Shown here: piece after piece, positions 1 to 64,000 of the stretch
Layout of the letters: each line of letters begins with the position of its first letter
How positions within the stretch are numbered: position 1 is the first letter of the stretch
Origin: a virus
Taxonomy: Duplodnaviria > Caudoviricetes
Reading direction: 5' to 3' (one strand)
IMG/VR virus record: IMGVR_UViG_2728369266_000003
Coordinates: 1,258 to 65,257 of that record
Length of the DNA stretch: 64,000 nt
Translations under genes and position numbers: made by a program
Notes under the pieces: generated by a model
The model's database searches: none
What the model saw: the letters and a program-made list of their open reading frames with translations, nothing else
Told to the model about the DNA's origin: nothing

Positions 1-20
1 AGTACCGCGTCCAGCAGGAC

Positions 21-584
21 GTGATGAAGGTCTACGACGACCCCGACGGCGGCCGGAGCATCGCCGCGCCTACCTGCCTGGAGGTCGCCGACGTTGTGAT
101 GGGGGTCCTGGGGGATTTCACGGAGGAGCACAGGGCTCTCCGTGGGCGTGCCGTGGGCTCGGTCGCCGCCCTGTGGGCTCGTATCCGTGAACTGGAGGCC
201 CAGGTGCGGGCCCGTGACGAGCACATTGCCGCGAAGAGCCTGGAACTGTCGTCGTCGGTGTGGGTGTCCCCGGACCGGCTCGCCGGCCAGCCGTGTGTGG
301 GCGGTACCCGAGTCCCGACCGGGACCGTGTCGGGGCTCGTCCCGGATGTGGGGGAGGAGGGTGTCGCGGAGTTCTACCCGTCGGTGACCCCGGCGGGTGC
401 TCGCGCCGCCGTTTGGTTCGAGGAGACCTTCACCGCTCGGGTGGTGATGCCCGATCCGGACCGTGAGCCGATCCCGATCGCGGAGATCGCTGGGATTGCG
501 TCGTGGTGGACCGATGGTGAGGACCCCACCGAGTGGGTGCGCAAGCAGCGCACCCGAGGCGCCGAGGGAGGCTCAGATGTGTGA
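21..584 (+). CDS. DUF433-like domain protein (probably 5'-truncated by window edge)
   Basis: VSPDRLAGQPCVGGTRVP...EFYPSVT...AAVWF resembles DUF433; frame is open to position 3. Confidence 0.65.
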   Translation: MMKVYDDPDGGRSIAAPTCLEVADVVMGVLGDFTEEHRALRGRAVGSVAALWARIRELEAQVRARDEHIAAKSLELSSSVWVSPDRLAGQPCVGGTRVPTGTVSGLVPDVGEEGVAEFYPSVTPAGARAAVWFEETFTARVVMPDPDREPIPIAEIAGIASWWTDGEDPTEWVRKQRTRGAEGGSDV

Positions 585-852
585 CCAGGCTCGTTGTCCG
601 GACTGTTTCAAGGTCATCAAGCTCAAGAACAGTGAGATCGGACGTCATGGCCCACGCCCACGGGGCTGCCCAGGGACCGGGTTTCAGGTTTCGGCATGGA
701 CTGTTGTGCTCGTTAACGACGTCCCGACCTACATTGATCCGCTTCCGTGGGAGAGGTCCCTGTTGGATATGGCTCGTCAGCTCGGCAGTACCGGTCCGAT
801 CCACGACTTGTCAGATCTGCGTGATCGCCACAACCAGGTTGCCGGGTGGTGA
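577..852 (+). CDS. Hypothetical Zn-finger-like protein
   Basis: CPDC...H...C; overlaps both neighbours. Confidence 0.6.
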   Translation: MCDQARCPDCFKVIKLKNSEIGRHGPRPRGCPGTGFQVSAWTVVLVNDVPTYIDPLPWERSLLDMARQLGSTGPIHDLSDLRDRHNQVAGW

Positions 853-1220
853 CGATGACTCCGCAGCGTGTGCAGCGCAAGCGCGTCAAGGGGTGGCGGC
901 TGCCAGCAGGCGCGGTGATCGTGGACCGCACCTCGAAGTGGGGCAACCCCTTCACCGTCGCCGACGCCATCAAGGCCGGCCACACCGACCCGCAGCGTGC
1001 CTGCGTCAGCAACTTCGAGGCATGGATCGACGGCGACCCCACCTACCCGGACACCTACACAGTCGGCGCGCGGGTCTTCGATCGGCGATGGATGCGCGCC
1101 CATCTCCATGAGTTGCGAGGCAAGGACCTCTGCTGCCCCTGCGGTATCGGGGAGCCTTGCCATGGTGATTCTCTTATCCGGCGCGTTACCTTGCTGATCG
1201 CCGCCGGGGGTGCGTCTTGA
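849..1220 (+). CDS. DUF4326 domain protein
   Basis: VDRTSKWGNPF and LRGKDLCCPC...PCHGD motifs. Confidence 0.85.
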   Translation: MTMTPQRVQRKRVKGWRLPAGAVIVDRTSKWGNPFTVADAIKAGHTDPQRACVSNFEAWIDGDPTYPDTYTVGARVFDRRWMRAHLHELRGKDLCCPCGIGEPCHGDSLIRRVTLLIAAGGAS

Positions 1221-1543
1221 TCGCCATCAGCGCGGCGTTGCTGGGCGCGGTGGTGGTCGGCTACCTCGCCGGCCGCCACCGGCCCGTGCACCGCGCCCGG
1301 GAGTGGGTGCGCTTACTGCTTGCCCTGGGGCCGCGTGACGGCCGGTGGACGCACCTGCGCGTGCTGGCGGCGTTCGCGGTCCTGCCCGAGGTGGCGTGGC
1401 TGGCGTGGCGGATCCATCGGCGACGGCATCCGACAGGGCGCCGGGTCTCCGCCGAGCCGATTCAGGTCGTGTCGCCGAGGCGACCGGCACCGAAACTCAA
1501 CCCCGAATGGGTGGAGAAGACCAAGGAGACCGACGATGCCTAA
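1217..1543 (+). CDS. Small membrane protein
   Basis: N-terminal hydrophobic helix; TTGA overlap with upstream stop. Confidence 0.6.
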   Translation: MIAISAALLGAVVVGYLAGRHRPVHRAREWVRLLLALGPRDGRWTHLRVLAAFAVLPEVAWLAWRIHRRRHPTGRRVSAEPIQVVSPRRPAPKLNPEWVEKTKETDDA

Positions 1544-1721
1544 CCCCCGCACCACAACCACGATCAGTGTCTACGCCGAAGCCGATGTCGAGCCGAACCG
1601 GATGAACCTCATCGGCACTTTCACCCTGAACCTCATCGATAATCCTGACGAGTTCGAGCAGCGGTTCCAGGACGGTCTACGAAGTGTGGTCGAGGGGTAT
1701 GCGGAGCGATCCAATGGCTGA
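1536..1721 (+). CDS. Hypothetical protein
   Basis: AAGGAG SD; coupled to neighbours. Confidence 0.6.
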   Translation: MPNPRTTTTISVYAEADVEPNRMNLIGTFTLNLIDNPDEFEQRFQDGLRSVVEGYAERSNG

Positions 1722-2007
1722 CCAGGACACGGAGCCGTACACCGCGCTCACCTACGCCGATCTGCTGGCCGACCGCGACCACTGGCGGGACCGCGCCCAG
1801 ACCGCAGAAAAGCGGGTCGCCGACATCTGGCGCGGCATCCAGAGCGAGATCGATGACCTCGACTACGACGGGCGGATGCGGCGCATTCAGGACGACCCCG
1901 ACGCACAAGGCGACCCCGGGATCGCGGGCAATGCCTATTGGCGGGCGTACTGCAGGCTGAGCGCTTTCCGGATCGCCATGCAGTACATCACCGGGAAGGA
2001 CGACTGA
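1714..2007 (+). CDS. Hypothetical protein
   Basis: High-GC3 codon usage, overlapping start. Confidence 0.65.
   Translation: MADQDTEPYTALTYADLLADRDHWRDRAQTAEKRVADIWRGIQSEIDDLDYDGRMRRIQDDPDAQGDPGIAGNAYWRAYCRLSAFRIAMQYITGKDD
1990..2007 (+). repeat. 18-bp direct repeat ACCGGGAAGGACGACTGA, copy 1
   Basis: Identical to 2285-2302; encodes TGKDD-stop. Confidence 0.9.
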
Positions 2008-2008
2008 C

Positions 2009-2302
2009 ATGGGCCAGCGGCTCACCGAAGAACAGCGGGACGACCTCATCGACCAGCTCCCCGACGGCATGACCCTCTGGGGGGACGACAGCGAGATCGC
2101 CGCTGACTGGTTCACACCCTACGACTACGAGAAGTGGCTGGAAATCCTGGGGCATCCCCGTGCACATCCGGGCTGCTGCAAGACCTGCGGCTGCGCTACC
2201 ACCTGCGTCCTCGGCACGTTCTATGACGCGGTGGTGTCGTCGGTGGTTCGGGAGTTGGACAAGCTCGGAGCGATCCAGGTGCCGACCGGGAAGGACGACT
2301 GA
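2009..2302 (+). CDS. Hypothetical protein with CCxxCxC motif
   Basis: ORF with SD inside upstream repeat. Confidence 0.65.
   Translation: MGQRLTEEQRDDLIDQLPDGMTLWGDDSEIAADWFTPYDYEKWLEILGHPRAHPGCCKTCGCATTCVLGTFYDAVVSSVVRELDKLGAIQVPTGKDD
2285..2302 (+). repeat. 18-bp direct repeat, copy 2
   Basis: Identical to 1990-2007. Confidence 0.9.
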
Positions 2303-2340
2303 ACGAACAACCCAACCCTTCGGGACGCACAACGGCATTG

Positions 2341-2371
2341 AGGAGCGGCGGCCACACCGGTCGCTGCTCCT
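2341..2371 (+). terminator. Intergenic hairpin
   Basis: AGGAGCGGCGGCC / GGTCGCTGCTCCT 13-bp stem with G-U pairs. Confidence 0.5.
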
Positions 2372-2448
2372 TCGCATGTCAGGCGAACAAATTGACGCCA
2401 CGGACGCAAGACCACTTTGCCGCCACATCATCACCTAGGAGGCTCCAC

Positions 2449-2853
2449 ATGTCCCACGTCCACGTGCACCGTCCCATCACCGGCCGCATCCACCTCGACA
2501 TGCCCTATCACCCAAGGAACCGGGACTGGCTCAAGTCCGTCCTCGGAGCCCACAGCCGACCCGCATGGAACAGGCCAGCGCGTCGGTGGGAGATCGCCCG
2601 CCCACACCTCCGCACCCTCGTCGAAGCCCTCGCCCACAAGTTCGGGTCTGTCGACGTCATCGTCGATGTCCGAGCCACCCGCCACTGCGACACCCGCTGC
2701 CAGGAAGCGACCGGCGATGAATGCACCTGCCGGTGCCTGGGCGACAACCACGGCGGGGCGGCCTACCGAAAGGCGTGGCTGCTGGTCGGAGACACCACAC
2801 TGGTCGCGGCCGATGGAAGTGTGCGCCGGCGTTTCCGCGTCGAATCCACCTGA
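2449..2853 (+). CDS. Cys/His-cluster phage protein
   Basis: AGGAGG SD; HCDTRCQEATGDECTCRCLGDNHG metal-binding-like motif. Confidence 0.75.
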   Translation: MSHVHVHRPITGRIHLDMPYHPRNRDWLKSVLGAHSRPAWNRPARRWEIARPHLRTLVEALAHKFGSVDVIVDVRATRHCDTRCQEATGDECTCRCLGDNHGGAAYRKAWLLVGDTTLVAADGSVRRRFRVEST

Positions 2854-2886
2854 CCCGCTGACCGCTGTCACAGGGAGCCTGTAGAA

Positions 2887-2913
2887 CCGGGGGAGGACCC
2901 CGTCTTCCCCCGG
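2887..2913 (+). terminator. Hairpin after 2449-2853
   Basis: CCGGGGGAGGAC / GTCTTCCCCCGG 12-bp stem. Confidence 0.5.
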
Positions 2914-2921
2914 GAGGCCCT

Positions 2922-3191
2922 GTGTGTGACCCGCATGCCGAAGAAATCGGCGCGCGCATCTCAGAACTCCTAGACGAGGGCTGGGACCTCAACCTCGAAA
3001 CCCTCAACGGGCGCCTGACCGTCCACCTCAGGCAGCACCCGCACACGTACACCGTCACCACCGGGCGCCATGACACCCTTCTCACGCAGCTCCGGAACCT
3101 TCGTGCATGGGTGAGTGAGCACGAGCGCCAACGCCTCCAGGAGGCGAAAGAGGCGTACCTGAAGGTTCTTGAACGATGGGGCCCGTTCTGA
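2922..3191 (+). CDS. Hypothetical protein
   Basis: ORF, TGATG coupling to next gene. Confidence 0.6.
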   Translation: MCDPHAEEIGARISELLDEGWDLNLETLNGRLTVHLRQHPHTYTVTTGRHDTLLTQLRNLRAWVSEHERQRLQEAKEAYLKVLERWGPF

Positions 3192-3769
3192 TGGCCGCCA
3201 TCGACAGCCTGATCACCACCGTCTTGATTCCCGCCGCTGTCGCGGTCTGCACCACACTTCTAGTGGAGTACTTCGCGAAGCCCTGGTTGGAGGCACGCAA
3301 GGAGCGCATCTTGGAGGCGCACCGCGCCCGGCGGGAAGCCGCCGCCGTAGGCCGCCGCATCTACTTCGACCTCGGCAGGTTGGAGGACCCTGTCCCCGAG
3401 GACATGCCAGAGCCGAACCGGACCACGCTCGTAAACGAGGTCAAAGCCAAACGCGAATCGATCCTGGCTGACAGCCGAGAACTCGAACGCATGCTGCCCC
3501 GCATCGGCGGCGTCAACGCGCTCACGCTGCTCATCGCGGCGAGAGTGATCGGGACAGTGCAAGGCACAGCGCTTTCCGATGCCTCAGACGCAAAGGTCGC
3601 CGAAGTGCGGGGGGCGGTGGGACCCCTGTTCGACTTGCTGGAGTTGGGGTGGTGGCGCCCAGGGTGGTGGCGCGCGTATTTCCGAGTGTGTGAAGCGCTG
3701 GGCATCGAGCCGCGGCTTGGTGCGCGCTTGGTCGAATTCCAGCAGGCGTCGAAGCCGCCAAAGCGGTAA
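3191..3769 (+). CDS. Membrane-anchored hypothetical protein
   Basis: N-terminal TM helix LITTVLIPAAVAVCTTLLVEYF. Confidence 0.7.
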   Translation: MAAIDSLITTVLIPAAVAVCTTLLVEYFAKPWLEARKERILEAHRARREAAAVGRRIYFDLGRLEDPVPEDMPEPNRTTLVNEVKAKRESILADSRELERMLPRIGGVNALTLLIAARVIGTVQGTALSDASDAKVAEVRGAVGPLFDLLELGWWRPGWWRAYFRVCEALGIEPRLGARLVEFQQASKPPKR

Positions 3770-3939
3770 CGCGGCAACTAGGCGATGCGTTCGACAGCCC
3801 AGGGTCCCCTGTGGGGTTCGCCAGCCGTTGGTGCACCTCGGACTGACCGCTTGCGCGCCCCAAGCCGACCTCCAGGGTAGCCTTCGGGGCCACACTTCGA
3901 GTAAGGCTGCATGTAGCAACGTCTGCCCAGGTAGAAGAC

Positions 3940-3964
3940 CTGGGCCAGTGAATCACTGGCCCAG
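3940..3964 (-). terminator. Hairpin just after recombinase stop
   Basis: Perfect 11-bp stem CTGGGCCAGTG / CACTGGCCCAG. Confidence 0.6.
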
Positions 3965-3966
3965 AT

Positions 3967-4986
3967 CTACAGACCGACGTTGCGCATGGCATTCTCCCGC
4001 CACCGGTCCACCGCCCGGATGTACCCCAACACCACAGGAGACTTCGGGTCCCACCTACCGTGTCGCGCGATCACCGACACCGGGACACCCGCCGCGTAGG
4101 CCACCGTGGCGCCACCCGCCCGCAGGCTGTGCGCGGTGTACCGGTCGGCCGACGGCACACCCGCCGCGACAGCGAGGCGCCGCACGGTCCGATTCACCGC
4201 CTCACCACCAAGACCGTCACCGATCCGCCCATGCCGGTCCACACTCCGCAGCAACCGCCCCGACGTGATGCCGGCCGCGGCGAGCAGGTTGATCCAGTCC
4301 CGCCACGCCTGCACGGGGTCAGTGAGCGGGTGGCTGCCGCGGGGGATGGCGGCGGTCTCGCCCTTGGAGTCCTTGTCCGTCTTCGACGTGCGGATGTGGA
4401 CATCGAGCCCTTCCGCGGCGAGCGTCACGTCATCGAAGGTGAGCGCGACCAGCTCCGAGCGGCGCCCCATGAGGGCGAGGCCGAGGACGAGTAGGAGCCG
4501 GTCGCGGACGCCGATGGTGGTGGTCTGGTCGCAGGCGCCGACCATGGCGCGGAGGGCGTCGATGGTGACGGGCGCGGACTGCTTCTGGTTGCGTTGGCCG
4601 TTCTCGGCGCGGGTCCGGCGGTAGCCGCGCAGGACCCTCAATGCGGGTGCGCTGTCGGGGTGGCCTTTGAGTCCGGCGGTGGTGTGGGCGCTGCGGATGG
4701 TGGCGATGGCCTGTTCGATGGTGGCAGGGGAGCGGTTGAGGTCGCACAGGTGGCTGGTGTACTCGGCGAGGGTCTGCGCGGTGGCGGGTAGGTCGACGCG
4801 TCCCTGCTCGGCGCACCACTTCCCGAAGGCTTCCCACTGGCGGCTGTACGCCTTGCGGGTGTTGTCGCGGACGCCGTCGAAGAGGCGGGCGCGGGTGGAC
4901 TCGGAGACGACGAAGTCGACTTCGGTGTGCTCGGGGAGCGCGGGGGGTTCGGTCGGGCTGGGTTCGAGGGCGGCTTCGTCGTTCAC
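3967..4986 (-). CDS. Cre-like tyrosine recombinase
   Basis: Catalytic R (GRRSEL), K (SKTD), HSLRAG, GRW, LGY; SAM-like N-domain; GGAGG SD. Confidence 0.92.
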   Translation of the reverse strand: MNDEAALEPSPTEPPALPEHTEVDFVVSESTRARLFDGVRDNTRKAYSRQWEAFGKWCAEQGRVDLPATAQTLAEYTSHLCDLNRSPATIEQAIATIRSAHTTAGLKGHPDSAPALRVLRGYRRTRAENGQRNQKQSAPVTIDALRAMVGACDQTTTIGVRDRLLLVLGLALMGRRSELVALTFDDVTLAAEGLDVHIRTSKTDKDSKGETAAIPRGSHPLTDPVQAWRDWINLLAAAGITSGRLLRSVDRHGRIGDGLGGEAVNRTVRRLAVAAGVPSADRYTAHSLRAGGATVAYAAGVPVSVIARHGRWDPKSPVVLGYIRAVDRWRENAMRNVGL

Positions 4987-5417
4987 TGGTCCTCCCACCA
5001 GCCACGCCGCTGCCACGCCGCGTCGAGCCGTTCCTGGTCGTCCATCACGCACCCGTGGATGCCGCCCGCACGGAGGGCTTCGAACCGGCCGGCCACCCAC
5101 ACCTGGTCGGGTGCGTGCAAGGCAAGGTCTGCCCACGCTTCGGGGCCCAGACGCATCGGGTCGCGGCGGTCGCCGCAGTCGCACGGGCAGTCGGGGATGG
5201 GGTCGCGGAGGATGTCGACGCCGTGGCATCGGTGGTGCCAGTGGCGGGCGCACGCTTCGCAGGCGTCTCGGGGGATGACGAACTTCGTCACCCAGGCGGG
5301 GGCCGAGCGGGTGACCGATACGGGTTCGGGGGCCGGTCGTATGGCGGGGGCGCGCTTCGGCCGGGGATTCGCGCTCCGGTGGATGCGGCGTCGGGCCGAC
5401 AGTTCGTCTTCGGTCAT
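4983..5417 (-). CDS. Cys/His-rich protein translationally coupled to recombinase
   Basis: CEACARHWHHRCHG...CPCDC; GTGA overlap with recombinase start. Confidence 0.6.
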   Translation of the reverse strand: MTEDELSARRRIHRSANPRPKRAPAIRPAPEPVSVTRSAPAWVTKFVIPRDACEACARHWHHRCHGVDILRDPIPDCPCDCGDRRDPMRLGPEAWADLALHAPDQVWVAGRFEALRAGGIHGCVMDDQERLDAAWQRRGWWEDQ

Positions 5418-5434
5418 GATCGAACCCCCCGATT

Positions 5435-5468
5435 CTGGAGTGACATAAGTCAGCTTATCCGACTCCAG
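5435..5468. other. 34-bp imperfect palindrome, candidate lox-like recombination site
   Basis: CTGGAGTGACATA-AGTCAGCT-TATCCGACTCCAG; 13-bp arms match 10/13. Confidence 0.55.
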
Positions 5469-5574
5469 GCTTGGTGGGTGACCATAGACGGTCAATAGAC
5501 AAAACCGCCTCGCCTTGAAGACCGGTGCGGCGTAGCCTGCGAGATCCACAAACGGAGAGACGGAGAGGACGCCC

Positions 5575-6454
5575 ATGCCGAAGCCCGCAACGACCTCCTA
5601 CGCCGAGGCACTGCTCGCCGAACTAACCACGATTGAGGCGACATACCAGGACATCATCGAAGCTCAAAATTCTCAACATCGATCCCAACCGCGGTCAAGA
5701 CTTCGCCTTGGTCATCGGCTTCCCGGAGTGGGGTTGGGCGCCAAGCGACGACAAGCTAGAAGCCGACCGGATGAGGCTTCTCGCCCGAGTCCGAGACTGG
5801 GAAACCCGGTTCCGACTGCTGTTCCCGCTTGCGACGCCGGCGGTGAGCAAGCGCCTTGACGAACGACTGGACCGCCTGAACAGATGGCTCTTCCGGGAAG
5901 GCGGGGACATGAGCATCCCTCCGACCATCGTCGCAGCGGCCTCAGAGATTCGGAAGGACATGGAGGATCTCCGTAGTCTGGTGGGCCTTCTCCCCGACGA
6001 CGAGTACAGCGTTCGGCTCCTCGTCGACACCAACACCCTGATCGACAAGCCGGACGTGGGCGTCTACACGGGCGAGATCGGCAAGAAGTACATGGTTCAC
6101 TTCCTGCCTGTGGTGCTGCGTGAGATCGACGACCTCAAGCGTGGTGGCAGGAACCAGGATCTTCGCGATGCGGCCCGGAAGGCTGACCGCTATCTGAAGG
6201 GTCTACGAACCAACGGAGACATTCGGGCCGGGGTGAGGGTCGCTGGCGACGTGTATGCGCTGTTCGAGCACATCGAGCCGAAGAGTGATCTGCTGCCGAC
6301 GTGGCTGGACCTCACGGTGCCAGATGACCGGTTCGTGGCGTCGAGCCTGCTCTTGCAGTCTGGCCACCCGGGGTCGACTGTGTATGTGGCGACGAGCGAC
6401 ATCAATTTGCAGACCAAGTTGGCCGCAGTCGGTCTGCCGTTCGTCGAGCCGTAG
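5575..6454 (+). pseudogene. PIN-domain ribonuclease, split by a +1 frameshift near 5666
   Basis: SD+ATG at 5575 in frame 1; PIN motifs (LLVDTNTL, LREIDDLK, PDDRF, ATSDINL) in frame 2; removing one A from AAAA joins them. Confidence 0.75.
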
Positions 6455-6463
6455 GCACATGAC

Positions 6464-6490
6464 GAAGGGCACCCGATCGGGGTGTCCTTC
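6464..6490 (+). terminator. Hairpin after PIN gene
   Basis: GAAGGGCACCC / GGGTGTCCTTC. Confidence 0.6.
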
Positions 6491-6509
6491 TGTCTGCGAG
6501 TGATCCCAT

Positions 6510-6803
6510 ATGGCCATCCTCGATTTCGCAAAGTCAACCGACACTGAGCACAGTGGCGTTACGGTGCTCGCCATGAGCCCTGAAGTAGGCCCGCCTGTGC
6601 GTCGCACTCGCGAGGAGGTCGTCGCCGCTTTAGCGGCGACCTTGCGAGCAGGTCGTATCCGACGCGACTCGCTGCCACCTGAAGAAGCGGCCCGTGAGGC
6701 ATGGAGGCCGGGTGGTCCGTCGATTGAGGAGATCACGGCGGTAATCATTCGGCATCGCGAGGAAGCGCGCGCTGAACTTAACCGAGACGGCCAAGACGGT
6801 TGA
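6510..6803 (+). CDS. Hypothetical protein (start may be 6573)
   Basis: ORF only. Confidence 0.45.
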   Translation: MAILDFAKSTDTEHSGVTVLAMSPEVGPPVRRTREEVVAALAATLRAGRIRRDSLPPEEAAREAWRPGGPSIEEITAVIIRHREEARAELNRDGQDG

Positions 6804-6845
6804 CTGTTGGGGCTGGGTTCTCCGCCCCGGGCCGGCTGCGGGGGA

Positions 6846-6868
6846 CCGGCCCGAGACGCAACCTCAGC
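6846..6868. repeat. 23-bp direct repeat CCGGCCCGAGACGCAACCTCAGC, copy 1
   Basis: Identical to 7293-7315. Confidence 0.9.
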
Positions 6869-6883
6869 GAGGACGTGTGGGCG

Positions 6884-7213
6884 TCAAGGGCGGATCGGGG
6901 TGATTCCCATCGCCAACTCGGCGCAGTACAGGGCGTACTTCTTGGTGTAGTCAACATGGCCCGCAGCCATCGACTCCAGCCGCATTACATCCCGGACACT
7001 CGCCAGCGGTAGCCCGCGCTCGGTGCGCTCGTTGTTGAGCAGTCGCAGCATGGTCTCCGCTTCGAACCACACCCACCCTGGCTCGGTGCGGCCGTGGCGA
7101 GTTTCGAGATCAGGTCGTTCATCGCGGCGCGTCGCGACTTCTGTAAGGGAGCCCTCGAATCCATTGAGAAGGTCCATGAGACGCTGCTGTTGTATACCGG
7201 TGATTGTCATCAA
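6884..7213 (-). CDS. Hypothetical protein flanked by 23-bp repeats
   Basis: AGGAG SD, coding-like composition. Confidence 0.7.
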   Translation of the reverse strand: MMTITGIQQQRLMDLLNGFEGSLTEVATRRDERPDLETRHGRTEPGWVWFEAETMLRLLNNERTERGLPLASVRDVMRLESMAAGHVDYTKKYALYCAELAMGITPIRP

Positions 7214-7292
7214 CTTCTCCTATTCGGTCCTGGTGCGTGCCTGTGAGTAGGCGCCGTGCGGGTATGGCACGGACCTTGAAGTTGTGCGGGAC

Positions 7293-7315
7293 CCGGCCCG
7301 AGACGCAACCTCAGC
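7293..7315. repeat. 23-bp direct repeat, copy 2
   Basis: Identical to 6846-6868; contains stop of 7311-7565. Confidence 0.9.
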
Positions 7316-7565
7316 CCTTTCGGGAAAGCACCTCGAAGCCGAGCAGAGCGGTCCGCCAAGGGCGAACCTCGTATCGCTCCCGGAGCACCGCCTCCAGCCG
7401 TTCCCGCTTGAACTCGGGGACGCGAGGGCCTACGCGCACCACCACCACGTCGCCGCCCTGCTCAACGCGGAAGTGGTAGAGGAGGTCGCGGTCGTTCTGG
7501 GGGCGCCTGAACCCGTTCTCCCGCAGGTATCGGCTGACGGCGGCGGCGGTCGGCTTGCGGGACAT
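7311..7565 (-). CDS. Hypothetical protein
   Basis: AGGAG SD. Confidence 0.65.
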   Translation of the reverse strand: MSRKPTAAAVSRYLRENGFRRPQNDRDLLYHFRVEQGGDVVVVRVGPRVPEFKRERLEAVLRERYEVRPWRTALLGFEVLSRKG

Positions 7566-7579
7566 GGCGGGTCTCCTGT

Positions 7580-7795
7580 TCATGTGTCCTGGATGAGGCT
7601 GTAGCCGCTGCGGCGAGGCTTCCCATCCGTGTGCAGCTGGGAGAGCGCGACCATGCGGGTGCGCTTCGCTCCGTTGACGTTCTCCACCTCGGCGGACGGC
7701 CCACGGGCCGATCCCGGGTACACGGCGAGCACGCGGATCTGGGGTCCGCCGCCCGGGTGGCTGGACTTGTAGGTCTGGCCGGGCTCAATGGTCAT
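7580..7795 (-). CDS. Small beta-rich hypothetical protein
   Basis: ATGA coupling to upstream gene. Confidence 0.6.
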   Translation of the reverse strand: MTIEPGQTYKSSHPGGGPQIRVLAVYPGSARGPSAEVENVNGAKRTRMVALSQLHTDGKPRRSGYSLIQDT

Positions 7796-8088
7796 CGGTC
7801 CTGCCCCTCCCGATCTGCCTTCTCGGCGAGGCGCACCAACATGGCAGCTTCGCCGCCGCCGCAAGGAACCCAGCCGCCCCGGGGGCCGTAGGCGAGAGGG
7901 GTGCCCGCTCCCGGCTCGGGATACAGGATCGAACCGAGGAAGCCACCGTCGGACGGTTCGTCGCCCCGGTACAGGAAGGTGCGAAGATTGCCGTGCGGGT
8001 CCAGTCCGGTGGCGATGATGCACCCGTCTGGGGTGTTGGAGTCGCGGCCGGACCAGCGGATGTCGATGTCGACGAGTCGGAACATCAT
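7792..8088 (-). CDS. Hypothetical protein
   Basis: GGAGGA SD, coupled. Confidence 0.6.
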   Translation of the reverse strand: MMFRLVDIDIRWSGRDSNTPDGCIIATGLDPHGNLRTFLYRGDEPSDGGFLGSILYPEPGAGTPLAYGPRGGWVPCGGGEAAMLVRLAEKADREGQDR

Positions 8089-8267
8089 TCCTCCACAACC
8101 TCCGGCGAGGTCCCGGGCACGTAGGCGTCAGCCCGTCGTCGGAGTTCGGCTGCGCGCTCCAGCATGAGCCGCTCGTGTTCTGTTCGCGGACCAGCTGCAA
8201 GAGGGGGCACCCGATCCTCCAGCTCCGTGGCCGCTGCCAGCAGAAGTTCCCGTTCCTGGCTGCTCAC
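8085..8267 (-). CDS. Hypothetical protein
   Basis: GGAGG SD, GTG start. Confidence 0.55.
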   Translation of the reverse strand: MSSQERELLLAAATELEDRVPPLAAGPRTEHERLMLERAAELRRRADAYVPGTSPEVVEE

Positions 8268-8350
8268 AAGGTCACCTCCACATAGTCGTCGGCCTCCACC
8301 TCGACACTGATATTGGTCGGGACAGTCAGGTAGACGTGGTACGTCGCCAT
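8264..8350 (-). CDS. 28-aa small ORF MATYHVYLTVPTNISVEVEADDYVEVTL
   Basis: AAGGAG SD; GTGA overlap; below ORF-track cutoff. Confidence 0.5.
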   Translation of the reverse strand: MATYHVYLTVPTNISVEVEADDYVEVTL

Positions 8351-8416
8351 CTCTACTCCTTGATCGGTGCCTGGTGTTCCGCCCCGCCCCGGGGAGCCCC
8401 GAGACGAGACGCAGCA

Positions 8417-8869
8417 TCAGGCCACGTCGAACAACGGCAACTGGGCATGGTGCACCTCGTGGACCTTCCCTGGAGTCGCCTCTCCTGGCACTGACCAGTC
8501 GATGACCGAAGGCGGGGCGAGCGGCCACGGCGCGGGCGCCTCGGCGGCGCACCACGCCTCATACACCGCCGCGTACTCCGACGACGCCAGCTGGGCGCGC
8601 AGCGCGGTATCCATGCGGGCGATCAGCGTGGCGTTGTCGGTGGCGAACCCCCATACATGGGAGAGCCCGCAGAAATTGCCGTGGTACCGGACCTGCTGGT
8701 CTGCGACGAACCGCAGGGTCCCGTAGTGCACGAACCGCGGCTCGATGGTCAGATCCGTAGGGGCGACCTGCTCCATCCACGACGGCGCGGAGGACGGTAG
8801 GCGCCGGTCTAAGAGAACGAGCAGGTCGTCAAGATCGCCCCACCCGATCCAGTGGATCGTGGTTCCCAC
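8417..8869 (-). CDS. Hypothetical protein
   Basis: GTG start after GGAGG. Confidence 0.65.
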   Translation of the reverse strand: MGTTIHWIGWGDLDDLLVLLDRRLPSSAPSWMEQVAPTDLTIEPRFVHYGTLRFVADQQVRYHGNFCGLSHVWGFATDNATLIARMDTALRAQLASSEYAAVYEAWCAAEAPAPWPLAPPSVIDWSVPGEATPGKVHEVHHAQLPLFDVA

Positions 8870-8873
8870 GGTT

Positions 8874-9047
8874 TCACGCCTCCCGCAACTCGGCGACCGC
8901 CACCACGTCCCGGAAGCCGTTGTAGGCGTGGATCTCGGCGTACTGACCGTCATCCAGCACCTCGATCACTCGCGCGTCGAAGTAGATGCCCTGGCGGTTG
9001 TTGTGCGGCGTCCAGATGACCTGCTGGCCGGGCTTGATGTCGATCAT
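8874..9047 (-). CDS. 57-aa beta-barrel (SH3-like) protein
   Basis: AAGGAG SD; MIDIKPGQQVIWTP...; not in ORF track. Confidence 0.6.
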   Translation of the reverse strand: MIDIKPGQQVIWTPHNNRQGIYFDARVIEVLDDGQYAEIHAYNGFRDVVAVAELREA

Positions 9048-9114
9048 GTTCGTCTCCTTGCGTCGGTATGGTGTTCCGTTCCGGTCCGGTCTCGCACCGG
9101 GCCGGAACGCAGCA

Positions 9115-9216
9115 TCAGGCCGACCCGCGGACGGTGCGCTCAGTGCGGAGAAGCGCCTGCGCCACCTTGTTGTTGCCGATCTCGTGCGCTGCCATGTCTT
9201 CGGTGACCTTGATCAT
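9115..9216 (-). CDS. 33-aa small ORF
   Basis: AGGAG SD; stop lies inside ACGCAGCATCAGGCC repeat. Confidence 0.45.
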   Translation of the reverse strand: MIKVTEDMAAHEIGNNKVAQALLRTERTVRGSA

Positions 9217-9299
9217 CAGCGGTTCTCCTGTTCGGGATGCGGGGTTCTGGTGTTCCGTCCTGGGCCGGTACGAGACCGGCACAGGCGCAACATCAGGAC

Positions 9300-9551
9300 C
9301 TAGGGCTGCTCACCGCGCGCAATCCGCGCACCGGCCAGCATCGTCTCCCGGATCGCGAAGTTCTCCACCCGGCTCCGCTTCACATGAGCCTCGATCTCCT
9401 GGGCCACCTGCTCACGAACGCGCTGCTCGAAGTCGCCCAGCACCTCCATGACCCTGTCGGCGTCCCGCAACGCACCCTCGGGCAGATCGCCCGACCGGTC
9501 ACGCGTCGGGGGCAGCGCCTCAGCGATCCGCTTCCGCAAGTCCTTGTCCAT
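9300..9551 (-). CDS. Hypothetical protein
   Basis: GAGGAG SD. Confidence 0.65.
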   Translation of the reverse strand: MDKDLRKRIAEALPPTRDRSGDLPEGALRDADRVMEVLGDFEQRVREQVAQEIEAHVKRSRVENFAIRETMLAGARIARGEQP

Positions 9552-9603
9552 ATCTCGGTGTCTCCTCTGGCTAGGCCGCGAGCGGCTGGCTGATCATGCT
9601 GGT

Positions 9604-9665
9604 GGGTTCCTGTCCTAGATAGGGTGGGGACAGGAACCCCGCCGAATAGCCCTCGGCGGGGTTCC
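9604..9665 (-). terminator. Two overlapping, mutually exclusive hairpins
   Basis: 9604-9615/9628-9639 (12 bp) and 9633-9645/9653-9665 (13 bp) share GGAACCC. Confidence 0.6.
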
Positions 9666-9674
9666 GCTGTGGGC

Positions 9675-9881
9675 TCAGTCAAGCGGAAGGCGCATGTCCC
9701 AAGCGCGACCCGGAAGCCTGCGGAGCCAGACGGACAGCTGCTGCGCGGCCGCGTCGGAATCAACGTCGCGCAACACTTTTTCCTCCTCGATCGTTTCGGC
9801 CCAGAATTCGATCAGGTCGCCTGCCTTGGCAAGCAGCGCTTGCGCCAAGGCGGCCTTCTGTTCGCGGGTGAGGTTCTGCAT
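9675..9881 (-). CDS. Hypothetical protein
   Basis: AGGAG SD. Confidence 0.65.
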   Translation of the reverse strand: MQNLTREQKAALAQALLAKAGDLIEFWAETIEEEKVLRDVDSDAAAQQLSVWLRRLPGRAWDMRLPLD

Positions 9882-9951
9882 TTCGTGGCTCCTGGTCCGT
9901 GCTGGTGGGGTTCCGTTGTGTGTCAGATGTAGGTGATGCTGTCGGCCAGGT

Positions 9952-10371
9952 TCATGCGGCGATGGTTTGAGCGGTGACGCTCGGAACGGCGATCGGGGGG
10001 CGGACCAGAGTCAGGACTGGACGCGCCCCAGCGGAGGCGACGATCCGCACCGCCGCGATGTGCCAACAACGAACACCGCGCAGACCCGCCGGGCACGAGC
10101 AGTGCTCCACAGTCGCGAGGTGGACGTGCGCCCCGTCCGAGGACACGACCTGGTGGACACGGCCCCGCAGAAGCAGCACCGCGCCATCTGCGACCGCCTC
10201 ACGAGCACTGTCGACCTGGCTGGACTTGAAGCCGTCCAGATCGGCCACCACAGCGGCCCGGCGGATCAGCGAAGCGCACCCCTTGCCGTAGCCCCGGGCG
10301 ATGCTGGCGGCGCTGGTCAGCGGCCGGCCACAGCGAAGGCACCGGGGGGTGCTTGCCGGGGTGGTTGTCAT
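9952..10371 (-). CDS. DUF6011-like Zn finger plus SWIM Zn-finger protein
   Basis: CLRCGRPLT...SIARGYGKGC and CSCPAG...CWH. Confidence 0.8.
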   Translation of the reverse strand: MTTTPASTPRCLRCGRPLTSAASIARGYGKGCASLIRRAAVVADLDGFKSSQVDSAREAVADGAVLLLRGRVHQVVSSDGAHVHLATVEHCSCPAGLRGVRCWHIAAVRIVASAGARPVLTLVRPPIAVPSVTAQTIAA

Positions 10372-10416
10372 CGGGGGTCCTCTCGCGGGTTCGGTTCACC
10401 AGCCGGTACAACTTGC

Positions 10417-10490
10417 TGGTGCATATGCACCACTGTAGCATGGTGCATATGCACCGCAACCCTGCGAGCCAAGAAAATGCATATGCACCG
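10417..10490. promoter_or_regulatory. Three palindromic operators GGTGCATATGCACC in a divergent promoter
   Basis: 10417-10432 perfect 16-bp palindrome; 10442-10455; 10478-10487; -10-like TACAGT (minus) and TACCAT (plus). Confidence 0.8.
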
Positions 10491-10505
10491 CGTACCATGA
10501 AGCGT

Positions 10506-10700
10506 GTGCCCAACAAGCCCAAGACACCCAACCGAGTGATCCGTGTGGACGACGACCTGTGGGAGGACTACGGCCGCGCCTGCGACGACGACGGCGTCAT
10601 CCGGTCAGACGACCTCCGCGCACACATGCGCCGGAAGGTCCGAGCATGGAAGCGTAAGAACGAGCAGCGGACAGGGCAGGAGTCCAGCGATGGGGCGTGA
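10506..10700 (+). CDS. Ribbon-helix-helix-type DNA-binding protein (probably leaderless)
   Basis: KTPNRVIRVDDDLWE...RSDDLRAHM; TACCAT 7 nt before GTG. Confidence 0.7.
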   Translation: MPNKPKTPNRVIRVDDDLWEDYGRACDDDGVIRSDDLRAHMRRKVRAWKRKNEQRTGQESSDGA

Positions 10701-11595
10701 AGTGCGGCGCGTGCCGCTCGACTTCGACTGGCCGCTCGGCAAGGTATGGGAAGGCTTCCTTCTGCCCGAGCGTCTGCGCGAGGAGCCCTGCCCTGACTGC
10801 GAGTCCGGGTACTCTCCGCACGCCGAGCACCTGTTCAACCTCTGGTGGGGCCACCTCCCGTTCACCCCGGAGAGCAACGGGTCCACATCCCTGCGATCCG
10901 ACACCCCAGCAGTACGAGCGGTCGCCGAACGCAACGTCGCCCACGCACCGGCCTACTACGGCGCTGGCGAGGACGCCATCGCCCGTGAGGCCCAACGGCT
11001 GGCGAACCTATGGAATGGCATGTGGTGCTACCACCTGAACCAGGACGACGTCGACGCGCTGGTCGCCGCCGACCGACTGTGGGACCTCACCCGAACCTGC
11101 CGCCCAGGTGAGGGCTGGAAGAAGACCGACCCTCCGGTGGTACCGACCGCCGAGCAGGTCAACGAATGGTCCCTGCGCGGCTTCGGTCACGACGCCATCA
11201 ACTCGGGTGTCGTGATCAGCGCCCGTTGCGAGCGTGAGGGCGTCGACGCCACCTGCGCCACATGTAAGGGGCACGCGACGATCCAGTCCTACCCCGGGCA
11301 GCGCGCCGACGCTGAGGCGTGGGAACCTACCGAGCCGCCAAAGGGGGCAGGCTGGCAGCTCTGGGAGACCGTGTCCGAAGGGTCCCCGGTCAGCCCCGTC
11401 GCCGCTTCGGCTGATGCGCTCGCCGAGTGGATGTCGAATCCGGAGCGCGGCCGGGACTGGGTGCCTGCCGAAACCGCCCGCCAGTTCGTAGAACGAGGCT
11501 GGGCGCCGTCCGGGGTGTTCTCGGCGCAGACCGGGCTCGTCTCCGGCGTCGAATACGTCGGATGGGCCGAGAGCGAGCGACGTGACCGATCCTGA
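10690..11595 (+). CDS. Phage protein with split CxxC pairs
   Basis: CPDCESG, CATCKGH, WQLWETVSEGSP. Confidence 0.75.
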   Translation: MGREVRRVPLDFDWPLGKVWEGFLLPERLREEPCPDCESGYSPHAEHLFNLWWGHLPFTPESNGSTSLRSDTPAVRAVAERNVAHAPAYYGAGEDAIAREAQRLANLWNGMWCYHLNQDDVDALVAADRLWDLTRTCRPGEGWKKTDPPVVPTAEQVNEWSLRGFGHDAINSGVVISARCEREGVDATCATCKGHATIQSYPGQRADAEAWEPTEPPKGAGWQLWETVSEGSPVSPVAASADALAEWMSNPERGRDWVPAETARQFVERGWAPSGVFSAQTGLVSGVEYVGWAESERRDRS

Positions 11596-11656
11596 TCAAC
11601 ACGTACCAGGGTCCTGTTGGCCAGGGCGTGTCCATTCAACCAAGGAGAGAAGCAGC

Positions 11657-11860
11657 ATGTCTGACAACGAACAGATCAAGACGACGGCTCAGCAGCGTGC
11701 CTATGAAGAATCGCTCACCTGCCCTGAGTGTTCGACGTCGAGCCCTCGCGTCGAATGGGTGTCTGTCGATGCGTTCAGGGTCGGCCGCTCCTACGTCCCC
11801 GGGTTCGCTAACTGCACCAACCCTGATTGTGGGTACCGGTGGCCCGGCCGGAAGAGTTGA
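11657..11860 (+). CDS. Zn-ribbon small protein
   Basis: CPEC...CTNPDC; AAGGAG SD. Confidence 0.6.
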   Translation: MSDNEQIKTTAQQRAYEESLTCPECSTSSPRVEWVSVDAFRVGRSYVPGFANCTNPDCGYRWPGRKS

Positions 11861-11890
11861 TCACTGCCGAGTCGTAACAGAATGAATATG

Positions 11891-11925
11891 CCCCACCTCG
11901 CATAGTGCGAGGTGGGGATTTTTTT
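11891..11925 (+). terminator. Intrinsic terminator
   Basis: CCCCACCTCGCA / TGCGAGGTGGGG plus T7. Confidence 0.85.
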
Positions 11926-11978
11926 GAATCCACTGTCCGTAACTCCCGGTTTCCGCGATTCCGCGACATACCCTGCGA

Positions 11979-11994
11979 TCGAACACACGTTCAC
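11979..11994. promoter_or_regulatory. LexA (SOS) box-like site upstream of lysis cassette
   Basis: TCGAAC-ACAC-GTTCAC versus actinobacterial TCGAAC-N4-GTTCGA (10/12). Confidence 0.4.
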
Positions 11995-12028
11995 ACCCGC
12001 CCCACCAGGGCGAACGCAGGGGGAACCC

Positions 12029-12214
12029 GTGACCCAACCACCAGAACAGCGGCCCGACCTCCTGGCCGGCGCCGACGAACTCCCAGACGAACCCAACCCG
12101 GACGACGTCGACGAGTTCGACCCCGACCCCATCGACGCAGAGCGGTGGCGCGAGGTCACCGAGGGCGAACTCGACCCCGACGACGACTACGTCGAGGGGG
12201 TGGACCGGCGATGA
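12029..12214 (+). CDS. Small acidic protein preceding endolysin
   Basis: D/E/P-rich; ATGA overlap with amidase. Confidence 0.6.
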   Translation: MTQPPEQRPDLLAGADELPDEPNPDDVDEFDPDPIDAERWREVTEGELDPDDDYVEGVDRR

Positions 12215-13281
12215 GGCTCGAACGCCGCTCTTCCTTCGGTTGGGGGCCGTCCGGCGGCGGCTACGCCAACCCCCGCAACGGACTCGTAGTCCACTACGAC
12301 GGCTCGAACCAGGGGCTCGCGGGGCGCAGCCACAGCGCGTGCCGCGCGTACTGGATCAACACTCGGAAGTTTCACGTCAACACCCGCGACTGGTCTGACA
12401 TCGGGTATTCGTGGGGAGTCTGCCCGCACAACTACGTGCTCGAAGGGCGGGGGCTGAACCGGGCGCAGGCCGCACAGCCCGGCGGCAACACCACCTGGTA
12501 CAGCGTCACGTTCATGTGCGGCCCCAACGAGCGCCCCACCGATGGCCAGATCACCGCGTTCCGGCAGCTGCGTGCCTACCTGATGGGCCGCGGCGTGGCT
12601 GGAGCGGTCTCCTACCACGGCCGGTTCATCCCCACCTCGTGCCCCGGAGCGATCCTCCGCGGCATGGTGACCAGCGGCGACCTCATCAACGGGTCGGCCG
12701 GCGGCTCCACTCCCGCGCGCCCGCGTCCCCTCGGCCGGCAGCACGCCTCCGGCACCCTCGTCGGCGGCCCCGCGAACGCCGCGGTCGTGCCCTACGGCAG
12801 CCCGGTCCTGAAGCGTGGCGCGGTGGCGGCGAACGTCGCCGCCGCCCAGGACGCCATCGTCCGCGCCTACGGCGCCGAGTCCGCTGACTGCCGCATCGAG
12901 GTCGACGGACACTTCGGCACAGCCACCGAACGGGCCGTCACCTACGCCAACCGCAAGCTCAAGACCAAGCATGGCGGGGTGTGGAACCGCGGCACCCACC
13001 AGGGGCTCCGGGCAGTCCTCGGTGGACCGATGGTCGCGTGGCACGTCGACGAGGACGTTCCGGTGCCCAGTCTCGTCAAGGGCGATACCGGCGAGCGGGT
13101 GCGGAACCTCCAGCGGCTGCTGATGCGCGCCGGGTACGACCTGCCTCGCTACGGCGCCGACGGCGACTTCGGGGAGGAGACCCGCGCGGCGGTCCTCGCC
13201 CTGAACCGGGCCTCCGGCACGACCCATGGCGGTGTGTACGGGCTCGGCACCGCCTACGCGTTGCTGCTCGCCCTGAGGTAG
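12211..13281 (+). CDS. Endolysin: N-acetylmuramoyl-L-alanine amidase with two peptidoglycan-binding domains
   Basis: VVHY, WSDIGYSW, LEGRG, H..TSCPG; DGHFGTATE and DGDFGEET repeats. Confidence 0.92.
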   Translation: MRLERRSSFGWGPSGGGYANPRNGLVVHYDGSNQGLAGRSHSACRAYWINTRKFHVNTRDWSDIGYSWGVCPHNYVLEGRGLNRAQAAQPGGNTTWYSVTFMCGPNERPTDGQITAFRQLRAYLMGRGVAGAVSYHGRFIPTSCPGAILRGMVTSGDLINGSAGGSTPARPRPLGRQHASGTLVGGPANAAVVPYGSPVLKRGAVAANVAAAQDAIVRAYGAESADCRIEVDGHFGTATERAVTYANRKLKTKHGGVWNRGTHQGLRAVLGGPMVAWHVDEDVPVPSLVKGDTGERVRNLQRLLMRAGYDLPRYGADGDFGEETRAAVLALNRASGTTHGGVYGLGTAYALLLALR

Positions 13282-13406
13282 GCCGCGATGGAACCCGAAC
13301 CAACCTGCCCTCACTGTTCCCGGCCGACCCGTTTATGCAGGTGCTGGTCATGATCCGGGCCCGTGGTCGTCACCACTCTGATCATCTCTACGACGAGGAG
13401 AACCCC

Positions 13407-13808
13407 ATGAACGTCAAGCCGATCTTCGGTCGCTACCCCGTGTTCTGGGTCGAGTTCGTCGGCGCGCTGCTCGCCGTCGTCACCGTCTACGGCCTCGACA
13501 TCTCCGGCAACCAGAATGAGGCGATCCTCGCCGCTGTGTCCGCGATCCTCACCGCTGTCGCGTCGGTCGGTGTGGCCCGGGACCGGTTCCTTGTGCTGCT
13601 TTCGGCGGCGTTCAAGGCGCTGTTCGCGGTGGCGATCGCGTTCGGTGTGGATCTGTCGGCGGAGCAGGTCGCGAACACGCTGGTGTTCCTGAACGCGGTG
13701 TTGGCGCTGTTCTTGCCGCCGCAGGTGACGGCGAAGTACGGCCCTGACGGTGAGCGTCGGCCGACCGCGCATCTGACCACGTCCACGCCGTCGTCGACGC
13801 ACGGCTGA
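13407..13808 (+). CDS. Holin
   Basis: About four TM helices, directly after endolysin, GAGGAG SD. Confidence 0.75.
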   Translation: MNVKPIFGRYPVFWVEFVGALLAVVTVYGLDISGNQNEAILAAVSAILTAVASVGVARDRFLVLLSAAFKALFAVAIAFGVDLSAEQVANTLVFLNAVLALFLPPQVTAKYGPDGERRPTAHLTTSTPSSTHG

Positions 13809-13814
13809 CCCCTT

Positions 13815-13841
13815 GGGTGGTGTGCCCGCACCACACCACCC
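13815..13841 (+). terminator. Hairpin after holin
   Basis: GGGTGGTGTG / CACACCACCC. Confidence 0.55.
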
Positions 13842-13879
13842 ACCCCCGGAACCGCACCGCCGCACAGGAGGCATGAGAC

Positions 13880-14449
13880 ATGTGCAAGTCGCCCACCGAT
13901 TCCGAGCGGGAGCAGGCGCGTCACATCCGCGCGCTGCTCGAAGCAAGCACGCCCGTCGAACTCGCGGCGCGCCTCATCCAGGCCGAGGCGCGGTTGGACC
14001 GCATGAAGCGGGCACAACGCGATGAGGGAGAGCAGCAGAAGAGCACAGCGACCGAGTACCTGAAGTCCCGAATCCGGGACCTGGAGGCCAAGCTCAAGCA
14101 CGCCGAAGACCTCTCCCACCAGCGACGCGGCGTGGACCATCAGAGCGCTCGCCACCTGCTCAGTGCTCAGGCCGCCACCGAAGGTGATCGCCCCAAGGCG
14201 CAGGCGCCTGCTCCGCAGAGCACGACCGTGCGCCAGCAGCGCTGGACCATCCCCGACTTCGCCGCACGCGGCACCACCCTGTGGACCCTGGCCACGGTGA
14301 CGGCCGAAGCCCGCCGGGTGTACCAGGAATCCCAGGCCCAGGTGGGGGCCGCCCCGGCAGACGACGCGATCACGCTCACCCTCGACGGCTCGGACCTCGT
14401 GGTGAGCTTCGAGTCCCACAGCCATGCCCCGGCGGTGGCCCATGGCTGA
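13880..14449 (+). CDS. Coiled-coil hypothetical protein
   Basis: AGGAGG SD. Confidence 0.7.
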   Translation: MCKSPTDSEREQARHIRALLEASTPVELAARLIQAEARLDRMKRAQRDEGEQQKSTATEYLKSRIRDLEAKLKHAEDLSHQRRGVDHQSARHLLSAQAATEGDRPKAQAPAPQSTTVRQQRWTIPDFAARGTTLWTLATVTAEARRVYQESQAQVGAAPADDAITLTLDGSDLVVSFESHSHAPAVAHG

Positions 14450-14828
14450 ACGGATTCCGATCGACCACATCCATGACTCGGCCGTCCTCACAGTCGACCT
14501 GAGCGACGCGACGGTCCGCGGCATGGAGGTGCGTCTCACCGACGCCACCCGAGCCTTCCTCGTCCGGCTCGGATGGACACCGCCGAGCGGCGTCGCCCTG
14601 GTTGTATCCGACTCACCGAAGATGATCCGGGAGACCCTGTGCGTCGCTCAGACCCGGATTGGCAACAGCCCACTGGACCCTGACCGGCGGCGGGAGCACG
14701 TGGAGCGCCTCGGTCGGCTGATCGCCGAGTGCGATCGACACCGGCCGCTCGGCGCGGACGGCGCACACGGTGACCTGCACACGCCCACCTGCGGATGCCA
14801 GGAGACCGACCATGTTCGCCCGCGCTGA
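14442..14828 (+). CDS. Hypothetical protein
   Basis: Coupled ORF. Confidence 0.6.
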   Translation: MAERIPIDHIHDSAVLTVDLSDATVRGMEVRLTDATRAFLVRLGWTPPSGVALVVSDSPKMIRETLCVAQTRIGNSPLDPDRRREHVERLGRLIAECDRHRPLGADGAHGDLHTPTCGCQETDHVRPR

Positions 14829-15186
14829 CTGCGTGTTCTGCGCAATCGAGGCTGGCGACGCCCCCGCCAAGATCGTGGCCCGCTGGCTCGACGCCATCGC
14901 GTTCACACCCCTCAACCCCGTCACCCCCGGCCACACCCTCGTCATCCCGCGCGTCCACGTGCCCGACGCCGTCACCGACCCCGCCGTCACGGCAGCGACC
15001 ATGCATCGGGCCGCTGGGTTCGCGCACGAGGCGTTCGACCACTGCAACCTGATCACTAGCGTTGGTGAACCAGCCACCCAGACGGTGTTCCATCTGCACA
15101 TTCATGTTGTTCCGCGAACGGCGGGCGATGGGTTGCTGCTGCCGTGGACGCCGCAGCACGCTGCTCGCTACCTCACCCAGGACTGA
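14812..15186 (+). CDS. HIT-family nucleotide hydrolase
   Basis: CVFC, PVTPGHTLVIP, QTVFHLHIHVVPR. Confidence 0.93.
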   Translation: MFARADCVFCAIEAGDAPAKIVARWLDAIAFTPLNPVTPGHTLVIPRVHVPDAVTDPAVTAATMHRAAGFAHEAFDHCNLITSVGEPATQTVFHLHIHVVPRTAGDGLLLPWTPQHAARYLTQD

Positions 15187-15188
15187 CC

Positions 15189-15341
15189 GTGGCGACCAGG
15201 GATGATCTGCGGTGCCTACGGTGGCCCCTCGGCGTCGTCTGCCACCTCGACATGCGCCTCCGCTGCCGCAACCGGGCGGTGTGCTGGCTCCACGACACCC
15301 TCCAGCGGCTAGCCGCACACGTGGGGATGTGGCGGATGTGA
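15189..15341 (+). CDS. Small Cys/His-rich ORF
   Basis: Fills gap, GTGA-type overlap. Confidence 0.4.
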   Translation: MATRDDLRCLRWPLGVVCHLDMRLRCRNRAVCWLHDTLQRLAAHVGMWRM

Positions 15342-15757
15342 CCGGTACGCTGCGCATCCTCGTGACCGGGTCCCGCACCTGGGGCACCCGCCCCAGCCCG
15401 AACGGCCCCGTACCCGACCAGCGGCAGCACGACCGACTCGTGGAAGCGCTCCGCTGCGCCGCGAAAGGCGCCCAACGCCCGGTGTTGGTGGTGGGGGACT
15501 GCCCGACCGGGGCCGACGCCATCGCCACCCGATACGCGCGCCGCTGGGGGTGGCGGGTGGAGGTGCACACCGCCCTGTGGGGTGTCTACGGCTCCCATGC
15601 TGGGCCGCGCCGCAACGCGGAGATGGTGCGCGCGGGCGCCGACATCTGCCTCGTGTTCCTCAACGAGCTGAACGGCAAGCCGTCGCGCGGAACCCGGAAC
15701 TGCATGAGGCTCGCCCGCGAAGCCGGGATCAAGACCAAGGCGTGGGAGGCGACGTGA
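15338..15757 (+). CDS. SLOG-family (DUF2493-like) nucleotide-binding protein
   Basis: ILVTGSR, GDCPTGAD, AGPRRNAEMV, SRGT. Confidence 0.85.
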   Translation: MTGTLRILVTGSRTWGTRPSPNGPVPDQRQHDRLVEALRCAAKGAQRPVLVVGDCPTGADAIATRYARRWGWRVEVHTALWGVYGSHAGPRRNAEMVRAGADICLVFLNELNGKPSRGTRNCMRLAREAGIKTKAWEAT

Positions 15758-16029
15758 CAGCGACGAAAAAGGCGATTGGGATGTCATCAGTTGCGGACCG
15801 GATCCGCGCTCGTTTGGGGGTCCGACGTGACCTCCCCGACCCGGCGCAGCGCCGGGCGATCCGCCAAGCGGCCGGACTGTCACAGCAGGAACTTGCTGAT
15901 GCCATCGGCGTTACCCGCCAGGCCGTCAGCAACTGGGAGTCAGGGATTCGAACGCCTCGTGGGGCTGCCCTGGACCGGTACGTCGATGCCATCCGGACAC
16001 TCCGAGAACTGGGAAGCGAAGACCTGTGA
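15754..16029 (+). CDS. XRE-family HTH regulator
   Basis: AGLSQQELADAIGVTRQAVSNWESG. Confidence 0.9.
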   Translation: MTATKKAIGMSSVADRIRARLGVRRDLPDPAQRRAIRQAAGLSQQELADAIGVTRQAVSNWESGIRTPRGAALDRYVDAIRTLRELGSEDL

Positions 16030-16208
16030 TCATCACAGTTCGCATCCTCGGCACCGAGGTCATGGCCCTGGACCTCACCACCCACCAGGACGACTCGGCG
16101 GCACGGGAGCACGCCGAGTTCGGGTTCAGCGGCGGGTCCGGCGGCCAGTACGACATCGACTATCGGGACACCAGCGAAGACGTCCACGCACGGGGGAGGA
16201 CACAGTGA
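16026..16208 (+). CDS. Hypothetical protein
   Basis: GTGA coupling. Confidence 0.55.
   Translation: MIITVRILGTEVMALDLTTHQDDSAAREHAEFGFSGGSGGQYDIDYRDTSEDVHARGRTQ
16191..16208 (+). repeat. 18-bp direct repeat CGGGGGAGGACACAGTGA, copy 1
   Basis: Identical to 16381-16398; holds SD and GTG start. Confidence 0.9.
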
Positions 16209-16402
16209 TCCCGCAACCCAAGTACACCCTCCGCGAAGCCCGCCAGGAACTCGCGCGCCGCGAATGCAACGCCAACGGCCACGACTTCACCCCCATCACC
16301 CCTGCGTACAGCCCCGACCCGGTGCGGTTCGTCTGCGGAAACTGTGGACGAAGCTGGCAGGTCACGGAGGCTCAGACCACCGGGGGAGGACACAGTGAGT
16401 GA
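16205..16402 (+). CDS. Small Zn-binding protein
   Basis: C...GH...CGNC. Confidence 0.65.
   Translation: MIPQPKYTLREARQELARRECNANGHDFTPITPAYSPDPVRFVCGNCGRSWQVTEAQTTGGGHSE
16381..16398 (+). repeat. 18-bp direct repeat, copy 2
   Basis: Identical to 16191-16208. Confidence 0.9.
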
Positions 16403-17111
16403 CGCAGCGGCCGACGCCGCATACCAGCACCTCCAGCAGTTGAGGGAGCGCATCCCACAGCTCCGCGCCTCCACCACCGCCGGCACCGTGCAGCGCCGCC
16501 GCAGCGACCTCACACCCACCCAACTCGCACGGCAGGGTGAGGCGCACCTAGACGAGCGGTGGGAGCGGGCCGCGAACGCCGCCCGCGGCGTCAGCGCCCT
16601 CGGCGCGTCCCCGGCCCCGGTGGACCTGACGGTGCTGGACACGATCCGGGAGATCGCCCGCAGCCTCAGCCAGATGGTGCAGACGGTCCACGACCGGTTT
16701 GGGCTCGGCCACTGGACTCCCGGACGGCCCGAGGGACACGGCGATGAGCGCACCGGGGGCATGTCGGGGGAGATCCCACGCCTGCTCCACCTGCTGAGCA
16801 AGGTCGCGTCCGACCCGGATCTCGCTCACTACGTCGCGGACGAGACGAGGCGCCTTAACCGACTCGCAGCCATCGCCCTCGGGGAGGGCGAGCAGGTGAA
16901 GCGACTCGACGGCCGCTGCCCCTACTGCGGCGCGAAGAGCTTGAAGGTCTTTGTGGACCGCGAACTCGTGATGTGCGTGAACACCGGATGCCGCTGCACC
17001 CGCACAACCTGCCGCTGCCAAGACGAAGATCGGCCCCGGCGCCACACCTGGTCCCGCGCCGAGTGGGATGCGCTCGCCGACACACTCAACGCCACCAACA
17101 CCGCCGCCTGA
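16395..17111 (+). CDS. Helical protein with C-terminal Zn ribbon (late-regulator-like)
   Basis: GRCPYCG...CVNTGC...W. Confidence 0.65.
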   Translation: MSDAAADAAYQHLQQLRERIPQLRASTTAGTVQRRRSDLTPTQLARQGEAHLDERWERAANAARGVSALGASPAPVDLTVLDTIREIARSLSQMVQTVHDRFGLGHWTPGRPEGHGDERTGGMSGEIPRLLHLLSKVASDPDLAHYVADETRRLNRLAAIALGEGEQVKRLDGRCPYCGAKSLKVFVDRELVMCVNTGCRCTRTTCRCQDEDRPRRHTWSRAEWDALADTLNATNTAA

Positions 17112-17125
17112 ACAGGAGCACCCGC

Positions 17126-17413
17126 ATGGACCGTCGCCCGCACACGAACCCGCCGACCTGCCCCATCTGCAACGCCCCAGTTGACGCCAGCACGGAGCGC
17201 CCCGGCTACTTCGTCGTTTCGCTCCAGGGAACCCAGGGAACCCACGTCGGCACCCTCGACCAGATCCCCCTTGGCCCGAACGACAAGGTCACCCCGGCCC
17301 CTGACCTCACGAGGTACGAACTCGAACCGTGCGGCAACGTCCTCGAAGGACTCAACGCAAGGCGGTTCAGGGAGGCGCTGGCGGTCCACCGCACAGAAAG
17401 CCCGCAGCACTAG
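17126..17413 (+). CDS. Hypothetical protein
   Basis: AGGAG SD, CPIC. Confidence 0.6.
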   Translation: MDRRPHTNPPTCPICNAPVDASTERPGYFVVSLQGTQGTHVGTLDQIPLGPNDKVTPAPDLTRYELEPCGNVLEGLNARRFREALAVHRTESPQH

Positions 17414-17437
17414 CACCACCTGAACAGGAGAGGACCG

Positions 17438-17773
17438 ATGAGCGAGACACCCGTGTGGGCTGGAGACGCTGAAAGCGACAACTGGCGGGCCCTCGTCAAG
17501 GAAGAAGTCGACGCGTGCCTGAAGTGGGCGCGCAGCGTCGGCATCACCGAACCATCCATAGTCCGTGTCCTCATCACCCAGGACGAGACTGGAGCCCTCA
17601 CCGCTCTGGTTGAGTCCTACGCCACTGGCGACAACGGAACGTGGTTTCCCGCCGCAAGCTCTACAGGCTCCCAACGTGTCACCCGGAGCCTGCCGGTGAA
17701 TTCGCTGCCGCCGATCCCGACCGTTGAAGGGCTCGCCCAGTACGCCGACATCCTCCCGGAGCTGTGCACATGA
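17438..17773 (+). CDS. Hypothetical protein
   Basis: AGGAGAGG SD. Confidence 0.55.
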   Translation: MSETPVWAGDAESDNWRALVKEEVDACLKWARSVGITEPSIVRVLITQDETGALTALVESYATGDNGTWFPAASSTGSQRVTRSLPVNSLPPIPTVEGLAQYADILPELCT

Positions 17774-18177
17774 CCATCACCGACTTCCTGTATGCGCGGC
17801 TGGCCGAGGACGAAGACACGGCCCTCACCGCCGCTGGCGGCTCCATGTACCAGCACGGCCGGTGGTCACTGCGGCCCACCTCGGACGGCGCCGATGTGCT
17901 GACCAGGGGCTTCTACGTGATTCTGTCCGACGAGCTGCCGGAGGTGGCCGCCCACGTCGTCCGTCACCACCCCGACCGTGTGCTCGCCGAGGTCAAGGTC
18001 AAGCGGCAGATTCTCGCCGAGTACGAAGCGGCCATTCGAGATGACCGAGACATCGTGAACGACGAGTGGGTCAGCGGCCAGAACCAAGGCGCTGTCAACG
18101 CCCTCAAACCGGTCATTCACCTTCTCGCCGCCGTCTACCGCGACCACCCCGACTACCAGAAGGACTGGACGCCATGA
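17770..18177 (+). CDS. DUF6221-like protein
   Basis: FLYARLAEDE, HHPDRVLAEV..KRQIL, LAAVYRDHPDY..DW. Confidence 0.8.
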   Translation: MTITDFLYARLAEDEDTALTAAGGSMYQHGRWSLRPTSDGADVLTRGFYVILSDELPEVAAHVVRHHPDRVLAEVKVKRQILAEYEAAIRDDRDIVNDEWVSGQNQGAVNALKPVIHLLAAVYRDHPDYQKDWTP

Positions 18178-18482
18178 GCGGCGGCAGCCACAACTACCTG
18201 TGCTGGACCTCCGACCTCGAAGAACTCACCCAGAAGCAGACCGCCCTCCGCGAAATGGCCGACGACCTCGCCGCCCTTGGCTACGCAGACGACGCCGCCC
18301 GAGAAACCGAAGAACTACTCGTCATGCTCCGCCAATGGCAGAACCGGGCAGAGGTCCGCATCCGGCGACTGTCCGAGGTGTGGCGGGCCCTGGAGTGGTG
18401 GCACAGCGACGACATCAACGAAGACGCCTTCCGCGAAGCCCTCACCAAGTACCGAGGCGATGCCCAACGGAGCCCGTCATGA
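18174..18482 (+). CDS. Phage protein
   Basis: MSGGSHNY start; coupled. Confidence 0.7.
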   Translation: MSGGSHNYLCWTSDLEELTQKQTALREMADDLAALGYADDAARETEELLVMLRQWQNRAEVRIRRLSEVWRALEWWHSDDINEDAFREALTKYRGDAQRSPS

Positions 18483-18910
18483 CCGTGCACGCCCGCACCA
18501 TGCTCACCTGGTCCGTACTCATCGCAGCCGCAGCCATCCTGGGGACGGTCATGTCCCGCCTCCCCGAATGGGTGCACACCAGCCTGCTCTGGGCCGTAGT
18601 CGCTGGCATCACCCTCGCCATCGCCCTCCGCCTCCCCGGACTCCTGACCGTGCTCAACCTGACCACCGTCATACCGCCACTCGCAGGCTTCGCCATCCTC
18701 GCCATGGGGGCGATCAGAGGCGGATACGGCCCCGAACTGGTGCCATTCGCCGGAGTGGCGGCCTACACCGCACTCCTCGCGGCGTACTGGAAAACCAAGG
18801 CAACGCAATCGTCCACCCAAACGGACACCGACGCACGAAAAGCTCAAGTCTCCACCGGCAGCGACAAACCGAACGCAGAATCCACTGACAAATCCACGGA
18901 GCAACGGTGA
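18479..18910 (+). CDS. Membrane protein (about four TM)
   Basis: Hydrophobic helices. Confidence 0.65.
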   Translation: MTVHARTMLTWSVLIAAAAILGTVMSRLPEWVHTSLLWAVVAGITLAIALRLPGLLTVLNLTTVIPPLAGFAILAMGAIRGGYGPELVPFAGVAAYTALLAAYWKTKATQSSTQTDTDARKAQVSTGSDKPNAESTDKSTEQR

Positions 18911-19230
18911 GACTCCCACCCCGGCCCGGATGCCGCCTCCACGGACCCACCTGCACCACACCATGGGGCTACGACCCCGCCCACACCGACAGCCGCCGCC
19001 CCTACACCATCCACGAACTCGCCAACCGCGAAGCCATGCCCCACCGCTACGCCTACCCGACCGTGGACGACTACCTCGCTGGCTGGAAGCTCTGGCTCGC
19101 CCTCCGCCGCGACTGGCAGCTCAACCCCGGCGAAGCGCGGATCCGCTTCGAAGGTGTCGCCGCGCGGCTCGGGTTCACCGGCCGCACCCTGGATGAGATC
19201 GCCGAAGAAGCCATCGCGAGGCACACATGA
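18907..19230 (+). CDS. Hypothetical protein
   Basis: Coupled ORF. Confidence 0.6.
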   Translation: MRLPPRPGCRLHGPTCTTPWGYDPAHTDSRRPYTIHELANREAMPHRYAYPTVDDYLAGWKLWLALRRDWQLNPGEARIRFEGVAARLGFTGRTLDEIAEEAIARHT

Positions 19231-19529
19231 CCGAATTGGCCGAGCAGTATCGCATCGTCCTCAACGGCGGCCCACTCGACCAGGCCACCCACACCACCAA
19301 CCAACTACCCGACGTCCTATACGCCCTGGAATGGCCCGCAAGCCACATGACCAAATTCCGCGCCGACTACAACGAGAACCCAGACTGTGGCATCCAGGGG
19401 TGGGGTATCCACCAATACGTTCGGCAGCAGACAGACCAACCAGTCGGTCCAACGACCTACACCTACCGCCGACACGGGGTCAGCAGCCGCTGGATACCGT
19501 TCCGCGCGATCCTCGGCGTAGGGCTGTAG
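19227..19529 (+). CDS. Hypothetical protein
   Basis: Coupled ORF. Confidence 0.6.
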   Translation: MTELAEQYRIVLNGGPLDQATHTTNQLPDVLYALEWPASHMTKFRADYNENPDCGIQGWGIHQYVRQQTDQPVGPTTYTYRRHGVSSRWIPFRAILGVGL

Positions 19530-19766
19530 ATGGCCGACGACTGGGCGCTGACCGCCGCCGAAATCGCCACCGAACTCGACATCAAACGATCCACCGTCGA
19601 CTCATGGGTTCACCGGGGCCACATCACCGCTATCCCCGGCACCTGGCCGAAGAAGTATCGGATGAGCGAGGTGTACGAGGCCGAGAAGCAGCGCCGCGAC
19701 AACGAAGCACGGACCCGCCGCAACATCACACGTCGGAATGACATGACAAACGCCACGACATGCTAA
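19530..19766 (+). CDS. MerR/HTH_17-like DNA-binding protein
   Basis: LTAAEIATELDIKRSTVDSWVHRGHI...KYRMSEV. Confidence 0.8.
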   Translation: MADDWALTAAEIATELDIKRSTVDSWVHRGHITAIPGTWPKKYRMSEVYEAEKQRRDNEARTRRNITRRNDMTNATTC

Positions 19767-19834
19767 TATCGGCTGCAAGATCTTGAACAGCAGCGAAGCC
19801 ATGCCCGGAGAGCCCAACGGCCCCGGGCATTTTT
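19762..19834 (+). promoter_or_regulatory. Putative late promoter (TGcTAATAT) and downstream hairpin/T-tract
   Basis: Extended -10-like at 19762-19770; ATGCCCGG / CCGGGCAT stem plus TTTT. Confidence 0.4.
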
Positions 19835-19949
19835 CGTGCCCGCCCCACCTCCACGCGTGCCTCCAGGGGCGGGCACCCAGACCCTCACTGTGGCGGTGAG
19901 GCGGGGGAGAAGGCCGCCCGGGAACGCTCACACCCGGGCGGCCACACCC

Positions 19950-20243
19950 CTACTCTCCCTTGGACGTCGGCGGCTGCTTCCCGCTCGACATCCAACCCCG
20001 GCCGCGCCCCTCATCCAGGCTGTAGAACGCGCCCACAACCAGCATCACCCCGACGGCGATAGCCGCCACCGCGTGCTGCAACACACCAGCCCCAGGCCCC
20101 GAACACGCGCTCAACAGCGACGTGCTCGGCGCGAACGCCGACCCGCACCCCTCACTCGGCTCACTCGGCACCAACCCCATCACCAACCCGCCGATGATGA
20201 GCGCAACCCCCACCACGATCACAACACGACCAGCCAGCGTCAC
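19950..20243 (-). CDS. Two-TM membrane protein in antisense orientation (moron-like)
   Basis: Two hydrophobic helices around a CGS..C loop. Confidence 0.5.
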   Translation of the reverse strand: MTLAGRVVIVVGVALIIGGLVMGLVPSEPSEGCGSAFAPSTSLLSACSGPGAGVLQHAVAAIAVGVMLVVGAFYSLDEGRGRGWMSSGKQPPTSKGE

Positions 20244-20349
20244 AACGCCCTCCCACACAGCGAACCCGCGCCGCGCCCCCGCCGCGAACCCAACGCACAT
20301 GAGACGCGCAACCCACCGGACCGGACGACACCCAGGAGGTGAGCCGGTT

Positions 20350-20877
20350 GTGCCCGCACCACTCCCCGCCCAGAAACGCGCCGCGATCCTCGCAGACATC
20401 CAAGCCGGCGAACTCTCCCGCAACGCCATAGCCCGCAAACACAAAGTCAGCGTCGGCACCGTCACCAACATCGCCAACAAGGCCGGTTTGACCACCGCCT
20501 TTGACCGATCAGGCGTCGAAAAGGCCACGCGTGCGCGCGTCGCCGACGCTGCTGCGGTGCGGGCTGAGGTGTCGCGGAAGTTCCTGGACCGCGCCAACGA
20601 GATGCTTGATCAGATGCACGAGCCGCACCTGGTCTTCAACTTCGGCGGCAAGGACAACGACTACAACGAGCGCATCCTGAGCCGGCCGCCAACGACGGAT
20701 CTGCGGAACCTGATGACGTCGGCGGCGGTCGCCATCGACAAGCACCTGAAGATCGAGTCGTCTGGTAAGGACCCGAACGCGGACGCCGCAGCTTCGATGC
20801 TCGGGACCCTCCGCACGGCTTTGGAGGGTGCGGCGGATCGGCTGCGCGACGACACTGCGACCGAAGATGGATCTTGA
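20350..20877 (+). CDS. Terminase small subunit (HTH)
   Basis: N-terminal HTH; directly before TerL. Confidence 0.75.
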   Translation: MPAPLPAQKRAAILADIQAGELSRNAIARKHKVSVGTVTNIANKAGLTTAFDRSGVEKATRARVADAAAVRAEVSRKFLDRANEMLDQMHEPHLVFNFGGKDNDYNERILSRPPTTDLRNLMTSAAVAIDKHLKIESSGKDPNADAAASMLGTLRTALEGAADRLRDDTATEDGS

Positions 20878-22153
20878 CCGTGTCACTCGGATCATGTCCC
20901 CGGCGCAGATCCGGTCGATCGTGGATTCGCTGTCGACTCCGCAGATCGCATTGTGGTGCGGGGCGGTCAGCTCCGGGAAGACCATCGCTTCGCTGCTGGC
21001 ATTCCTGATCGCGATTACCCAGGCCCCAGACCGGGGCCTGATCGTCATCGTCGGCCGGACGCTCCAAACGATCGAGCGGAACATTCTTGACCCGCTCCAG
21101 AGCGTGGAACTGTTCGGTGTCGTGGCGTTGCAGGTGCACCACACCACCGGGTCCACCACGGCGGTAATCCTTGGCCGGACTGTGCACCTGGTGGGCGCCA
21201 GCGACGCCCGTGCGGAGTCCCGCATCCGGGGCGCGACCATCGCGCTCGCCTACTGCGACGAGGCGACCCTCGTCCCGCAGAGCTTCTGGATGATGCTGCT
21301 CAGCCGGCTCCGGGTGCCGGGCGCGAAACTGCTGGCGACCACGAACCCGGACAGCCGGTCGCACTGGCTCCGCAAGGAATTCATCCTCCGCGCGGGTGAG
21401 GTCGGGCTACGACACTTCCATTTCACCATCGACGACAACCCGAGCCTCGACCCGACCTATGTGGAACTGCTGAATGCCCAGTACACAGGACTCTGGTACA
21501 GGCGGTTCATCCTTGGCGAATGGTCCTTGGCGGCCGGCGCGGTCTTCGACATGTGGGACGAACAGCGCCATGTGGTCGATGACTTGCCGGGGATGACGCG
21601 GTGGTTGGCGTTGGGTGTCGACTATGGCACCACGAACCCGTTCGCGGCGTTGCTGCTCGGGTTGGGGTCGGATGGGTGCCTGTACCTGGCATCGGAGTGG
21701 CGGTGGGACTCCAAGGCCGAGAGCCGTCAGCTCACCGATATGGAGTACTCGCAGCGGGTCCGGGCGTGGCTCCAAACGGTTCCGATCCCGGGGGCGCCGG
21801 GGGTGGTTGGGCCAGTACCGGAGTGGTGGGTTGTTGACCCGTCCGCCGCCTCGTTCCGGGTGCAGTTGCACCGGGATGGGATCTCGGCGCGGTTGGGCGA
21901 CAACGAGGTGATCCCTGGGCTTCGGGTGTTCGCGTCGCTGCTCGCGTCCGGCCAGTTGAAGGTGCACCGGTCGTGTGCAGGGCTGATCGATGAGGTGGCT
22001 GGCTACTCGTGGGATACCGCGAAGGCCGAGCGGGGTGAGGATGCCCCGGTGAAGGTTGATGACCATTCGCTGGATGCGGCCCGGTACGCGATCTACACCA
22101 CTCGGAGTCTTTGGCTTCGTCAACTCCGTGACCCGAAGCTCGCCGCTGCCTGA
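20867..22153 (+). CDS. Terminase large subunit (PBSX-like)
   Basis: Walker A GAVSSGKT, YCDEAT, ATTNPD, GVDYGTTNP, DDHSLDAARY. Confidence 0.95.
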   Translation: MDLDRVTRIMSPAQIRSIVDSLSTPQIALWCGAVSSGKTIASLLAFLIAITQAPDRGLIVIVGRTLQTIERNILDPLQSVELFGVVALQVHHTTGSTTAVILGRTVHLVGASDARAESRIRGATIALAYCDEATLVPQSFWMMLLSRLRVPGAKLLATTNPDSRSHWLRKEFILRAGEVGLRHFHFTIDDNPSLDPTYVELLNAQYTGLWYRRFILGEWSLAAGAVFDMWDEQRHVVDDLPGMTRWLALGVDYGTTNPFAALLLGLGSDGCLYLASEWRWDSKAESRQLTDMEYSQRVRAWLQTVPIPGAPGVVGPVPEWWVVDPSAASFRVQLHRDGISARLGDNEVIPGLRVFASLLASGQLKVHRSCAGLIDEVAGYSWDTAKAERGEDAPVKVDDHSLDAARYAIYTTRSLWLRQLRDPKLAAA

Positions 22154-22171
22154 CCGGATGGGGGTGGACTG

Positions 22172-23761
22172 GTGCCCCTGCCGACCGGGAATCCCGCGTG
22201 GCCACCGCCCGCGAGTAGGGCTGCGGAGAGGCACTACCGGGTGTGGAACGCCTGGTTCTCGGGTGATCCGGCGAAGCTGCGTGAGGTGTACGAGGCGACG
22301 AACGGCCTTGGCGGACCCGCTGGCGCCGGGCGGGATGACGGCGGCTTCGGGCTGCTGAACCGGGTGTTCCGCTTCTTCTGGGCTGCCCCAACCCCCAAGG
22401 GGCAGCAGTCGGACACGAAGCTCCACATCCCGCTCGCCGGGGACATCGCGTCCACCTCGGCGGATCTGCTGTTCGGTGAGCAGCTGTCGATCCACGTCCC
22501 CGACCCGACCGTCAACCGGGTAACCCAGGAACGCCTGGAGACCATCATCGGAGACGGTCTGTATCCGACCCTGCTGGAGGGTGCGGAGACCTGTTCGGCC
22601 CTCGGCGGCGCCTACCTCCGGATCACCTGGGACCCCGCCGTCGCGGATCATGTGCTGTGGGACGCGATCCCCCCGGACTGCGCGGCACCGGAGTTCCGAT
22701 CTGGGCGACTGGTTGCGGTGACGTTCTGGCGTGATCTGGCCCGCGAGGACGGCCGGGTGTGGCGGCACCTGGAGCGGCACGAGCCGGGTCGGGTGTACCA
22801 CGGCCTGTACTACGGCACCTCCGACCAGCTCGGCATGGTGCGCGCCCTCCAGGATCGTCCGGAGACGGAGCCGTTCGCCGCGCTGGTGGACGACCAGAGC
22901 GGCATCACCACCGGGGCGCGGGGCCTCGCAGCCGAGTATGTGCCGAACATGCGGCCGAACCGGCTCATGCGCGGCAGCCCGCTCGGCCGCAGCGACTACG
23001 CCGGGATCGAGCCGGTGATGGACGCCCTCGACGAGGTATGGACGTCGCTGATGCGTGACGTCCGCCTCGGTAAGGGGCGGCTCGTCATCCCGCAGGAGTA
23101 CCTGAACTCGCTAGGCCCTGGGAAGGCGGCGTTCTTCGACCTCGACCAGGAACTGTTCACGCCGCTGGGTCAGGTCATTCCTGAGAACGACGGGTTCACC
23201 ATGGAGCAGGTCCAGTTCCAGATTCGGGTGGCTGAGCACCTGGAGTCCGCTCGTGCCCTCGCCGCCCAAGCTCTGCGGGGGGCCGGCTACTCGGTGCAGT
23301 CCTTCGGTGAGGCCCAAGACGCCGCCGCGGTCACCGCGACCGAGGTGAAGACCCGGGAACGCCGCTCGTACACGACCCGTGACCGGAAGATCGGCTACTG
23401 GGACCCGGTGTTGCGGCGGCTGTTGACAACCTCGTTGGAGATCGACGTCGCACAGTTCCGGCCCGAGGGTGTGACGCCGATGGTGCCGGAGATCGAGTGG
23501 CCTGACGGTGTCGCGATCGACCCCGAAAACCAGGCCCGCACCATCCAACTCCTCGACCAGGCGCGTGCGGTGTCCACCCGCACCAAGGTCACCATGCTGC
23601 ATCCGCAGTGGGACGAAGAGCAGGTCACCGAAGAGGTCGACCTCATCGACGGCGAGGCCGACGGCGGCTGGTCCGCGTTGGCCGGCGCCGCAGCACAGGC
23701 ATCCTCCCAGCCGGTTGAGGAGCCCGAGGACGTGGACGACGCCCCGGCGGCCGTCGTCTGA
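22172..23761 (+). CDS. Portal protein (SPP1 gp6-like)
   Basis: Position, size, GRSDY motif. Confidence 0.9.
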   Translation: MPLPTGNPAWPPPASRAAERHYRVWNAWFSGDPAKLREVYEATNGLGGPAGAGRDDGGFGLLNRVFRFFWAAPTPKGQQSDTKLHIPLAGDIASTSADLLFGEQLSIHVPDPTVNRVTQERLETIIGDGLYPTLLEGAETCSALGGAYLRITWDPAVADHVLWDAIPPDCAAPEFRSGRLVAVTFWRDLAREDGRVWRHLERHEPGRVYHGLYYGTSDQLGMVRALQDRPETEPFAALVDDQSGITTGARGLAAEYVPNMRPNRLMRGSPLGRSDYAGIEPVMDALDEVWTSLMRDVRLGKGRLVIPQEYLNSLGPGKAAFFDLDQELFTPLGQVIPENDGFTMEQVQFQIRVAEHLESARALAAQALRGAGYSVQSFGEAQDAAAVTATEVKTRERRSYTTRDRKIGYWDPVLRRLLTTSLEIDVAQFRPEGVTPMVPEIEWPDGVAIDPENQARTIQLLDQARAVSTRTKVTMLHPQWDEEQVTEEVDLIDGEADGGWSALAGAAAQASSQPVEEPEDVDDAPAAVV

Positions 23762-23775
23762 CCCACCCGCACACC

Positions 23776-23801
23776 AAGGCCCGGCCGGGAGTCGGGCCTT
23801 T
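23776..23801 (+). terminator. Hairpin between portal and scaffold
   Basis: AAGGCCCGG / TCGGGCCTTT. Confidence 0.55.
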
Positions 23802-23841
23802 CTCATGTCCGGCGCCCGGCGCGCCGCAGAGAGGACCACCC

Positions 23842-24594
23842 GTGACCGAGACCACCACCGAGACGACCGAAGCAGTCGAGCCGACCACCGACCCGGCTCC
23901 CGAACCCGCCGACACCCAGCCGACCACCGAATCCCCGGAGCCGGCCGAGAAGCCCGCGCCGAAGCCGAAGCCGCCGACGGACGGTGTGCAGGTCAGCGGC
24001 CGCGCCAACGAACCCAAGCCCGACACCGACCCCGCGAAGCCCAAGGCGGAGCCGACCAGCATCGACGACTTCCCGCCCGCCGCTCGGAAGATGATCGAGG
24101 ACCTGCGCAAGGAAAACGCGTCCTCCCGGGTCAACGCCAAGGAAGCCGCCGCGAAGGAAGCCGCTGAGCAGGTCCGTAAGGAACTCGCCCAGTCCCTCGG
24201 CAAGGCCCTTGGCTTGGTGGACGACAAGACCGAAGAACCAAAGCCTGTCGACCCGGCCGAACTCGCGCGACTCGTCCAGGAGAAGGACGACAAGATCCGC
24301 GACTTCGAGGTCAAGGAAGCGATCCGAGACGTCGCCGGAGACCTATCCGCTGACAGCAAGGCGCTGACCGACTCGATGTCCTTCATGCGAAGCATCAAGG
24401 GCATCGACCCCAGCGACACCAAGAAGCTTGCCGCTGCCATCAAGGCGGCGGTGGAGAAGAACCCGAAGCTGAAGGCCGCCCAGGCGGCGGCCCCGGCGCC
24501 GAGTGGAGGCGAGTTTGCCGGCGGGCCCGGCGAGAGCCCCGATGCCGAGTCCATGAGCGTCGACGACTTCCGCGCAGCGCGCAGGAAGCGGTAG
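23842..24594 (+). CDS. Capsid scaffolding protein
   Basis: P/E/T-rich N-terminus, coiled coil LRKENASSR, precedes capsid. Confidence 0.85.
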   Translation: MTETTTETTEAVEPTTDPAPEPADTQPTTESPEPAEKPAPKPKPPTDGVQVSGRANEPKPDTDPAKPKAEPTSIDDFPPAARKMIEDLRKENASSRVNAKEAAAKEAAEQVRKELAQSLGKALGLVDDKTEEPKPVDPAELARLVQEKDDKIRDFEVKEAIRDVAGDLSADSKALTDSMSFMRSIKGIDPSDTKKLAAAIKAAVEKNPKLKAAQAAAPAPSGGEFAGGPGESPDAESMSVDDFRAARRKR

Positions 24595-24618
24595 GCGCAT
24601 CCCCACCAGGAGATTCCT

Positions 24619-25554
24619 GTGGCGAACACCTTCCTCACCCCCTCCGTCATCGCCCGCGCGGCGCTGGCGAACCTCTACGAAACCACCGTCATGGCCGCCC
24701 TGGTGCACCGGGACTACGAGAACGAGTTCCAGCAGGGCCGCGGCGCGACCATCAACATCCGTCGACCCGCGACGTTCGTCGCCGAAGAGTTCGACCGCTC
24801 CCAGGGCATCCACATCCAGAACGCCGAAGAAACCGGCATCCCGATGACCCTGAACCACTTCGCGGACGTGTCCTTCGCTGTGACCAGCGAAGACCTTACG
24901 CTCAACATCACGGACTTCAGCGAGCAGCTGCTGAACCCCGCGATGGAAGCCATCGCCCAGAAGATCGACCGTGACCTGCTGGCGCTGCGCAACGACATCG
25001 TGCAGGAGGTCGGCGTCGTCGGCTCCACCGTGACCGGGCTGCCGGGCACGAACGAGTGGGCATGGGACAACCCGCGGGTCGCGATCGACGCCCAGCGGGT
25101 GCTCAACCAGCGCAACCTGCCGACCTCGCAGCGGCGGATCGCCGTCGGCCCGGACACCCAGTCCAAGTGGCTCGGCGACGACCTGTTCAACCGGGCCGAC
25201 GCGCGGGGCGACACCGAGGGCCTGCGTGAGGCCAACCTGGGTCGGCGGGTGTTCGGGTTCGACCCGTACATGACGCAGAACATCACCATCCCCGAACAGA
25301 CCACGGGCAACTCCACCACTGAGGTGGGGGTGGCGTTCCACGAGACCGCGTTCGCCCTCGCGTTCCGCCCGCTGGCGCTGCCGCGGGGCGCGCAGAACGC
25401 GGCGATCGCGAACTACCGCGGGTTCGGGCTGCGGGTGGTCTACGACTACGACACCAACCTCAAGCAGGACGTCGTGTCCATCGACTGCCTGTACGGCACC
25501 AAGACCCTCGACCCGAACCGGGCCGTCCTCATCAAGGGCGCCGACGTCGCCTAG
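24619..25554 (+). CDS. Major capsid protein (P22 coat-like)
   Basis: MANTFLTP, AIAQKIDRDL, FHETAFAL, SIDCLYG. Confidence 0.9.
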   Translation: MANTFLTPSVIARAALANLYETTVMAALVHRDYENEFQQGRGATINIRRPATFVAEEFDRSQGIHIQNAEETGIPMTLNHFADVSFAVTSEDLTLNITDFSEQLLNPAMEAIAQKIDRDLLALRNDIVQEVGVVGSTVTGLPGTNEWAWDNPRVAIDAQRVLNQRNLPTSQRRIAVGPDTQSKWLGDDLFNRADARGDTEGLREANLGRRVFGFDPYMTQNITIPEQTTGNSTTEVGVAFHETAFALAFRPLALPRGAQNAAIANYRGFGLRVVYDYDTNLKQDVVSIDCLYGTKTLDPNRAVLIKGADVA

Positions 25555-25563
25555 GAGGCGGAG

Positions 25564-25929
25564 ATGGCTTACCGACAGATCATCACCAAGGAACTCCGCC
25601 TCACCGGGTCCCCGGTCGCCTCTGCCGCCCATCTGGTGTGGCGGGCGCCGGCGGACTGCCGGGTGGTCGCGCTGCACGGCCACCGGTCCGGAGGTGCGGC
25701 CGCTGCCGTCAACGCCCAGATCGGTAGCACCGACGTGCTCGCCTCGAACCTCACGTGCGGCACCGGCGCGGGCACCTACTCCACCGGCACGCCGTCCGGC
25801 GACGCGGGTCGCATGGAGGCGGGGGACGCGCTGTCGCTGGAGGTCGCCTCGGGGGACGCCACCACGGTGATCATCCAGGTGGACATCGCGGTTGACGCCG
25901 ACGAGATCAACTACGGTGTGGTGAGCTGA
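25564..25929 (+). CDS. Virion protein (possible head decoration)
   Basis: Beta-rich, follows capsid. Confidence 0.6.
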   Translation: MAYRQIITKELRLTGSPVASAAHLVWRAPADCRVVALHGHRSGGAAAAVNAQIGSTDVLASNLTCGTGAGTYSTGTPSGDAGRMEAGDALSLEVASGDATTVIIQVDIAVDADEINYGVVS

Positions 25930-25931
25930 CC

Positions 25932-26246
25932 ATGTACCGGTACACGAACCGCAACACCAACCAGGTGGTGGAGTTCCCTCAGGCCAACGCCCGCCTGGAC
26001 CGCCTGTCGAACTGGGAGCGGACCGGATCGGCGGAACCGAAGCGCGCCGCCAAGCAGGAAGAGCCCAGCCGGGACACCGCCCAGGACTCTGGTCCGAAGC
26101 GGCCGAGCACGGGCGACCCCAAGGACGCCTGGGTCGAGTACGCGATCACCACCGGGATGCCTGAGGCCGAGGCCCGCGACAAGGACACGACCAAGGCCCA
26201 GCTGATCGAGCGGACCGCCCAGGTCAACGCCGACCCTGAGAAGTAG
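25932..26246 (+). CDS. Head-associated protein
   Basis: KDAWVEYA...TKAQLI small-domain motif. Confidence 0.65.
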   Translation: MYRYTNRNTNQVVEFPQANARLDRLSNWERTGSAEPKRAAKQEEPSRDTAQDSGPKRPSTGDPKDAWVEYAITTGMPEAEARDKDTTKAQLIERTAQVNADPEK

Positions 26247-26258
26247 AGGCGGTGGCGT

Positions 26259-26687
26259 ATGCGCGTCTACGCCACCGTCGAAGAGTTCACCGCGTGGCTC
26301 GCCCCGGACCCGGCGCCTGCCAACGCCGCACGACTGCTGCGGCAGGCGTCGGGTCGAGTCGATGAGCTGCTGATCGGCGCCTGCTACGACACGGACACTG
26401 CCGGGATGCCGACCGCTGCCCCGATTGTCGAGGCGCTGCGAGACGCCACCTGCGCCCAGGCGGAGTTCACCGCTGCGTGGGTGGCGAGCGGTGGCGACTC
26501 CACCGGGGCGCGGCGCCGTCCGACGGCGGTGACCGTCGGGCAGGTGTCCTACACCTACGGGGGCCGCAGCAGTAGCGGCTCGACTGGGAGCGGGGCGGCG
26601 GCCGCAGACCGGGTGCCCGACGCGCCGGAGGCGGTCACGATCCTGCGGCTCGCTGGCCTGCTGCCAGTCACACCGATCACGTACTGA
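26259..26687 (+). CDS. Head-tail adaptor
   Basis: YATVEE, ATCAQAE; synteny. Confidence 0.75.
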   Translation: MRVYATVEEFTAWLAPDPAPANAARLLRQASGRVDELLIGACYDTDTAGMPTAAPIVEALRDATCAQAEFTAAWVASGGDSTGARRRPTAVTVGQVSYTYGGRSSSGSTGSGAAAADRVPDAPEAVTILRLAGLLPVTPITY

Positions 26688-26700
26688 CCGGGGGTGCGGG

Positions 26701-27069
26701 GTGCTGCCGTTCTACACCCACACGATCCAGTTCGTGCGCGCCCCGATCGTCGCTGACGCCCACGGTAACCGGTCCGCTGACACACGGGACTGGGCGAACG
26801 CCGAACCAGTTGGTGGCCCGGTGCGGGGGTGTGTCCAGTTCAATGCCCGCCTCACCGGGCTGGGCACCCGCGAAGACACCACCAACGGGCGGGAGATGGT
26901 CGAGGACAGCGTATGGGCGTGGGTAGACCCCGGCCCCACCATCCTGTCCACGGACGGCTTCCAGGTGGATGACACCCTGTACAAGATCGCTGGTGAACCG
27001 CGTGAAATGGCGGACCCGTTCGGGGGCGCGGCCCACATGATGCTCGTCGGCACCCGAGTGCGGGGGTGA
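26701..27069 (+). CDS. Head-tail stopper/closure protein
   Basis: Synteny, beta-rich. Confidence 0.7.
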   Translation: MLPFYTHTIQFVRAPIVADAHGNRSADTRDWANAEPVGGPVRGCVQFNARLTGLGTREDTTNGREMVEDSVWAWVDPGPTILSTDGFQVDDTLYKIAGEPREMADPFGGAAHMMLVGTRVRG

Positions 27070-27073
27070 CCTT

Positions 27074-27451
27074 GTGGCGCGGGTGCGTATCGACCAGGCG
27101 GCGATCAACCGGTTCGGCAGCCTCCCGCAGGTCGAGCGGGACATGGACCGGCGGGCGCAGCGGGTCGCGACCACAGCCCGCAGCGACGCCCCGGTCCGCA
27201 CGGGCGAGTACCGGGCATCGATCCGGGTGGAGGATCTGGGCGGCGGTGCGCGGCGGATCATCGCCGAAGCCGACCACGCGATCTTCGTGGAAGAAGACAC
27301 CCGCCCCCACACGATTCGGCCCCGATTCCGCCGCGCCCTGTACTGGGCGGGCGCCGACCACCCTGTCGCGGTGGTCCACCACCCCGGCACCCGGGGGCAG
27401 CACGTCATGGCGCGGGCCCTGAACGCCGCCTACGGCCTCACACACGCATAG
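27074..27451 (+). CDS. HK97 gp10-like neck protein
   Basis: APVRTGEYRASI, FVEEDTRPH, HPGT. Confidence 0.85.
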   Translation: MARVRIDQAAINRFGSLPQVERDMDRRAQRVATTARSDAPVRTGEYRASIRVEDLGGGARRIIAEADHAIFVEEDTRPHTIRPRFRRALYWAGADHPVAVVHHPGTRGQHVMARALNAAYGLTHA

Positions 27452-27460
27452 GAGCCATTC

Positions 27461-27694
27461 ATGCCGCACATCGAGGTGTCGTTCCCCCACAGGGGCAGCG
27501 ACGGGACGAAACGCCAGCCTGGGGACGTGGTGTATGTGTCTAGCGCTGAGGCGCGGCGTCTCACCAGCGACAGCGTCGCGCAGGTCGTCCCCACCCCTAA
27601 GCCCGAGAAGGCGCCCACCGCTGAGTCTGAGGGCGCGGAGAAGCCGAAGTCGGCCGCGCGGACCCGCAAGGCCGACCCGGAGCCCACCATATGA
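27461..27694 (+). CDS. Small virion-associated protein
   Basis: AGGAG SD. Confidence 0.6.
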   Translation: MPHIEVSFPHRGSDGTKRQPGDVVYVSSAEARRLTSDSVAQVVPTPKPEKAPTAESEGAEKPKSAARTRKADPEPTI

Positions 27695-27978
27695 GGCGGG
27701 ACAGTAAACCAGGGGAGCCCGCCCAGGCGATCCGGGTGGAGCGCGCCGGCCCCGAAGTGAGGGTGTTCTTCAACGGTGCGGAGTTCCCGCACGCGATCGA
27801 CCAGAGCGCTGTGTTCCTGCACGTGTCCGCCGATGAGCGGCCCTCGGTGACCATCACCGTGTTCGCGGAGCGAGTGGACCTCGTTGACTCGGTGGCTCGG
27901 CGGGTCGATGAGGACCGGAAGGCGGCGGCCCGCGCCTATCTCGCGTCGAAGGCGCCCGGCGCCCGAGCAGCCAGCTAG
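27691..27978 (+). CDS. Hypothetical protein
   Basis: ATGA coupling. Confidence 0.55.
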   Translation: MRRDSKPGEPAQAIRVERAGPEVRVFFNGAEFPHAIDQSAVFLHVSADERPSVTITVFAERVDLVDSVARRVDEDRKAAARAYLASKAPGARAAS

Positions 27979-27988
27979 AGGGGGCGTT

Positions 27989-28411
27989 GTGGCTCCGTGG
28001 GTGATGTTCGGGGACGCTGAGCTGGTGGCCATCACCTACCTGCGTGACGTCCTCGGCGACGCTGTCGCGCACGTCTGCTCGGAACTGCCGGGCCCCGACG
28101 AGATGGCCGCGTTGCTCCCGCTGGTGCAGGTGGAGCGGCTCCCCTCACCCCCCATGGCCAACCGGTACGCCCTGGACGTAGCTCGAATGGACATCAGTGC
28201 CCGAGTCGCTACTGGTCGCCCCGACGCGATCACCCTCGCGACCCTCGCTGGCGCCCATATTCGCGCGATGCCCGGCCGCACTATCGCTGGGGTGACGGTG
28301 TCCACGGTGCGCCGGCAGACCGGCCCCGAGGAACGCGCCGACGAGAACACCAACCTGCGGGTGGCTGGGTTCACCTGCGAGCTGTATCTGCGGTCGATAC
28401 CGCAGACCTGA
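27989..28411 (+). CDS. Tail terminator protein
   Basis: FGDAE...YL, LPLVQVER; precedes major tail. Confidence 0.75.
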   Translation: MAPWVMFGDAELVAITYLRDVLGDAVAHVCSELPGPDEMAALLPLVQVERLPSPPMANRYALDVARMDISARVATGRPDAITLATLAGAHIRAMPGRTIAGVTVSTVRRQTGPEERADENTNLRVAGFTCELYLRSIPQT

Positions 28412-28428
28412 CCTGAACCGTCTGTCTC

Positions 28429-28453
28429 ACCCCGCCTCCGCGCGGGGTTTTTT
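28429..28453 (+). terminator. Intrinsic terminator-like
   Basis: ACCCCGC / GCGGGGT plus T-tract. Confidence 0.65.
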
Positions 28454-28485
28454 CATGCCCGGACGTGGGCGCAAAGGAGTTGATC

Positions 28486-29307
28486 ATGGCTGACAACCCG
28501 GACGCCCTACGGGTAGCAGTCGACGGCGGCAAATGCTACATCGCGAACCTCGGATCCGCGGTCCCCACAGGGATGGACCCGTTCTCGTCTGCGTGGCGAG
28601 ACCTCGGACTGATCTCCGAAGAAGGCGTCAACGAAGCCTACGAGGAGGACCGGACCGAGCGGCGCCCGTGGGGCTACAAGTCCCCGGTGCGTACCGACAT
28701 CACTGGTGTGACCAAGACGTTCACCATGACCGCGTGGGAAACGAACGCCTACACTCGGGCGCTCTACGACAACGTCGGCTTCGCCGACTTCAGTGCCGAT
28801 GTGGACGGGGTCGTGTCCTACACGGTGCGCCGGCCGACGGGGCAGAGCCTGTACATGCTCGCCATCGACTCCTTCGACGGCACCAACCACCTCCGCACGA
28901 TCGTGCCCCGGGCCGAGGTGACGGCCCGCGGCGAGATGGTGAACTCCGCTGAGGAGGTCATCGGCTACAACTTCACCTGGACCGCCTACGAACTGTCGGA
29001 CCGCACGATGTTCCAGCGGTTCTTCCTGTCCAACGGCATGTGGCTGCCCGTGGACACCCTCACGGTCACCGGTACCGCCACCGTTGCTGTGGCGGCCACC
29101 ACCCAGCTCACCGCGACCGCCGCGTATTTCAACGACGACGCAGATGCCGATGTGTCAGCGGACGCGGACTGGGACACCTCCGACCCCGCTATCGCGACGG
29201 TCGACGACACGGGTGAGGTGACGGGTGTGTCGGCGGGGGCGGTGACGATCACTGCCACCTACCGGGGTGTGTCGGGGGCGCTGCCCATGACGGTCACCAG
29301 CCCCTAA
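28486..29307 (+). CDS. Major tail protein with C-terminal Ig-like (Big_2) domain
   Basis: LGLISEEGV; WDTSDPAIATVDDTGEVTGVSAGAVTITATY. Confidence 0.9.
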   Translation: MADNPDALRVAVDGGKCYIANLGSAVPTGMDPFSSAWRDLGLISEEGVNEAYEEDRTERRPWGYKSPVRTDITGVTKTFTMTAWETNAYTRALYDNVGFADFSADVDGVVSYTVRRPTGQSLYMLAIDSFDGTNHLRTIVPRAEVTARGEMVNSAEEVIGYNFTWTAYELSDRTMFQRFFLSNGMWLPVDTLTVTGTATVAVAATTQLTATAAYFNDDADADVSADADWDTSDPAIATVDDTGEVTGVSAGAVTITATYRGVSGALPMTVTSP

Positions 29308-29387
29308 CTCATGACTGGCTGCTGGTGGGCGCGTGCGGGTCGCCCATCAGCAGCCTTCCAACCCGCACACCCGCGAAGGAGTCACGC

Positions 29388-29738
29388 ATGACCGCCAAGA
29401 GGACCACCACGTCGATCGTGGACGATGGCAACGTGATCGACGTATCTGGGCTGCCGGTCCTGCGGGCGCAGGAACTCGAAGCCCGGCAGGAACCGCAGGC
29501 GTTCAAAGTCGGCGACACGGTGTTCGCGATCAAGCCGATGGACGAGTGGTCCTATCGGGCCGAACTGGCTTTCTGGCGCGGCAACATCGAAACGTGGGCC
29601 CGCTCAGCCCTCACTGACCCGAGCCAGCTCGACGCTCTACTGGACTGCACCTCCCCGAACATCAGCCGCATCATCCGCTGGTACATGGATCGGGTCGGCG
29701 TGACCCTGGGGGAAGACGACAGCTCCTCCGACTCCTAG
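29388..29738 (+). CDS. Tail assembly chaperone (short form)
   Basis: Between major tail and TMP. Confidence 0.85.
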   Translation: MTAKRTTTSIVDDGNVIDVSGLPVLRAQELEARQEPQAFKVGDTVFAIKPMDEWSYRAELAFWRGNIETWARSALTDPSQLDALLDCTSPNISRIIRWYMDRVGVTLGEDDSSSDS

Positions 29739-30199
29739 AGGAGCACCCCGAAGAGATCGAACTGGATCTACTTGACCGAGGCCACGACATCCTTGACTTC
29801 CACCGCCGGAAGATCTCGCTGCGGCGAATGCATCTGCTCGTGGTCAAGGACATGGCGCGGATGCCTAGGCTCCGTGCGGCCCTGCTCGGCGAGGACACCC
29901 AGCGGCCGTTCGACGAAGCCAACTATCAACTGGCGCTGATCAGTAACCGACTTCAGATGCTGGAGCAGGTCCTTCATGTGGGGCTGAGGCTGAAGGGGAA
30001 GCCCCGTCCGTTCAAGGCGTACCCCGTCCCTGGGGTGAGCGTGAGGGGCGGCAAGAAGCAGCGCGCCGTGAAGCCGAAGGTGAACCCGAAGCACATGGCG
30101 TACTTGGATCGGTTCTCACCCGGCAAAGCGCCACCCATCGGGGCGCCGCCCCCGCCGTCCTCGGAGCGGCGCCGGCCGTCCCGCGTGAAAACCGCCTGA
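29388..30199 (+). CDS. Tail assembly chaperone (frameshifted long form)
   Basis: -1 frame reads RRQLLRLLEEHPEEIELDL... into ORF 29828-30199. Confidence 0.8.
29708..29714 (+). other. -1 programmed frameshift site G GGG GAA
   Basis: Correct register; -1 frame stays open to 30199. Confidence 0.85.
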
Positions 30200-30216
30200 T
30201 ACCCAGGGGAGGGTAG

Positions 30217-33200
30217 ATGCCCTCCGCTGGCAGCGTGCACGTCGATGTCTTTCCTGACCTGCGCAGGTTCGGGCCGCAGCTCCGGCGTGACCTCCAGCGT
30301 GAGGTGCGGGCGCTGCGGGTCGACGTGCCCGTGCACGCCAACACCCGGCAGGCGTCGCAGGCCCTCGCCGGGCTGCGGCGCCGCGCCGAGGGCTTGAACG
30401 CGGTGCGTCCCCGCATCCAGGTGCGGGCCGAAACCGTCGGGGCGGTCGCGTCGCTGCGGGCGGTGGACCGGATCGTATCCCGGCTGGACGGGCGCCGGAT
30501 CCGCATCCATATGACCACCACCGGGGCGGCGCCGACCCTCCCCACGGTCACCCCACCCCGAACCCCCAGAACCCAGACGGCGCCGTCGGGCAGCCGTGGG
30601 TCGCAGTACCAGCAGCCGTTCACCGACTCCTCACCCGCGCAGCAGGCCGCTGTCGCGACTCTCGTCCCGCCGGCCATCCCTGCTGTGGGGGCGCTGGCCG
30701 GCGGCCTGGGTGCTGTCGCGTCGGGTGGCGCGGCGGCGGCTGCGGGTGTAGGCGCGTTCGCGCTCGCCCTGATCCCCGCAATCGCCAACGCCCGTGAGGC
30801 CGCTGCGACCGGCGGCCAGTTGACGGGGCAGCAGGCCCAGTTCACGGCTGCCACAGACCGGATGACGGCCGCATGGCAGGGGTTCCGGGCCCGCACGGAC
30901 GGCGCGGTGCTGGTCGCTGCGTCCCGGAGTGTGGATGTCGCCACCGAGGGCCTTGATCTGCTGGAGCCGGTCGCGAATTCCACCGCCGGGGCGGTCGCGA
31001 CCCTCGGTGTTGAGGCGCGGGCCGCCCTCGGAACCCCGGAGTGGCAGCGGTTCTTCGCCTTCGTGCAGCGGCAGGCATACCCGAGCACGCTGATCTTCGG
31101 CCGGAGCCTGGGGAACCTCGGTACCGGCGTCGCGGGGCTGGTCACGAACTTCGAACCCCTGTGGAATGTGGTCGGACCGGGTCTTGAGGGCATGTCGGCG
31201 ACCTTCGCCCGCTGGGGACAGGACTCGTCGAACTTCACCGAGTTCATCCAGTGGACCATCGACAACGGACCCGTCTTCGTCGGCACCCTCGGGGACCTCG
31301 CCGGGGCAGCGGTCGACATCGGTGTAGCGGTCGCTCCCCTCGGCACCGTCTACGCCCAAGGGCTCGGGCTGCTCGCCTCCTCCATCAGCGCGGTCGCCGA
31401 GCAGGCGCCCTGGCTCATCCAGTTCGCCGTTGCGGTCGGAACCGCCCGCGTCGCCCTCGGCCTCCTCGGCCGCGTCAACTCTGGGCTGATCCAGCCGCTG
31501 CGCGAGCTGCCGGGGCGAGTACGGGACTTCGCCAGCGGCCTTGGGCAGGCCAGCATGCAGGCGAGCAGCGCTGCGGGCGGTGTGGGCCGGTTCCGGGGCG
31601 CTGTGTCCGGGGTCGTCGGAGCCCTCGGCGGCCCCTGGGGGCTCGCCATCACCGGAGCCGTCGCCGCGCTCGGTCTGTTCATCAGCACCAAGGCTGCCGC
31701 GACGGCCGAAGTGGACCGGTTCGTTGAGGCGATCCGGCAGGACAACGGCGCTATTGGCACGCACTCCCGCGAAGTGATCGCCGCGACGATCGCCGCAGAA
31801 GGGCTCGTCGCCGAAAGCGCCCGTCTCGGCCTCGAACTCGACCTGGTCACCGACGCTCTGCTGGGGAACACCGCTGCGCAACGCGAGGTCAACCAGGCGA
31901 TCCAGGACGGTATCGCCGCTGATGCCGCGTACCTGCAGCAGCACGGCCGGTCGCGGGATGGCGCAGCTGAACGCCAGTTGGCCGCGCACAACCTGACTGC
32001 GGCGATCGAGGGGCAGAACGCCACGATCGCTGAGGCGGTACAGCGCTACCAGGACGAGCAGGCCGCGTCTGCGGCGCTTGGCCTGCAGGCCGACACCACA
32101 GGTACGAGCATCACCGGGCTGGCCCTCAGCCAGGGCGGTCTGAACACCGCATTGCAGATGGGGACCGGTTCGGCGCAGTCGTTGCGGACGGCACTGGACC
32201 TGCTCACCCAGACCAACCTGACAGTCGCCCAGTCGGAGTTGGCGTGGCACCAGGCTCTGACCGGGGCCACGGAGGCGATCGACGCCAACGGCGCGTCCAC
32301 CGACCTCAACACCGCCGCCGGGCAGGCAAACAGGGCGTCCCTGCTGCAGCTGGCGCAGGCCGCGACGGGCCACATCAACGCGATGCGGGAGCAGGACTCC
32401 TCCGCTGAGGACCTGATCGCCACCAGCCGGCGGCAGCGGGAGGCGTTCATCCGGGTCGCCCAGGAGATGGGCTATACCGAGGATGCGGCGAACGACCTCG
32501 CGGACGAATACCTCGGGATTCCCAGCGAGGTGGAGACCGCGATCCGGGTCAACGCCCGCGGCGTGTGGACCCTCGGCCCCAGCTCCGACGGCTATGACCC
32601 GTGGGCGAACAATCCCGTCTTCGGGGACGCGGTCCGCCGCGCCGAGGGCGGCCCCATCTTCGGGCCTGGCACCACCACATCGGACTCGGTGCCGGTCCTG
32701 GCGTCGCAGGGTGAACACATGCTCACCGCCGCCGAGGTTGAGGCGGCGGGCGGCCATCAGGGCGTTTACGCCCTCCGCGCAGCGATCCGGTCAGGGCAGT
32801 TCGGCCAGCCGATCCGCCGAGCCCGGGGCGGTCCAATCGAACGCGACGCCTTGGACCTGCAGGCCGTCGATGAACTCAACGACCATCGGGTGGACGTCCG
32901 CCTCCAATACCAGCGACTCATCGCCGGGGCGCTCGGGCATATCGCGCACGCCACCGCACAGCAGATCCGCCGCTACATGTCCGAGGGCGGCCTCGGTGCG
33001 CTGGCTCGGGCGGTCTCCCAGCAGGGCGTGCCCTACTCCTGGGGTGGCGGCGGCCCGGGGGGTCCGAGTTTCGGGTTCGGCCGCGGAGCGAACATCCGCG
33101 GTTTCGACTGCTCGTCGCTGATGCAGTACGCGTGGTGGCCGTGGGTCCAGCTTCCCCGTGTCACCTACTCCCAGATCGAGTCCGGCATGCCGGTCCCGGT

Positions 33201-33660
33201 TGGGGCGCAGCAGCCGGGAGACCTGGTGTTCCCGAACCGGGGCCACGTGGCCATGTACGCGGGCGGCGGCCGGCTGTTCCACACGTTCCGCACCGGGGAG
33301 GTGGCCGGATACCGGTCCATGTATCCCAACCCGCTGGCGATCCGCCGGCCGATGCGGGGGATGGCGATCGGGGGGCGAGCCTCAGCGGGCGAGATGGCGC
33401 TCGTCGGCGAGGAAGGCCCCGAACTGGTCCGGTTCACGTCGGCCGCGGAGGTCTACTCCAACGAGCAGACCCGTGAGCTGATGCGTGCGAGCGCCGCCTA
33501 CTCGGCCATGGGCGGTGGGCGGCACGGTGATGCGCCGCTGGTGGGGACGCTCGACATCGACGTCCACGACTCCAGCGCGGGGGCGCGCGAGATCGCAGAG
33601 GAAATCACCCACGCGATCCGGAAGGTCCGCCACGGCGGCCGCTACGCGGTCGCCGACTGA
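30217..33660 (+). CDS. Tape measure protein with C-terminal NlpC/P60 peptidase
   Basis: 1147 aa A/G-rich; GVPYSWGGG, GFDCSSL, PGDLVF, GHVAMY. Confidence 0.93.
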   Translation: MPSAGSVHVDVFPDLRRFGPQLRRDLQREVRALRVDVPVHANTRQASQALAGLRRRAEGLNAVRPRIQVRAETVGAVASLRAVDRIVSRLDGRRIRIHMTTTGAAPTLPTVTPPRTPRTQTAPSGSRGSQYQQPFTDSSPAQQAAVATLVPPAIPAVGALAGGLGAVASGGAAAAAGVGAFALALIPAIANAREAAATGGQLTGQQAQFTAATDRMTAAWQGFRARTDGAVLVAASRSVDVATEGLDLLEPVANSTAGAVATLGVEARAALGTPEWQRFFAFVQRQAYPSTLIFGRSLGNLGTGVAGLVTNFEPLWNVVGPGLEGMSATFARWGQDSSNFTEFIQWTIDNGPVFVGTLGDLAGAAVDIGVAVAPLGTVYAQGLGLLASSISAVAEQAPWLIQFAVAVGTARVALGLLGRVNSGLIQPLRELPGRVRDFASGLGQASMQASSAAGGVGRFRGAVSGVVGALGGPWGLAITGAVAALGLFISTKAAATAEVDRFVEAIRQDNGAIGTHSREVIAATIAAEGLVAESARLGLELDLVTDALLGNTAAQREVNQAIQDGIAADAAYLQQHGRSRDGAAERQLAAHNLTAAIEGQNATIAEAVQRYQDEQAASAALGLQADTTGTSITGLALSQGGLNTALQMGTGSAQSLRTALDLLTQTNLTVAQSELAWHQALTGATEAIDANGASTDLNTAAGQANRASLLQLAQAATGHINAMREQDSSAEDLIATSRRQREAFIRVAQEMGYTEDAANDLADEYLGIPSEVETAIRVNARGVWTLGPSSDGYDPWANNPVFGDAVRRAEGGPIFGPGTTTSDSVPVLASQGEHMLTAAEVEAAGGHQGVYALRAAIRSGQFGQPIRRARGGPIERDALDLQAVDELNDHRVDVRLQYQRLIAGALGHIAHATAQQIRRYMSEGGLGALARAVSQQGVPYSWGGGGPGGPSFGFGRGANIRGFDCSSLMQYAWWPWVQLPRVTYSQIESGMPVPVGAQQPGDLVFPNRGHVAMYAGGGRLFHTFRTGEVAGYRSMYPNPLAIRRPMRGMAIGGRASAGEMALVGEEGPELVRFTSAAEVYSNEQTRELMRASAAYSAMGGGRHGDAPLVGTLDIDVHDSSAGAREIAEEITHAIRKVRHGGRYAVAD

Positions 33661-33671
33661 GGGGGTGGCAG

Positions 33672-34550
33672 ATGCCCCTGGAGCCTCGGCAGTTCGAACT
33701 CGACGGTTTCGTGTTCGGCGATTTCACGCCGATGCAGGTCGACGCCTTCGATCCGGGCGGGAAACCGGCCACCACGGCCGGGGATGTTGCCAACCCGGTC
33801 GGGGACGGCGTCGTGTTCGGCTACGACCGGGTGGGCGGGATGCTGCTCACCTGGGACCTGTGGACGGACTGCGCGGACGAGGCGGAGGCGCGCGCCCAGT
33901 GGTCGGCGATGGCGTCCCGCTGGGATGCGCGGTCGGCGCGGCGCACTCCGCGGGATGTTGTGCCGCTGCGGCTGCGCACCCCGGGCGGCGCGGATCGGGT
34001 GGTGTACGGCCGGCCTCGCCGGTTGGAGCCGGCGAGTGTGGCGCTGATCGCGGACGGTCTGGTTGATCTGGTCGCGGACTTCCAGTGCTCGGACTATGCC
34101 TTCTACGACGATGTGGCGTCGTCGGTGGTGTTGTCGCTGGTCCCGGACATGAGCGGCGGCCTGTCGATCCCGTTCACTCCTCCGGTGCAGTTGGCTCCGA
34201 TCCAGGACAGCGACTCGGATCAGCTCCGCAACGCTGGCGATCTGCCGACGTGGCCGGTGATCACGATCCAGGGGCCGATCGTCAACCCGTCGATCACCTT
34301 CGTTGGTGGCTCGTCGATCCAGTTGGTGACGACGCTGGCGTTCGACCACGTGGTGACGATCGATCCGCGCCCGTGGGTCCGCAGCATCACCCGGCAGGAC
34401 GGCGCGTCCCTGGCCGGCTACGCGCGGGGGGCGCGGCTCGCCGAACTGGAACTCCCGCCGGGGTCCACGGTGGTGCAGTTCCGCGGCCAGGACCTCACTG
34501 GCACATCCAGTTGCACGATCACCGTCCGCTCCGCTTACAGCGTTCCCTAG
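33672..34550 (+). CDS. Distal tail protein (Dit-like)
   Basis: Follows TMP; NAGDLPTWPVITIQGP. Confidence 0.8.
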   Translation: MPLEPRQFELDGFVFGDFTPMQVDAFDPGGKPATTAGDVANPVGDGVVFGYDRVGGMLLTWDLWTDCADEAEARAQWSAMASRWDARSARRTPRDVVPLRLRTPGGADRVVYGRPRRLEPASVALIADGLVDLVADFQCSDYAFYDDVASSVVLSLVPDMSGGLSIPFTPPVQLAPIQDSDSDQLRNAGDLPTWPVITIQGPIVNPSITFVGGSSIQLVTTLAFDHVVTIDPRPWVRSITRQDGASLAGYARGARLAELELPPGSTVVQFRGQDLTGTSSCTITVRSAYSVP

Positions 34551-34559
34551 GAGGTCTTC

Positions 34560-35570
34560 GTGGCGTTTCAGGGCGTGTGGGCGGTCGACGGCTCCACGAT
34601 CGCCGGGCCGCTGATGCGGCTCATGCACGGGTCGGCGACCCGCTCCGGTGAGGGCGTCGTGGACATCGGAGACCTGGCGGTGCGGGAGCTTGCGGTGCCT
34701 GGCACCTCGGTGCGGGTGGGCAGCGGCGCTACCACGGTGCTGGGGCGGGAGATCCAGTGGCAGGGCTCCTACTACTCCTACAACACGGGTGACATCGAGG
34801 TGCCGATCACCCCGACGGGTTCGGGGTCGGGCCGCTCGGATCTGATCATCGCAAGAGTGGAGGACCCGACGTTCGCGGGGTCGCCGTGGACCCACAACGC
34901 ATCTGACACCCTCGTGTACGCCCGGGTGATCGAGGACGTCGACCCTGGGGAGACCGGAATCCCGGCCGGGGAGACGATTTCGGCGATCCCGCTGGCGCGG
35001 CTCGATATCCCTGCCTCCACCGGCACCATCACCCAGGACATGATCGTTGACCTGCGGCAGATGATGGACCCCCGCAGCACCCAGGTCGTGCGGATCCAGC
35101 GGGGGATGGACCCGATCGACTACGCGGGTGATGTGACCGACGCGTATGAGAACTGGCCGAACAACCCGTGGAACCTCGCGGGAGCCCGTGTGCCGATCCC
35201 GGCGTGGGCGACGCAGGCGCAGATCCGCGCCACCTGGGCGCAGACCCTCCTGGAGGCCACGGGCGGGACGGGCGGCAACAACGACGCCCGCGGCCAGGTC
35301 CGGATCCGGTTCTACAACGGGTCCGACGAGCTGGTGACGACCCCGACCGCCTACAACGTCAACCAGACCAGCCCGACGAACGGATACAGGACCACGATCA
35401 GTTGGGCTGACACCGTGTCGATCCCCTCCTACCTGCGTGGTGTCGATGCGGCGCTGGCGATGCAGGTGCGGGGCACCTCGGGGTTCAACGGACGGCTCGC
35501 GTTCGATCAGTACGCCGTCGGCAGCGTCGAGATCACGTTCAACGAGGTGCCTGTCCTGGATCTGGCGTAG
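34560..35570 (+). CDS. Minor tail protein
   Basis: Synteny; RSDLIIARVEDP, IPLARLDIPAST. Confidence 0.8.
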   Translation: MAFQGVWAVDGSTIAGPLMRLMHGSATRSGEGVVDIGDLAVRELAVPGTSVRVGSGATTVLGREIQWQGSYYSYNTGDIEVPITPTGSGSGRSDLIIARVEDPTFAGSPWTHNASDTLVYARVIEDVDPGETGIPAGETISAIPLARLDIPASTGTITQDMIVDLRQMMDPRSTQVVRIQRGMDPIDYAGDVTDAYENWPNNPWNLAGARVPIPAWATQAQIRATWAQTLLEATGGTGGNNDARGQVRIRFYNGSDELVTTPTAYNVNQTSPTNGYRTTISWADTVSIPSYLRGVDAALAMQVRGTSGFNGRLAFDQYAVGSVEITFNEVPVLDLA

Positions 35571-35578
35571 GGGGTCGC

Positions 35579-37465
35579 GTGACTGTCCTCGTCCGCTGGT
35601 CCGGCAACGGCCTCACGCCGCAGACCTTCACGACCTCTTCCATCGGTGCGGGTGACTCAGCGCCGACCAGCATCGGCGGAACCGCCCCCCAGGTCGTCGC
35701 GTCGGGGGTGCGGCCGCCGCGGGTGGAGTGGCCAGCGGCGGACGCTTCCTACATCGTGTGGGAGCATCCGGCGGTCGCCCAGGTGGCGGCGCGCTGGTAC
35801 GTGGAGCTGACGGCGCTGACCGGGGACACCAGGTTGGGGTCGCTGGTGGTGTCCGGGGCGACCTCGGCTGCGAATGTGCAGGTGTCGGCTGCGGGCGCGT
35901 TGCAGATTCAGGCGTCCGGGTCGGTGCAGGCCACCTCAGCGGATGGGGTGATTCCGACCGGGGTGCCAGTGCGGATCGAGATCCTGCTGGACACCTCCGG
36001 GACGCGGCGGCTGTACGCCTTCGCTGGGGACACGACCACGCTGCTCGCCGAGGCGGCATGGGCGGGACCCGCGACGACCATCAGCGCATTCTGGTGGGGC
36101 CACACCTTCGTGTCCACCCACAGCCTCCGCTATGGGGACGACCTGATCGTCCGGGACCTCGCGGCCCTGATCGGCCCCGCGCAGACCCCGAGCACGCTGA
36201 TCCCGGTGGCGCCGTCCGGGGGATGGCAGTACCACGCCATGCGGATCCTGGGTCGGACGTGGATTGACCGGGATCTGCCCCTGTCGGATGTGCAGCTCAC
36301 CTACACGATGAGCGGCCCCAGCGGCATCACCGCGACGATCAACCCCGAATACGCCACGCTGAAGGGCGCCGACGGCGCCCCGGTGCTCGACGAGTGGTCC
36401 ACCCTGATCGTGGTCGAGAAGGACGGCCAAGTCAGGGCGGCTGGCATCCTCGTGAACTCAGACTTCGTCGGGTCGGACTGGGGCCTGGAGTGCTCCGGTA
36501 TCGCGGCGTACCCGCAGGACATGCAGCTCACCGCGACCACCACATGGGGCGGCTCCGTCAACGGCACCACGGGGCACGGCGTGGACCCGCTCGACGTGGT
36601 CCGGGGGTTGTGGGCGCACCTCCAGGGCCAGCCGGACGGGGATCTCGGCGTCGTCCTGGACGGCACCACCACGCCGTATCGGCTGGGGGAGTGGCACAAC
36701 GCGCGGCGCCTCCCCACCGAGGCCGAACCCGAACCGGACCCCAAAGAGGTCCAGGACCCGCCGATCCCGATCGACCGGGTGTGGACCAGCGCCGACCAGC
36801 GGCCTCAGGCGGCGCAGGGCCGCACCCTGTTCTGGCGGTACCAACTGCCGTGGTACGACAACATCGACATCGGCCAACGCATCGACCAGCTGTCGAAGCA
36901 GACGCCGTTCGACTTCCTGGAAACCGCCGAATGGGCCGACTCGGCGAAGTCCGACGTGCGGCTGGGCATCCGCTTCGGCTACCCGCGACTCGGCACCCGC
37001 CGCCAGAACCTCCGCTTCGTGGAGGGCGAGAACATCACCGCCGTGGTCGCCGTCCGCCGCGACGGCGACGGCTACGCGAACGAGGTCCGCGCCTACGGCT
37101 CCGGTGAGGGCACCAAGCAGCTCCGGCAGACCTACTCGCAGCGGGACGGCCGGCTGCGGCGGGTGCAGGTCGTGGACCACCCCGAGGTCGGCTCGAAAGC
37201 GGCGCTCAGGGCCGAGGCGAAGGCGGAGCTTCTGCGGGTCCACAACTTGGTCGATGTCCGCGCCTTCACGGTCCGCGACCACCCCAACGCGAGTATCGGC
37301 AGCTTCGCGGTGGGCGACGACGTACTTGTGCAGGCCAGTTACGGGTGGCTGCCGGTGACGCTGTGGGTGCGGATCACCCAGATGACCATCACACCGGAGT
37401 CGGGTGACATCCGCATCACCTGCGCACGCAGCGACTCCTTCAACTACAGCGGCTCACGGGGGTGA
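35579..37465 (+). CDS. Baseplate hub (ReqiPepy6 gp37-like) with extra N-terminal lectin-like domain
   Basis: DRDLPL..., GYPRLG, RFVEGENI, YGSGEG from about 36230; about 215-aa N-extension. Confidence 0.75.
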   Translation: MTVLVRWSGNGLTPQTFTTSSIGAGDSAPTSIGGTAPQVVASGVRPPRVEWPAADASYIVWEHPAVAQVAARWYVELTALTGDTRLGSLVVSGATSAANVQVSAAGALQIQASGSVQATSADGVIPTGVPVRIEILLDTSGTRRLYAFAGDTTTLLAEAAWAGPATTISAFWWGHTFVSTHSLRYGDDLIVRDLAALIGPAQTPSTLIPVAPSGGWQYHAMRILGRTWIDRDLPLSDVQLTYTMSGPSGITATINPEYATLKGADGAPVLDEWSTLIVVEKDGQVRAAGILVNSDFVGSDWGLECSGIAAYPQDMQLTATTTWGGSVNGTTGHGVDPLDVVRGLWAHLQGQPDGDLGVVLDGTTTPYRLGEWHNARRLPTEAEPEPDPKEVQDPPIPIDRVWTSADQRPQAAQGRTLFWRYQLPWYDNIDIGQRIDQLSKQTPFDFLETAEWADSAKSDVRLGIRFGYPRLGTRRQNLRFVEGENITAVVAVRRDGDGYANEVRAYGSGEGTKQLRQTYSQRDGRLRRVQVVDHPEVGSKAALRAEAKAELLRVHNLVDVRAFTVRDHPNASIGSFAVGDDVLVQASYGWLPVTLWVRITQMTITPESGDIRITCARSDSFNYSGSRG

Positions 37466-37466
37466 C

Positions 37467-39458
37467 GTGGTGGATCAGCGGACTCAGCAGGCGATCCAGC
37501 GGCTTGGCGCGGAGATCGCGCGGCTGCAGCAGCAGGTGACTTCGCTGTCCCGTGGCTCCCGGACGCCGCAGCTCCGCCAGTCCTCGATTGATGATGGCGC
37601 GTTGGAGGTGCGGGACTCAGACGGCACACGGCGAATGATCATCGGTCGGCTCCCGGACGGCAACTACGGCGAACTAGCCGAGGGGGGTGCCCCGGTCGGC
37701 GCCCCGACCGCGCCAACGGTGACGCCATCCCTCGGCGGCCTCCGCATCACCTGGGACGGTGCGCTCGCGGATGCCGACGCGGCGGTGCCGGGGGATTTCG
37801 ACCACATGGCCGTCCACATCAGCACGAGCAGCGGGTTCGTGCCGTCTGCGGCGACCTACGTGGGGACGATCCGCCGGGCCGGTGAGGGCGGGATGCTGCC
37901 CGTGGTGCCGCTCCCGTATGTGCCGCACTACGTGGCGCTGGTGCCGGTCAACACCAGCGGCATCCCCGGAACCCCCAGCGCCGAGGTGGCCGCCACACCC
38001 CTCCAGGTGACCGCGCCGGACATCACCGCAGGGAGCATCCACGCCGTCCACATCGCCGCTGGCGCCGTCGAGGCGGACAAACTCGAAGCGGTCCTTGCCC
38101 TGGTGACGACCATCATTGCGGGCATTCCTGGCGAGGCTCGGGTCGAACTCGACCAGGACGGCCTGCGCGGCTACAACGAGGCGAACGAGCTGATCTTCGC
38201 TGTCGACTCGTCCGGCAACGCGATCTTCAGCGGGAACATCACCGGATCGGTGATCAGCGGCTCCAGCATGCAGGTCGGGCAGGCGCCCGGCGCGACCGGC
38301 ATCACCGAGGCGTCCGGCGACGCCGTGTACAACATGGTCACCGCCGCAAACAACTCCCGCGCCCAAATCCGCGCCGACTCCTCGCAGGCGGAGTTCTCCG
38401 CGTTCTCCGACGCCGCCAACCCCAACGCGCCCAGCACCGGGTTCATCGCCGCCCCCACCCATGTCAGTTTCGTACTGAATTCCGACAACGCGGGCGGTTC
38501 GACCCCCGCAGTGGCGGGAAGCGCTAGCCCGACCCAGGCGTTCCTGGCGGTCCGCTCGGAGGCGGACGACCTGACCGCGCCCCGCTGCGACACCGTCGCT
38601 ACCGCAGGCAGCGTGACCACCGTCTACCAGGCGGCGTCCGGTGCGGGTATGCGGCTGCGCGCCGATGGCACCTACTCGGTGGTGGAGATGACCACCCCGC
38701 CGAGCGGGGCGGGGAACCCTCCGGCCGGGTTCGGCAGCCTGTACGCGCTGCGCCGGTCCACTGACGTGCCCGCCCTACAGTTGCAGTCTCCGGCGTCCAC
38801 CTCGGGGGCTGGCCAGGGGCTGCGGTCGGCGGCGTTCATCGAAGGCGCCACCACCACGCGACCCTACGCCCGGATCCAGACCTACGCTCGGGATTACGAC
38901 CTGTCCGGGCAGATCCTGGACGATGGGACCCAGGACACGGCCAACCACGGCCGTGTCGCGCTGGCCAGCAATCTTTCCATCAGTGCGCCGCGCCACGAGC
39001 CGGTCAGCACCGCGCTGCTGGCGCAACCCACCACCGCATCCCCGTCGAATGGGGCGTGGGTGGACTTCACCGAAGCGCAGTTCCCGGCGCTGGCGTTCAC
39101 CACGGCCGCCTCCGGCCTGGTCGAGATCAAGATTCTGTTCTGTGGGATCAACAAGTACACGGATACGTCGTCGCTCGCGCTCGGCTTCCGGTTGAGCGGC
39201 GGCTCCACCGTGGCGGCCTCCCTGAAACGGTGCGCGCTGATCCGCTCCACCGGCACCGGGACCGGGTCCAGCATCCAGGCCAGCGCGACCCTGCCGCCCT
39301 TGGCGCTGGCGGCCAACACCGCCTACACCCTCACGCCCCAGTGGCGCACCAGCGGCTCAGCGGTGTCCTCACCCGTCCAGAACTGGACCACGACCAGCGG
39401 CGATCTGTGGATTGACACTGCCCTGGAGAACAGCATCACCGTCGAACCCCTCATGTAG
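37467..39458 (+). CDS. Tail fibre / receptor-binding protein with FN3-like domain
   Basis: N-terminal coiled coil, PTAPTVTPSLGGLRITWDG. Confidence 0.75.
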   Translation: MVDQRTQQAIQRLGAEIARLQQQVTSLSRGSRTPQLRQSSIDDGALEVRDSDGTRRMIIGRLPDGNYGELAEGGAPVGAPTAPTVTPSLGGLRITWDGALADADAAVPGDFDHMAVHISTSSGFVPSAATYVGTIRRAGEGGMLPVVPLPYVPHYVALVPVNTSGIPGTPSAEVAATPLQVTAPDITAGSIHAVHIAAGAVEADKLEAVLALVTTIIAGIPGEARVELDQDGLRGYNEANELIFAVDSSGNAIFSGNITGSVISGSSMQVGQAPGATGITEASGDAVYNMVTAANNSRAQIRADSSQAEFSAFSDAANPNAPSTGFIAAPTHVSFVLNSDNAGGSTPAVAGSASPTQAFLAVRSEADDLTAPRCDTVATAGSVTTVYQAASGAGMRLRADGTYSVVEMTTPPSGAGNPPAGFGSLYALRRSTDVPALQLQSPASTSGAGQGLRSAAFIEGATTTRPYARIQTYARDYDLSGQILDDGTQDTANHGRVALASNLSISAPRHEPVSTALLAQPTTASPSNGAWVDFTEAQFPALAFTTAASGLVEIKILFCGINKYTDTSSLALGFRLSGGSTVAASLKRCALIRSTGTGTGSSIQASATLPPLALAANTAYTLTPQWRTSGSAVSSPVQNWTTTSGDLWIDTALENSITVEPLM

Positions 39459-39466
39459 GAGACACC

Positions 39467-39622
39467 GTGACCGAGCAGCCCGGCACCCCACCCGAACTGA
39501 ACGACGACATCCCGCCGCCGCCCCCGGAGCCGCCCACCCAGCCGCCCGTGGACCCGCCCGAGATCCCCGAGGAGCCGGTGGTGGTGCCCGAGTACCCGCC
39601 AGACCCGCCCTACGACGGGTGA
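39467..39622 (+). CDS. 51-aa Pro/Glu-rich small protein
   Basis: AGGAG SD; not in ORF track. Confidence 0.55.
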   Translation: MTEQPGTPPELNDDIPPPPPEPPTQPPVDPPEIPEEPVVVPEYPPDPPYDG

Positions 39623-39665
39623 CGGTTCGGAACAGTTCGGTCCATCTGAGGTGGGGTGATGGCTC

Positions 39666-40436
39666 GTGGCGCTCATCGACGAGCTGGTCGATCCCGCCGT
39701 GCACGCCGAACTCGAAGCCGTCGAAGAACAAGCAGAGGCCGAGGTCGAAGCGGCGGTCGATGAGCAGGCGGCCGCGCTCGGGCTGACCGCGGCGGCGCTG
39801 GTGGCGGCTGCTCCGGCTGTGGTGGCGGCGGTCTCGGCCGCTGTCCTGGCCGCTGTGCCGCTCGGCGCCCGCATCGCCCTCGGTGCGGCCCGGCCGCAGC
39901 GTCCTCGCCGGGGCGGGCGTCTTCCTGCGCCGGGGGCGGTGGATGTGCGGGGTGCGGTCCGTGACGCGGTGCGCGGCGGGGTGGAGGCGCTGCGGGACGC
40001 CCCGGAGGAGCAGCGCCCCGTTGTGTTCGGTCGGGCGCGGGACTGGTTCGGTGTCACGGCGCGGGATGTGACGCAACGCGGCGCCTCGGCCGGCGCTCAG
40101 GCGGCTGCTCGCCGCGCGGGCGCGGCGGGACTGCTGTGGGTGGCGGAGCGGGACGCGTGCTTGCAGTGCGCCCGCTACAGCGGCGAAACCAGCCCCACCG
40201 GAGCATTCCGCGCGGGCCTGAGTTTCGACCGGGCCTACGTCTGGACGAGTTTCTCCGGTCAGCCGCCGCTGCACCCGAACTGCCGGTGCGTCCTCGTCCT
40301 GTACTGGCCCGGCTCCACCCTCCCGGGCGCCCTTCGCCGTGAGGCGCGCGCCGCTGTCCTCGCCCACGCCAGCACATCAGCCAGCCACGCCGCCGCCACC
40401 CGGGCCGCGGCCCGACTCGGGAGGACAGCAGCATGA
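39666..40436 (+). CDS. MuF-like head morphogenesis protein (displaced)
   Basis: WVAERDACLQC...PPLHPNCRC. Confidence 0.8.
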   Translation: MALIDELVDPAVHAELEAVEEQAEAEVEAAVDEQAAALGLTAAALVAAAPAVVAAVSAAVLAAVPLGARIALGAARPQRPRRGGRLPAPGAVDVRGAVRDAVRGGVEALRDAPEEQRPVVFGRARDWFGVTARDVTQRGASAGAQAAARRAGAAGLLWVAERDACLQCARYSGETSPTGAFRAGLSFDRAYVWTSFSGQPPLHPNCRCVLVLYWPGSTLPGALRREARAAVLAHASTSASHAAATRAAARLGRTAA

Positions 40437-40454
40437 GACACCCCTGGGCCTCCC

Positions 40455-40835
40455 GTGCTTGACGATCTCACCCCCGGGGAGATGGCGCGGGGCCTCAACC
40501 GGCAGGAACACGCGTTGAACGCGTTCCGCTCCGAGGTGGCCGCACGCTTCGACCGAACCCCCTCCATGGAGCTGTACACAGTGCAGCACCAACGCATGCT
40601 GGAGAAGATCGCCGAGCTTGAAGCTGACCTCGCGGCCGAGCGGCAGGCCCGCGCAGTAGAGGTCGCCGCTGTCCGCAAAGCCCACGAGGACTACGTCAAA
40701 GCCGAAGCGGAAACGCGGAAGGAAGACGTCAAAGAGCGGCTGAACAACAAGCGATTGATGTTCACGGCACTTATCGCCCCAATCGCGTTGATCCTCCTCC
40801 AGCTCTACTTCGCAGCGCAGGGGTGGGTTCGGTGA
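40455..40835 (+). CDS. Membrane protein with coiled coil and C-terminal TM
   Basis: Typical post-tail lysis-region gene; start uncertain. Confidence 0.7.
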   Translation: MLDDLTPGEMARGLNRQEHALNAFRSEVAARFDRTPSMELYTVQHQRMLEKIAELEADLAAERQARAVEVAAVRKAHEDYVKAEAETRKEDVKERLNNKRLMFTALIAPIALILLQLYFAAQGWVR

Positions 40836-41449
40836 GGGCACACATGCGGCGCTTCGGCAGCCGATTCCAGTTGGGTGCGGTCGGGTTCGCTGTCGCGGTC
40901 ACGGTGGCGCTGTGCGGCGTTGTGATTGTGGTGCAGACCAACGCGCAGGCATTGAGTCAGGCGCGGGCGGACATGACGGAACTCGCCGACCAAGTGCGGG
41001 AACTGGGCGGGGTTCCTGTGGTGACGCCGCCCCCCGATCCGCCGTTGATGGGTGAGCCGCCAGCGGCCGATCATCCCGAACCGGTGGGACCGTCCGATGC
41101 TCAGGTGTACGCGGCTGTGGCGGCGTACCTGGAGGGGAATCCGCCTCCGCCGGGTGACGACGGCGCGGATGGTGAGGACGGGGAGCGGGGCCCGGGGCCG
41201 ACCGAGGATCAGATCGCGGAGGCGGTCGGCAGGTACTTCACGGAGAACCCGGTTTCGCCGGGACCCGTTGGTCCTGCTGGCCCTGCGGGGGCTGATGGGG
41301 CGCCGGGCCAGGACGGCTCTGATGGTGTGGATGGTGAACCGGGGCGTCCGCCTACGGCGGAGGAGATCTACGCTGCGGTGGAGCGGTATTGCCAGACGAA
41401 CGGGTGTCCGCCGGAGGAGACGGCGGAGCCGAGCCCGGGACCGTCATAG
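40832..41449 (+). CDS. Membrane-anchored collagen-like protein
   Basis: N-terminal TM, coiled coil, two Gly-X-Y runs, C-terminal Cys pair. Confidence 0.8.
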   Translation: MRAHMRRFGSRFQLGAVGFAVAVTVALCGVVIVVQTNAQALSQARADMTELADQVRELGGVPVVTPPPDPPLMGEPPAADHPEPVGPSDAQVYAAVAAYLEGNPPPPGDDGADGEDGERGPGPTEDQIAEAVGRYFTENPVSPGPVGPAGPAGADGAPGQDGSDGVDGEPGRPPTAEEIYAAVERYCQTNGCPPEETAEPSPGPS

Positions 41450-41468
41450 AACTGTGCGGCTAGTGATT

Positions 41469-41503
41469 GGCCCCGCATCTCTTCGGAGGTGCGGGGCCGT
41501 TTT
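41469..41503 (+). terminator. Intrinsic terminator ending late operon
   Basis: 13-bp stem, cUUCGg loop, T-tract. Confidence 0.9.
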
Positions 41504-41565
41504 CGTATGCCCACCTTGGGTTGCTCGTGACTCTGTCAAGCCCGCACGCCGGGCAGCAGCGGTCC

Positions 41566-42543
41566 ATGGCCCGGATCGAGCCGATGCTGGCGAAGCTCGT
41601 CGAGAAGATTCCCGAGCCGGGCGCCTGCCGGGGCGGCTGCCGCTACGAACCCAAGCTCGACGGCTTCCGGGCGCTCGGAACGGTCGCAGAGCGGGGCGCC
41701 GGCCTGACCTCCCGCACCGGCAAATCCCTGAGCGCGGTCTTTCCTGAGGTGCGCGATGCGCTGTTCGACCGGTTGCCGGAGTGCACGGTGGACGGGGAGA
41801 TCGTTCACTGGACCGGGCAGCGATTCGACTTCAACGCCCTGCTCAGGAGGAACGCGACCAGGGGCGGGTGGCGGGCACTGGAACTCGCCGCGCAGGAACC
41901 CGCCTACCTCATCGTGTTCGATCTTCTCGAAATCCAAGGTGAGTCGCTGCTGCGCCGACCCCTGACCGAGCGCCGTGGTCGCCTGGAGGAGGTCTTCGCC
42001 GACGTGCCGCGCCCGTCGCTGATCCAGCTCGGGATGCAGACCGCCGACGTGGAGGTGGCGCGGGAGTGGGTGGAGGCGCTGGGACCCCTCGGTGTGGAAG
42101 GTCTGGTGATCAAAGCCGCCGACGGGGCGTACACGCCCGCGAAGCGGGGCTGGTCGAAATGGCGGATCCGCGACACGATCGACGTGATCGTCGGCGGCGT
42201 CACCGGGAAGGCGACGTCCCCCCGCGAGCTGGTGCTCGGACGCTACGACACCGCAGGCAGGCTGGTGATCGTGGGCCGCTCCACACCGCTGCGCACCGCC
42301 GAGGCCGCCGACCTCGCCGGGCGACTCCACCCGGCCGGCCCACACCACCCCTGGCCGGAGACCCTGCCGCCCCGGTGGGGGAGCCGCACCCGCACCCGGT
42401 ATGTGCGGGTGCGCCCCGAGCTGGTGGTGGAGGTGTCAGCGGACGTCGCCCAGGACCAGGGGCGGATGAGGCATCCGGCCAGGTACGTCCGCCCCCGCAA
42501 CGACGTGGGGCCGGAGGACGTGCCAGTCGTCCCCGAACGGTGA
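41566..42543 (+). CDS. ATP-dependent DNA ligase (LigC-like)
   Basis: EPKLDGFR, VDGEIV, IVFDLL, EGLVIK; OB domain ELVVEVS. Confidence 0.93.
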   Translation: MARIEPMLAKLVEKIPEPGACRGGCRYEPKLDGFRALGTVAERGAGLTSRTGKSLSAVFPEVRDALFDRLPECTVDGEIVHWTGQRFDFNALLRRNATRGGWRALELAAQEPAYLIVFDLLEIQGESLLRRPLTERRGRLEEVFADVPRPSLIQLGMQTADVEVAREWVEALGPLGVEGLVIKAADGAYTPAKRGWSKWRIRDTIDVIVGGVTGKATSPRELVLGRYDTAGRLVIVGRSTPLRTAEAADLAGRLHPAGPHHPWPETLPPRWGSRTRTRYVRVRPELVVEVSADVAQDQGRMRHPARYVRPRNDVGPEDVPVVPER

Positions 42544-42546
42544 CGT

Positions 42547-42567
42547 TCGAACGCGTGTTCGTATCCT
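42547..42567 (+). promoter_or_regulatory. LexA box abutting -10 TATCCT
   Basis: TCGAAC-GCGT-GTTCGT (11/12 to consensus); ATG 6 nt after the -10. Confidence 0.7.
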
Positions 42568-42573
42568 GGGGTG

Positions 42574-42912
42574 ATGGCTCTCCCTGCCGGCTACCCGCGC
42601 CCCCAGCCGCCCCTGGACCCGCCCGCAGACGCGCCGCCGGACGCCGTGCGGGTCGAGGAGTTCGTGCCTGAGGACGTGGCGCCGTGGTATCCGCCTGGTG
42701 GGGACACGGCGGTGTGGGTGCGGACCGGCGGCGTCTGGCGGTATGGGTGGGTGCACGGCTGGAAGCGCCACCCGGGCGGGAGGTGGGGGGCGTGGATCGG
42801 GCTCGCGCACGTCGACGGGGAGCATCCGGCGGGGCTGTGGGCGTGGTGGTGGTGGGACGGGGTCAGCGTGCGGCGGCGGCAGTCGTCCGGCGCTGCGAGC
42901 ACTCCGCGATGA
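42574..42912 (+). CDS. Trp-rich SH3-like protein, probably leaderless and SOS-induced
   Basis: VWVRTGGVWRYGWVHGW...W. Confidence 0.7.
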   Translation: MALPAGYPRPQPPLDPPADAPPDAVRVEEFVPEDVAPWYPPGGDTAVWVRTGGVWRYGWVHGWKRHPGGRWGAWIGLAHVDGEHPAGLWAWWWWDGVSVRRRQSSGAASTPR

Positions 42913-42916
42913 TCAT

Positions 42917-42943
42917 CCGCCCTTGATCCACGCTCAAGGGCGG
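42917..42943. terminator. Hairpin between convergent units
   Basis: CCGCCCTTGA / TCAAGGGCGG. Confidence 0.7.
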
Positions 42944-43115
42944 GGTTCATCCTGGGGAGCTGGGCGGGTCAGTGCTCCACGAGTTCGGGGCGGTGGTGCT
43001 GGACGATCCCCTCCTCACCGGGGCGCTCACAGGGTGTCGTCCCAGCAGTCTTGGCACACGTCATCCCCGGTGATCGTGGACTCCATCCGCTCGGAGGCGG
43101 CCCTGTCCGGCCGGG

Positions 43116-44534
43116 TCACGCCGGGGCGGGTTCGGCGATCTCGGCGATCTCGTTGCAGAGCCTGCGCGAGGACCACAGGACCAGGCCGACCAGGTCCACG
43201 ACGTGGCTGTTGCTGGTTTCGTGGGCGGCGACCTTCATCGCCTGCTCCGCGGCGTCGGTCACGAAGGCGGTGAACAGGTCGACGGCCTGGCGCTCGGCGT
43301 CGTCGCCGCCGCGCAGCAGCCGCCGCAGGTCGTTCTCCCACTGCGGGCGGGCGGCGTCGACGGCGGCCCGCGCCGCTCCCGCCGCGACGGGTTCGCGGTC
43401 CCGCTGGTAGGCCTTCGCGGTGACCTCCCCGATGCCGTCCTCGGCCGTCTTCAGCATCGCGACCAGCCGCCCCAGGCGGGCGTGGGCGGCCGTCTCGGGC
43501 ACCAGCGCGGAGGCGGGCAGCGCGATCTCGCGGCGGGTGGTGTCTTCCACCGTCGCCCCGTGGAGGTTGGTGATCATCTCGGTGGTCTCCACCCCGATCA
43601 GTCCGTCCACGTGGTGGTGGCGCGCGGCCAGCCACCCCGCCACCGCCGGCGCGGCGTCGGCGTCTTCGTACAGGCCGGGGACGGTGAACTGCAGACCCCG
43701 GGCGCAGACCTCGCGGTGGCTCGCGCTGGCGGACTGGCCGCGCCCGATCAGCGGGTCGGGGTGGGACTTGAGGTCATCCCCGGCGCACACCACCACGGTG
43801 CGCACCATCCCGTCGTCGTCGCGAACCAGGCGGATGCGGCGGCTGGGCCAGCACAGGTAGTCCACCATCCCGGCCGGGGAGCGGTCCTTGCGGCGCTCGG
43901 TGACGGGCTCGGTGCGCTCCCACCAGCCCTCGCCGCGCGGCGCCTCGGCGCCGGGGGCGAGGTTGAGCAGCAGGGTGCGGCCCAGGTCGGGGCCCAGCAG
44001 CCGGGTGTGGGTGCGGCGCCCCACCGACCCCAGCGGCACCCCGGCCTCACGCCCGCCGCCGTGCTTGCCGCGGATGCCGCCGGTGTCATAGGCGTGGCAC
44101 CACACCAGCCACCGGGCCGCCTCGGCCGGACTCAGGGCGGTGGGGCGCGCCCAGGTCATCCCGCCGCCGCCGGCCCGCCCGTAGGCGGTGATCTTCTCCA
44201 CCGGGTTGAGGGTGCCCTCCACCGGGTCCTGGGCGAAGGGGCGGTCGGGGTCCAACAGCCGCCAGCGGCCGGCCCCGATGCGCTCCAGGGCGTCCAGGGG
44301 CAGCCCGCCCCGGTACAGGTCGCCCCACCGCCCATCGTCCACGGGCCCGCACAGGCGGTGGGCCACCGCCAGCAGCAACCGGAACAGCGCCACGGTCAGC
44401 GTGGGGTCCTCGGCGCATACGTCGCGGATCGCCCCGGCATCCTCCAGCGCCTGGCGCACCCCCACCTCCCCCACCCGCCCGTCGGCGTAGACCACCGGAA
44501 TCCACGGGTCGGTGAACAGATCCAGGTCACGCAT
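43116..44534 (-). CDS. cas8e: Orphan type I-E Cascade large subunit homolog (Cas8e/Cse1/CasA)
   Basis: DLFTDPWIPV, ALFRLLLAV, RPFAQ, LSPAEAARWLV..HAYDTGGI, LGRTLLLNL, YLCWPSRRIRL match Cse1 motif order. Confidence 0.85.
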   Translation of the reverse strand: MRDLDLFTDPWIPVVYADGRVGEVGVRQALEDAGAIRDVCAEDPTLTVALFRLLLAVAHRLCGPVDDGRWGDLYRGGLPLDALERIGAGRWRLLDPDRPFAQDPVEGTLNPVEKITAYGRAGGGGMTWARPTALSPAEAARWLVWCHAYDTGGIRGKHGGGREAGVPLGSVGRRTHTRLLGPDLGRTLLLNLAPGAEAPRGEGWWERTEPVTERRKDRSPAGMVDYLCWPSRRIRLVRDDDGMVRTVVVCAGDDLKSHPDPLIGRGQSASASHREVCARGLQFTVPGLYEDADAAPAVAGWLAARHHHVDGLIGVETTEMITNLHGATVEDTTRREIALPASALVPETAAHARLGRLVAMLKTAEDGIGEVTAKAYQRDREPVAAGAARAAVDAARPQWENDLRRLLRGGDDAERQAVDLFTAFVTDAAEQAMKVAAHETSNSHVVDLVGLVLWSSRRLCNEIAEIAEPAPA

Positions 44535-45006
44535 GGTCGGCCGCCCGCAGGACCGTGACGCCCTCGGCCTCGCCCTGGCGCACCCAGCCGCCCGCGGCGG
44601 CGTACCCGGCGGCTTTCAGCGCGGCGTCACGGCCGCGCCCGTCCAGCGCGATCACCTCCACCGACGCGGGGTCGTGCACACCGAACCCGTCGACGTCCAT
44701 GATGTGCAGCTCCTCGCCGAAGTCGTAGGCGACCCGCGTGACCTCGATGTCCTTCTTCATCTGCTGGTAGTCCCTCCAGATCTGGCTCAGCCGGGACTCC
44801 TTGAGGCCCAGCTCCTGCGCGGCGCGCCGCTGGGCGGCGGCCTTGCGGATGCCGAGCTGGCGCTCGACCTCCGCGCCGACGATGCGGGCCCGCTCGGCGC
44901 CGACGGCGTGGCTGACCTCGGCGGCGACCTCGGCGAGGACCCGCAGCCGCTCGGGCGCCTCCAGGGCGCCGATCGCCTCCCAGTCGATCGTGTAGTAGCT
45001 GCTCAC
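44527..45006 (-). CDS. HTH-containing protein with extra C-terminal domain (Aca-like position)
   Basis: QRRAAQELGLKESRLSQIW; 8-nt overlap with cas8e start. Confidence 0.75.
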   Translation of the reverse strand: MSSYYTIDWEAIGALEAPERLRVLAEVAAEVSHAVGAERARIVGAEVERQLGIRKAAAQRRAAQELGLKESRLSQIWRDYQQMKKDIEVTRVAYDFGEELHIMDVDGFGVHDPASVEVIALDGRGRDAALKAAGYAAAGGWVRQGEAEGVTVLRAADHA

Positions 45007-45359
45007 GCGTAGACCTCCTCCAACTCGTCCTCGGCGGCGTCGGCGTCTTCGCTGTCGCCGCCGACGGATGCCGCCCATGCGTCGCCCTCGGGGGTGCGGT
45101 GGGCGGGGCGGGCGTGCAGCACGGTGCCCAGGCGGGTCAGGGCGGCCTGGTAGAGGCGGGTGGCGATGCCCTCGCCCCGGTAGGGGGAGGCGGTCTCGAC
45201 GTTGGCGATCACCAGCGTGTCCATGGCCACGTACAGTTCCGAGGCGATCTGGCCGGTGTCGGTGCGGGCCTGGAATCGGTGGTAGTCGGTGGCCTCGCCG
45301 GGGTAGGGCGCGACTGCGTAGGTGATCTCGTAGGCGGTGCCGTGTGCGGTGATGATCAT
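45003..45359 (-). CDS. GNAT-family acetyltransferase with acidic tail
   Basis: IANVET..PYRGEGIATRLYQAA (acetyl-CoA motif A), RTPEGDAWA. Confidence 0.82.
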   Translation of the reverse strand: MIITAHGTAYEITYAVAPYPGEATDYHRFQARTDTGQIASELYVAMDTLVIANVETASPYRGEGIATRLYQAALTRLGTVLHARPAHRTPEGDAWAASVGGDSEDADAAEDELEEVYA

Positions 45360-45391
45360 CTGGCGCTCCCTGGTCCGTGCCGACACCCATA

Positions 45392-45420
45392 AATATAGTC
45401 CCGCTAAAGATTTTTGTCTA
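45392..45420 (-). promoter_or_regulatory. Housekeeping-sigma promoter for GNAT-HTH-cas8e operon
   Basis: TAGACA-N17-TATATT in an AT-rich patch. Confidence 0.75.
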
Positions 45421-45650
45421 GGGGGGCTACACGCGGGGTTGGACCAGGATGGTCAGCCGTCCGCCATGGGCGTCCGATCCGTCACCACACGCCCACTCCG
45501 TGCACCTATGCCGGATCTTTACCCGAGGTGATCTACCTCGGCGCAGCGCCGTCTGCCTATGCTCCAGATCCCCTCGCAGGGCGGCCCCCGGTGGGACGTG
45601 CAGGGCAGCCGCGCCAGGGAGCGCGTTCGGCCCCTTCTCCGGACGCGCAA

Positions 45651-45683
45651 CCGCCCCGGCCCACCTCTCCAGGGCCGGGGCGG
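45651..45683 (-). terminator. Terminator isolating upstream leftward operon
   Basis: CCGCCCCGGCCC / GGGCCGGGGCGG. Confidence 0.7.
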
Positions 45684-45693
45684 ACTTCACCAT

Positions 45694-46404
45694 CTACTCG
45701 TAGGGGTCTCGGTCATAGCCGGGGCGGAAGGTCACACCACGCTCCTGGATCATCTGACACACCTTCACCAGTGCCGCCCTCGCGTCGGGGGACGCGTCCC
45801 GGGTCATCGCGCGCACCTCGTCACGCAGGAAACGCCGCTCAGCCCGCTCGATGGACTCACTGTCTCGTAGGACCAGGGTGAGGATGTCAGCCAGCAGCGG
45901 ATCCTGCTGCTCTTCGGTCTGGCCGCATGCGATGGCGTAGTGGTGCAGGACCGAATCCACCAGCGTCTCGACCGCTGCCTGGCGGTCCCCTCTGGGGATG
46001 GGCCGCCCTGAGGGGCGGGGCCGGTCGGCCACCGCTCGTGCTCCGGGGTTAGCTTGCCGTTCCGTTGGGGTGATGGGGCGGGGCGGCAGGCCGCAGGCGG
46101 CCCGGATATGGTCTTCGCCGTCGCGGCACCACCAGCATTCCGAGGTGCAGCGCACCACCAGGTCGGGCGGGCCGGCCTCTGGTTCGTGGATGGCGCCGAC
46201 CCAGTACCCGTGTACGGTCCACCCGCCCAGCGGCGCCAGGTCATCCACCTGGGTGGGGACCGATTCGCCGTCACGGTGCAGGGAGTGCACCCACATCGGC
46301 TCGCGCCCCGGCCAGCGGAGCCACGTCCGGCCCTCGCGGTCGACCCGCGTGGCGACTGGGGCCAGAGTGGGGGTGTGCCAGAGGGCCACCGGGTGCCCAG
46401 TCAT
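45694..46404 (-). CDS. Hypothetical protein with CxxxCxxC...H...C motif
   Basis: ATGA coupling. Confidence 0.65.
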   Translation of the reverse strand: MTGHPVALWHTPTLAPVATRVDREGRTWLRWPGREPMWVHSLHRDGESVPTQVDDLAPLGGWTVHGYWVGAIHEPEAGPPDLVVRCTSECWWCRDGEDHIRAACGLPPRPITPTERQANPGARAVADRPRPSGRPIPRGDRQAAVETLVDSVLHHYAIACGQTEEQQDPLLADILTLVLRDSESIERAERRFLRDEVRAMTRDASPDARAALVKVCQMIQERGVTFRPGYDRDPYE

Positions 46405-46721
46405 AATGTGTGCTCCCATTCTCGTTCTCGCCCGCGCCGCATTTCGATCTTCACCCACTTGCCGGTGGACCTCCGCATGGACTGAACGTAGGCATACCCG
46501 TCTCGGAATTCGGTGCCGTTGGGTAGCACCAGCCTGAGGTTGACGGATCGGCCGATGTGGGTGGAGTCCCCACGAACCTTCCATCCCTGGACAAGGATGC
46601 GGTTGCGGCCGAGATCCACGGGCGGGTCGAACAGGTAGATGACTGTGCTGGTGCCATCGCGCCAGTACGCGGTGACCTCGCCGTAATGCTCCCGCTTGGG
46701 CTTGTCTGGTTGGTCGGTCAC
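46401..46721 (-). CDS. Hypothetical protein
   Basis: GGAGG SD. Confidence 0.6.
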   Translation of the reverse strand: MTDQPDKPKREHYGEVTAYWRDGTSTVIYLFDPPVDLGRNRILVQGWKVRGDSTHIGRSVNLRLVLPNGTEFRDGYAYVQSMRRSTGKWVKIEMRRGREREWEHTL

Positions 46722-47152
46722 GGGACCCTCCTCAGTGTGGCGCCACCGCAGCTCAGCAGATTCTCAGCGTCGTGGGACCCAGTTCGCTCCACCACGGGCT
46801 CGGCGATGTCTCGGTGGGTGATGGTGGTACGCCACGCCCCGAGTCGGGCCTGGAGTAGCAGCGCGACGCTGGGTGCCCGATGGCGTCCTCCAGCGCATCC
46901 GACCGCGACCCTCACATGACCTCCAGAAGGGCCGGACTGCATGGCGGCCACGGTCCGGGCCGTAGCGCGGATGAGGTGCGGGATGCCCGGGGTGTTGCGG
47001 ACAGCATCGCGCACGGCTTTGTCGTGGGCGGTCATGTAGCGGAGTTCAGGGGCTACATGCGGGTCCCGAAAGTGGTGGCGCAGGTCCACGGTGATGTGGG
47101 CGTCGTCGGGTGGTGGCCCGTGTAGGTAACCGAAGCTGATGATTTCAATCAT
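46718..47152 (-). CDS. RapZ C-terminal-like domain protein
   Basis: ISFGYLHG, DLR.HFRDP, VAVGCAGGRHR. Confidence 0.85.
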   Translation of the reverse strand: MIEIISFGYLHGPPPDDAHITVDLRHHFRDPHVAPELRYMTAHDKAVRDAVRNTPGIPHLIRATARTVAAMQSGPSGGHVRVAVGCAGGRHRAPSVALLLQARLGAWRTTITHRDIAEPVVERTGSHDAENLLSCGGATLRRVP

Positions 47153-47397
47153 GGCGACGCCTCCAGGGTGAGCTCGGGCGCCCCGCCGAGGGGCGCATAG
47201 AGGGTGATGGTTCCGCACCCGGTCGGACACGACGCACGGAGGGTTATGTCACCGCAGGCCGCGGTGCGGGACTGGAGTGTCCATCCGGACAGGCACCCCT
47301 CCAGGTGGGTGTGGGTGGCCCACTGGGGTTCGGGTGGGGTGGCGGGGGTGCCGAGGGTCTGGTCGGCCAGCTCGGCGGCCCTGTCCGCGGCGCTCAT
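47149..47397 (-). CDS. Hypothetical protein
   Basis: Coupled ORF. Confidence 0.5.
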   Translation of the reverse strand: MSAADRAAELADQTLGTPATPPEPQWATHTHLEGCLSGWTLQSRTAACGDITLRASCPTGCGTITLYAPLGGAPELTLEASP

Positions 47398-47981
47398 GCT
47401 GGCACCGGCACAGCCGCGGCCCGCTGCGCGATCCGCTTCAGGTCCGCCTTGGGGAGGGTGATGGTCCCGAGGTGGGTCAGCCAGTGGCACCACACCGGCT
47501 CCAGCCCCGGGTTCCGCTGCCACTCGTCCTCGGACACATCGCTGCGGGTGTAGGCGGCGGTCCGCTCGGCGAGCGTCTGGAGGGTGGCGGCGGTGACCCA
47601 GCGGGCGTCCCGCGTCTCCCCCTTCTGTGGGCGGAGTGGGTACCCCTCGAACACGGTGGCTTCGTAGATCCACCAGTAGTGCCCCGCCTCACCGGAGTGA
47701 CCGTCCGGCAGGTACTGGGACGGGCCGCACCGGTTGGGACGCCACCCCTCGGCGACGAGGCGGTAGTCACTGACCGTCTGCCCGACCTCCTCGCTGACTT
47801 CGAAGGTGAGCGCTTCCTCGGGGCCGTCGAACTCGTCGAAGACGTGGCCGGCGACGGGCGCGACCCCGCTGGGTCCGTCGCCGTCGCGGGTGATGACGAC
47901 GTACTCGGGGCCGTCGTCGCCGGGGCGGGTGATCAGGATTCCGACGCTGTGCTGGTCGCAGCGCCACGGGTCCTTGGGCAC
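47394..47981 (-). CDS. Nudix hydrolase (divergent)
   Basis: CDQHSVG, PVAGHV...EVSEEVG Nudix-box variant. Confidence 0.75.
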   Translation of the reverse strand: MPKDPWRCDQHSVGILITRPGDDGPEYVVITRDGDGPSGVAPVAGHVFDEFDGPEEALTFEVSEEVGQTVSDYRLVAEGWRPNRCGPSQYLPDGHSGEAGHYWWIYEATVFEGYPLRPQKGETRDARWVTAATLQTLAERTAAYTRSDVSEDEWQRNPGLEPVWCHWLTHLGTITLPKADLKRIAQRAAAVPVPA

Positions 47982-48104
47982 AGGATCCTCCTCACGGCGG
48001 CTGCCGTCGATGATGACGGCGCCCACCGACATGTGGGTGGGGGTGGACCGTCCGGTCCCCCCGTCCGCCCCACACACGTTGGGGCGGCGGAGGCACTGGC
48101 ACGG

Positions 48105-49499
48105 TCAGTTGGTGCTGTCGGCGGACGTGGCCTCGGGCTCCGGTGAGGACTCCAGCCACTCCTTCACGTACCGGTCGACGGTCGACTTCGGCACTTCGGT
48201 GAGTCGGCTGATCTCTCCGAGCGTCATCTTGATTCCAGCCCGGCGAGCTTCCTCGAAGCGGGCAACGACGCGCTGCTTGCGCTCGTCCCAGTCGTCAGGG
48301 ACGTAGTCCGGGATCTCGATTTCGGGGGTGTCCGACGTCTTGGTGGGACGCTTCGCCGACGCGGTCTTGGGACGGCTCGACGGCTTCCCGGCGGCCGGCT
48401 TGGGACGGTTGGTGGGACGGGGGGCACGGGCCGCGGTGGGACGCTCGGCCGGCGTCTCATCGGGCTCGGTGGGACGCGGCTGCGGCACCTCCGTGGGACG
48501 GTCCGCCAGCGTCTCGTGGGACGGTCCGGTGAGACGCCCCACGGGAATGGTTGGGACGGTCCCGTGGGACGTCCCATTCGGGGTGTGTGGGACGGGGGTG
48601 GGACGGTCGAATGGGACGGTCTCGGGCGCCGTCTCACGGGGCTCGTGGGACGCCTCTGTGGGACGGTCCGCCGCGTCGGCTGGGACGGTGCTGTGGGACG
48701 CCTTACCCGCCCGCCGTGGGACGGCCATGGTGTCTCGCTTCTCGGCAAGGTGCAGCAGCACGCTCGCCAACCCGAGCACCAGAACCGGCAGCACCGACAC
48801 GAAGATCACCACCGGGGTGGGGGCGCTCGTCGGCTGGGATTCCAACGACAGCAAGTGGTAGGCGGCCTGCCCGACGGCGCCGATCACGAGGGACCCGATT
48901 GCGGAGCACCACGCGAAAAACCGGGCGCCACCAGTGACGATGCCGGACACGGCCACGTAGAGGGCGATCCCGGCGTAAGCCTCGATGCCGAGCGGGAGGG
49001 TGATCGACAGGTCCACGACGAGTCCGCCGCCGATGCCGGGCAGCAGGTTGACGGGGCCGAATCCGGCGAGGCGGCCGAGGCCGACCCAGCCGCCCCAGAT
49101 GGCGACGAACGCGGATGCGGCGACGAGTCCGACGACGCCTCGGAGGGTGTAGAGGGTGCGCTTGCTGGGGCCGTGGGACGACCAAGCACCCGTCCCACGG
49201 GGCGTCTCGTTGCGGGCGGTGGGACGCGTCCCATCCGCTGTCCCATTCTGCGTCTCATCGGCCTGCGTGGGACGAGTCTCAGTGGCCGTCCCAGTGGGGG
49301 TGTGGGACGGCGTGTTGGGACGGTGTGGGGCGGTGCCGTTCGGCGGGTCGTGGGACGCCCCGTGGGACGGCTGAGCGGTGTCGGTGGGACGCCCCTGTGG
49401 GACGGCCGTGGGACGGCTGTCGGGGTGTCCCATGGGACGGTCGGCGGGACGCGCGAGCGCCGTCTGCGGGACGGTCCCGGGCGGCGTTTCGGCGGTCAT
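48105..49499 (-). CDS. Spread/DUF2637-like membrane protein with low-complexity flanks and C-terminal HTH
   Basis: About four TM helices (LPLGIEAY, SVLPVLVLG); TLGEISRLTEVPKSTVDRYV. Confidence 0.75.
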   Translation of the reverse strand: MTAETPPGTVPQTALARPADRPMGHPDSRPTAVPQGRPTDTAQPSHGASHDPPNGTAPHRPNTPSHTPTGTATETRPTQADETQNGTADGTRPTARNETPRGTGAWSSHGPSKRTLYTLRGVVGLVAASAFVAIWGGWVGLGRLAGFGPVNLLPGIGGGLVVDLSITLPLGIEAYAGIALYVAVSGIVTGGARFFAWCSAIGSLVIGAVGQAAYHLLSLESQPTSAPTPVVIFVSVLPVLVLGLASVLLHLAEKRDTMAVPRRAGKASHSTVPADAADRPTEASHEPRETAPETVPFDRPTPVPHTPNGTSHGTVPTIPVGRLTGPSHETLADRPTEVPQPRPTEPDETPAERPTAARAPRPTNRPKPAAGKPSSRPKTASAKRPTKTSDTPEIEIPDYVPDDWDERKQRVVARFEEARRAGIKMTLGEISRLTEVPKSTVDRYVKEWLESSPEPEATSADSTN

Positions 49500-49566
49500 T
49501 TGGATCTCCAATCTGGGACGGTGCGGCGGTATCCCACAGGGGTCGGGTGGGACGGACGGTGGGACG
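48345..49566 (+). repeat. About 34 polar GGGACG (mostly TGGGACGS) hexamers in two clusters
   Basis: Hand count: 18 in 48345-48723, 16 in 49175-49566; only a few reversed. Confidence 0.9.
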
Positions 49567-49567
49567 G

Positions 49568-49666
49568 TCAGAAGGTGATGACGCCAAGGCCGACGAGCAC
49601 GGCGAAGGCGAGGGCTGCGATCGAGCCGACGATGCCGATCAGGCCGAGAGTGGCTTCGAAGTCCAT
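49568..49666 (-). CDS. 32-aa single-TM peptide
   Basis: AAGGAG SD; MDFEATLGLIGIVGSIAALAFAVLVGLGVITF. Confidence 0.65.
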   Translation of the reverse strand: MDFEATLGLIGIVGSIAALAFAVLVGLGVITF

Positions 49667-49677
49667 GACGCTTCTCC

Positions 49678-50100
49678 TTAGCGGGAGCCGATGACGGTGA
49701 TGGCGGCCGCAGCAGTCAGCGCGACCCGATGAAATGCCTGGTCAAGGTGCATTCGTCCACCTCGATCCCAGAACGGGCGCTTCCCGGCGGCGTCGACCAG
49801 GGCGAGGGAGTCCTGCTGCCGGTCCATGTAGTAGTGCGTCGCAGCGGACAGGGCCTGACCTGCGACGATGCTGGTTGGGTGCAGGCCCAGCTTGAAGACC
49901 TGGTTGGCGAGCAGGACAGCTGCGGTCGTGGTCGCGGTGTAGCTCGCGACGTGGCGGGCGCACGCGGCCGCTCCGTCGGCGCCGGGCTTGCCCTTGACCT
50001 GGGCGTCCTCGTCGCGCTGCACCCAGAAGTCGCCCGCCTCGTGGGCGACGTTGAGGGCGGCGAGGGTCGCGGCGAAGGCGGCGACTCGGGCGGGGTTCAC
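49678..50100 (-). CDS. DUF3307-like membrane protein
   Basis: HEAGDFWVQ, RHV, HYYMDR, DQAFH. Confidence 0.85.
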   Translation of the reverse strand: MNPARVAAFAATLAALNVAHEAGDFWVQRDEDAQVKGKPGADGAAACARHVASYTATTTAAVLLANQVFKLGLHPTSIVAGQALSAATHYYMDRQQDSLALVDAAGKRPFWDRGGRMHLDQAFHRVALTAAAAITVIGSR

Positions 50101-50140
50101 TTCATCCTCCTGGTTGCTGTGTGTAAACCTGAACTATGGT

Positions 50141-50284
50141 TTGTCTCTTGTCTCACCCGGTCGCGGGAGAGGGGGTCTAGCGGCCTCTGAGGCGGCTATC
50201 TGACGGCTAAAATGCGGACGAATCGTGACAAATGGGGCGCGCGTGCTGAGACAACGGCAGGGTTTGTCTCAGCCCTTTGTCTCA
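50141..50284. repeat. TTGTCTC(A) repeat cluster, candidate clt
   Basis: Direct copies 50141, 50148, 50264, 50277; inverted copy 50247; just downstream of traB. Confidence 0.7.
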
Positions 50285-50301
50285 CTACGGAGAGTCACAT
50301 G

Positions 50302-52518
50302 TCAGGCGGCACGGCGCTCCCACAGGCCACGCTGACCCGCCACCAACCGCACCGTCCCCGCCTCCGCCAGCTCGTCCAGCGCCCGGTTCACGGTGGCCCG
50401 AGAGCAGCCGAGTTCGGCCCGAACCGCAGCCTCGATGTCGCCGCGACGCTGTGGACCGGCTGCGAGCACAGCGAGGATCGCGTCGCGGGCACGGTCCCGA
50501 TCCGACTGGTCAACCTCGACGAAATCGGCGACGTTCGGGAACGCCACCACCACACCCGCCGACGGACGAGGGGCGACCGACGACCCTTCGCCGAACAGCA
50601 GCTCGCGGACCCCGAGCTTGCCGCCGAGGAACGCCGTCACCGCGTGCGCATCCTCAGCAGCCCGCTGCTCAGCGGACCGGTCGTGGCGCCGCGAGTACAC
50701 CCCACCCAACGCGAGGTCCACCGCGCGGGCGGCCTCAGGCTCCAGGGTCAGCGACGGCCCGACCGCCTGGATAAGGGCGCCGAGGTCTTCGTGGTAGCCG
50801 GCACGCCACATCGCGCGCCGCGCCTCCACGCTCCCCTCGTTGGTGGTCTCGTTCGCGGCGATGCCGTACCCGCCACCCCGAGGAAGCTCAGTCACGCTCA
50901 TCGGCGCCTTGGGGGCGATGGCGCCCCCGATCGCGTCCTGGGAGTACATGAGCGCCACGTTCGCGCTGAACAGGTTTCCCCTGATCACGCGCCCGGGGTT
51001 GCCGTCGCCGCCGAACGCGCCCATCCCCGTGTCCTGCGACGCCGCGATGACCGCGACACCGCACTTGCGGCCGATGCGGGTGAGTTCGTTGACGAGTTCG
51101 GCGTTGGTCCAGGTGCCGAGTCCGGCCGGGTCGGCATCCTCGTCGAGGTGCTGTGCCTGCGGGTCGATCCGCCGGTAGTCCGACAGGATCGTCATGTGCG
51201 ACTCATCCAGGATCAGCACCAGGCCCGGCCTGGACGGTGTGGGGGTGAAGCCCTTGCGGCGCATGGCGCGGTTGGTGCGCATCCGAACCCGCAGCACGAT
51301 CACCGCCGCCTCCAGGGCGATGCGGCGCAGTTCAGCGGTGGCGGAGGCATCCCAGTCGGCGGTGTCCTGGAGTGCGGGCTGGGTACCCTCCTGCCCGTCG
51401 ACGTACCAGTAGATCGTGCACCCCGACATCCGCATGCCGAGCGCGAGCAGGTTCAGCAACTCGCTCTTGCCGGACTTCTGGGCGCCGAACAGATACCCAC
51501 CGAGCAGGCTGTTGGGACGGTACAGGCCCCAGGTGTGCATGCCGACCCCATCGGAGTGGGGGCCGACGGTGATGTCCCCGGTCTCCGGGTCGTAGACGGG
51601 ATGCCCCATGATCGTGGGCACCCCATCGACGACATCGACGGGCACGATTCCGGCGGTGGGGGAGGAGTCGGTGATCCGCAGCAGCGCCAACTGCGGAGAC
51701 TCCGAATCGTGCGGACCGACCGTGATCATCCGCTTGGGGACGTTCAGGGCGACACTGATCTCCGCCACCATGTGCTCCAGAGCCTCCAGACCCCGACCGG
51801 TGGGCTTGAAGTGGATGGTCCACTCCCGGCCGTACTCGGTCTTGGCCTGGTCCGACAGCCAACTCCCGGACGCGGCGCCGTTGCGGGAGCCGATGTGCTC
51901 GGCCCACAGCGCCGCGATGTCGTCCACCTGCACGGTGGACGACATCGCGGGGGTCTGCGGGTGGTGGCCGATGCGGTGGATGCGCCACCAGTGCGCCGCC
52001 AGCACATACACCCCCACCAGCCCCGAAGAGGCCAACACCTCCCACTGGTCGGTGAGCGCGGCGGCGATGAGCCACACCCACGCCGCGGCACCGACGAGCA
52101 GCGCCCGCAGCGGGTGCTCCCGCAGCCACACCCCGGCCTCCAGCAGCCAGCCCTTCTCGGCGCGGCGGATGAGCGCGATCGTGGTCGAGATGGCCAGCGC
52201 GGTACCGGCCGAGGTGACGAAGGCGTTCGCTTCGGCGAGCAGGGCGAGTTCCTGGATCAGCCCGATCGCGGCGACGGCGCCGGCCGCGAGCCACGGCTGG
52301 TACTGGAGACGCAGCCGACGCCGCATGGACTCCTCGTCCACCTGCCGCAGCCGGACGAATGCCTCACGGGCGCGCACGTGCGCGGGCAGCCGCTCGGACA
52401 CCGCCTGCTCGACGGGCGCGCGCTGCTTCGTCTTCGCGGCGCGAGTCGACGCACGCCGCAGGTCACGCTGGAAATCTCCGATCAGGTCGTCGACCTGGCG
52501 GCGGGTCGTGGTCGCCAT
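50302..52518 (-). CDS. traB: TraB-like FtsK/SpoIIIE DNA translocase
   Basis: N-terminal TMs, Walker A GAQKSGKS, Walker B LILDESH, GRKCGV..IAASQ, C-terminal winged HTH. Confidence 0.85.
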   Translation of the reverse strand: MATTTRRQVDDLIGDFQRDLRRASTRAAKTKQRAPVEQAVSERLPAHVRAREAFVRLRQVDEESMRRRLRLQYQPWLAAGAVAAIGLIQELALLAEANAFVTSAGTALAISTTIALIRRAEKGWLLEAGVWLREHPLRALLVGAAAWVWLIAAALTDQWEVLASSGLVGVYVLAAHWWRIHRIGHHPQTPAMSSTVQVDDIAALWAEHIGSRNGAASGSWLSDQAKTEYGREWTIHFKPTGRGLEALEHMVAEISVALNVPKRMITVGPHDSESPQLALLRITDSSPTAGIVPVDVVDGVPTIMGHPVYDPETGDITVGPHSDGVGMHTWGLYRPNSLLGGYLFGAQKSGKSELLNLLALGMRMSGCTIYWYVDGQEGTQPALQDTADWDASATAELRRIALEAAVIVLRVRMRTNRAMRRKGFTPTPSRPGLVLILDESHMTILSDYRRIDPQAQHLDEDADPAGLGTWTNAELVNELTRIGRKCGVAVIAASQDTGMGAFGGDGNPGRVIRGNLFSANVALMYSQDAIGGAIAPKAPMSVTELPRGGGYGIAANETTNEGSVEARRAMWRAGYHEDLGALIQAVGPSLTLEPEAARAVDLALGGVYSRRHDRSAEQRAAEDAHAVTAFLGGKLGVRELLFGEGSSVAPRPSAGVVVAFPNVADFVEVDQSDRDRARDAILAVLAAGPQRRGDIEAAVRAELGCSRATVNRALDELAEAGTVRLVAGQRGLWERRAA

Positions 52519-52624
52519 GACACCTCCCTGGATTCGTTCGTGGTGGTCGGCTCGCAGCCCGCCCGAGCGGTGGCATCTCGGGCGAGGTGCCAGCCGGGCG
52601 CCCGCAGGGGGCGCACCGGATGGG

Positions 52625-52894
52625 TCAGTCGGCGGTGAGGAACTTCTTGTCGCCCGCGTCAGGGAACGCGGTGTAGGCGTCATCAACGCCCTTCATCCGC
52701 TGCAACTCGGATTCGGAGGCGCCAGCGATCCGGTACATCCGGGCGGCGCTGTCCTGCAGCTGGGTGTACTTGGCCAGGATCGACTGGCCGACCTGGCCCC
52801 GTCGCATCGCCTCCACGGCCTGGTCCAGGCTGACCATGTTCGACTTCGTCTCCAGCCGCAGGTTGGTGGTGAGAGACATCGCGTCCTGATACAT
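52625..52894 (-). CDS. Helical protein paralogous to C-terminus of upstream gene
   Basis: MRRGQVGQ...DAYTAFPDAGDKKF. Confidence 0.7.
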   Translation of the reverse strand: MYQDAMSLTTNLRLETKSNMVSLDQAVEAMRRGQVGQSILAKYTQLQDSAARMYRIAGASESELQRMKGVDDAYTAFPDAGDKKFLTAD

Positions 52895-52895
52895 G

Positions 52896-53780
52896 TCAGA
52901 CCCCCTGCTGCTGGCTGGTGAACCACTGCTTGTTGCCGGCATTGGGCGCCGCCTCGTAGGCGTCGCGCACCACGAGCTGCTTCTCGCAGAGTTCGACAGC
53001 CTCCGCCGCGAGGGCGGTGAAATGCTCGGCCTCGGCGGCGGCCTGCTCGAATCGGAGGATGGCGGCCTGCCCGACGCCTCCCTGCCGCATCTGGGCAGCC
53101 TGCTCTTCGAGCTTCTGCTGCTGCTTCTGGGCGGTTGCGTGGAGGGCTCGGGTGTAGCGGGTGGCCCCCTGGAGGCCCAATACCTCGGTGGCGTTCGGAT
53201 CGGCCATGTCGTCTCCCTCGATGGTTGGGTTGCGGCGGAACTGGAGAACGTTCGTGCCAGCCGGTGGGGTCGGCTGCTCGTGGGCGGGGACGGCGCTGGC
53301 CTTAGGCCATACGGGCTCCGTCTTCGGGGTGGGATTCTGATCAGCGTTCGGCACGGACTCGGGCTTCGGCTGCGCGTCGTCCGCCGCAGGCTCAGGAGTG
53401 GTCGGCGCCGGAGCCGACTCCGGCTTCGCCTCTTCCTGCTTGCGCTTCGCCGGCTCGCCGGCCTTCGCCTCTCCGTCGGGACCGAGGGCATCGCTGGCCT
53501 TGGCTTTGATGTGCTCCCACACCTCGCGCCGCTCCGCGTGCCGCTTCTCCCGCCGGGCACGCGCCTTCGCCGACCGCTCCGGATATTTCTCCGCCATCTC
53601 CTGCCACTTGGTGTCCCACACGGTCCACAGGTAGCCGCTCATGGCTCCCTGCTTCGCCTGCTTGGGTGCGCGCGGCGGGAGCGGCGGCTTGGCCTTGCGG
53701 TACTCGGTCACCGCGTTGATCGTCCCGGGGATGTCCCGGAAGATCATGACGACGGCGATGAGGATCGACAGCTCAACCAT
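52896..53780 (-). CDS. AICE transfer-region (TraA-like) protein
   Basis: N-terminal TM, P/E/A linker, helical C-domain; upstream of traB. Confidence 0.6.
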   Translation of the reverse strand: MVELSILIAVVMIFRDIPGTINAVTEYRKAKPPLPPRAPKQAKQGAMSGYLWTVWDTKWQEMAEKYPERSAKARARREKRHAERREVWEHIKAKASDALGPDGEAKAGEPAKRKQEEAKPESAPAPTTPEPAADDAQPKPESVPNADQNPTPKTEPVWPKASAVPAHEQPTPPAGTNVLQFRRNPTIEGDDMADPNATEVLGLQGATRYTRALHATAQKQQQKLEEQAAQMRQGGVGQAAILRFEQAAAEAEHFTALAAEAVELCEKQLVVRDAYEAAPNAGNKQWFTSQQQGV

Positions 53781-53786
53781 GGCTGA

Positions 53787-54221
53787 TCACACCCCGCCGA
53801 TCAGCGTCATCAGCATCGTCTGACCTGCGTCCGTAGCCGCCCCGGTGAACTGGTCACCCATCAGGCCGAGCTGGCCGCCCGTGGCGAGCAGCAGGGTGGG
53901 GATCACCAGAGCCATGGACTTCGCCATCCCGTCCGGGCGACCGTCGACCAGGTCCACCACGATCAGGACGACCCCGATGAACGCGGCGACCCCGACCAGT
54001 GCCAGCGGCGCGCCGACCATCTGGAGGACCATGTCGAGCAGCCATCGGGTCCAGTCGCCGAGGAACGTCATCGCCACGGCGCATCCGGCGATGACGGCGC
54101 ACACGAACGCGCCCCACTGGGCCTGGCTGCGGAATTTCCGGACGCGGCCGAGGACCCACATGAGTCCGAAGAAGGCGATCGCGACCACGAGCATCGTCGA
54201 GTTGAAGAGGAACGAGAGCAT
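53787..54221 (-). CDS. Spread-type integral membrane protein
   Basis: Four hydrophobic helices; GGAGG SD. Confidence 0.7.
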   Translation of the reverse strand: MLSFLFNSTMLVVAIAFFGLMWVLGRVRKFRSQAQWGAFVCAVIAGCAVAMTFLGDWTRWLLDMVLQMVGAPLALVGVAAFIGVVLIVVDLVDGRPDGMAKSMALVIPTLLLATGGQLGLMGDQFTGAATDAGQTMLMTLIGGV

Positions 54222-54243
54222 TCTGAACACCTCCTCCGGAGGG

Positions 54244-54627
54244 CTAGGTGGTGACCAGCGGCGACAGGAGCACGCTGGCGATGGAACGGATGAACGGGAT
54301 CTGCCACAGGCAGACCAGGAGAACGAGGGTGGCGATGGCACGGGACGGACGTTCGGCGAGCCACGCCAGGTAGTAGGCGCCCGCGGTCACGGGGATCGCG
54401 ACGAGGCGCCCGTACCAGACTCCGGCGGTGCGGGCGCGGCCAGTGGCGCTGGTCCAGTCACCCTTGGTGGCGTAGGTGTGGATATCGCGGAGGCTCGGGC
54501 GGCTCTCAGCCCAAATCTCCGGCGGCGTCCACGTGGCGACCACGCCGCGGGCGCGGTCCTTGAGGCCCGGCTTGGCCTGCTGCTGCTCGTGGACCTTCTC
54601 AGGCGCAGTGGACGCGGCGCTGTTCAT
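54244..54627 (-). CDS. AICE-type membrane protein
   Basis: RPSLRDI...W, two C-terminal TMs. Confidence 0.65.
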   Translation of the reverse strand: MNSAASTAPEKVHEQQQAKPGLKDRARGVVATWTPPEIWAESRPSLRDIHTYATKGDWTSATGRARTAGVWYGRLVAIPVTAGAYYLAWLAERPSRAIATLVLLVCLWQIPFIRSIASVLLSPLVTT

Positions 54628-54914
54628 CGGACGCCCACAACTTCAGAGGCCCGCACCCACACCTCGGGATCCTCGGGCCGGTCGTCGATCTGGAGTAGCG
54701 CCCAGGTGCCGGAGTAGCGGTCGTCAAGCTCGGCGATCACCGCGTCCCGACCGTCGTAGCGGACCCGGGTGCCGACCGCGTCGGGCCGGCGCCGCACCGC
54801 GAGGGGCCGGAGGGTGAGGGTGTAGCGGTCTGACAGCCACCCGTGGACGCCGAACAGCGCCCCGGCCACTGCGGTGAGGAGGATGCCGGGCGTGAACAGG
54901 TCGAAGAGGTCCAT
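54624..54914 (-). CDS. Membrane-anchored small protein
   Basis: N-terminal TM; TGATG coupling. Confidence 0.6.
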   Translation of the reverse strand: MDLFDLFTPGILLTAVAGALFGVHGWLSDRYTLTLRPLAVRRRPDAVGTRVRYDGRDAVIAELDDRYSGTWALLQIDDRPEDPEVWVRASEVVGVR

Positions 54915-55120
54915 CAGGCTGCCCACCCTCCGAACTCGTCGGCCGTCTCAGCGGCCAGCTGGTCGACGCGGGCGGTGGTGGCGATAGCGAGTCGGTTGGT
55001 GGTGTCGCGGGCTTCGGCTGCGAGCTGGTCGACACGGGCCTGGACGGCGATGTCACGGCTGCGGGTCCCGACACCGACGAACCGGATGACCTGTTCGTCG
55101 CTGCGGGGTACGGTGCTCAC
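54914..55120 (-). CDS. Hypothetical protein with ARVDQLAAE duplication
   Basis: AAGGAG SD; internal repeat. Confidence 0.55.
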   Translation of the reverse strand: MSTVPRSDEQVIRFVGVGTRSRDIAVQARVDQLAAEARDTTNRLAIATTARVDQLAAETADEFGGWAA

Positions 55121-55197
55121 GAGACTGCTCCTTCCTTTGCTGGTGTGTGCGGATCTCAACTGGCCCTGGGTGGCGGTGATGGCGCCCCCGGGGCCGC

Positions 55198-55395
55198 TTA
55201 GTGGCGGCTGCGGGTCCATTTCTCGCCGGACCCCTTGCAGGCCGTGCAGGCCAGCCAGCCCTTCGCCCCGGGGCTGTAGTAGCGGGCCGCCCGGAGACGT
55301 GCGGCGCTCCGAGGGTGGGTGGTCGGGTCAAGGCTGGTCACGTAGGTGCCGCACGCCCCGTTGCAGGTTGGGCATTTCTCGCGGGTGACGGTCAT
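55198..55395 (-). CDS. DnaJ-type Zn-finger small protein
   Basis: CPTCNGAC...CTACKGSG. Confidence 0.65.
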   Translation of the reverse strand: MTVTREKCPTCNGACGTYVTSLDPTTHPRSAARLRAARYYSPGAKGWLACTACKGSGEKWTRSRH

Positions 55396-55586
55396 CGGAT
55401 GTCCCCCTTCTGGGTTTTGCCGTAGAACCCGTCGGTTGGGTCGGTGGTGTGGGAGCGGTGGACGCGCCACCCGTCGGCCGTGACGACCAGTGGGTTCTTC
55501 GGGCTTTCTTCGTGTCCGCAGGCGGAACAGACGTGGCGGAGTCCCCGGTGGTCGCGGTCCTGCTGCTGCTGGGAGATCCAGTTCAC
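55392..55586 (-). CDS. Small CxxC/His protein
   Basis: CSACGH...H..H. Confidence 0.6.
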   Translation of the reverse strand: MNWISQQQQDRDHRGLRHVCSACGHEESPKNPLVVTADGWRVHRSHTTDPTDGFYGKTQKGDIR

Positions 55587-55768
55587 GGCTGCGCCTTCCT
55601 GGTGGCTGGTCTGTGGTGGGTCCGGGCCGGTGTGGGACGGGTGTCCGGCCCGGACCCTGCCCGGCACGTCGCGGGGGCGGTGTGCCGGGCGGCGGGCCTG
55701 CGTGGCGACCCGCCAGCCGCGAACCCCGGTGGAGGGGCACTCACCGGGTGGTCGCGGCCGTGTGGTGG

Positions 55769-55927
55769 CTAGTGGATCTCCTCGACGTAGACGCGGGTCG
55801 GCTCGCCCCACGTGGGGCGGCTCGCGTTGAACTCGCGGGCGACCCTCTCGGCCTCGTCTCGGGTGTCGAAGGTCTGCTCTAGGTGCGGTTCGGGCTGGTC
55901 GTCGAAGTACAGGCCGTACTTGCTCAT
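55769..55927 (-). CDS. 52-aa hypothetical protein
   Basis: GGAG SD; MSKYGLYFDDQPEPHLEQTFDTRDEAERVAREFN. Confidence 0.6.
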   Translation of the reverse strand: MSKYGLYFDDQPEPHLEQTFDTRDEAERVAREFNASRPTWGEPTRVYVEEIH

Positions 55928-56063
55928 CTGGGCTGCTCCACGGTGTGGTGGTTGGTGGCCCCGACCCTGGCGGCCAGGACGGCGACGTCAGAGCCGGGGT
56001 GGTTTGGGGGCCTCGCGGCTGGGCCTGTTACTCCGGGGCGGGAGGACCCAACCGCGAGGCGTT

Positions 56064-56306
56064 CTAGGGGGCGGACCTGCGCCACTCGATGGCGAACTCT
56101 TCGATGGAGACGGTTCGCCACTGCGCGGCTTCCACGAGTGCATCGATGAACGCTCGGCTGACCAGCGCACGACGCCCGATCTTCAAACCGGGAATCTGCC
56201 CAGCGTCGAGCTTCCGTCGGATGCTCATCCCCGAGAACCCGACCAGTCGGGCGGCCTCGTTCACTGAAATGAACGGACCGTCAGTGTCGGACTCGGGCGG
56301 TGTCAC
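56064..56306 (-). CDS. HTH_17 excisionase/Cro-like DNA-binding protein
   Basis: ISVNEAARLVGFS..SIRRKL..GQIPGLKIGRRALV. Confidence 0.85.
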   Translation of the reverse strand: MTPPESDTDGPFISVNEAARLVGFSGMSIRRKLDAGQIPGLKIGRRALVSRAFIDALVEAAQWRTVSIEEFAIEWRRSAP

Positions 56307-56337
56307 TGGTCCTCCTAGGTGCTCTTGCGTCACCACC

Positions 56338-56366
56338 ACTATCAGCCTAGAGAGCCTTAGTGTCAA
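56338..56366 (-). promoter_or_regulatory. Leftward promoter for HTH-spd-tra arm
   Basis: TTGACA-N17-GATAGT. Confidence 0.7.
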
Positions 56367-56518
56367 GGAGAAGTTTGATCCCTAGATCACTGAACGCACG
56401 TGGGTCACTCAGGGAACTGAGGGAACGAGGAATTTGGGTTCCGGACCGACCGTTGACCCCGATGTACGCTGACCTAGGTACCAAAGAGAGCAAAGAGCCC
56501 ACAGATAGCGAGGCATCC

Positions 56519-57274
56519 ATGACACCGCGCCGGCCAGTGAGCTACCTCCAGGTCGCCGAGGAGCTACGCCGCCGCATCCACAGCGGCGAGTACGGCCCCG
56601 GTGACCGGATTCCGTCCACCAGCCAACTCCAGGAAGAATTCGACTGCGCCAACACGACCATCCAGCGAGCCATCCGCGAACTCAAGCGCGAGGGCATCGT
56701 CGAAGGGGCGACCGGATCAGGCGTCTTCGTGCGCACGGTTCGCCCCGTCATGCACGTGACGGCCTCCTACGTCACGCAGGTCGGAGACCAGCCCCGCGCC
56801 TCGTGGAAGTCCGAGGCGGAACGGCTGGGCATGCGAGGCGACCAGCGCATCACCCACGTTGGGACCGTGGAGGCGCCACCGGAGATCGCTGTCCACTTGG
56901 GTGTGGACGAAGGCGAGCCTGTCGCCATCCGCCGCCGTGTGATGCTGCTCGATGGCGAACCCGTGCAGCTGGCTGATTCCTACTACCCGCTCGACCTCGC
57001 GCAGGGCACGCCGCTCGCAGCCCCCGGCAAGCTGGTCGGCGGGACGGTCGGCGTCCTTGAGTCCCTGGTGGAACTCGGAGACTTCGAGGAGAAGGTGCGG
57101 GCGCGCGCTGCTACTGCCGACGAGCAGCGGGACCTGAAGTTGAATCCCGGGGCGATCGTGCTGGTGATGATCCGGACGACGCTCACCACCGATGGGCGCC
57201 CTGTCGAGGTGGGGTACACGGTGCTGACGGCTGATCGCCATGAGCTGTGCTATCGGCTGCCAGCCCGCGCGTGA
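56519..57274 (+). CDS. GntR/UTRA repressor (KorSA/TraR-like)
   Basis: YLQVAEELRRRI..GEYGPGDRIPS..L..EF; UTRA domain. Confidence 0.92.
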   Translation: MTPRRPVSYLQVAEELRRRIHSGEYGPGDRIPSTSQLQEEFDCANTTIQRAIRELKREGIVEGATGSGVFVRTVRPVMHVTASYVTQVGDQPRASWKSEAERLGMRGDQRITHVGTVEAPPEIAVHLGVDEGEPVAIRRRVMLLDGEPVQLADSYYPLDLAQGTPLAAPGKLVGGTVGVLESLVELGDFEEKVRARAATADEQRDLKLNPGAIVLVMIRTTLTTDGRPVEVGYTVLTADRHELCYRLPARA

Positions 57275-57303
57275 ACGGAGCGCCCAGGAGGCGCACCAGC
57301 CGA

Positions 57304-57335
57304 GAGAGCCCCGACTGTGACCGGTCGGGGCTCTC
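57304..57335. terminator. Bidirectional terminator
   Basis: GAGAGCCCCGAC / GTCGGGGCTCTC. Confidence 0.8.
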
Positions 57336-57346
57336 GCATGTTTCGG

Positions 57347-57589
57347 CTAGACGATGAAGGTTCCCTTGGCTGGCAGTGTGCGGACGGCGCCGCGGTCGCG
57401 CAGCACCCTGATGGCGCGTCGAGCCGTGTCAATGGAAACCTCGTACTCGGCGGCGAGGTCGCGCTCACCGGGCAACCGCGCACCGGAATTCAGGTCTCCT
57501 GAGGCGATACGCGCCTCGATGTGGTCGGCCATCTGAACGTAGACGTACTCGTGCGGCGCTGGCTCCCACGCCGCAAGATCATCTGCCAT
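57347..57589 (-). CDS. Single-domain GntR winged-HTH regulator
   Basis: YVQMADHI..RI.SG......LPGERDLAAEY.VS..TARRA. Confidence 0.88.
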   Translation of the reverse strand: MADDLAAWEPAPHEYVYVQMADHIEARIASGDLNSGARLPGERDLAAEYEVSIDTARRAIRVLRDRGAVRTLPAKGTFIV

Positions 57590-57698
57590 GTACCCCACCG
57601 TAGAACGGTGCTGAGCTGCGCCGATGTAGGCAGAGCGGCGCACCGCTATGCGCCGCGTGGCACCGCTCTGTAGGCTCCGACCGGAGAGAGGGGGAGCG

Positions 57699-57944
57699 AT
57701 GGCAGAGGACATGTATGTCCTTGTCGGACATGCCGGGACGCGGGAGCGGGCCCGGATACTGGCCGAGACCGTCGAAGGCGTGTACTGGGCGGACGCTGAA
57801 CCTGGCGGTGACCTGATCGTGGTTGACCCGGAAGGTGTGATGCGGCTCGCCAAAGGCGGCGGGATGTGGGTGCGGGACGACGACTACGAAGTGCACATGG
57901 CGGACGGGTCGATCCTTCATCTGACTCCGGTGAAGGCGCGGTGA
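57699..57944 (+). CDS. Hypothetical protein divergent from small GntR
   Basis: GGGGAG SD. Confidence 0.6.
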   Translation: MAEDMYVLVGHAGTRERARILAETVEGVYWADAEPGGDLIVVDPEGVMRLAKGGGMWVRDDDYEVHMADGSILHLTPVKAR

Positions 57945-57963
57945 CGGAGGGCATCTACACGCC

Positions 57964-58362
57964 ATGACCACCGAAGCTCTCGTGTGCGCAGCCGTTGTCG
58001 TCCGTGCCGGACACCTGTTGCTCGTTCGGCGACGCGTTGCTGAAGGGTGTCTGTCGTGGCAACTCCCGGCCGGCAAGGCGGAACCGGAGGAGTCCGCAGA
58101 GGTGGCCGCGGCGAGGGAGGCGCTGGAAGAGACCGGCGTGCTCGTCGAACCGGTCCAGTACCTCGGCGAGCGGGTCCATCCGTTGACCCGACGCAGGATG
58201 GCCTATGTCGCTTGCAAGTTCGTGTCTGGCGAGGCTCACGTCGTAGATGCGGATGAGATCGCCCAAGTGGCCTGGGCTGCTCCCGACGAATGGAGTGACC
58301 TGGTGCCTTACGGATTCGCGCCGATGGTGCAGGACTACCTCGCCAGCGTGGAAGCCTGCTGA
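57964..58362 (+). CDS. Nudix hydrolase (AICE MutT/Pif-like)
   Basis: WQLPAGKAEPEESAEVAAAREALEETG. Confidence 0.92.
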   Translation: MTTEALVCAAVVVRAGHLLLVRRRVAEGCLSWQLPAGKAEPEESAEVAAAREALEETGVLVEPVQYLGERVHPLTRRRMAYVACKFVSGEAHVVDADEIAQVAWAAPDEWSDLVPYGFAPMVQDYLASVEAC

Positions 58363-58425
58363 GAGATCCGTTCCGCCGCATGGACTGGGTCTTACTGTAT
58401 TCAAGGATAGGGACTAAGGTTCCCC

Positions 58426-58455
58426 TTGACACCTAGGTTACTAACGGTCGATAGT
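58426..58455 (+). promoter_or_regulatory. Rightward promoter with ACCTAGGT palindrome in spacer
   Basis: TTGACA-N18-GATAGT. Confidence 0.7.
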
Positions 58456-58536
58456 TGAGCACAGAGAAGCCCCGGCCGGTGTCATCACCACCGAACCGGG
58501 GCCAAGGTCCAATCCCTGCCTACACAGGAGAACCTG

Positions 58537-58761
58537 ATGCAGCAGTTTACGCTGCCGTCCGAGCGTGTCCTCGTGACCCGCCTCCCGGACCTCGCGATCT
58601 ACGCCGTCCCCGCCACCAGCCACACCACCGTTCGCATCCTCCACAGCGACACGGGCCGCGACACCGCGCTCGTCCCGGTCGCCCAGTACCCGCGTTTCCT
58701 GACCCCTGAGGTCGTCGCCGCCGCGCAGACCGCCTACACCCGGCAGGCGGTGGCCGCGTGA
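58537..58761 (+). CDS. Hypothetical protein
   Basis: AGGAG SD. Confidence 0.65.
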   Translation: MQQFTLPSERVLVTRLPDLAIYAVPATSHTTVRILHSDTGRDTALVPVAQYPRFLTPEVVAAAQTAYTRQAVAA

Positions 58762-58979
58762 TCGCCGCTGACACTGTCATCCACGCCCACGGCGTCCCCG
58801 TGCATGTGTGGCAGGTCCCCACCATGGACCCGGACTTCCCGGCGATGATCATCCAGGCTGGCGATGGATCTGCGTGGGTGGCGCTGGTGCGGGACCTGAC
58901 CGCCGAGACCCTAGCGGCTGCACTGGAGATCGCGGACCCCGTGATCGGGTCCGCCCTCACCGCGGAGGTGGCCGCGTGA
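58758..58979 (+). CDS. Hypothetical protein
   Basis: GTGA coupling. Confidence 0.6.
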   Translation: MIAADTVIHAHGVPVHVWQVPTMDPDFPAMIIQAGDGSAWVALVRDLTAETLAAALEIADPVIGSALTAEVAA

Positions 58980-59164
58980 GTACCATCCCCGCCCGCGACC
59001 TGACGCCCGGCGACCGGGTCGAGTACCGCCACCACCAGGTCCACACCGTTACGACCGTGGAGACCACCCCCGGCGGCTGGGTGACGGTTACCCAGACCGA
59101 CGAGCGGGGCCGTCCGGTGGAGGTCCACTACCGGCCCGGTGAGACCGCGCAGATCACCGCTTGA
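58976..59164 (+). CDS. Small beta-barrel protein
   Basis: ARDLTPGDRV; GTGA coupling. Confidence 0.65.
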   Translation: MSTIPARDLTPGDRVEYRHHQVHTVTTVETTPGGWVTVTQTDERGRPVEVHYRPGETAQITA

Positions 59165-59263
59165 GAAGCGTCCGCCGTGATCCTGCGGCGGAGAAGTCGG
59201 ACCCCAGGCGCTCACCTTCCACAGCACGCGCCCGGGGTCCTTACCCCTTTGGGAGCACCCATT

Positions 59264-59407
59264 ATGTCCACCCCCACGCCGAAGCCCACAACCCCCGAGC
59301 CCAAGCGCGGTCCCAACCGCCACGAGTACAAGCACAGCGGCGAGCTGCCGAAGTGGCGCGACGCCAACGACAAGCAGCAGGCCCAGCGGGCGAGGAAGGG
59401 GCGCTGA
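59264..59407 (+). CDS. Small basic protein
   Basis: GGAG SD; TGATG coupling. Confidence 0.5.
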   Translation: MSTPTPKPTTPEPKRGPNRHEYKHSGELPKWRDANDKQQAQRARKGR

Positions 59408-59775
59408 TGTCCTTCACCCTTCCGGGCCTCGTAGTCCACCCCGACGGGGTCGCCGAGCCCGTGGACATCCCCGGCACCAACCCGCACGGGCACATCCGCC
59501 GCCTCCTCGGCGGCGACCCGCGAATCCACGTCGACCACCCCACCGGCCTGCGGACCTGGGCGCAGCCACCCACATCGAAGGGGCGCTGCCCCAGCGGCGA
59601 CTTCAACCCCGCAGCGAGCCTGGTGGCCGCCGCCTACGGCCACGACCGCGCCACCTACCACGGGCCTGTGCTGGTGATGGGCGCCAGCACACGCTGGGAC
59701 CATCGCCGGCTGATCCGGACCGTCGGTGCCCGGGTCCGCGGCGAGTACAAGCCGTGCATCGCCTGCGGCCGATAA
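59407..59775 (+). CDS. DUF3846-like protein
   Basis: LVVHPDG, LLGG, NPAAS, HGPVLVMG. Confidence 0.55.
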   Translation: MSFTLPGLVVHPDGVAEPVDIPGTNPHGHIRRLLGGDPRIHVDHPTGLRTWAQPPTSKGRCPSGDFNPAASLVAAAYGHDRATYHGPVLVMGASTRWDHRRLIRTVGARVRGEYKPCIACGR

Positions 59776-59812
59776 CCAATCACACGCACGAGACATCGAA
59801 GGAGCCCCGCTG

Positions 59813-60031
59813 ATGGGACTGTTCAGCCGCAAGACCAACGCCGATCGCCCGCAGACGGTTGCCCTGCGCAACCAGTACAAGGCGCGGGTCCGCGAGATCG
59901 AGAAGCAGATCGCCGACCTCGACGCCGACCACGCCCGCGACCCCTCCGACCCGCAGGGCCACCACCACATCCGCCGGAACCTCGAAGCGAACCTGTCCAT
60001 CTGCAAGGACAACGTCCGCGACCTCACCTGA
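59813..60031 (+). CDS. Helical-hairpin hypothetical protein
   Basis: AAGGAG SD. Confidence 0.6.
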   Translation: MGLFSRKTNADRPQTVALRNQYKARVREIEKQIADLDADHARDPSDPQGHHHIRRNLEANLSICKDNVRDLT

Positions 60032-60125
60032 CCCACCGCCCGCCCGGATCCAGCCGGCGCCCCGGGTGCAACGCCCGGGGCGGGCGCGTCCCCTCACTCA
60101 CTCCTACTGCAAGGGAGACCCAACC

Positions 60126-60824
60126 ATGCCCGCCCCCGCCTACTACATGCTGACCGTCGCCACCAGCCACGCCCCCGGAGACACCATTCCCGACGACGGC
60201 GAATGGTCCCCAGCCGCCGTGTACACCGACGATCCCCGCAAGCTCGAAGCGTCCGAGCTGCTGGGTGGTGACGGCGACCTCGTCGACATCGTCAACGGCG
60301 TCGTCCATCCGCAGATCCTGCGCGTCACCCCAACGGGCCCGGTGCGGCTGCACAGCGACTACTACAAGAACACTGACGGCGCCCCTGAGTTCGGGGACCT
60401 GCTCGAAGCCGAACGGTGGACCGTGGCGGCGGTCGAACCGCTGGCGGCGCTCCTGGGGCCGCAGGCCGACCACATCACCGCCGCCATCCGGCTCGGGTTC
60501 CCCGCCATCGACGGCGACTCCCCGACCGCCCTGGCCTACGCCGCGGCGGTCGACCACCACTGGGAGCGGGTCGGGGCACCGGCCGTCCACGATGCCGAGG
60601 AAGCCGCCCGAATCGCCCTGAGGCACGCTGGCGTCGACGACTACTGGTGGGCCCACAGCGGCTGCGTGGGAGGCAGCGAGCTGATGGCCCTGGCGGCCCG
60701 CGACCTGATCGGCTCGACACCAGCGTGGACTCAGGACGCTTACGACCTGCTCACCAGTCCGTGGCGGGCGAGTGTGGGACCGCTTCACCCCGACGACGCG
60801 CCGCTGACCGTAACTGCCCACTGA
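60126..60824 (+). CDS. Actinophage-type hypothetical protein
   Basis: ALAARDLIG...YDLLT.PWR..VGPLHPDD. Confidence 0.7.
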   Translation: MPAPAYYMLTVATSHAPGDTIPDDGEWSPAAVYTDDPRKLEASELLGGDGDLVDIVNGVVHPQILRVTPTGPVRLHSDYYKNTDGAPEFGDLLEAERWTVAAVEPLAALLGPQADHITAAIRLGFPAIDGDSPTALAYAAAVDHHWERVGAPAVHDAEEAARIALRHAGVDDYWWAHSGCVGGSELMALAARDLIGSTPAWTQDAYDLLTSPWRASVGPLHPDDAPLTVTAH

Positions 60825-60847
60825 CCATCACAGAAATGGAGCACACC

Positions 60848-61189
60848 ATGCCCAACCCAACCGAACACTGTCCCGACTGCGGCGTCGGAATCGGCGCCCG
60901 CCATGACACCGACTGCGACTGGGCTCAATGCGCCGCCACCGGCACCCAGTACCTCATGTGCCCCGACGAGGGCCCCGACTGCCGCCCCGACCACTGGAAC
61001 GGCTACATGGGCGGCGGGAAGGAAGCCGTGGACCTCGGCTGGTGGATCGTGTGGGTTCCGCCGGCGCCAGGGGAGGTGGGTGGCCGGTTCGTGCCGTGCC
61101 CGCCGGACATGAAGGACGCCATCCCGGACACTCAGCGCGTGATGCGCACCCACAAGTGGGACCGGGCCCGCGAGTGCTGGGTGCGGTAG
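60848..61189 (+). CDS. Cys-rich phage protein
   Basis: CPDC....H...CD...C. Confidence 0.7.
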   Translation: MPNPTEHCPDCGVGIGARHDTDCDWAQCAATGTQYLMCPDEGPDCRPDHWNGYMGGGKEAVDLGWWIVWVPPAPGEVGGRFVPCPPDMKDAIPDTQRVMRTHKWDRARECWVR

Positions 61190-61205
61190 TTCACGGGCGC
61201 TGACC

Positions 61206-61538
61206 GTGCTTGAGAGGAAACCGCTGGTGGACCTGACCCAGAGCGAGACTGAAGACCTGCGATCGGCCCTGAGTTGCGCTTTCGGCGCCGACCTCGCCGA
61301 CGAATTCAGCGAGGACTTCCTGATCTGCTTGGTTTCCCGCCTGCCAGCGACGGTGATCGAGCTGGCCGACGAGTGGACCTGGAATGACACCGAGGTGCGC
61401 GAGGCCGCCTGCGCTGAAGCCGAACGGCTCCTCGGCGTGGCCGACATGGCCCCTGGGGAGACCCCGCGAGGTTCGTCGATGAGGCGAGAGCTTCCTACGC
61501 GGCGTGGACCCGCCCAAGCCCGGACGCCTGAGTGCTGA
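61206..61538 (+). CDS. Hypothetical protein
   Basis: WTWNDTEVRE; ORF. Confidence 0.55.
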   Translation: MLERKPLVDLTQSETEDLRSALSCAFGADLADEFSEDFLICLVSRLPATVIELADEWTWNDTEVREAACAEAERLLGVADMAPGETPRGSSMRRELPTRRGPAQARTPEC

Positions 61539-61585
61539 GTGCAGTGACAGGAACGAGTGCTGAACGCGTAAGAAGGTAGATAGGT

Positions 61586-62449
61586 ATGAACTCTAATCCC
61601 GAAGGGCACTCGACTTCCACCATGGCCGCCCTCTGGTGGATTGAGATGGTCCGCGAACTCCGGTTGGACGCGGACCTCACCGCTGTCGCTGAATCTCTCG
61701 CTCGGCATGCGAACCCCTCAGGGAAGGACTCCAACCCCGGGCGCAAGAAGGTTAGCCAGGACACTGGACTACCGCCCAATGACGTCACTAAGGCATTCCG
61801 GAAGCTGCAAAGTATCGGCGTTCTGGACGTAGCCCGCGATTACACACCCCAGGGATTCACGCTCTACCTCCTGGTCGACCCCTCGAAGCCACACAGAGAT
61901 CAGAAGAACGACATCCTCATGCCAACAGAAGACGTCAAGGCTCCCTCGGATGCGCTGCTCATTGCGCTGCCGCCCCTGAGCGAGGCCCACGCCCCCCACA
62001 AAGATCCGAACCCTCGGGGAAGCCTCATGGGTGTCGCGCCAGCCTCGATCTATCCCAAGTCGACGCCTAGGCGCAGGCCCGTTCGTGGCCAGTCGAAGCC
62101 GGAGCATCCGGTGAAGCGCAAGGGAGTCCGCCGCAAGGAGACCATCCTGTACCGCTACTACGACGATAAGGACGTCCTGCTGTACGTCGGGGTGTCCGCG
62201 AACATGCCCGGCCGCTTGGAGGGGCACGAAGACGATTCGACATGGATGGACTTCGCAGCCCGATCCACCCTGGAGCACTTCACTGACCGAGCCGACGCCG
62301 AAGCCGCTGAGATCACCGCGATCGAGACGGATCGGCCGATCTTCAACATCCTCCACAACGAGAACCCGGATCGCGTGCGACGGATCGTCGACTACCTGAT
62401 CGACCGAGACCGACGAGACCTGTTGGTGCCGCTGATCTCGCGGGGATGA
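61586..62449 (+). CDS. Winged-HTH plus GIY-YIG nuclease fusion
   Basis: N-terminal HTH (PGRKKVSQDTGL...VTKAFRKL..IGVL); LYRYYD...LLYVGVS...RLEGH, E..AI...RPIFN. Confidence 0.8.
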   Translation: MNSNPEGHSTSTMAALWWIEMVRELRLDADLTAVAESLARHANPSGKDSNPGRKKVSQDTGLPPNDVTKAFRKLQSIGVLDVARDYTPQGFTLYLLVDPSKPHRDQKNDILMPTEDVKAPSDALLIALPPLSEAHAPHKDPNPRGSLMGVAPASIYPKSTPRRRPVRGQSKPEHPVKRKGVRRKETILYRYYDDKDVLLYVGVSANMPGRLEGHEDDSTWMDFAARSTLEHFTDRADAEAAEITAIETDRPIFNILHNENPDRVRRIVDYLIDRDRRDLLVPLISRG

Positions 62450-62604
62450 ACACGGACTCGCTGCGTGGGGCGCTTGACCGGATCGTGTGGCGGGGTGGTG
62501 GCGCGCCCCGTCACGATCTGGACAACCCGGATTTCCGGGACGCCCTGGAAACGCACCCATCGGTAACCCTCGTGTGCTTACTCTGTACTGAGTAAGCTCG
62601 AATC

Positions 62605-62859
62605 ATGGCCAAGACGACGATCACTCTCCCGGACGACGTCGTCATGCAGCGCGCCCGTGAGATCGCCGACCAGAGCGAGCAATCTCTGGAAATCTTCGTC
62701 CATCGGGCCGTCCGCGCCGCCATACTCAGCGACGAAGCCGCACAGATCGCAGCCGCCGGCGGGTTCGACCCCGTCGAGGATGCGCTGCTCGCTGAGGAGG
62801 ACGCTGAAGCCATGGAGCGCGACTACGAAGAGGCCGCCAGGCGGCAAGGCACGGTGTGA
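62605..62859 (+). CDS. Putative antitoxin (RHH/CopG-like)
   Basis: KTTITLPDD N-terminus, acidic C-terminus; GTGA overlap with toxin. Confidence 0.7.
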   Translation: MAKTTITLPDDVVMQRAREIADQSEQSLEIFVHRAVRAAILSDEAAQIAAAGGFDPVEDALLAEEDAEAMERDYEEAARRQGTV

Positions 62860-63185
62860 GGAAGGGCGAAATCTGGGCCGTCCGCTCCGCAATACGCACC
62901 GATCGCCCCTACCAGCCGATGCTGGTCCTCGCGGCCGATGACGTGATCCGCCACACCGACCCCGCCCCGGTGTCGGCGGCGCCGATCGTGGAGGACACCA
63001 CTCAGCCGCAGAACCTCCGCCTGCTAGGGGTCCCTCTGCAGGAGCCTGTGAAGGGCGTGGTGCGGGTGATCGGCATCACCCCGGTGCGGCGCGTCCGGTT
63101 CGAAGAGTTGCTGGGGCGGGTGAGTTTCGCCGAGTTGGAGCAGGTGGATGCCGCGATCCGCGCGGTGTACGGCCTACGAGTGTGA
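62856..63185 (+). CDS. PemK/MazF-fold toxin
   Basis: MRKGEIWAV, LVL, R..ELLGRVS..ELEQVDAAIRAVYGL. Confidence 0.75.
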   Translation: MRKGEIWAVRSAIRTDRPYQPMLVLAADDVIRHTDPAPVSAAPIVEDTTQPQNLRLLGVPLQEPVKGVVRVIGITPVRRVRFEELLGRVSFAELEQVDAAIRAVYGLRV

Positions 63186-63240
63186 CCCTGAACGTGCGTG
63201 AGCCCCGACCGGACGGTCGGGGCTCCATTCGTGAGCGCGG

Positions 63241-63654
63241 CTACCAAGGGTCTCCCGGCATCCCCTCAGTGTTCTCCGCGCACCACTCCTCCATCTCCGC
63301 GGCGGCAGCGTCAGCATCGCCCATGTGCTCTACCGCGATCGCGTGGAGAGCAGGCTCGGCGTCCTCATCTAGGGCGTCTGTAACTACCTCCCAGATGAGC
63401 GCTTGGGCTTCGGCGTCGTCAGTGGCAGTGTTCATCCGCTCGTACCCGTCGGCTAGCCGTAGCCCCTCACAAATCAAGAAGGCACGGGGCGACACATCGT
63501 CGTCGGTTGGGGTCGCCGCTGGAATCGTTGCGGTCGGAACGATGACCTCGATCTCGGAGAACGACGGGGACGGCGCGGCGGATTCGGCGGGGGCGCCGCA
63601 GCCGGCGGCGGCTGCCAGTGCTGCGGCGGCGAGGGTTCGTGCGGGTAGTGGCAT
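63241..63654 (-). CDS. Lipoprotein
   Basis: Signal peptide with lipobox AAGC; internal Cys pair. Confidence 0.7.
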   Translation of the reverse strand: MPLPARTLAAAALAAAAGCGAPAESAAPSPSFSEIEVIVPTATIPAATPTDDDVSPRAFLICEGLRLADGYERMNTATDDAEAQALIWEVVTDALDEDAEPALHAIAVEHMGDADAAAAEMEEWCAENTEGMPGDPW

Positions 63655-63905
63655 GGTCGCTCCTCTCCTCGCACGCGACGCTACGGGCGCCCGGTCACAG
63701 GGCAGTACTGAACCGTGGGTCTGACCGAAGTGGGACACGGTCCGCACGTGCATGAGCCCCAGCCAGCAGACCGGGAACGGCTGGGTACGGACTGGGAACA
63801 GGACCCGCCCAAACCGGTCCACGGCCGTCCGGACGAGTCCAACCATGTCCACTTTGACCTGCGGCCGAGCGCATCGGCGCTGGTCCGGACACCGCTGGAA
63901 CTTAC

Positions 63906-63948
63906 CTGGGGGTCAAGGGGTCGCAGGTTCAAATCCTGTCATCCCGAC
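63906..63948 (+). tRNA. 3' half of tRNA-Pro(GGG): att core (attR), not an intact gene
   Basis: CTGGGGGTCAAGGGGTCGCAGGTTCAAATCCTGTCATCCCGAC runs from anticodon loop to acceptor; no D-arm upstream. Confidence 0.9.
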
Positions 63949-63964
63949 AGGAAAGCAGCAGGTC

Positions 63965-63999
63965 AAAAGCCCGCCACCTGGAAAGGGTGGTGGGCTTTT
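63965..63999 (+). terminator. Terminator downstream of tRNA fragment (probably host side)
   Basis: AAAAGCCCGCCACC / GGTGGTGGGCTTTT. Confidence 0.85.
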
Positions 64000-64000
64000 C

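Follow-up and report, generated by a model that had tools for sequence, protein, structure and literature searches.

The phage-like element described here encodes a stand-alone Cas8e (Cse1), termed P0002, which is a true member of that family by sequence and predicted fold and which may act as a subunit mimic derived from Cas8e. We propose it as a candidate inhibitor of the type I-E Cascade of its host, a reading that we consider quite possible though tentative, and the role that most likely accounts for its pattern of conserved and altered parts would be that of a faulty or Cas3-blind large subunit placed in the seat of Cas8e. A decoy function had been put forward in an earlier note, made from the letters of the window (the whole 64-kb stretch of DNA that was analysed), and this interpretation is partly supported by the comparisons presented below.

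A full-length Cas8e outside a cas operon

P0002 is a protein of 472 aa encoded by an open frame with an ATG start (Table 1), whose codon usage, with a GC3 of 0.96 and a low GC content at codon position 2, is as expected of a real gene. The strand of this frame was missing from the earlier note; it is the minus strand. The six Cse1 motifs that had been picked out by eye are all found in P0002, and in the order listed, namely DPWIPVV (residues 9-15), LFRLLLAV (50-57), RPFAQD (98-103), LSPAEAARWLVWCHAYDTGGI (134-154), TLLLNL (187-192) and WPSRRIRL (229-236). Profile searches lead to the same assignment: the Pfam family PF09481 (CRISPR_Cse1) matches residues 5-416 with 176.9 bits (E 1.1e-51; cut-off 24.7 bits), TIGR02547 matches with 113.8 bits (cut-off 70.05 bits), and four PADLOC Cas8e models match above their thresholds, with E-values down to 5e-51. 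The PHROG search with P0002 gave no family, and a phage database search returned two weak matches at 27% identity, both in unannotated gut phage records.

[quoted passage not shown] All 23 significant Foldseek matches of this model are Cse1/Cas8e chains, the best being 4H3T and T. fusca 3WVO, which align over the full length with an E-value of ~1e-20. Both the profile search and the comparison with Cse1 crystal structures, which had been named as checks of the Cse1 homology, thus came out in its favour.

The absence of any further cas gene or array from the 64 kb, likewise claimed beforehand, was confirmed by three kinds of search. In tblastn with the seven Cas proteins of the host, the cas8e gene alone was found in the window and nothing was found on C18, the second contig of the element; profiles for Cas7e, Cse2 and Cas3_HD had no match on C12 or C18; and neither a CRISPR array nor, with up to seven mismatches tolerated, any repeat-like unit was found on the two contigs. 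The cas8e gene of the element is not arranged in a row with cse2, cas7, cas5 and cas6e (with or without cas3, cas1 and cas2) next to an array, as it is in a I-E operon.

The phage-like element

The window covers nearly the whole of contig C12 (65,257 bp, GC 68.5%), which is joined to C18 (21,431 bp, GC 69%) by 95-bp overlaps at both ends to give a circle of 86,498 bp; the ends of these contigs overlap no other contig end. The GC content of the element, 68.5%, compares with ~74% for the host, and its genes include phage structural genes, an immunity region and an integrase on each contig (Table 1). At the right end of C12, 45 bases are identical to the 3' end of the host tRNA-Pro(GGG) gene on C4 and resemble an attP site, and the host attB copy at this tRNA gene appears unoccupied. 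The separate circle, the attP-like site and the seemingly empty attB suggest a temperate phage-like element that was assembled in its excised form. The designation as a prophage was therefore right in kind, but the element assembles as its own circle of ~86.5 kb and attB is apparently empty.

Table 1. Features of the cas8e transcription unit and of the surrounding element; positions refer to the window.
Feature	Position	Strand	Remarks
Stand-alone cas8e/cse1 gene (P0002)	43116..44534	-	Assigned by Pfam, TIGRFAM, PADLOC, AlphaFold2/Foldseek and clade
Gene B	44527..45006	-	159 aa; without family assignment
Gene A, small phage-type GNAT acetyltransferase	45003..45386	-	127 aa (GTG start at 45386) or 118 aa (ATG start at 45359)
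Sigma-70-like promoter	45392..45420	-	TAGACA-17-TATATT; AT-rich patch just upstream of gene A
Strong hairpin	45651..45683	-	-35.9 kcal/mol, z -3.95; upstream of promoter
Hairpin	42917..42943		10-bp stem; -24.6 kcal/mol, z -3.9
ATP-dependent DNA ligase	window	+	Convergent with cas8e unit
Phage genes	window		Tyrosine integrase, large terminase (TerL), SPP1-type portal, P22-type coat
Tape measure gene	window		With NlpC/P60 domain
Genes on C18	C18		Divergent HTH pair (cI/cro-like), Dam-type methylase, second integrase

Host CRISPR-Cas systems and a spacer against the element

The host genome (98% complete, 0.16% contamination) carries on contig C9 a full I-E row, cas3-cse1-cse2-cas7-cas5-cas6-cas1, made up of open frames whose products have canonical lengths (981, 549, 225, 397, 235, 240 and 317 aa, respectively), and from its sequence this operon is apparently intact. 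A second set, Cse1-Cse2-Cas7, is encoded on C1 with no Cas3_HD nearby. The identity of P0002 to the C9 Cas8e is 32%, confined to the N-terminal 320 residues, and that to the C1 Cse1 is 26%, which indicates that P0002 is not a recent copy of either host protein.

The host genome has nine I-E-type arrays, and one of a different type, at scattered places. Spacer 2 of an I-E mini-array (C7:423211-423341) matches the element at C18:18237-18269 in 32 of 33 positions, with its lone mismatch at position 11-12, outside the seed. The protospacer is located between the divergent cI-like and cro-like genes, and on the spacer-identical strand it is flanked by AA followed by C, that is by an AAN PAM, which works for the I-E system of S. 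avermitilis (PMC12231136). The survey of the host for I-E loci and matching spacers, recommended in the earlier note, hence yielded an operon together with a 32/33 spacer that has an AAN PAM, and the host has a CRISPR-Cas system of the matching type that is directed at the element, as is the case for Cas-derived anti-CRISPRs. The non-I-E array, on C5, contains a spacer that agrees with window positions 8391-8420 at 34 of 37 positions (mismatches at 1, 4 and 35). Other spacers match the element at 25-27 of 33 positions, and these matches, probably old or due to chance, were disregarded; the only one of these examined for its flank, a 27/33 match, has GA+C there, without AA.

An old clade of orphan Cas8e proteins on mobile DNA

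The eight closest relatives of P0002 (34-52% identity), which come from Nocardiopsis, Nonomuraea and Actinomadura (Streptosporangiales), are all stand-alone and encoded on plasmids or phage-like DNA. In N. changdeensis, one of these orphans is carried by a linear plasmid of 145 kb, which strain MT53 has as well, and others adjoin integrases, an antitoxin or phage zinc-finger genes, whereas a full cas3-cse1-cse2-cas7-cas5-cas6-cas1 row surrounds all but two edge-truncated loci among the ~70 more distant matches that had enough flank to be counted. Had all homologues been found within complete cas operons, the decoy interpretation would have lost its ground; the nearest ones stand alone on mobile DNA without exception. 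A more distant orphan cas8e is that of Glycomyces artemisiae (locus L086). The search for related loci with P0002 as a single query retrieved nothing from two collections, and succeeded with an alignment of the clade as the query.

In a maximum-likelihood tree of 84 sequences that included operonic Cas8e, eight orphans form one clade with an SH-aLRT support of 100 and a long stem. Its sister group (support 88) is composed of operonic Cas8e from two Nocardiopsis species (L019/L054) and an acidimicrobial; the host Cas8e lies elsewhere, beside a Streptomyces protein. The phylogeny against operonic Cas8e thus separates the orphans as a strongly supported group, and by sequence this clade is monophyletic and old as well as fast-evolving. 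A single origin of all nine orphans, including that of Glycomyces, was not rejected (p-AU 0.76, with scores above those of the free search), which is weak evidence for such an origin, long branches being involved.

The orphans are shorter than operonic Cas8e, at 468-487 aa against 528-575 aa. Their dN/dS values, calculated by the Nei-Gojobori method for two pairs, are 0.31 and 0.59, compared with 0.17-0.56 for eight operonic pairs at lower to similar identity (49-72%) and 0.17-0.37 for five operonic pairs at 66-72% identity; such values are crude at a GC3 of ~0.96 and are to be read only by comparison with the like-treated operonic pairs. Values below 1 indicate purifying selection on the orphans, weaker than that on operonic Cas8e. 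Among five other orphan-bearing genomes, three encode Cas7e elsewhere and two have no Cas7e, and a diverged Cse2, likewise stand-alone, is encoded on two Nocardiopsis elements. The arrays near the two I-E loci of N. changdeensis contain no spacer against its orphan plasmid, on which repeat-like matches only were obtained.

Loss or change of operonic functional motifs

At 118 positions operonic Cas8e is at least 80% conserved; the orphan clade keeps 48 of these, nearly all within residues 1-255, and has diverged at the remaining 70. The changes can be related to functional parts of the E. coli protein through an alignment at ~15% identity that was anchored on conserved motifs, so that the residue correspondences given here are approximate. 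In L1, four residues are deleted clade-wide, including an Arg aligned with Q132, and in E. coli F129-Q132 contact the crRNA 5' handle; the sequence GAVGDP is missing from the region of the glycine loop, which is the PAM reader of Cas8e; a Y.P..H...R..W segment, which spans 15 residues of the host Cas8e, is deleted and aligns with E. coli 276-307, where E280 and the loop 288-294 are proposed contacts of Cas3; and an Arg is lost that aligns with K474, by which the protein latches onto Cas7 and the flipped target bases (PMC5965380, PMC6546366). The wedge hairpin is kept, with its tip YG.Q replaced by [YHW][RG] in the orphans. In the C-terminal bundle, every conserved operonic position is changed and there is a deletion at the bundle start. 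The motifs on which operonic Cas8e relies for its function (L1, glycine loop, wedge, Y.P..H...R..W and latch) are therefore not present in their operonic form in any part of the orphan clade.

The diverged regions differ in how they evolve within the clade. Identity in the glycine-loop region is 0.61 within orphans and 0.64 within operonic Cas8e, against 0.33 between the two groups, and that in L1 is 0.46, 0.37 and 0.17, respectively. This conservation of L1 and the glycine loop in a different form agrees better with a changed function than with loss alone. Evolution of the orphans is fastest in the C-terminal bundle, which acts with Cse2 to lock the R-loop in Cascade; the within-clade identity of this bundle is 0.23.

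The transcription unit of cas8e

The cas8e gene is the last in a minus-strand unit in which a promoter is followed by genes A and B. The Pfam matches of gene A are below threshold (Acetyltransf_CG, E 4e-4; Acetyltransf_1, E 2e-3), and its agreement with viral/actinobacterial GNAT clusters reaches 0.97 in atlas features and a TM score of 0.73 in structure. Gene B begins with a GTG that overlaps the stop codon of gene A (GTGA) and ends in a stop codon that overlaps the ATG start of cas8e (ATGCGTGA). Gene B has no Pfam, PHROG or PADLOC family and no homologue among 5.8 billion proteins; its atlas leads, at most 0.80, point toward small viral HTH proteins, and a helix-turn-helix is to be taken as a lead only, the single-sequence fold being poor (pLDDT 48). 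Gene B shows no similarity to the orphan Cse2 of Nocardiopsis.

The promoter matches at 10 of 12 positions and is the sole promoter-like site in 42400-50400, shuffles giving a mean of 0.3. The strong hairpin upstream of it is predicted to insulate the unit from the preceding gene, and the hairpin with the 10-bp stem separates the cas8e unit from the plus-strand genes for the ligase and a 113-aa protein, which converge on it. With a GC content of 74% and a GC3 of 0.93-0.96, the unit is host-like and unlike the element, and this composition suggests that the GNAT gene, gene B and cas8e were acquired as a cassette. Counterparts of genes A and B are absent beside the orphan cas8e in all other orphan loci compared. 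No known acr or aca gene adjoins cas8e. In an acr-aca operon, an own promoter and a helix-turn-helix autoregulator (Aca) accompany the inhibitor gene; the unit has a promoter and translational coupling, and the helix-turn-helix leads of gene B are weak.

Proposed function and alternative explanations

If P0002 is an inhibitor, it would be produced from the own promoter of the unit as the last of three gene products, and its conserved N-terminal core would let it occupy the place of the large subunit in host Cascade, at the end where Cas5e and the crRNA 5' handle lie and where Cas8e itself is a peripheral subunit. With the L1 motif, the glycine-loop insert, the Gln of the wedge tip, the 15 residues that align with a proposed Cas3-contact region and the basic latch of the bundle lost, a complex bearing P0002 would be expected to fail at PAM-dependent DNA opening and/or Cas3 recruitment, and the outcome would be protection of the element from the matching host spacer. 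That P0002 binds Cascade and inhibits it are steps that we infer from its sequence, in which the N-terminal core is kept and the parts serving PAM reading, DNA opening and Cas3 docking are changed, such that the complex presumably could not finish interference. A spacer that is co-resident with its target is a classic sign of an inhibitor, and a host with a I-E system and an AAN-flanked 32/33 spacer is what a decoy or anti-CRISPR would predict, although the element, having been assembled as a free circle, and the spacer are perhaps not together in every cell. Several observations count against inhibition: two of the five other orphan genomes have no Cas7e, the neighbours differ between orphan loci with no acr or aca gene beside cas8e, the host I-E system may be silent, and the new forms of L1 and the glycine loop, conserved in the clade, point to an activity that is altered and not abolished. 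The fit of P0002 to host Cas5e and Cas7 is also uncertain, given its 32% identity to the host Cas8e and its sister relationship to another I-E lineage, and since L1 additionally docks into Cas5e, the shortening of this motif could weaken assembly.

The Cas8e fold might instead have been recruited for a job unrelated to CRISPR, namely the binding of DNA or of a phage or host protein, possibly jointly with the co-transcribed GNAT and 159-aa proteins. The translational coupling of cas8e to two upstream genes behind one promoter would agree with this, as would the lack of Cas7e in some orphan-bearing genomes and the strong divergence of the C-terminal half; yet neither upstream partner is found at any other orphan locus, so that cas8e travels alone, the best-kept parts are the core motifs of the Cas8e family itself, and the host has both a I-E system and a matching spacer, and we consider such a job somewhat unlikely. 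It is very improbable that P0002 is a functionless leftover of a degraded I-E locus of a mobile element. Plasmid-borne I-E systems do occur in actinomycetes, 15 other casA matches being found on plasmids, and one locus (L010) also has a recent-looking Cse1 and a truncated Cse2 with 67% and 66% identity to those of the host, but the frame has remained open and full-length, at identities of 34-52%, in at least eight elements that represent three families, with dN/dS below 1 and a GC3 of 0.96; the unit is equipped with a promoter of its own and with hairpins on both flanks, and the orphan clade is monophyletic and old.

A further explanation is that P0002 is a working alternative large subunit that changes what host Cascade does, for example by conferring DNA binding with another PAM preference and without Cas3 recruitment, in a CRISPRi-like manner that the element would use on its own genome or against rival elements. 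It would account for a glycine loop and an L1 that are conserved within orphans yet different from the operonic ones, for the retention of the wedge hairpin with a conserved aromatic residue or His and then Arg or Gly at its tip, for the deletion of the residues that align with a proposed Cas3 contact, for the diverged stand-alone Cse2 of two Nocardiopsis elements, and for the position of the matching protospacer between cI-like and cro-like genes. The element, however, lacks an array or repeat unit that could supply guides, the R-loop-locking bundle shows the lowest conservation of all parts in the clade, and there is no experimental precedent, and we regard a working subunit as rather unlikely. 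A more specific form of the idea, quite improbable in our estimation, is that the orphan clade represents, instead of a dead decoy, an element-owned replacement subunit, with loops facing the crRNA handle and the PAM that are conserved in a different form and without the segment for Cas3 docking, by which the host backbone of Cas7, Cas5 and Cas6 would be converted, to the benefit of the element, into a DNA binder blind to Cas3. Here, binding would include the cI/cro intergenic region of the element itself, at the spacer match, and in some Nocardiopsis elements the subunit would act with the stand-alone Cse2 and solitary repeat-like units.

Relation to known Cas-derived inhibitors

For P0002 as a candidate inhibitor of Cascade, the closest comparison is with Cas-derived anti-CRISPRs. 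Proven inhibitors of this origin belong to types I-B and VI-A, the known anti-CRISPRs of type I-E are small, unrelated proteins, and to our knowledge none of the type I-E inhibitors demonstrated so far is derived from Cas8e itself. Cas-derived anti-CRISPRs were established by Katz et al., who listed 358 orphan viral cas genes and showed experimentally that AcrIB3, a Cas5 homologue with 38% identity, and AcrIB4, a homologue of the Cas8b C-terminal domain, enter the type I-B Cascade of Listeria, assemble into a defective complex and stop DNA binding (10.1101/2023.06.24.545427). In common with these two proteins, P0002 is a homologue of a Cascade subunit that is encoded on a mobile element, outside the cas operon, that belongs to a clade of its own and has ~30-40% identity to the host subunit, and whose host has the cognate type I system; AcrIB4, however, is a 90-residue homologue of a single I-B domain, whereas P0002 is a full-length I-E large subunit from actinomycetes that is known from sequence. 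AcrIF3 offers another likeness, as a large-subunit-shaped inhibitor acting at the nuclease-recruitment step, being a structural mimic of Cas8f that blocks Cas2-3 recruitment (10.1101/2023.06.24.545427). AcrIF3 is a small protein without detectable sequence homology to Cas8f, and its binding partner is the nuclease, in contrast to P0002, which is a clear sequence homologue of Cas8e without the segment aligned with the Cas3 contact. Compared with canonical Cas8e (T. fusca 3WVO, A. ferrooxidans 4H3T and E. coli CasA), P0002 has the same fold and keeps the core motifs of residues 1-255, but it is 60-80 residues shorter, with deletions in L1, the glycine loop, Y.P..H...R..W and the bundle start, its wedge tip and bundle positions are changed, and cse2 and cas7 do not adjoin its gene.

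Table S3 of Katz et al. contains eight cas8e entries, including the prophage gene of Glycomyces artemisiae CGMCC 4.7067 (the L086 orphan) and a match in Allonocardiopsis opalescens DSM 45601 at 45755-45027 (10.1101/2023.06.24.545427). In C12 coordinates the cas8e gene occupies 44373-45791 on the minus strand, and 45755-45027 corresponds to residues 13-255 of P0002, from which the Allonocardiopsis entry is probably the very same gene. That table lists orphan cas8e genes without clade analysis, motif comparison, host spacer match or test. The concept of Cas-derived anti-CRISPRs is thus already published, and P0002 appears to be a good candidate of that kind.

A natural test bed is at hand here, since the culture that contains the targeted element also has a complete host I-E operon and a near-perfect spacer whose PAM is usable. 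The orphan clade indicates which parts of Cas8e are removable while a putative seat-taking core is kept, and it bears on Cascade assembly, on the hand-over to Cas3 and on the origin of anti-CRISPRs from cas genes. Orphan Cas8e proteins could also explain the apparent inactivity of I-E systems in genetic work on some actinomycetes.

Genomic setting of the cas8e unit

The unit made up of a GNAT gene, gene B and the stand-alone cas8e (cse1/casA) lies between an ATP-dependent DNA ligase gene and the genes for a NUDIX hydrolase and a protein with a RapZ C-terminal domain (PHROG 18111, E 3e-50), after which comes a 468-aa protein with a weak helix-turn-helix (HTH) in its C-terminal part. In Nonomuraea maheshkhaliensis (L013), too, a ligase lies at a distance of about 7 kb from an orphan Cse1, and it shares 46% identity with that of the window. 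The unit (in window 42000-46000) has a GC of about 74% and a GC3 of 0.93-0.96; because these values resemble those of the host chromosome and not the rest of the element, with its GC of 68.5%, they suggest that the unit was acquired as a cassette from a source with high GC.

At the right end of the contig, the 45-base match to a host tRNA-Pro(GGG) gene looks like an attP, and the assembly was probably broken at the two ends of C12, the contig that holds the window, by the stretches that it shares with this tRNA gene on C4 and with C3. In the integrase-like protein encoded on C18, the other contig of the element, the N-terminal and catalytic integrase parts are separated by a LacI-type HTH (E 4e-12).

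Location of features on the element, in its host genome (G000; C-numbers, contigs) and at related loci (L-numbers).
Feature	Location	Strand	Remark
Protospacer of spacer 14, host non-I-E array (C5:309487-310671)	window 8391-8420
ATP-dependent DNA ligase	window 41467-42543	+	convergent with cas8e unit
RapZ C-terminal-domain protein and NUDIX hydrolase	window 46718-48077	-	upstream of cas8e unit
attP-like stretch, right contig end	window 63906-63950		45 bases = 3' end of host tRNA-Pro(GGG) on C4
95-mer inside SSB-like gene, left contig end	G000:C12:1-95		identical to stretch of host contig C3
Integrase-like protein, 548 aa	G000:C18:19728-21374 (L107 1729-3375)
Second host Cse1 (533 aa)-Cse2-Cas7-... 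row	G000:C1:618500-624700		outside window
Stand-alone Cse2/CasB, diverged	L012 16578-17096 and L110 (N. changdeensis plasmid NZ_CP074136.1, 106868-107386)
Stand-alone Cse2/CasB, diverged	L010 161-670
Second stand-alone Cse1-Cse2 pair, N. synnemataformans element	L010 2967-5330
Solitary repeat-like units (n=2)	N. changdeensis plasmid 101812-101840 and 97346-97374 (L116, L115)

Other type I-E components on mobile elements and in the host

Both Nocardiopsis elements that carry an orphan Cse1 encode a stand-alone Cse2/CasB within a few kb of it (45% identity between the two); the element of the window lacks one. The second pair on the N. synnemataformans element comprises a 662-aa Cse1, 67% identical to the Cas8e of the present host's full I-E operon on C9, and a truncated Cse2 of 118 aa (66% identity to the host Cse2), with no accompanying cas7, cas5 or cas6. 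The viral contigs of one IMG/VR group (L095-L104) carry cas6-cse1 (412 aa)-cse2-cas7-cas5 sets, most with cas1; no cas3 was detectable in them, and these are phage-borne I-E-like sets without the nuclease. The second row of the host, near which Cas3_HD was not found, may represent an I-E derivative without Cas3. The Cse1 of this row is highly divergent, with a branch length of 3.4, and clusters with that of another IMG/VR viral contig, L094.

Repeat-like units and a protospacer

Each of the two solitary units on the N. changdeensis plasmid agrees with the I-E repeat of the host at 23 of 29 positions. The stem-loop is intact in one of them (101812), and one lies, on the strand of the orphan casA, 64 nt past the stop of that gene. 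The units may represent terminators, remnants of an array or mimics of the repeat. In a control, the chance rate for such units was about 0.2 per 86 kb at up to seven mismatches, a laxer cut-off than the six mismatches of the plasmid units, for which a lower rate is therefore expected. The host's non-I-E array, with a 30-nt repeat ending in ...GGAGGGATCGCAAC, includes a spacer identical to its protospacer in the window at 34 of 37 positions, with mismatches at positions 1, 4 and 35.

Follow-up and report, generated by a model that had tools for sequence, protein, structure and literature searches.

A conserved GNAT–HTH gene pair and an orphan cas8e share an insulated operon in a prophage-like element of an actinomycete

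A tailed phage that carries a gene for Cas8e, the large subunit of type I-E Cascade, behind genes for a small GNAT acetyltransferase and a helix-turn-helix (HTH) protein raises the question of what joins the three. For the 64,000-nucleotide stretch of DNA analysed here (the window), the initial annotation proposed an acr-aca-like anti-defence unit whose GNAT might acetylate a host Cas protein or the Cas8e decoy, by analogy with AcrVA5, a GNAT anti-CRISPR that acetylates Cas12a.

The element (contig C12) encodes TerL, portal and coat proteins, has a GC content of 68.5% against ~74% for its host, and is a prophage-like, temperate tailed phage of a high-GC actinomycete. The host has a complete-looking CRISPR-Cas system of the cognate type I-E, with a cas3-cas8e-cse2-cas7-cas5-cas6e-cas1 locus and array on contig C9 (genes assigned by ORF sizes, order and the 29-nt repeat, Cse1 alone being confirmed by HMM) and ~70–74 I-E repeats across the genome. 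Neither seven spacers of the C9 array (allowing up to three mismatches) nor the spacers of the C4, C9-large and C1 arrays (BLAST; the C7 arrays were left out) matched C12, an observation to be set against the reading favoured below. A blastn search of INPHARED phages with the 2.8-kb locus gave no match.

Operon structure and promoter

Three overlapping minus-strand genes lie 3′ of a near-consensus promoter and between two stable GC hairpins (Table 1), forming a self-contained, insulated operon much as first annotated. Homologues of each protein bear out all three reading frames; an alternative 287-aa ORF (44527–45390) was ascribed to the high GC content and rejected. The promoter proposed initially was confirmed as the sole site of its type between 42500 and 46000, where shuffled sequences lead one to expect 0.1, and local GC falls to 0.64 there compared with 0.72–0.78 in the genes.

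Both hairpins are much more stable than their shuffled counterparts. The upstream one directly follows the stop codon of the preceding 296-aa gene and is probably a terminator or insulator, and counterparts are found 5′ of the homologous promoters at four other loci (L014, L015, L018 and L052). The 296-aa protein itself is unrelated to the product of the 288-aa gene in L052, as judged by comparing upstream synteny. The downstream hairpin separates the cas8e operon from a convergent DNA-ligase operon and is probably a bidirectional terminator. Since neither hairpin has a U-tract, neither is called by a simple terminator scan. An Rfam search of 42700–45800 returned no match.

Table 1. Features of the operon in window coordinates.
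Feature	Position	Strand	Description
Upstream GC hairpin	45651–45683	−	12-bp perfect arms, 9-nt loop; ΔG −35.9, z −3.9 against shuffles
Candidate operator, imperfect inverted repeat	45396–45429	−	TAGCCCCCCTAGA (45429–45417) / TCTTTAGCGGGACTA (45410–45396); spans −35 to −10
Sigma-70-type promoter	45392–45420	−	TAGACA-N17-TATATT; 10 of 12 consensus positions; AT-richer island
Gene 1, mini-GNAT (P0001)	45003–45359	−	118 aa; Shine–Dalgarno GGGAG 7 nt before start
Gene 2, HTH protein (P0002)	44527–45006	−	159 aa; GTG start overlaps gene 1 stop as GTGA
Gene 3, cas8e (P0003)	43116–44534	−	472 aa; ATG 8 nt inside gene 2 end
Downstream hairpin	42917–42943	both	ΔG −31.3, z −3.8 (minus); ΔG −32.8, z −5.1 (plus)

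The promoter is homologous to those of the same four loci, with which it also shares its leader, and this relationship corrects the earlier statement that no clear palindromic operator is present. The repeat in the window is palindromic at ~11 of 13 positions with one indel, and in the alignment it matches column for column the perfect 16-nt inverted repeat CTCTACCCCCCCTAGA/TCTAGGGGGGGTAGAG of L052. The comparison shows it as what appears, at the level of sequence, to be a decayed copy of the palindrome that is perfect there. The L015 promoter is likewise overlain by an inverted repeat with 20-nt arms at 90%, and the L018 promoter region has two 15-nt direct repeats. Because related promoters bear strong inverted repeats an Aca-like autoregulator is plausible; because the palindrome in the window is imperfect, repression might be weak at this locus or have been lost.

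The three encoded proteins

The fold of P0001 supports the assignment of gene 1 as a GNAT. Its AlphaFold2 model (pLDDT 88) has the GNAT core with the β4–α3 pyrophosphate loop (Q/R-x-x-G-x-G/A), the best Foldseek matches in the PDB are all GNATs (E 3e-3 to 5e-2, TM 0.5–0.57), and clusters of 104–118-aa phage and actinobacterial GNATs are matched with an Atlas score of 0.97 and TM 0.65–0.73. The acetyl-CoA loop reads R61-G-E-G64-I-A66, and R61, G64 and A66 are invariant across 13 homologues (R-x-x-G-x-A); an acidic, disordered tail forms the C terminus. On the strength of fold and invariant loop, the protein belongs to a predicted family of ~100–120-aa phage and actinobacterial mini-GNATs. The model consists of four strands, a helix (65–77), a short strand and a further helix (90–99). 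The N-terminal β1-α1-α2 arm of a complete GNAT fold is missing, suggesting a truncated or minimal form; in GNATs the α1-α2 arm usually shapes the acceptor site. Pfam scores fall short of the cut-offs both for Acetyltransf_CG, the best match (E=3.5e-4, 21.1 bits; cut-off 30), and for Acetyltransf_1 (E=2.5e-3, 18.5 bits; cut-off 20.7), and the 42%-identical homologue P0016 has a precomputed PF00583 match. PADLOC, NCBIfam and PHROGs gave no match to P0001, and tblastn against phages and PLSDB plasmids gave one weak one. In its length, core β-sheet and β4–α3 loop P0001 resembles the minimal GNATs of ~90–130 aa (Acetyltransf_CG/YjdJ, 5i0c; PanZ/YhhK, 2k5t and 4crz), which are among its best fold matches. 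Unlike these, its family scores below the cut-offs, ends in a conserved acidic tail and often comes as a fusion with an HTH_17 domain.

Gene 2, which overlaps both of its neighbours, encodes a predicted HTH protein, as annotated. The model of P0002 (pLDDT 93.8) has a long helix and a sigma-region-4-like HTH (residues 37–87) followed by a 65-aa β-rich C-terminal domain (88–155). The best VIA-align matches are region 4 of ECF sigma factors (including sigma/anti-sigma complexes) and the HTH domains of LuxR/NarL and LysR proteins, with a Z score of 6.6 and an r.m.s.d. of 1.7 Å over 46 residues, a middling match in a Z range that VIA-align itself calls common. The HTH domain was resolved by VIA-align alone; Foldseek with the whole model gave only noise. 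P0002 falls in no family of Pfam (including Aca2_YdiL), NCBIfam, PADLOC or PHROG (for the last, at E<1e-3), and none of the named Aca families of these libraries was matched. Its two domains are found apart from each other in homologues, and tblastn against phages and PLSDB plasmids gave no match.

P0003 matches CRISPR_Cse1 of Pfam (E=1.1e-51) and Cas8e of PADLOC (E=5e-51), and over its N-terminal 320 aa it is 32% identical to the host's own Cas8e. It is shortened and divergent, its C-terminal part having diverged, so that a defective subunit fits better than a spare part. No other Cse1 match and no I-E repeat was found on C12. The gene is accordingly an orphan as Katz et al. use the term, that is, a viral cas homologue without an array or cas operon nearby, and its description as an orphan cas8e on a phage with a type I-E host is supported. 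P0003 groups with other orphan copies in a clade from mobile elements. The closest of these (48–52% identical) are in Nocardiopsis and Nonomuraea elements; they sit elsewhere, without the GNAT–HTH pair, and the genes upstream of them are unrelated to P0002. Searches of phage and PLSDB sequences with P0003 gave two weak metagenomic phage matches.

Distribution of the gene pair and of its cargo

GNAT and HTH genes, translationally coupled and behind a homologous promoter, recur in at least six further settings, phage or ICE-like, without a cas8e (overlapping pairs in L004/L005, L007–L012, L013/L014, G060/L018 and L052–54), the GNAT homologues being 58–71% identical. Genome searches recovered the cassette together with promoter and 5′ leader from no family beyond that of the host, an actinomycete. 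IMG/VR scans with alignment A2 and with P0019 gave no match. What varies is the gene 3′ of the HTH gene: a GIY-YIG nuclease gene in L013/L014, a ROS/MucR gene, or genes without a known family, none of whose products was matched in PADLOC, NCBIfam or PHROGs.

A second orphan cas8e was found at L015, with no other cas genes nearby. There the gene for a full-length HTH homologue, 44% identical to P0002, runs 4 nt into the start of cas8e, and an unrelated Cys-rich 141-aa gene takes the place of the GNAT gene. This Cas8e aligns over its full length with canonical host Cas8e at 38% identity and is 35% identical to P0003; being closer to the canonical protein, it was independently captured. With an HTH homologue directly 5′ of the second orphan, it is the HTH gene and not the GNAT gene that is tied to cas8e, although cas8e is present at just two of the four known loci with a full-length HTH homologue. 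The GNAT gene travels with its HTH partner through elements without cas8e and is absent from L015; the specific tie to CRISPR proposed for the GNAT is not borne out.

Function of the operon

The reading we favour, and to which we would give about an even chance, is that of an insulated, probably self-regulated accessory operon consisting of a conserved GNAT–HTH cassette and a cargo slot that holds cas8e as an anti-CRISPR candidate. The HTH protein would bind the palindrome and repress its own promoter in the manner of an Aca, resulting either in an early burst or in steady low expression from the prophage. Viral Cas8e, for its part, may vie with host Cas8e for the Cas5/Cas7/Cas11–crRNA backbone of I-E Cascade, or titrate Cas3, and the resulting complexes could fail to read the PAM or to recruit Cas3, in the way demonstrated for AcrIB3 and AcrIB4. 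The slot directly 3′ of the HTH gene would take up different genes in different elements. The GNAT is a partner of the HTH protein and not of cas8e; most likely it would bind acetyl-CoA and modify or modulate the regulator or another target.

There are precedents for the Cas8e component of this reading. Katz et al. (10.1101/2023.06.24.545427) describe 358 orphan viral cas genes as well as Cas homologues that act as anti-CRISPRs: AcrIB3 (a Cas5 homologue), AcrIB4 (a homologue of the Cas8b C terminus) and AcrVIA2 (a Cas3 homologue). Like these, P0003 is a Cascade-subunit homologue on a phage, far from any array or cas operon and with a cognate system in the host, and it has diverged from the host copy to a comparable degree (32% identity, compared with 38% for both AcrIB3 and AcrIB4). 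Unlike them it is a type I-E, nearly full-length large subunit, it is a candidate only, and it stands under a GNAT–HTH cassette instead of in a Listeria-type acr cluster.

The proposed acr-aca-like character of the locus survives in part. Like acr-aca operons, the locus combines a strong promoter with an HTH gene; relatives have inverted repeats overlying the promoter, the HTH family occurs beside varying neighbours, and an Aca-like autoregulator remains plausible. The closest orphan cas8e relatives, in contrast, have neither gene alongside, and no named Aca family recognized by Pfam includes P0002. The gene order is also reversed: classical acr-aca operons have the variable acr upstream of the conserved aca, whereas here the variable gene is downstream of the conserved one. 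The N-terminal domain of the HTH protein also comes with a second conserved gene, that of the mini-GNAT, and the cargo at the other loci is anti-defence at most by candidacy.

A serious though unlikely alternative is that the GNAT and HTH proteins form a phage transcription-control module acting in trans, a sigma-4-like activator or anti-sigma-type factor with an acetyl-CoA sensor, in which case cas8e would be a passenger, either neutral or an aid to the lysogen that could, for instance, supplement host CRISPR against competing phages. The structural matches of P0002 to sigma region 4, sigma/anti-sigma complexes included, point in this direction, as does the related protein P0020, which shares both the HTH and the C-terminal domain of P0002 and is encoded two genes upstream of terS/terL. 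This site is typical of phage late-gene activators, and P0002 may therefore activate rather than repress. The L013 copy lies ~7 kb upstream of a terminase gene; the homing-type GIY-YIG nuclease in the slot of L013/L014 indicates that the slot accepts selfish insertions; and PanZ/YhhK, among the fold matches of P0001, is a regulatory GNAT that works by binding. Katz et al. (10.1101/2023.06.24.545427) discuss the possibility that viral cas genes, when newly captured, have pro-immunity roles. Against this explanation, a gene as rare as an orphan cas8e has been captured twice independently, both times in overlap with the stop of a P0002-family gene, which is unlikely at a neutral site. The Cas8e in the window also counts against it, through its shortened, C-terminally diverged form and its place in an orphan clade borne by mobile elements.

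The multi-gene anti-CRISPR unit suggested at the outset, in which an AcrVA5-like GNAT acetylates a lysine of Cascade or Cas3 or modifies the Cas8e decoy, and the HTH protein is its Aca, we consider very unlikely. P0001 is, like AcrVA5, a small GNAT-fold protein of the same size class with a conserved acetyl-CoA loop, encoded on a mobile element near a CRISPR-related gene; it would be co-transcribed and translationally coupled with the orphan cas8e, and the host has a type I-E system. It has no detectable sequence kinship with AcrVA5, and the host system it faces is I-E and not V-A. AcrVA5 was absent from the PDB profile matches to P0001 (E≤10) and from the 50 Foldseek matches listed, results that still allow a shared fold. 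The distribution of the GNAT follows its HTH partner through the contexts without cas8e and does not associate with cas-related genes; it is replaced by the Cys-rich gene at L015, and the one carrier recovered by scanning genome contigs, a Microbispora MAG, has no Cse1 in its genome. Many of its relatives carry the GNAT as a fusion with an HTH_17 DNA-binding domain, which indicates a DNA- or regulator-linked role, and the α1-α2 arm is missing from the model. An AcrVA5-like role is thus unsupported.

Least probable of all is a reverse-order GNAT-type toxin–antitoxin pair that stabilizes the element with cas8e as unrelated cargo: a tight overlapping pair of a GNAT and a DNA-binding partner, with an autoregulated-looking promoter on mobile DNA, does recall the established class of TacAT, AtaRT and KacAT, but P0001 (118 aa) lacks the N-terminal half of TacT-type toxins and comes first, where a GNAT of ~160–180 aa after a DUF1778/RHH antitoxin is the rule, P0002 is no such antitoxin and has no Pfam match, neither PADLOC nor NCBIfam reports a hit, and relatives have the GNAT fused to an HTH_17 domain of its own, which would be an unusual feature in a toxin.

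In the accessory operon with a cargo slot, the GNAT is most likely a housekeeping partner of the regulator and is best not described as an analogue of AcrVA5. If the orphan Cas8e is a poison subunit, the 'viral cas gene' route to anti-CRISPRs would extend to the large subunit of type I-E. Type I-E dominates among the CRISPR systems of Streptomyces-like actinomycetes, and to our knowledge very few anti-CRISPRs have come from Actinomycetota. A bolder and rather improbable extension is that the pair is a dedicated platform from which actinomycete phages and ICEs launch counter-defence genes, the HTH protein representing a new Aca-like family, the 3′ slot collecting anti-defence cargo (orphan cas8e at two loci, proteins without a known family at others) and the GNAT acting as an acetyl-CoA-dependent switch of the regulator or as a Cascade-modifying co-inhibitor. 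Were this true, the cassette would be a guilt-by-association marker for anti-CRISPR and other anti-defence genes in Actinomycetota. The HTH family, twice tied to an orphan cas8e, could be a practical marker when actinophages are mined for anti-defence genes.

Phage-like element, host and operon layout

Contig C12 of the host genome (65,257 bp, nearly all of it covered by the window) carries genes for a large terminase, a portal of SPP1 type, a coat protein of P22 type and a tape-measure protein bearing an NlpC/P60 domain, and is therefore a temperate tailed phage or phage-like element. The GC content of the window is 68.5%, versus 73–75% in the large contigs of the 7.0-Mb host genome. On host contig C9, ORF sizes and order match cas3-cas8e-cse2-cas7-cas5-cas6e-cas1, and an array of 29-nt I-E repeats comes next; in this locus Cse1 alone was confirmed by HMM, the other cas genes being called by ORF size and order. 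The host genome carries ~74 I-E repeats in arrays on C1, C4, C7 and C9, and a genome-wide repeat search placed none on C12. None of the ~50 host spacers examined had a target on C12.

One spacer of the C1 array (G000:C1:473-1060, type I-E with a variant repeat; L047, L055) matches host contig C10 (41159-41195) over ~34 consecutive bases and is self-targeting; as a lead only, this would fit inhibition or inactivity of CRISPR in this cell. A spacer of the C4 array (L042) matches contig C18 (13408-13437) at ~90% over 30 nt, and C18, 21 kb long with 69% GC, may be another mobile element.

The operon comprises three ORFs whose successive stops and starts overlap, encoding a mini-GNAT (P0001), an HTH protein (P0002) and an orphan Cas8e (P0003). 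Scanning positions 42500-46000 returned a single promoter site, TAGACA-N17-TATATT, which agrees at 10 of 12 positions (0.1 sites expected) and lies in a GC trough (local 0.64 versus 0.72–0.78 within genes). Both hairpins are 3.8–5.1 sd more stable than shuffled sequences. The promoter, overlapping genes and two hairpins described in the initial annotation are thus all borne out. The upstream hairpin is separated from the promoter by ~230 nt, versus ~40 nt in relatives; this stretch contains two direct repeats and gave no match in an Rfam search.

Features of the operon and its surroundings (window positions)
Feature	Position	Strand	Remarks
ATP-dependent DNA ligase	41467-42543		convergent to operon; flanks locus
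Downstream hairpin	42917-42943		-31 to -33 kcal/mol
P0003, orphan Cas8e	44534..43116	minus	472 aa
P0002, HTH protein	45006..44527	minus	159 aa
P0001, mini-GNAT	45359..45003	minus	118 aa
C-terminus of P0001, with acidic tail	45003-45060		
Promoter	45420..45392	minus	
Inverted repeat around promoter	45369-45376 / 45441-45448		8 bp
Right arm of candidate operator, decayed	45410-45396		
Left arm of candidate operator, retained	45429-45417		
Hairpin-to-promoter gap	45421-45650		
Direct repeats	45498-45511, 45549-45562		14 nt
Upstream hairpin	45651-45683		12-bp perfect arms; -36 kcal/mol
RapZ_C-like (RapZ C-terminal-domain-like) protein	46718-47230		flanks locus
Nudix hydrolase	47394-48104		flanks locus

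The three gene products

Pfam matches of P0001 were below threshold (Acetyltransf_CG, E=3.5e-4; Acetyltransf_1, E=2.5e-3). However, the acetyl-CoA loop R61-x-x-G64-x-A66 is invariant in 13 homologs, the best PDB matches of its AlphaFold model (pLDDT 88) are all GNATs (TM 0.5–0.57, including minimal YjdJ and regulatory PanZ/YhhK), and in the ESM Atlas it falls, at 0.97, within clusters of 104–118-aa phage and Actinomycetota proteins, many labelled GNAT. These data argue for a minimal form of the GNAT fold, the N-terminal GNAT helices being missing from the model. Many relatives carry an HTH_17 domain fused N-terminally to the GNAT. The family alignment (A1) shows a conserved acidic tail, GGD-T/S-ED ... 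EEVYA, disordered in the P0001 model and resembling the protein-docking tails of SSB-like proteins.

P0002 was recognised by none of the Pfam, NCBIfam, PHROGs (at E<1e-3) or PADLOC libraries. Its model (pLDDT 93.8) consists of a long helix, a three-helix unit (residues 37-87) and a 65-aa beta-rich domain (residues 88-155). The three-helix unit can be superposed on the HTH domains of ECF sigma region 4, LuxR/NarL and LysR (rmsd 1.7 Å, 46 residues); the Z score of 6.6 is middling, yet nearly all the matches are DNA-binding HTH domains. Exhaustive HMMER searching yielded 25 relatives, in which the two domains also occur apart: the N-domain with other C-termini, the C-domain either on its own, in 67-aa proteins, or following other HTH regions. 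In genome searches the family was confined to the host's taxonomic family (8 of 393 sampled genomes, versus 0 of 379 from other families in a class sample).

P0003 is a Cas8e (Pfam Cse1, E=1.1e-51; TIGR02547, E=1e-32; PADLOC, E=5e-51), and the initial assignments of all three genes hold. At 472 aa it is shorter than the host's own Cas8e (549 aa), to which only its first 320 residues align by BLASTP (32% identity). Third-position GC (0.96, versus 0.80–0.90 for most element genes) and local GC (0.75–0.78, near the host's 74%) suggest that cas8e derives from a host-like genome. Its nearest relatives (48–52% identity) are short orphan Cas8e proteins that group as a clade and lie on Nocardiopsis and Nonomuraea elements, some in contexts with integrases, and the genes upstream of these are unrelated to P0001 or P0002. 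One Nocardiopsis contig (L031) encodes a 662-aa Cse1 with Cse2 (1-1330), then non-cas genes and, 5 kb beyond, a short orphan Cse1 (6001-7512) 52% identical to P0003.

Gene neighbourhoods and the candidate operator

GNAT homologs (58–71% identity) were always followed by an overlapping gene whose product is ~50% identical to P0002 over its N-terminal 80 residues. Such pairs occur on a phage-like, endolysin-encoding contig and a partial duplicate of it (L004/L005), on ICE- or plasmid-like contigs bearing a TrwC relaxase and an integrase (L007-L012), on a phage contig of 64.8 kb and a shorter duplicate of that contig (L013/L014), in one isolate genome from the host's family (L018 in G060) and on three short contigs (L052-54). 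In none of these does cas8e adjoin the pair; the content of the downstream slot changes from case to case, being a GIY-YIG nuclease, a ROS/MucR protein, a weak sigma-4 protein or proteins of no family. Because these pairs lack cas8e and the nearest cas8e relatives lack the pair, the trio is unique to the window among the loci compared, and by its neighbourhoods the GNAT is no cas8e companion.

The HTH gene behaves differently. In locus L015, P0019, 44% identical to P0002 over both domains, overlaps the start of an orphan Cse1 gene by 4 nt, with no Cascade genes downstream; the gene ahead of it encodes a Cys-rich 141-aa protein unrelated to the GNAT. This Cas8e is only 35% identical to P0003 and aligns end to end with a canonical host Cas8e (38%, E=3e-82), which indicates that it was captured independently. 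Four loci are known to have a full-length P0002 homolog, and in two of these an orphan cas8e occupies the identical overlapping position. Since orphan cas8e genes are rare, chance is an unlikely explanation for this pairing, on a count of two. The proposed association with cas8e therefore stands for the HTH gene and fails for the GNAT.

Other features of these loci were observed. L052, L053 and L054 are independent metagenome contigs with the GNAT and an 81-aa N-domain-only HTH gene; each ends ~100 nt after the latter, and this shared end point suggests that strains differ at the cargo slot. L004 (12204-12419) and L005 (11828-12043) carry, adjoining the endolysin, a gene of the Acb2/Tad1-hairpin family, an anti-CBASS/anti-Thoeris sponge family, on the opposite strand ~1 kb past the HTH_17-GNAT and partner cassette. 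A Nudix gene also lies downstream of the L015 orphan cas8e.

The promoters of the window, L052, L014, L018 and L015 could be aligned, including a conserved leader start GGTGTC/GTGTCAGCAGGG, and a GC hairpin precedes each. In L052 a perfect 16-nt inverted repeat, CTCTACCCCCCCTAGA/TCTAGGGGGGGTAGAG, lies over the -35 and -10; 20-nt arms with 90% complementarity overlie the L015 promoter, and that of L018 has two 15-nt direct repeats. The window retains the left arm (TAGCCCCCCTAGA), but its right arm (TCTTTAGCGGGACTA) has decayed in a manner that also improves the -10 box. The promoter is thus probably operator-controlled and autoregulated. The initial report saw no clear palindromic operator; the decayed copy could be recognised only by comparison with relatives.

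A probably regulated cassette with a proposed cargo slot

The most economical reading is a conserved GNAT–HTH core cassette behind an operator-controlled promoter, the 3′ end of which would serve as a cargo slot. In the C12 phage the cargo would be the orphan Cas8e, most likely a defective large subunit acting against the host type I-E Cascade, with the HTH protein in an Aca-like role. Such a mechanism has been shown for the Cas5 homolog AcrIB3 and the Cas8b homolog AcrIB4 in a study cataloguing 358 orphan viral cas genes (Katz et al., 10.1101/2023.06.24.545427).

On an alternative reading, cas8e may be a passenger and the cassette a phage transcription module of general function, consistent with the position of P0020, a P0002 relative with the same HTH and C-terminal domain, just before terS/terL, and with the homing-type nature of the GIY-YIG nuclease in another cargo slot. 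A toxin–antitoxin pair is unlikely, as GNAT size, gene order and partner family all disagree. That the GNAT acetylates a host Cas protein or the decoy, as first proposed by comparison with AcrVA5, is unlikely: beyond adjacency to cas8e in this one genome nothing points to it, the pairs elsewhere lack cas8e, and neither a PDB profile search nor the Foldseek matches listed revealed a relationship to AcrVA5.

Of the acr-aca-like anti-defence unit originally envisaged, the regulatory half is plausible, with the HTH gene twice beside an orphan cas8e and repeats over related promoters; the GNAT's link to CRISPR is not supported. The locus is a variant of the known theme in which a regulated anti-defence operon contains an orphan viral cas gene, and is modestly new in presenting an uncharacterised HTH family, twice linked to orphan cas8e, with a constant mini-GNAT partner.

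Follow-up and report, generated by a model that had tools for sequence, protein, structure and literature searches.

The DNA analyzed here, a stretch of 64,000 nucleotides that we refer to as the window, very probably carries siphovirus genes and a tra/kor/Nudix module on one att-bearing replicon. The window represents three quarters of an 86.5-kb circular element assembled from two contigs (C12 and C18), and its tra module occupies 45.4–58.4 kb, with a siphovirus tail module on one side and a single att site derived from tRNA-Pro on the other. The explanation we favor, and hold with some confidence, is a single temperate phage-plus-tra replicon whose transfer system is of the AICE- or plasmid-derived TraB type and which conjugates by the mechanism proposed below. 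Such an element may be transmitted both in virions and from hypha to hypha by conjugation, two activities that we infer from its genes.

Contigs C12 and C18 close into a circle of 86,498 bp, joined at both ends of C12 by 95-mer assembler overlaps; these assembly-graph overlaps are the sole basis of the circle. Its only link to the chromosome is one 95-mer in common with the chromosomal ssb gene. The host is a Nocardiopsis-like actinomycete, not a Streptomyces, with a chromosomal GC content of ~0.74 compared with 0.685–0.69 for the element. A 45-bp attP core (63906..63950, + strand) is identical to the part of the chromosomal tRNA-Pro(GGG) gene running from the anticodon loop to the 3′ end. The tyrosine integrase adjoining it lies on C18, with its stop codon ~13 bp past the core, and the chromosomal tRNA-Pro(GGG) attB is intact and empty. 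The site is attP and not attR. The original prediction placed a tRNA-Pro att at the far end; the fragment is not a tRNA gene (ARAGORN and Rfam found zero tRNA genes in the window) and does not mark the end of an integrated prophage. The element instead assembled as a free circle, which could possibly be just induced or replicating phage DNA. Since it is not integrated in this assembly, there is no upstream attL to find, and the integrase that was to be sought upstream sits directly beside attP.

Starting from attP (the tRNA-Pro 3′ end), the circle runs through the tyrosine integrase and a cI-like repressor; an exonuclease/RecT, phage replication initiator, methylase and SSB; early genes including a second recombinase, then the endolysin; terminase, portal, capsid and tail; a ligase and an orphan cas8e; and finally the tra module, GntR, Nudix and a toxin-antitoxin pair, returning to attP. 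We asked whether a phage and an AICE might be two independent elements only apparently joined, whether in tandem, nested with degenerate att sites, or merged by the assembler. Two tyrosine recombinases are present, the closest tra relatives are free-standing AICEs and plasmids, and closure of the circle depends on the 95-mer overlaps; even so, we consider this reading very improbable. The tra module lies inside C12, flanked by phage tail genes and by attP-int, and no contig break separates it from either. A separate att pair bounding the tra module alone, named in advance as evidence against a single element, was looked for; searches of the element for repeats and tRNA fragments turned up neither an internal att copy (as had been predicted) nor a second piece of tRNA nor flanking direct repeats ≥25 bp long. 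The integrase next to attP matches that of the phage-plasmid phiM2, at 50% identity, and not the AICE integrase; GC content is even across the boundaries of the tra module, and the same layout is found in phage P1312, phiM2 and genome G265. The single attP, the one closed assembly circle and the lack of internal repeats or tRNA fragments in these searches all favor phage and tra module being one element, as originally proposed.

The phage portion contains a temperate siphovirus set of terminase, portal, HK97/P22-class capsid, tape measure, endolysin, integrase-attP and repressor. The packaging and head block (20828..25554, + strand) comprises the large terminase (20828-22153), 57% identical to that of Streptomyces phage Hiyaa, the portal (22172-23761; 55% identity to the Hiyaa portal), a scaffold-like gene (23842-24594) and the major capsid gene (24619-25554; 77% identity to the Hiyaa major head protein), all on the + strand. 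As predicted, a tail module lies upstream of the tra module, at 30.2–39.5 kb (30217..39458, +); it includes distal tail proteins, shows 30–37% identity to phiZL12 tail genes, and begins with a tape measure gene with an NlpC/P60 domain (30217-33660, +; NLPC_P60 1.8e-12). An amidase-like endolysin with a peptidoglycan-binding domain (11905..13281, +; PG_binding_1 4e-12) is 62% identical to the P1312 amidase, and the early region holds the replication initiator (phrog_8064, 4e-82), RecT and exonuclease. An ATP-dependent DNA ligase (41467..42543, +; DNA_ligase_A_M 1.5e-30) has a homologue adjoining a TraB-family gene in the G265 prophage. The second tyrosine recombinase, of 428 aa (3967..5253, −; Pfam Phage_integrase 1.4e-7; 30% identity to the pZL12 integrase/recombinase), is paired with a PIN-domain gene (5633-6454, +; PIN_4 1e-11), and this pair recurs on an S. 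europaeiscabiei plasmid; the recombinase is likely a plasmid-type resolvase or a second integrase of a phage-plasmid backbone. Beyond the tra module lie an endonuclease-domain protein (61586-62449, +; phrog_3312 9e-20) and a MazEF-like pair (62605-63185, +; PemK_toxin 4e-4).

The tra module encodes a TraB-like dsDNA translocase of 738 aa (50302..52518, −) with N-terminal TM helices, an FtsK-type ATPase and a C-terminal wHTH; its ORF spans 50302-52686 (−), and the likely start is the methionine at 52518. The membrane anchor, ATPase and wHTH claimed for this protein were all recovered: Walker A (GAQKSGKS) and Walker B (LVLILDES) motifs, three TM helices in both TM prediction and the AF2 model, and a wHTH that matches GntR/MarR/ArsR types and can be aligned to the HTH at the C terminus of pIJ101 Tra. 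As a single sequence the protein falls short of Pfam FtsK_SpoIIIE (PF01580), and homology detection needs profiles. Compared against PDB, its profile matched EccC/FtsK (5e-19) and FtsK (2e-8), and hhalign aligned the family profile with pIJ101 Tra over 402 columns (probability 98.4%, E 9e-15) and with Hiyaa gp102 (98.7%). The AF2 model (pLDDT 88.5) gave TcpA and the FtsK motor as top Foldseek matches, at about 1e-10. Judged by sequence and predicted fold, this product is a putative conjugative dsDNA translocase of TraB/Tra architecture, homologous to the experimentally defined pIJ101 Tra. The nearest homologues come from Nocardiopsis, and the earlier label “Streptomyces-type” holds for the class of mechanism only.

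Several membrane genes had been predicted beside traB, and four small Spd-like genes with at least one predicted TM segment each lie upstream of it (52896..54926, −). Two of these have counterparts beside TraB on a 24.5-kb plasmid (G149:C3), namely 52896-53780 (33% identity) and the 4-TM ORF 53787-54341 (52% identity); the others are 54244-54627 and 54624-54926, recognized by TM prediction. Directly downstream of traB is a DUF3307-like small protein (49678..50100, −; phrog_2470 1.8e-16); a homologue follows the FtsK-like gp102 in Hiyaa, and others are present in phiZL12 and G149:C3. The next gene (48105..49511, −), which had been called TraA-like, could not be assigned to that family; it encodes a 468-aa membrane protein with at least three TM helices, P/T-rich arms and a C-terminal HTH (HTH_IclR 5e-4), which over its core shares 55% identity with P1312_062, neighbor of the P1312 FtsK-like gene. 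A diverged Nudix-domain protein (47394..48077, −; NUDIX 2.4e-6), the second in the module, is kept downstream of TraB in Nocardiopsis loci at 37–39% identity. A RapZ C-terminal-domain-like protein (46718..47230, −; PF22740 5e-23; phrog_18111 2.9e-50) is another conserved tra neighbor, with homologues in an N. coralli AICE (50%) and in P1312 (P1312_067).

The predicted regulatory genes were also present. The Xis-like HTH corresponds to a Xis/MerR-type gene (56064..56366, −) with a borderline HTH_17 match (6.7e-6; 26.7 bits vs a cut-off of 27). Divergent from the tra operon is a KorA/KorSA-like GntR/UTRA regulator of the HutC type (56360..57274, +; UTRA 2e-25, GntR 3e-18), and the divergent Tra/GntR layout is also found in pIJ101, phiZL12 and the S. 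europaeiscabiei plasmid. A second GntR-type gene with the HTH only (57347..57853, −; GntR 1.7e-15) probably has an internal true start, because its GntR domain is confined to the C-terminal 64 residues. The Nudix hydrolase predicted along with KorSA (57964..58362, +; NUDIX 3e-19) is Pif-like by position and domain; pSAM2 Pif is a Nudix conjugal-immunity factor (PMC3218068).

Two repeat arrays are candidate cis sites. Near traB, two genes downstream, GTGGGACG(G) occurs in 34 same-strand copies (48345..49566, +), whose spacings group near multiples of 11–12 bp. The copies do not keep to one frame, being distributed 16/8/7 over reading frames 0/1/2 with three more outside the ORF, and the homologous P1312 gene contains 22 copies of ACCGGACC across three frames. 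The array sits in a P/T-rich coding region, and part of it may therefore reflect peptide repeats. The second site, in the gap downstream of traB, consists of TTGTCTC repeats (50141..50283); all five copies in the window fall inside these 143 bp. The GTGGGACG array is the better candidate for a clt, or TraB recognition array.

The closest TraB relatives (37–57% identity) sit in phage-free elements, a 22.5-kb att-bounded N. coralli AICE and the 24.5-kb plasmid G149:C3, with which our element shares the TraB, 4-TM, 294-aa, DUF3307-like, Nudix-like and RapZ_C-like genes. These small phage-free relatives point to AICE or plasmid ancestry of the tra module, in agreement with the original prediction, and sequence comparison supports a TraB-type system of that ancestry now forming one replicon with a phage. 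It is conceivable that the module is a piece of an AICE captured as inert cargo, its expression or function having been lost: neither RepSA nor the integrase of the AICE is present, and the module occupies the usual moron/cargo position, from the late genes to attP. We regard this as improbable given that all tra-module ORFs are intact, with codon GC3 no lower than that of the phage genes, that the repeat arrays and regulatory genes have been kept, and that the TraB-like protein, with its confidently predicted fold, has lost none of the residues invariant across an alignment of 117 family members. In sequence terms the module looks complete, an integral and intact part of the element. RepSA (PF20199), reported as not visible in the window, matched only C7 and C11 in the host genome and had zero matches on C12 or C18; searches for the ParA/ParB families PF02195 and PF13614 likewise gave zero matches on these two contigs, and plasmid maintenance of the element is putative.

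The nearest known kind of element is pZL12/phiZL12 (NC_013420), a plasmid-phage by experiment whose tra locus is reported to be functional (Zhong et al. 2010, J Bacteriol 192:3747, as cited in PMC3583192 and PMC4487206). The novelty implied by the original prediction therefore falls away. Like pZL12, which is circular and about 90 kb, our element combines a tailed-phage (siphovirus) late operon with a TraB-type locus on one circle, in our case known from assembly. In both, membrane genes adjoin an FtsK/TraB-like gene and the GntR regulator is divergent; their tail genes and methylase are related, and each has a tyrosine recombinase (30% identical between pZL12 and our second recombinase). In contrast, pZL12 has ParAB and is kept as a plasmid, whereas in our element ParA/ParB were not found and an int and attP for tRNA-Pro are present; the pZL12 TraB belongs to another clade, the hosts are of different orders, and 8 of 122 predicted proteins match at E≤1e-4. 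Our element is thus of the pZL12 kind, already known, and is built differently: integrative, with ParAB not found and an AICE-type tra module.

Other relatives share different parts. The pSAM2-type AICEs and pIJ101-type plasmids have the TraB/Tra architecture, a GntR repressor (KorSA/KorA) divergent from tra, Spd-like genes, a Nudix gene (Pif) and a tRNA-Pro 3′-end att site; our element differs in its 86.5-kb size, full phage genome, phage-plasmid-type integrase and lack of a RepSA match. A pSAM2-type AICE is about 9–25 kb without virion genes, and our element lies outside this class on both counts. The circular Streptomonospora litoralis plasmid phiM2 (NZ_CP036456, 89,998 bp) has the related integrase, with an inserted LacI-type HTH, as well as phage structural genes and a DUF2637 gene and 718-aa FtsK-like gene beside int, but it carries ParB-type genes and a P22-type capsid and has 11 of 122 proteins in common. 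The Hiyaa group (Hiyaavirus; genome about 83 kb) has the related capsid, terminase and portal, and a DUF3307-like gene comes directly after its FtsK-like gene; its annotation lists neither an integrase nor a GntR/Nudix set, and the remaining genome is unrelated. P1312 (KT021004), an isolated virion genome from a Nocardiopsaceae host, has FtsK-like, membrane-protein and RapZ_C-like genes between its lysis genes and integrase, a related replication initiator and endolysin, and the multi-frame 8-mer array. It differs in being 60 kb with a serine integrase and no annotated GntR/Nudix pair, and its FtsK-like protein belongs to the Hiyaa type, for which a BLAST match to the window's TraB was not found.

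FtsK/TraB-like genes thus occur in isolated phages (the Hiyaa group and Thermobifida phage P1312) as well as in phage-plasmids (phiM2 and Streptomyces plasmids of ~90 kb), and a TraB-like locus recurs with phage genes in phiZL12, P1312, phiM2 and the S. europaeiscabiei plasmid; in P1312 and phiM2 it also lies between the late genes and int/att. Among 400 other genomes of the host family, 12 had this capsid type, and in 6 of these 12 a TraB-family gene was on the capsid-gene contig; one of the six, G265, is syntenic with our element. This suggests that the pairing of capsid and TraB is recurrent, not accidental. The same recurrence would also fit a module that is a standard accessory of this phage lineage and serves the phage rather than conjugation, with no second route between individuals; it could carry phage or prophage DNA from one hyphal compartment to another or into spores, or manipulate host septation or development. 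P1312 behaved lytically and its authors proposed a DNA-segregation role (PMC4569894), ftsK is listed among actinophage genes possibly manipulating development (PMC10117723), and neither P1312 nor the Hiyaa group is known to conjugate. FtsK-like genes in phages that behave lytically suggest that the phage may put the module to a different use. We nevertheless judge this rather unlikely, since our element carries a full plasmid-style set (divergent GntR repressor, Spd-like membrane genes and Nudix), the nearest relatives of the module are in phage-free AICE or plasmid elements, and the homologous pZL12 locus, meaning the major tra gene and adjacent genes, is required for conjugal transfer according to PMC3583192. 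Whether the tra module really mediates conjugation we consider evenly balanced.

On the conjugating-phage explanation we favor, the KorA-like GntR protein would repress the divergent tra operon in the lysogenic or plasmid-like state. Upon derepression, membrane-anchored TraB hexamers would bind a cis site, for which the GTGGGACG array is the best candidate, via the C-terminal wHTH and pump the double-stranded circle into an adjacent hypha, no relaxase being needed. Spreading of the DNA across septa would then fall to the small membrane proteins, and a Pif-like action of the Nudix protein would limit redundant transfer. The integrase could insert the element into tRNA-Pro(GGG), and upon induction the PBSX/P22-type terminase would package the same DNA into Hiyaa-type capsids. 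We infer the activity at every one of these steps, above all conjugation and virion production.

To our knowledge, pZL12 is the only element for which infectivity as a phage and conjugation as a plasmid have both been demonstrated. If the module described here is active, the element would have two routes between hosts, one needing neither receptor nor lysis, which would bear on host range, on CRISPR escape, and on module exchange between phage-plasmids and AICEs. We speculate, tentatively, that a widespread lineage of temperate actinophages with the Hiyaa-type capsid (in Streptosporangiales and Streptomyces) routinely uses TraB-type dsDNA conjugation as a second transmission route, each with its own helically phased 8-mer array (GTGGGACG here, ACCGGACC in P1312) as the TraB loading site; such phages could spread through mycelia without lysis or receptors. 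The repeat arrays offer a concrete DNA target for TraB specificity. Finally, the host CRISPR carries one spacer against the element, which makes the status of the element in this strain contested.

The host genome was assembled as 6.97 Mb in 22 contigs. The window corresponds to bases 1258–65257 of one of these, C12 (65,257 bp; 68.5% GC), which together with a second contig, C18 (21,431 bp; 69% GC), is set apart from the large contigs at 73–75%. Contig ends in this assembly keep overlaps of 95 bases. The opening 95 bases of C12 and C18 are reverse complements of each other, and so are their closing 95 bases, the latter with no other match. A further copy of the 95-mer at the first joint, within chromosomal ssb on C3, accounts for the contig break there. 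Because both ends of C12 overlap C18, these assembly overlaps define a circle of 86,498 bp without a true chromosomal link.

Neither ARAGORN nor Rfam detected a tRNA gene in the window. Positions 63906–63950 are 45 bp identical to the part of tRNA-Pro(GGG) running from the anticodon loop to the 3' end. The chromosomal gene itself (C4:256921-256995) is intact and is followed by chromosomal sequence; thus, the window carries attP, and attB is empty. The DNA in the assembly is therefore free, excised or virion-derived, and not the integrated prophage of the original prediction. The prediction of a single tRNA-Pro site at the far end, with no internal copy, holds as to number, and the site is an attP rather than a tRNA gene. 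An integrase had been expected upstream along with attL; it is found on C18 beside the attP core of an element that is not integrated. This 548-aa tyrosine integrase (L002:9728-11374; C18 19728-21374) ends ∼13 bp past the core and bears a LacI-family HTH (Pfam, 3.6e-12) between its N-terminal SAM-like and catalytic domains. On phiM2 and a Streptomyces plasmid, its homologues carry only a LacI-regulator annotation.

No att pair around the tra module alone was found by repeat and host-tRNA comparisons across the whole circle. When all 66 host tRNAs were blasted against the circle, 63906–63950 was the only fragment, and self-comparison gave no direct repeats of at least 25 bp. An 18-bp direct repeat at 43299/58711 brackets the module; we rejected it as an att site, as a repeat of this kind is expected by chance (E 0.1) and it falls within the ORF of a cas8e-like gene. 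With one tRNA fragment and a closed assembly circle, the conclusion that phage and tra genes belong to a single element, as predicted, is well supported.

The phage genes have the ordinary layout of a temperate siphovirus, in which the stretch from tail to attP is the usual position for cargo. C18 encodes the integrase, a cI-like HTH protein, an exonuclease with RecT, HNH genes, a D12 methylase and a replication initiator (phrog_8064, 4e-82), and an SSB gene straddles the C18/C12 joint. A second tyrosine recombinase and a PIN gene (3967–6454) lie among the early genes, followed by an endolysin (11905–13281). Terminase, portal and capsid (20.8–25.6 kb) are 57, 55 and 77% identical to those of Streptomyces phage Hiyaa. 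Next come a tape measure, which includes an NlpC/P60 domain, and tail genes as far as 39.5 kb. There were no ParB_N or AAA_31 ParA matches on C12 or C18. The element may persist as a plasmid, or it may just have been excised or have replicated in the culture that was sequenced.

The traB frame (50302–52686) has 794 codons; the most likely start, M57, gives a protein of 738 aa, as listed in the protein collection. It has three TM helices, Walker A (GAQKSGKS) and Walker B (LVLILDES) motifs and a C-terminal winged helix (residues ∼660–738). Pfam FtsK_SpoIIIE does not match the single sequence. A profile of 117 relatives, out of a 625-cluster family, matched EccC/FtsK (5e-19) and FtsK (2e-8) among PDB sequences, pIJ101 Tra with 98.4% probability over 402 columns, C-terminal HTH included, and Hiyaa gp102 (98.7%). 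A tblastn search with TraB against the phage collection was empty at 1e-5; the link to phage FtsK-like genes is visible with profiles only. A first AF2 model from 17 sequences was poor (pLDDT 54) and was discarded; AlphaFold on the 117-relative alignment gave a pLDDT of 88.5, and the best PDB matches of this model in Foldseek were TcpA, the coupling protein of pCW3, and the DNA-bound FtsK motor. Motifs, TM helices and the profile match to pIJ101 Tra thus bear out the prediction of a TraB-like FtsK ATPase with a membrane anchor and winged helix. A 40-bp near-perfect palindrome (95%) lies within the coding region at 51912–51950.

The minus strand carries the genes between 45.4 and 55.9 kb. Upstream of traB are four small genes with TM segments; downstream are a DUF3307-like gene (phrog_2470), the gene for a membrane protein of 468 aa whose C-terminus carries an HTH (48105–49511, minus strand), a diverged Nudix gene and a RapZ_C-like gene. 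No DUF2637 or TraA identity is assigned to the 468-aa protein, as pairwise BLASTP against a DUF2637 protein was not significant. Divergent from this operon are an Xis-type HTH_17 gene, a GntR/UTRA regulator (56360–57274, plus strand), a further GntR gene that has the HTH alone, and a Nudix hydrolase (57964–58362, plus strand), so that the Xis-like, GntR/UTRA, Nudix and membrane genes predicted beside traB are all present. In pIJ101, Tra is likewise divergent from a GntR repressor, and Pif, a Nudix protein, is the conjugal-immunity factor of pSAM2 (PMC3218068). The predicted absence of RepSA extends to the whole element, C12 and C18. Two RepSA genes occur elsewhere in the genome (C7:425523-426896 and C11:12013-13548, the latter ∼1 kb from an FtsK-like match) and mark two ordinary AICEs that coexist with the phage element. 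Contig C16 (42,222 bp), whose two ends share one 95-mer that also links to C11, encodes a 746-aa FtsK_SpoIIIE-domain protein and is possibly another circular conjugative element of the same host.

The closest TraB homologues are from Nocardiopsis (37–57% identity), and of 200 further genomes in the host family only 5 had a close homologue, in a collection without another genome of the host genus. In N. coralli, the homologue belongs to an element of 22.5 kb that has a 48-bp repeat of the tRNA-Thr 3' end at its boundaries and a tyrosine integrase of its own; this element had no match to any structural protein of the window phage. In another genome, G149, assembled in three contigs, the homologue shares a 24.5-kb contig with GntR, 4-TM, 294-aa and DUF3307-like genes. 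A terminase of the window type was not found in three Nocardiopsis genomes or in G031, a further genome compared. The module thus has relatives among AICEs and plasmids. The attP-adjacent integrase bears no resemblance to that of the N. coralli AICE.

Two sets of short repeats lie in the module. Across the whole window GGGACG is not enriched (112 copies versus 120 expected); 34 same-strand copies, extending to GTGGGACG(G), fall within 48345–49566, and TGGGACG is the sole tightly clustered 7-mer of the circle. The copies occupy every frame of the 468-aa gene (16, 8 and 7, encoding RPT, SH and VP), three more lie outside the ORF, and spacings cluster at 11–13, 22–24 and 33–35 bp, near helical repeats rather than multiples of three. 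The homologous gene of Thermobifida phage P1312 holds 22 same-strand copies of ACCGGACC, also in three frames (8, 6, 8). Dense arrays of 7-mers in an S. europaeiscabiei plasmid and in G265, a complete genome of the family, give no support for a DNA-level signal because they are single-frame peptide repeats. TTGTCTC makes up the second set: the window has five copies, confined to a 143-bp stretch immediately downstream of traB. Either the GTGGGACG(G) array or TTGTCTC could be the clt, the cis locus recognised by the TraB winged helix; iterons or some other binding array are a further possible reading of these repeats.

The original prediction implied that such a hybrid was novel; the combination of phage and TraB locus is already known. 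In phiZL12/pZL12 (90,435 bp, circular), an FtsK-like gene with two large neighbours and small ORFs lies beside the phage late operon, with a divergent GntR; conjugal transfer of pZL12 reportedly depends on its major tra gene together with neighbouring ones (PMC3583192). pSLE1 and PhiNon1 have been described as similar to pZL12. The 92.8-kb circular plasmid of S. europaeiscabiei, of which a second, near-identical record exists, carries a terminase 54% identical to ours, portal and tail genes, a 781-aa TraB-like protein, DUF2637, GntR, ParA, a tyrosine recombinase and a PIN gene. phiM2 of Streptomonospora litoralis, a 90-kb circular phage-plasmid, has DUF2637 and FtsK-like genes adjoining an integrase 50% identical to that of our element. 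FtsK-like proteins are also encoded by the isolated phages Hiyaa, Spocter, Keanu, Galactica and P1312; in P1312, an FtsK-like gene, a membrane gene (core 55% identical to 48105–49511) and a RapZ_C-like gene stand just before the integrase. By analogy with pZL12, spread both as virions and by conjugation is plausible for our element; TraB may move it from one mycelium to another, or may act for the phage inside a single one.

What the element adds, beside a concrete candidate clt, is evidence that capsid and TraB recur together. Among 400 other genomes of the host family, 12 have the window capsid type (at least 60% identity), and in 6 of the 12 a TraB-family gene, among the two best-scoring per genome, is on the capsid contig, at 26–35 kb in five and 63 kb in one. 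A gene randomly placed in an 8–10 Mb genome would lie so close in ∼1% of cases. None of the conclusions depends on G124, an unpublished genome among those surveyed. In G265 the order is ligase, TraB-family gene, GntR, tail, capsid, portal, terminase, methylase and early genes, matching the element in content with a small rearrangement. The original prediction called for a search for terminase plus TraB within single att-bounded elements; capsid and TraB-family genes share a contig in these six genomes, and no att sites of the G265 prophage were definable within 100 kb.

Several further features were observed. Between the ligase and the tra module lies an orphan Cas8e/Cse1-like gene (43116–44534, minus strand; Pfam CRISPR_Cse1, 1e-51), with no other cas genes or CRISPR array nearby. 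The host has a CRISPR array at C5:309487-310630 (30-nt repeat, at least 17 units), and one of its spacers matches element positions 8389–8423 at 35 of 37 positions, so the host has earlier met the element or a close relative. Distal tail genes at 38076–39623 and 34983–37131 (C12 39333–40880 and 36240–38388) share 72–79% DNA identity with C9:179637-183640, a related prophage or tail-fibre cassette in the host chromosome. Finally, ∼56 bp at 60032–60087 (C12 61289–61344) are 88–92% identical to sites on C9, C2 and C1 of the chromosome, a short dispersed repeat.
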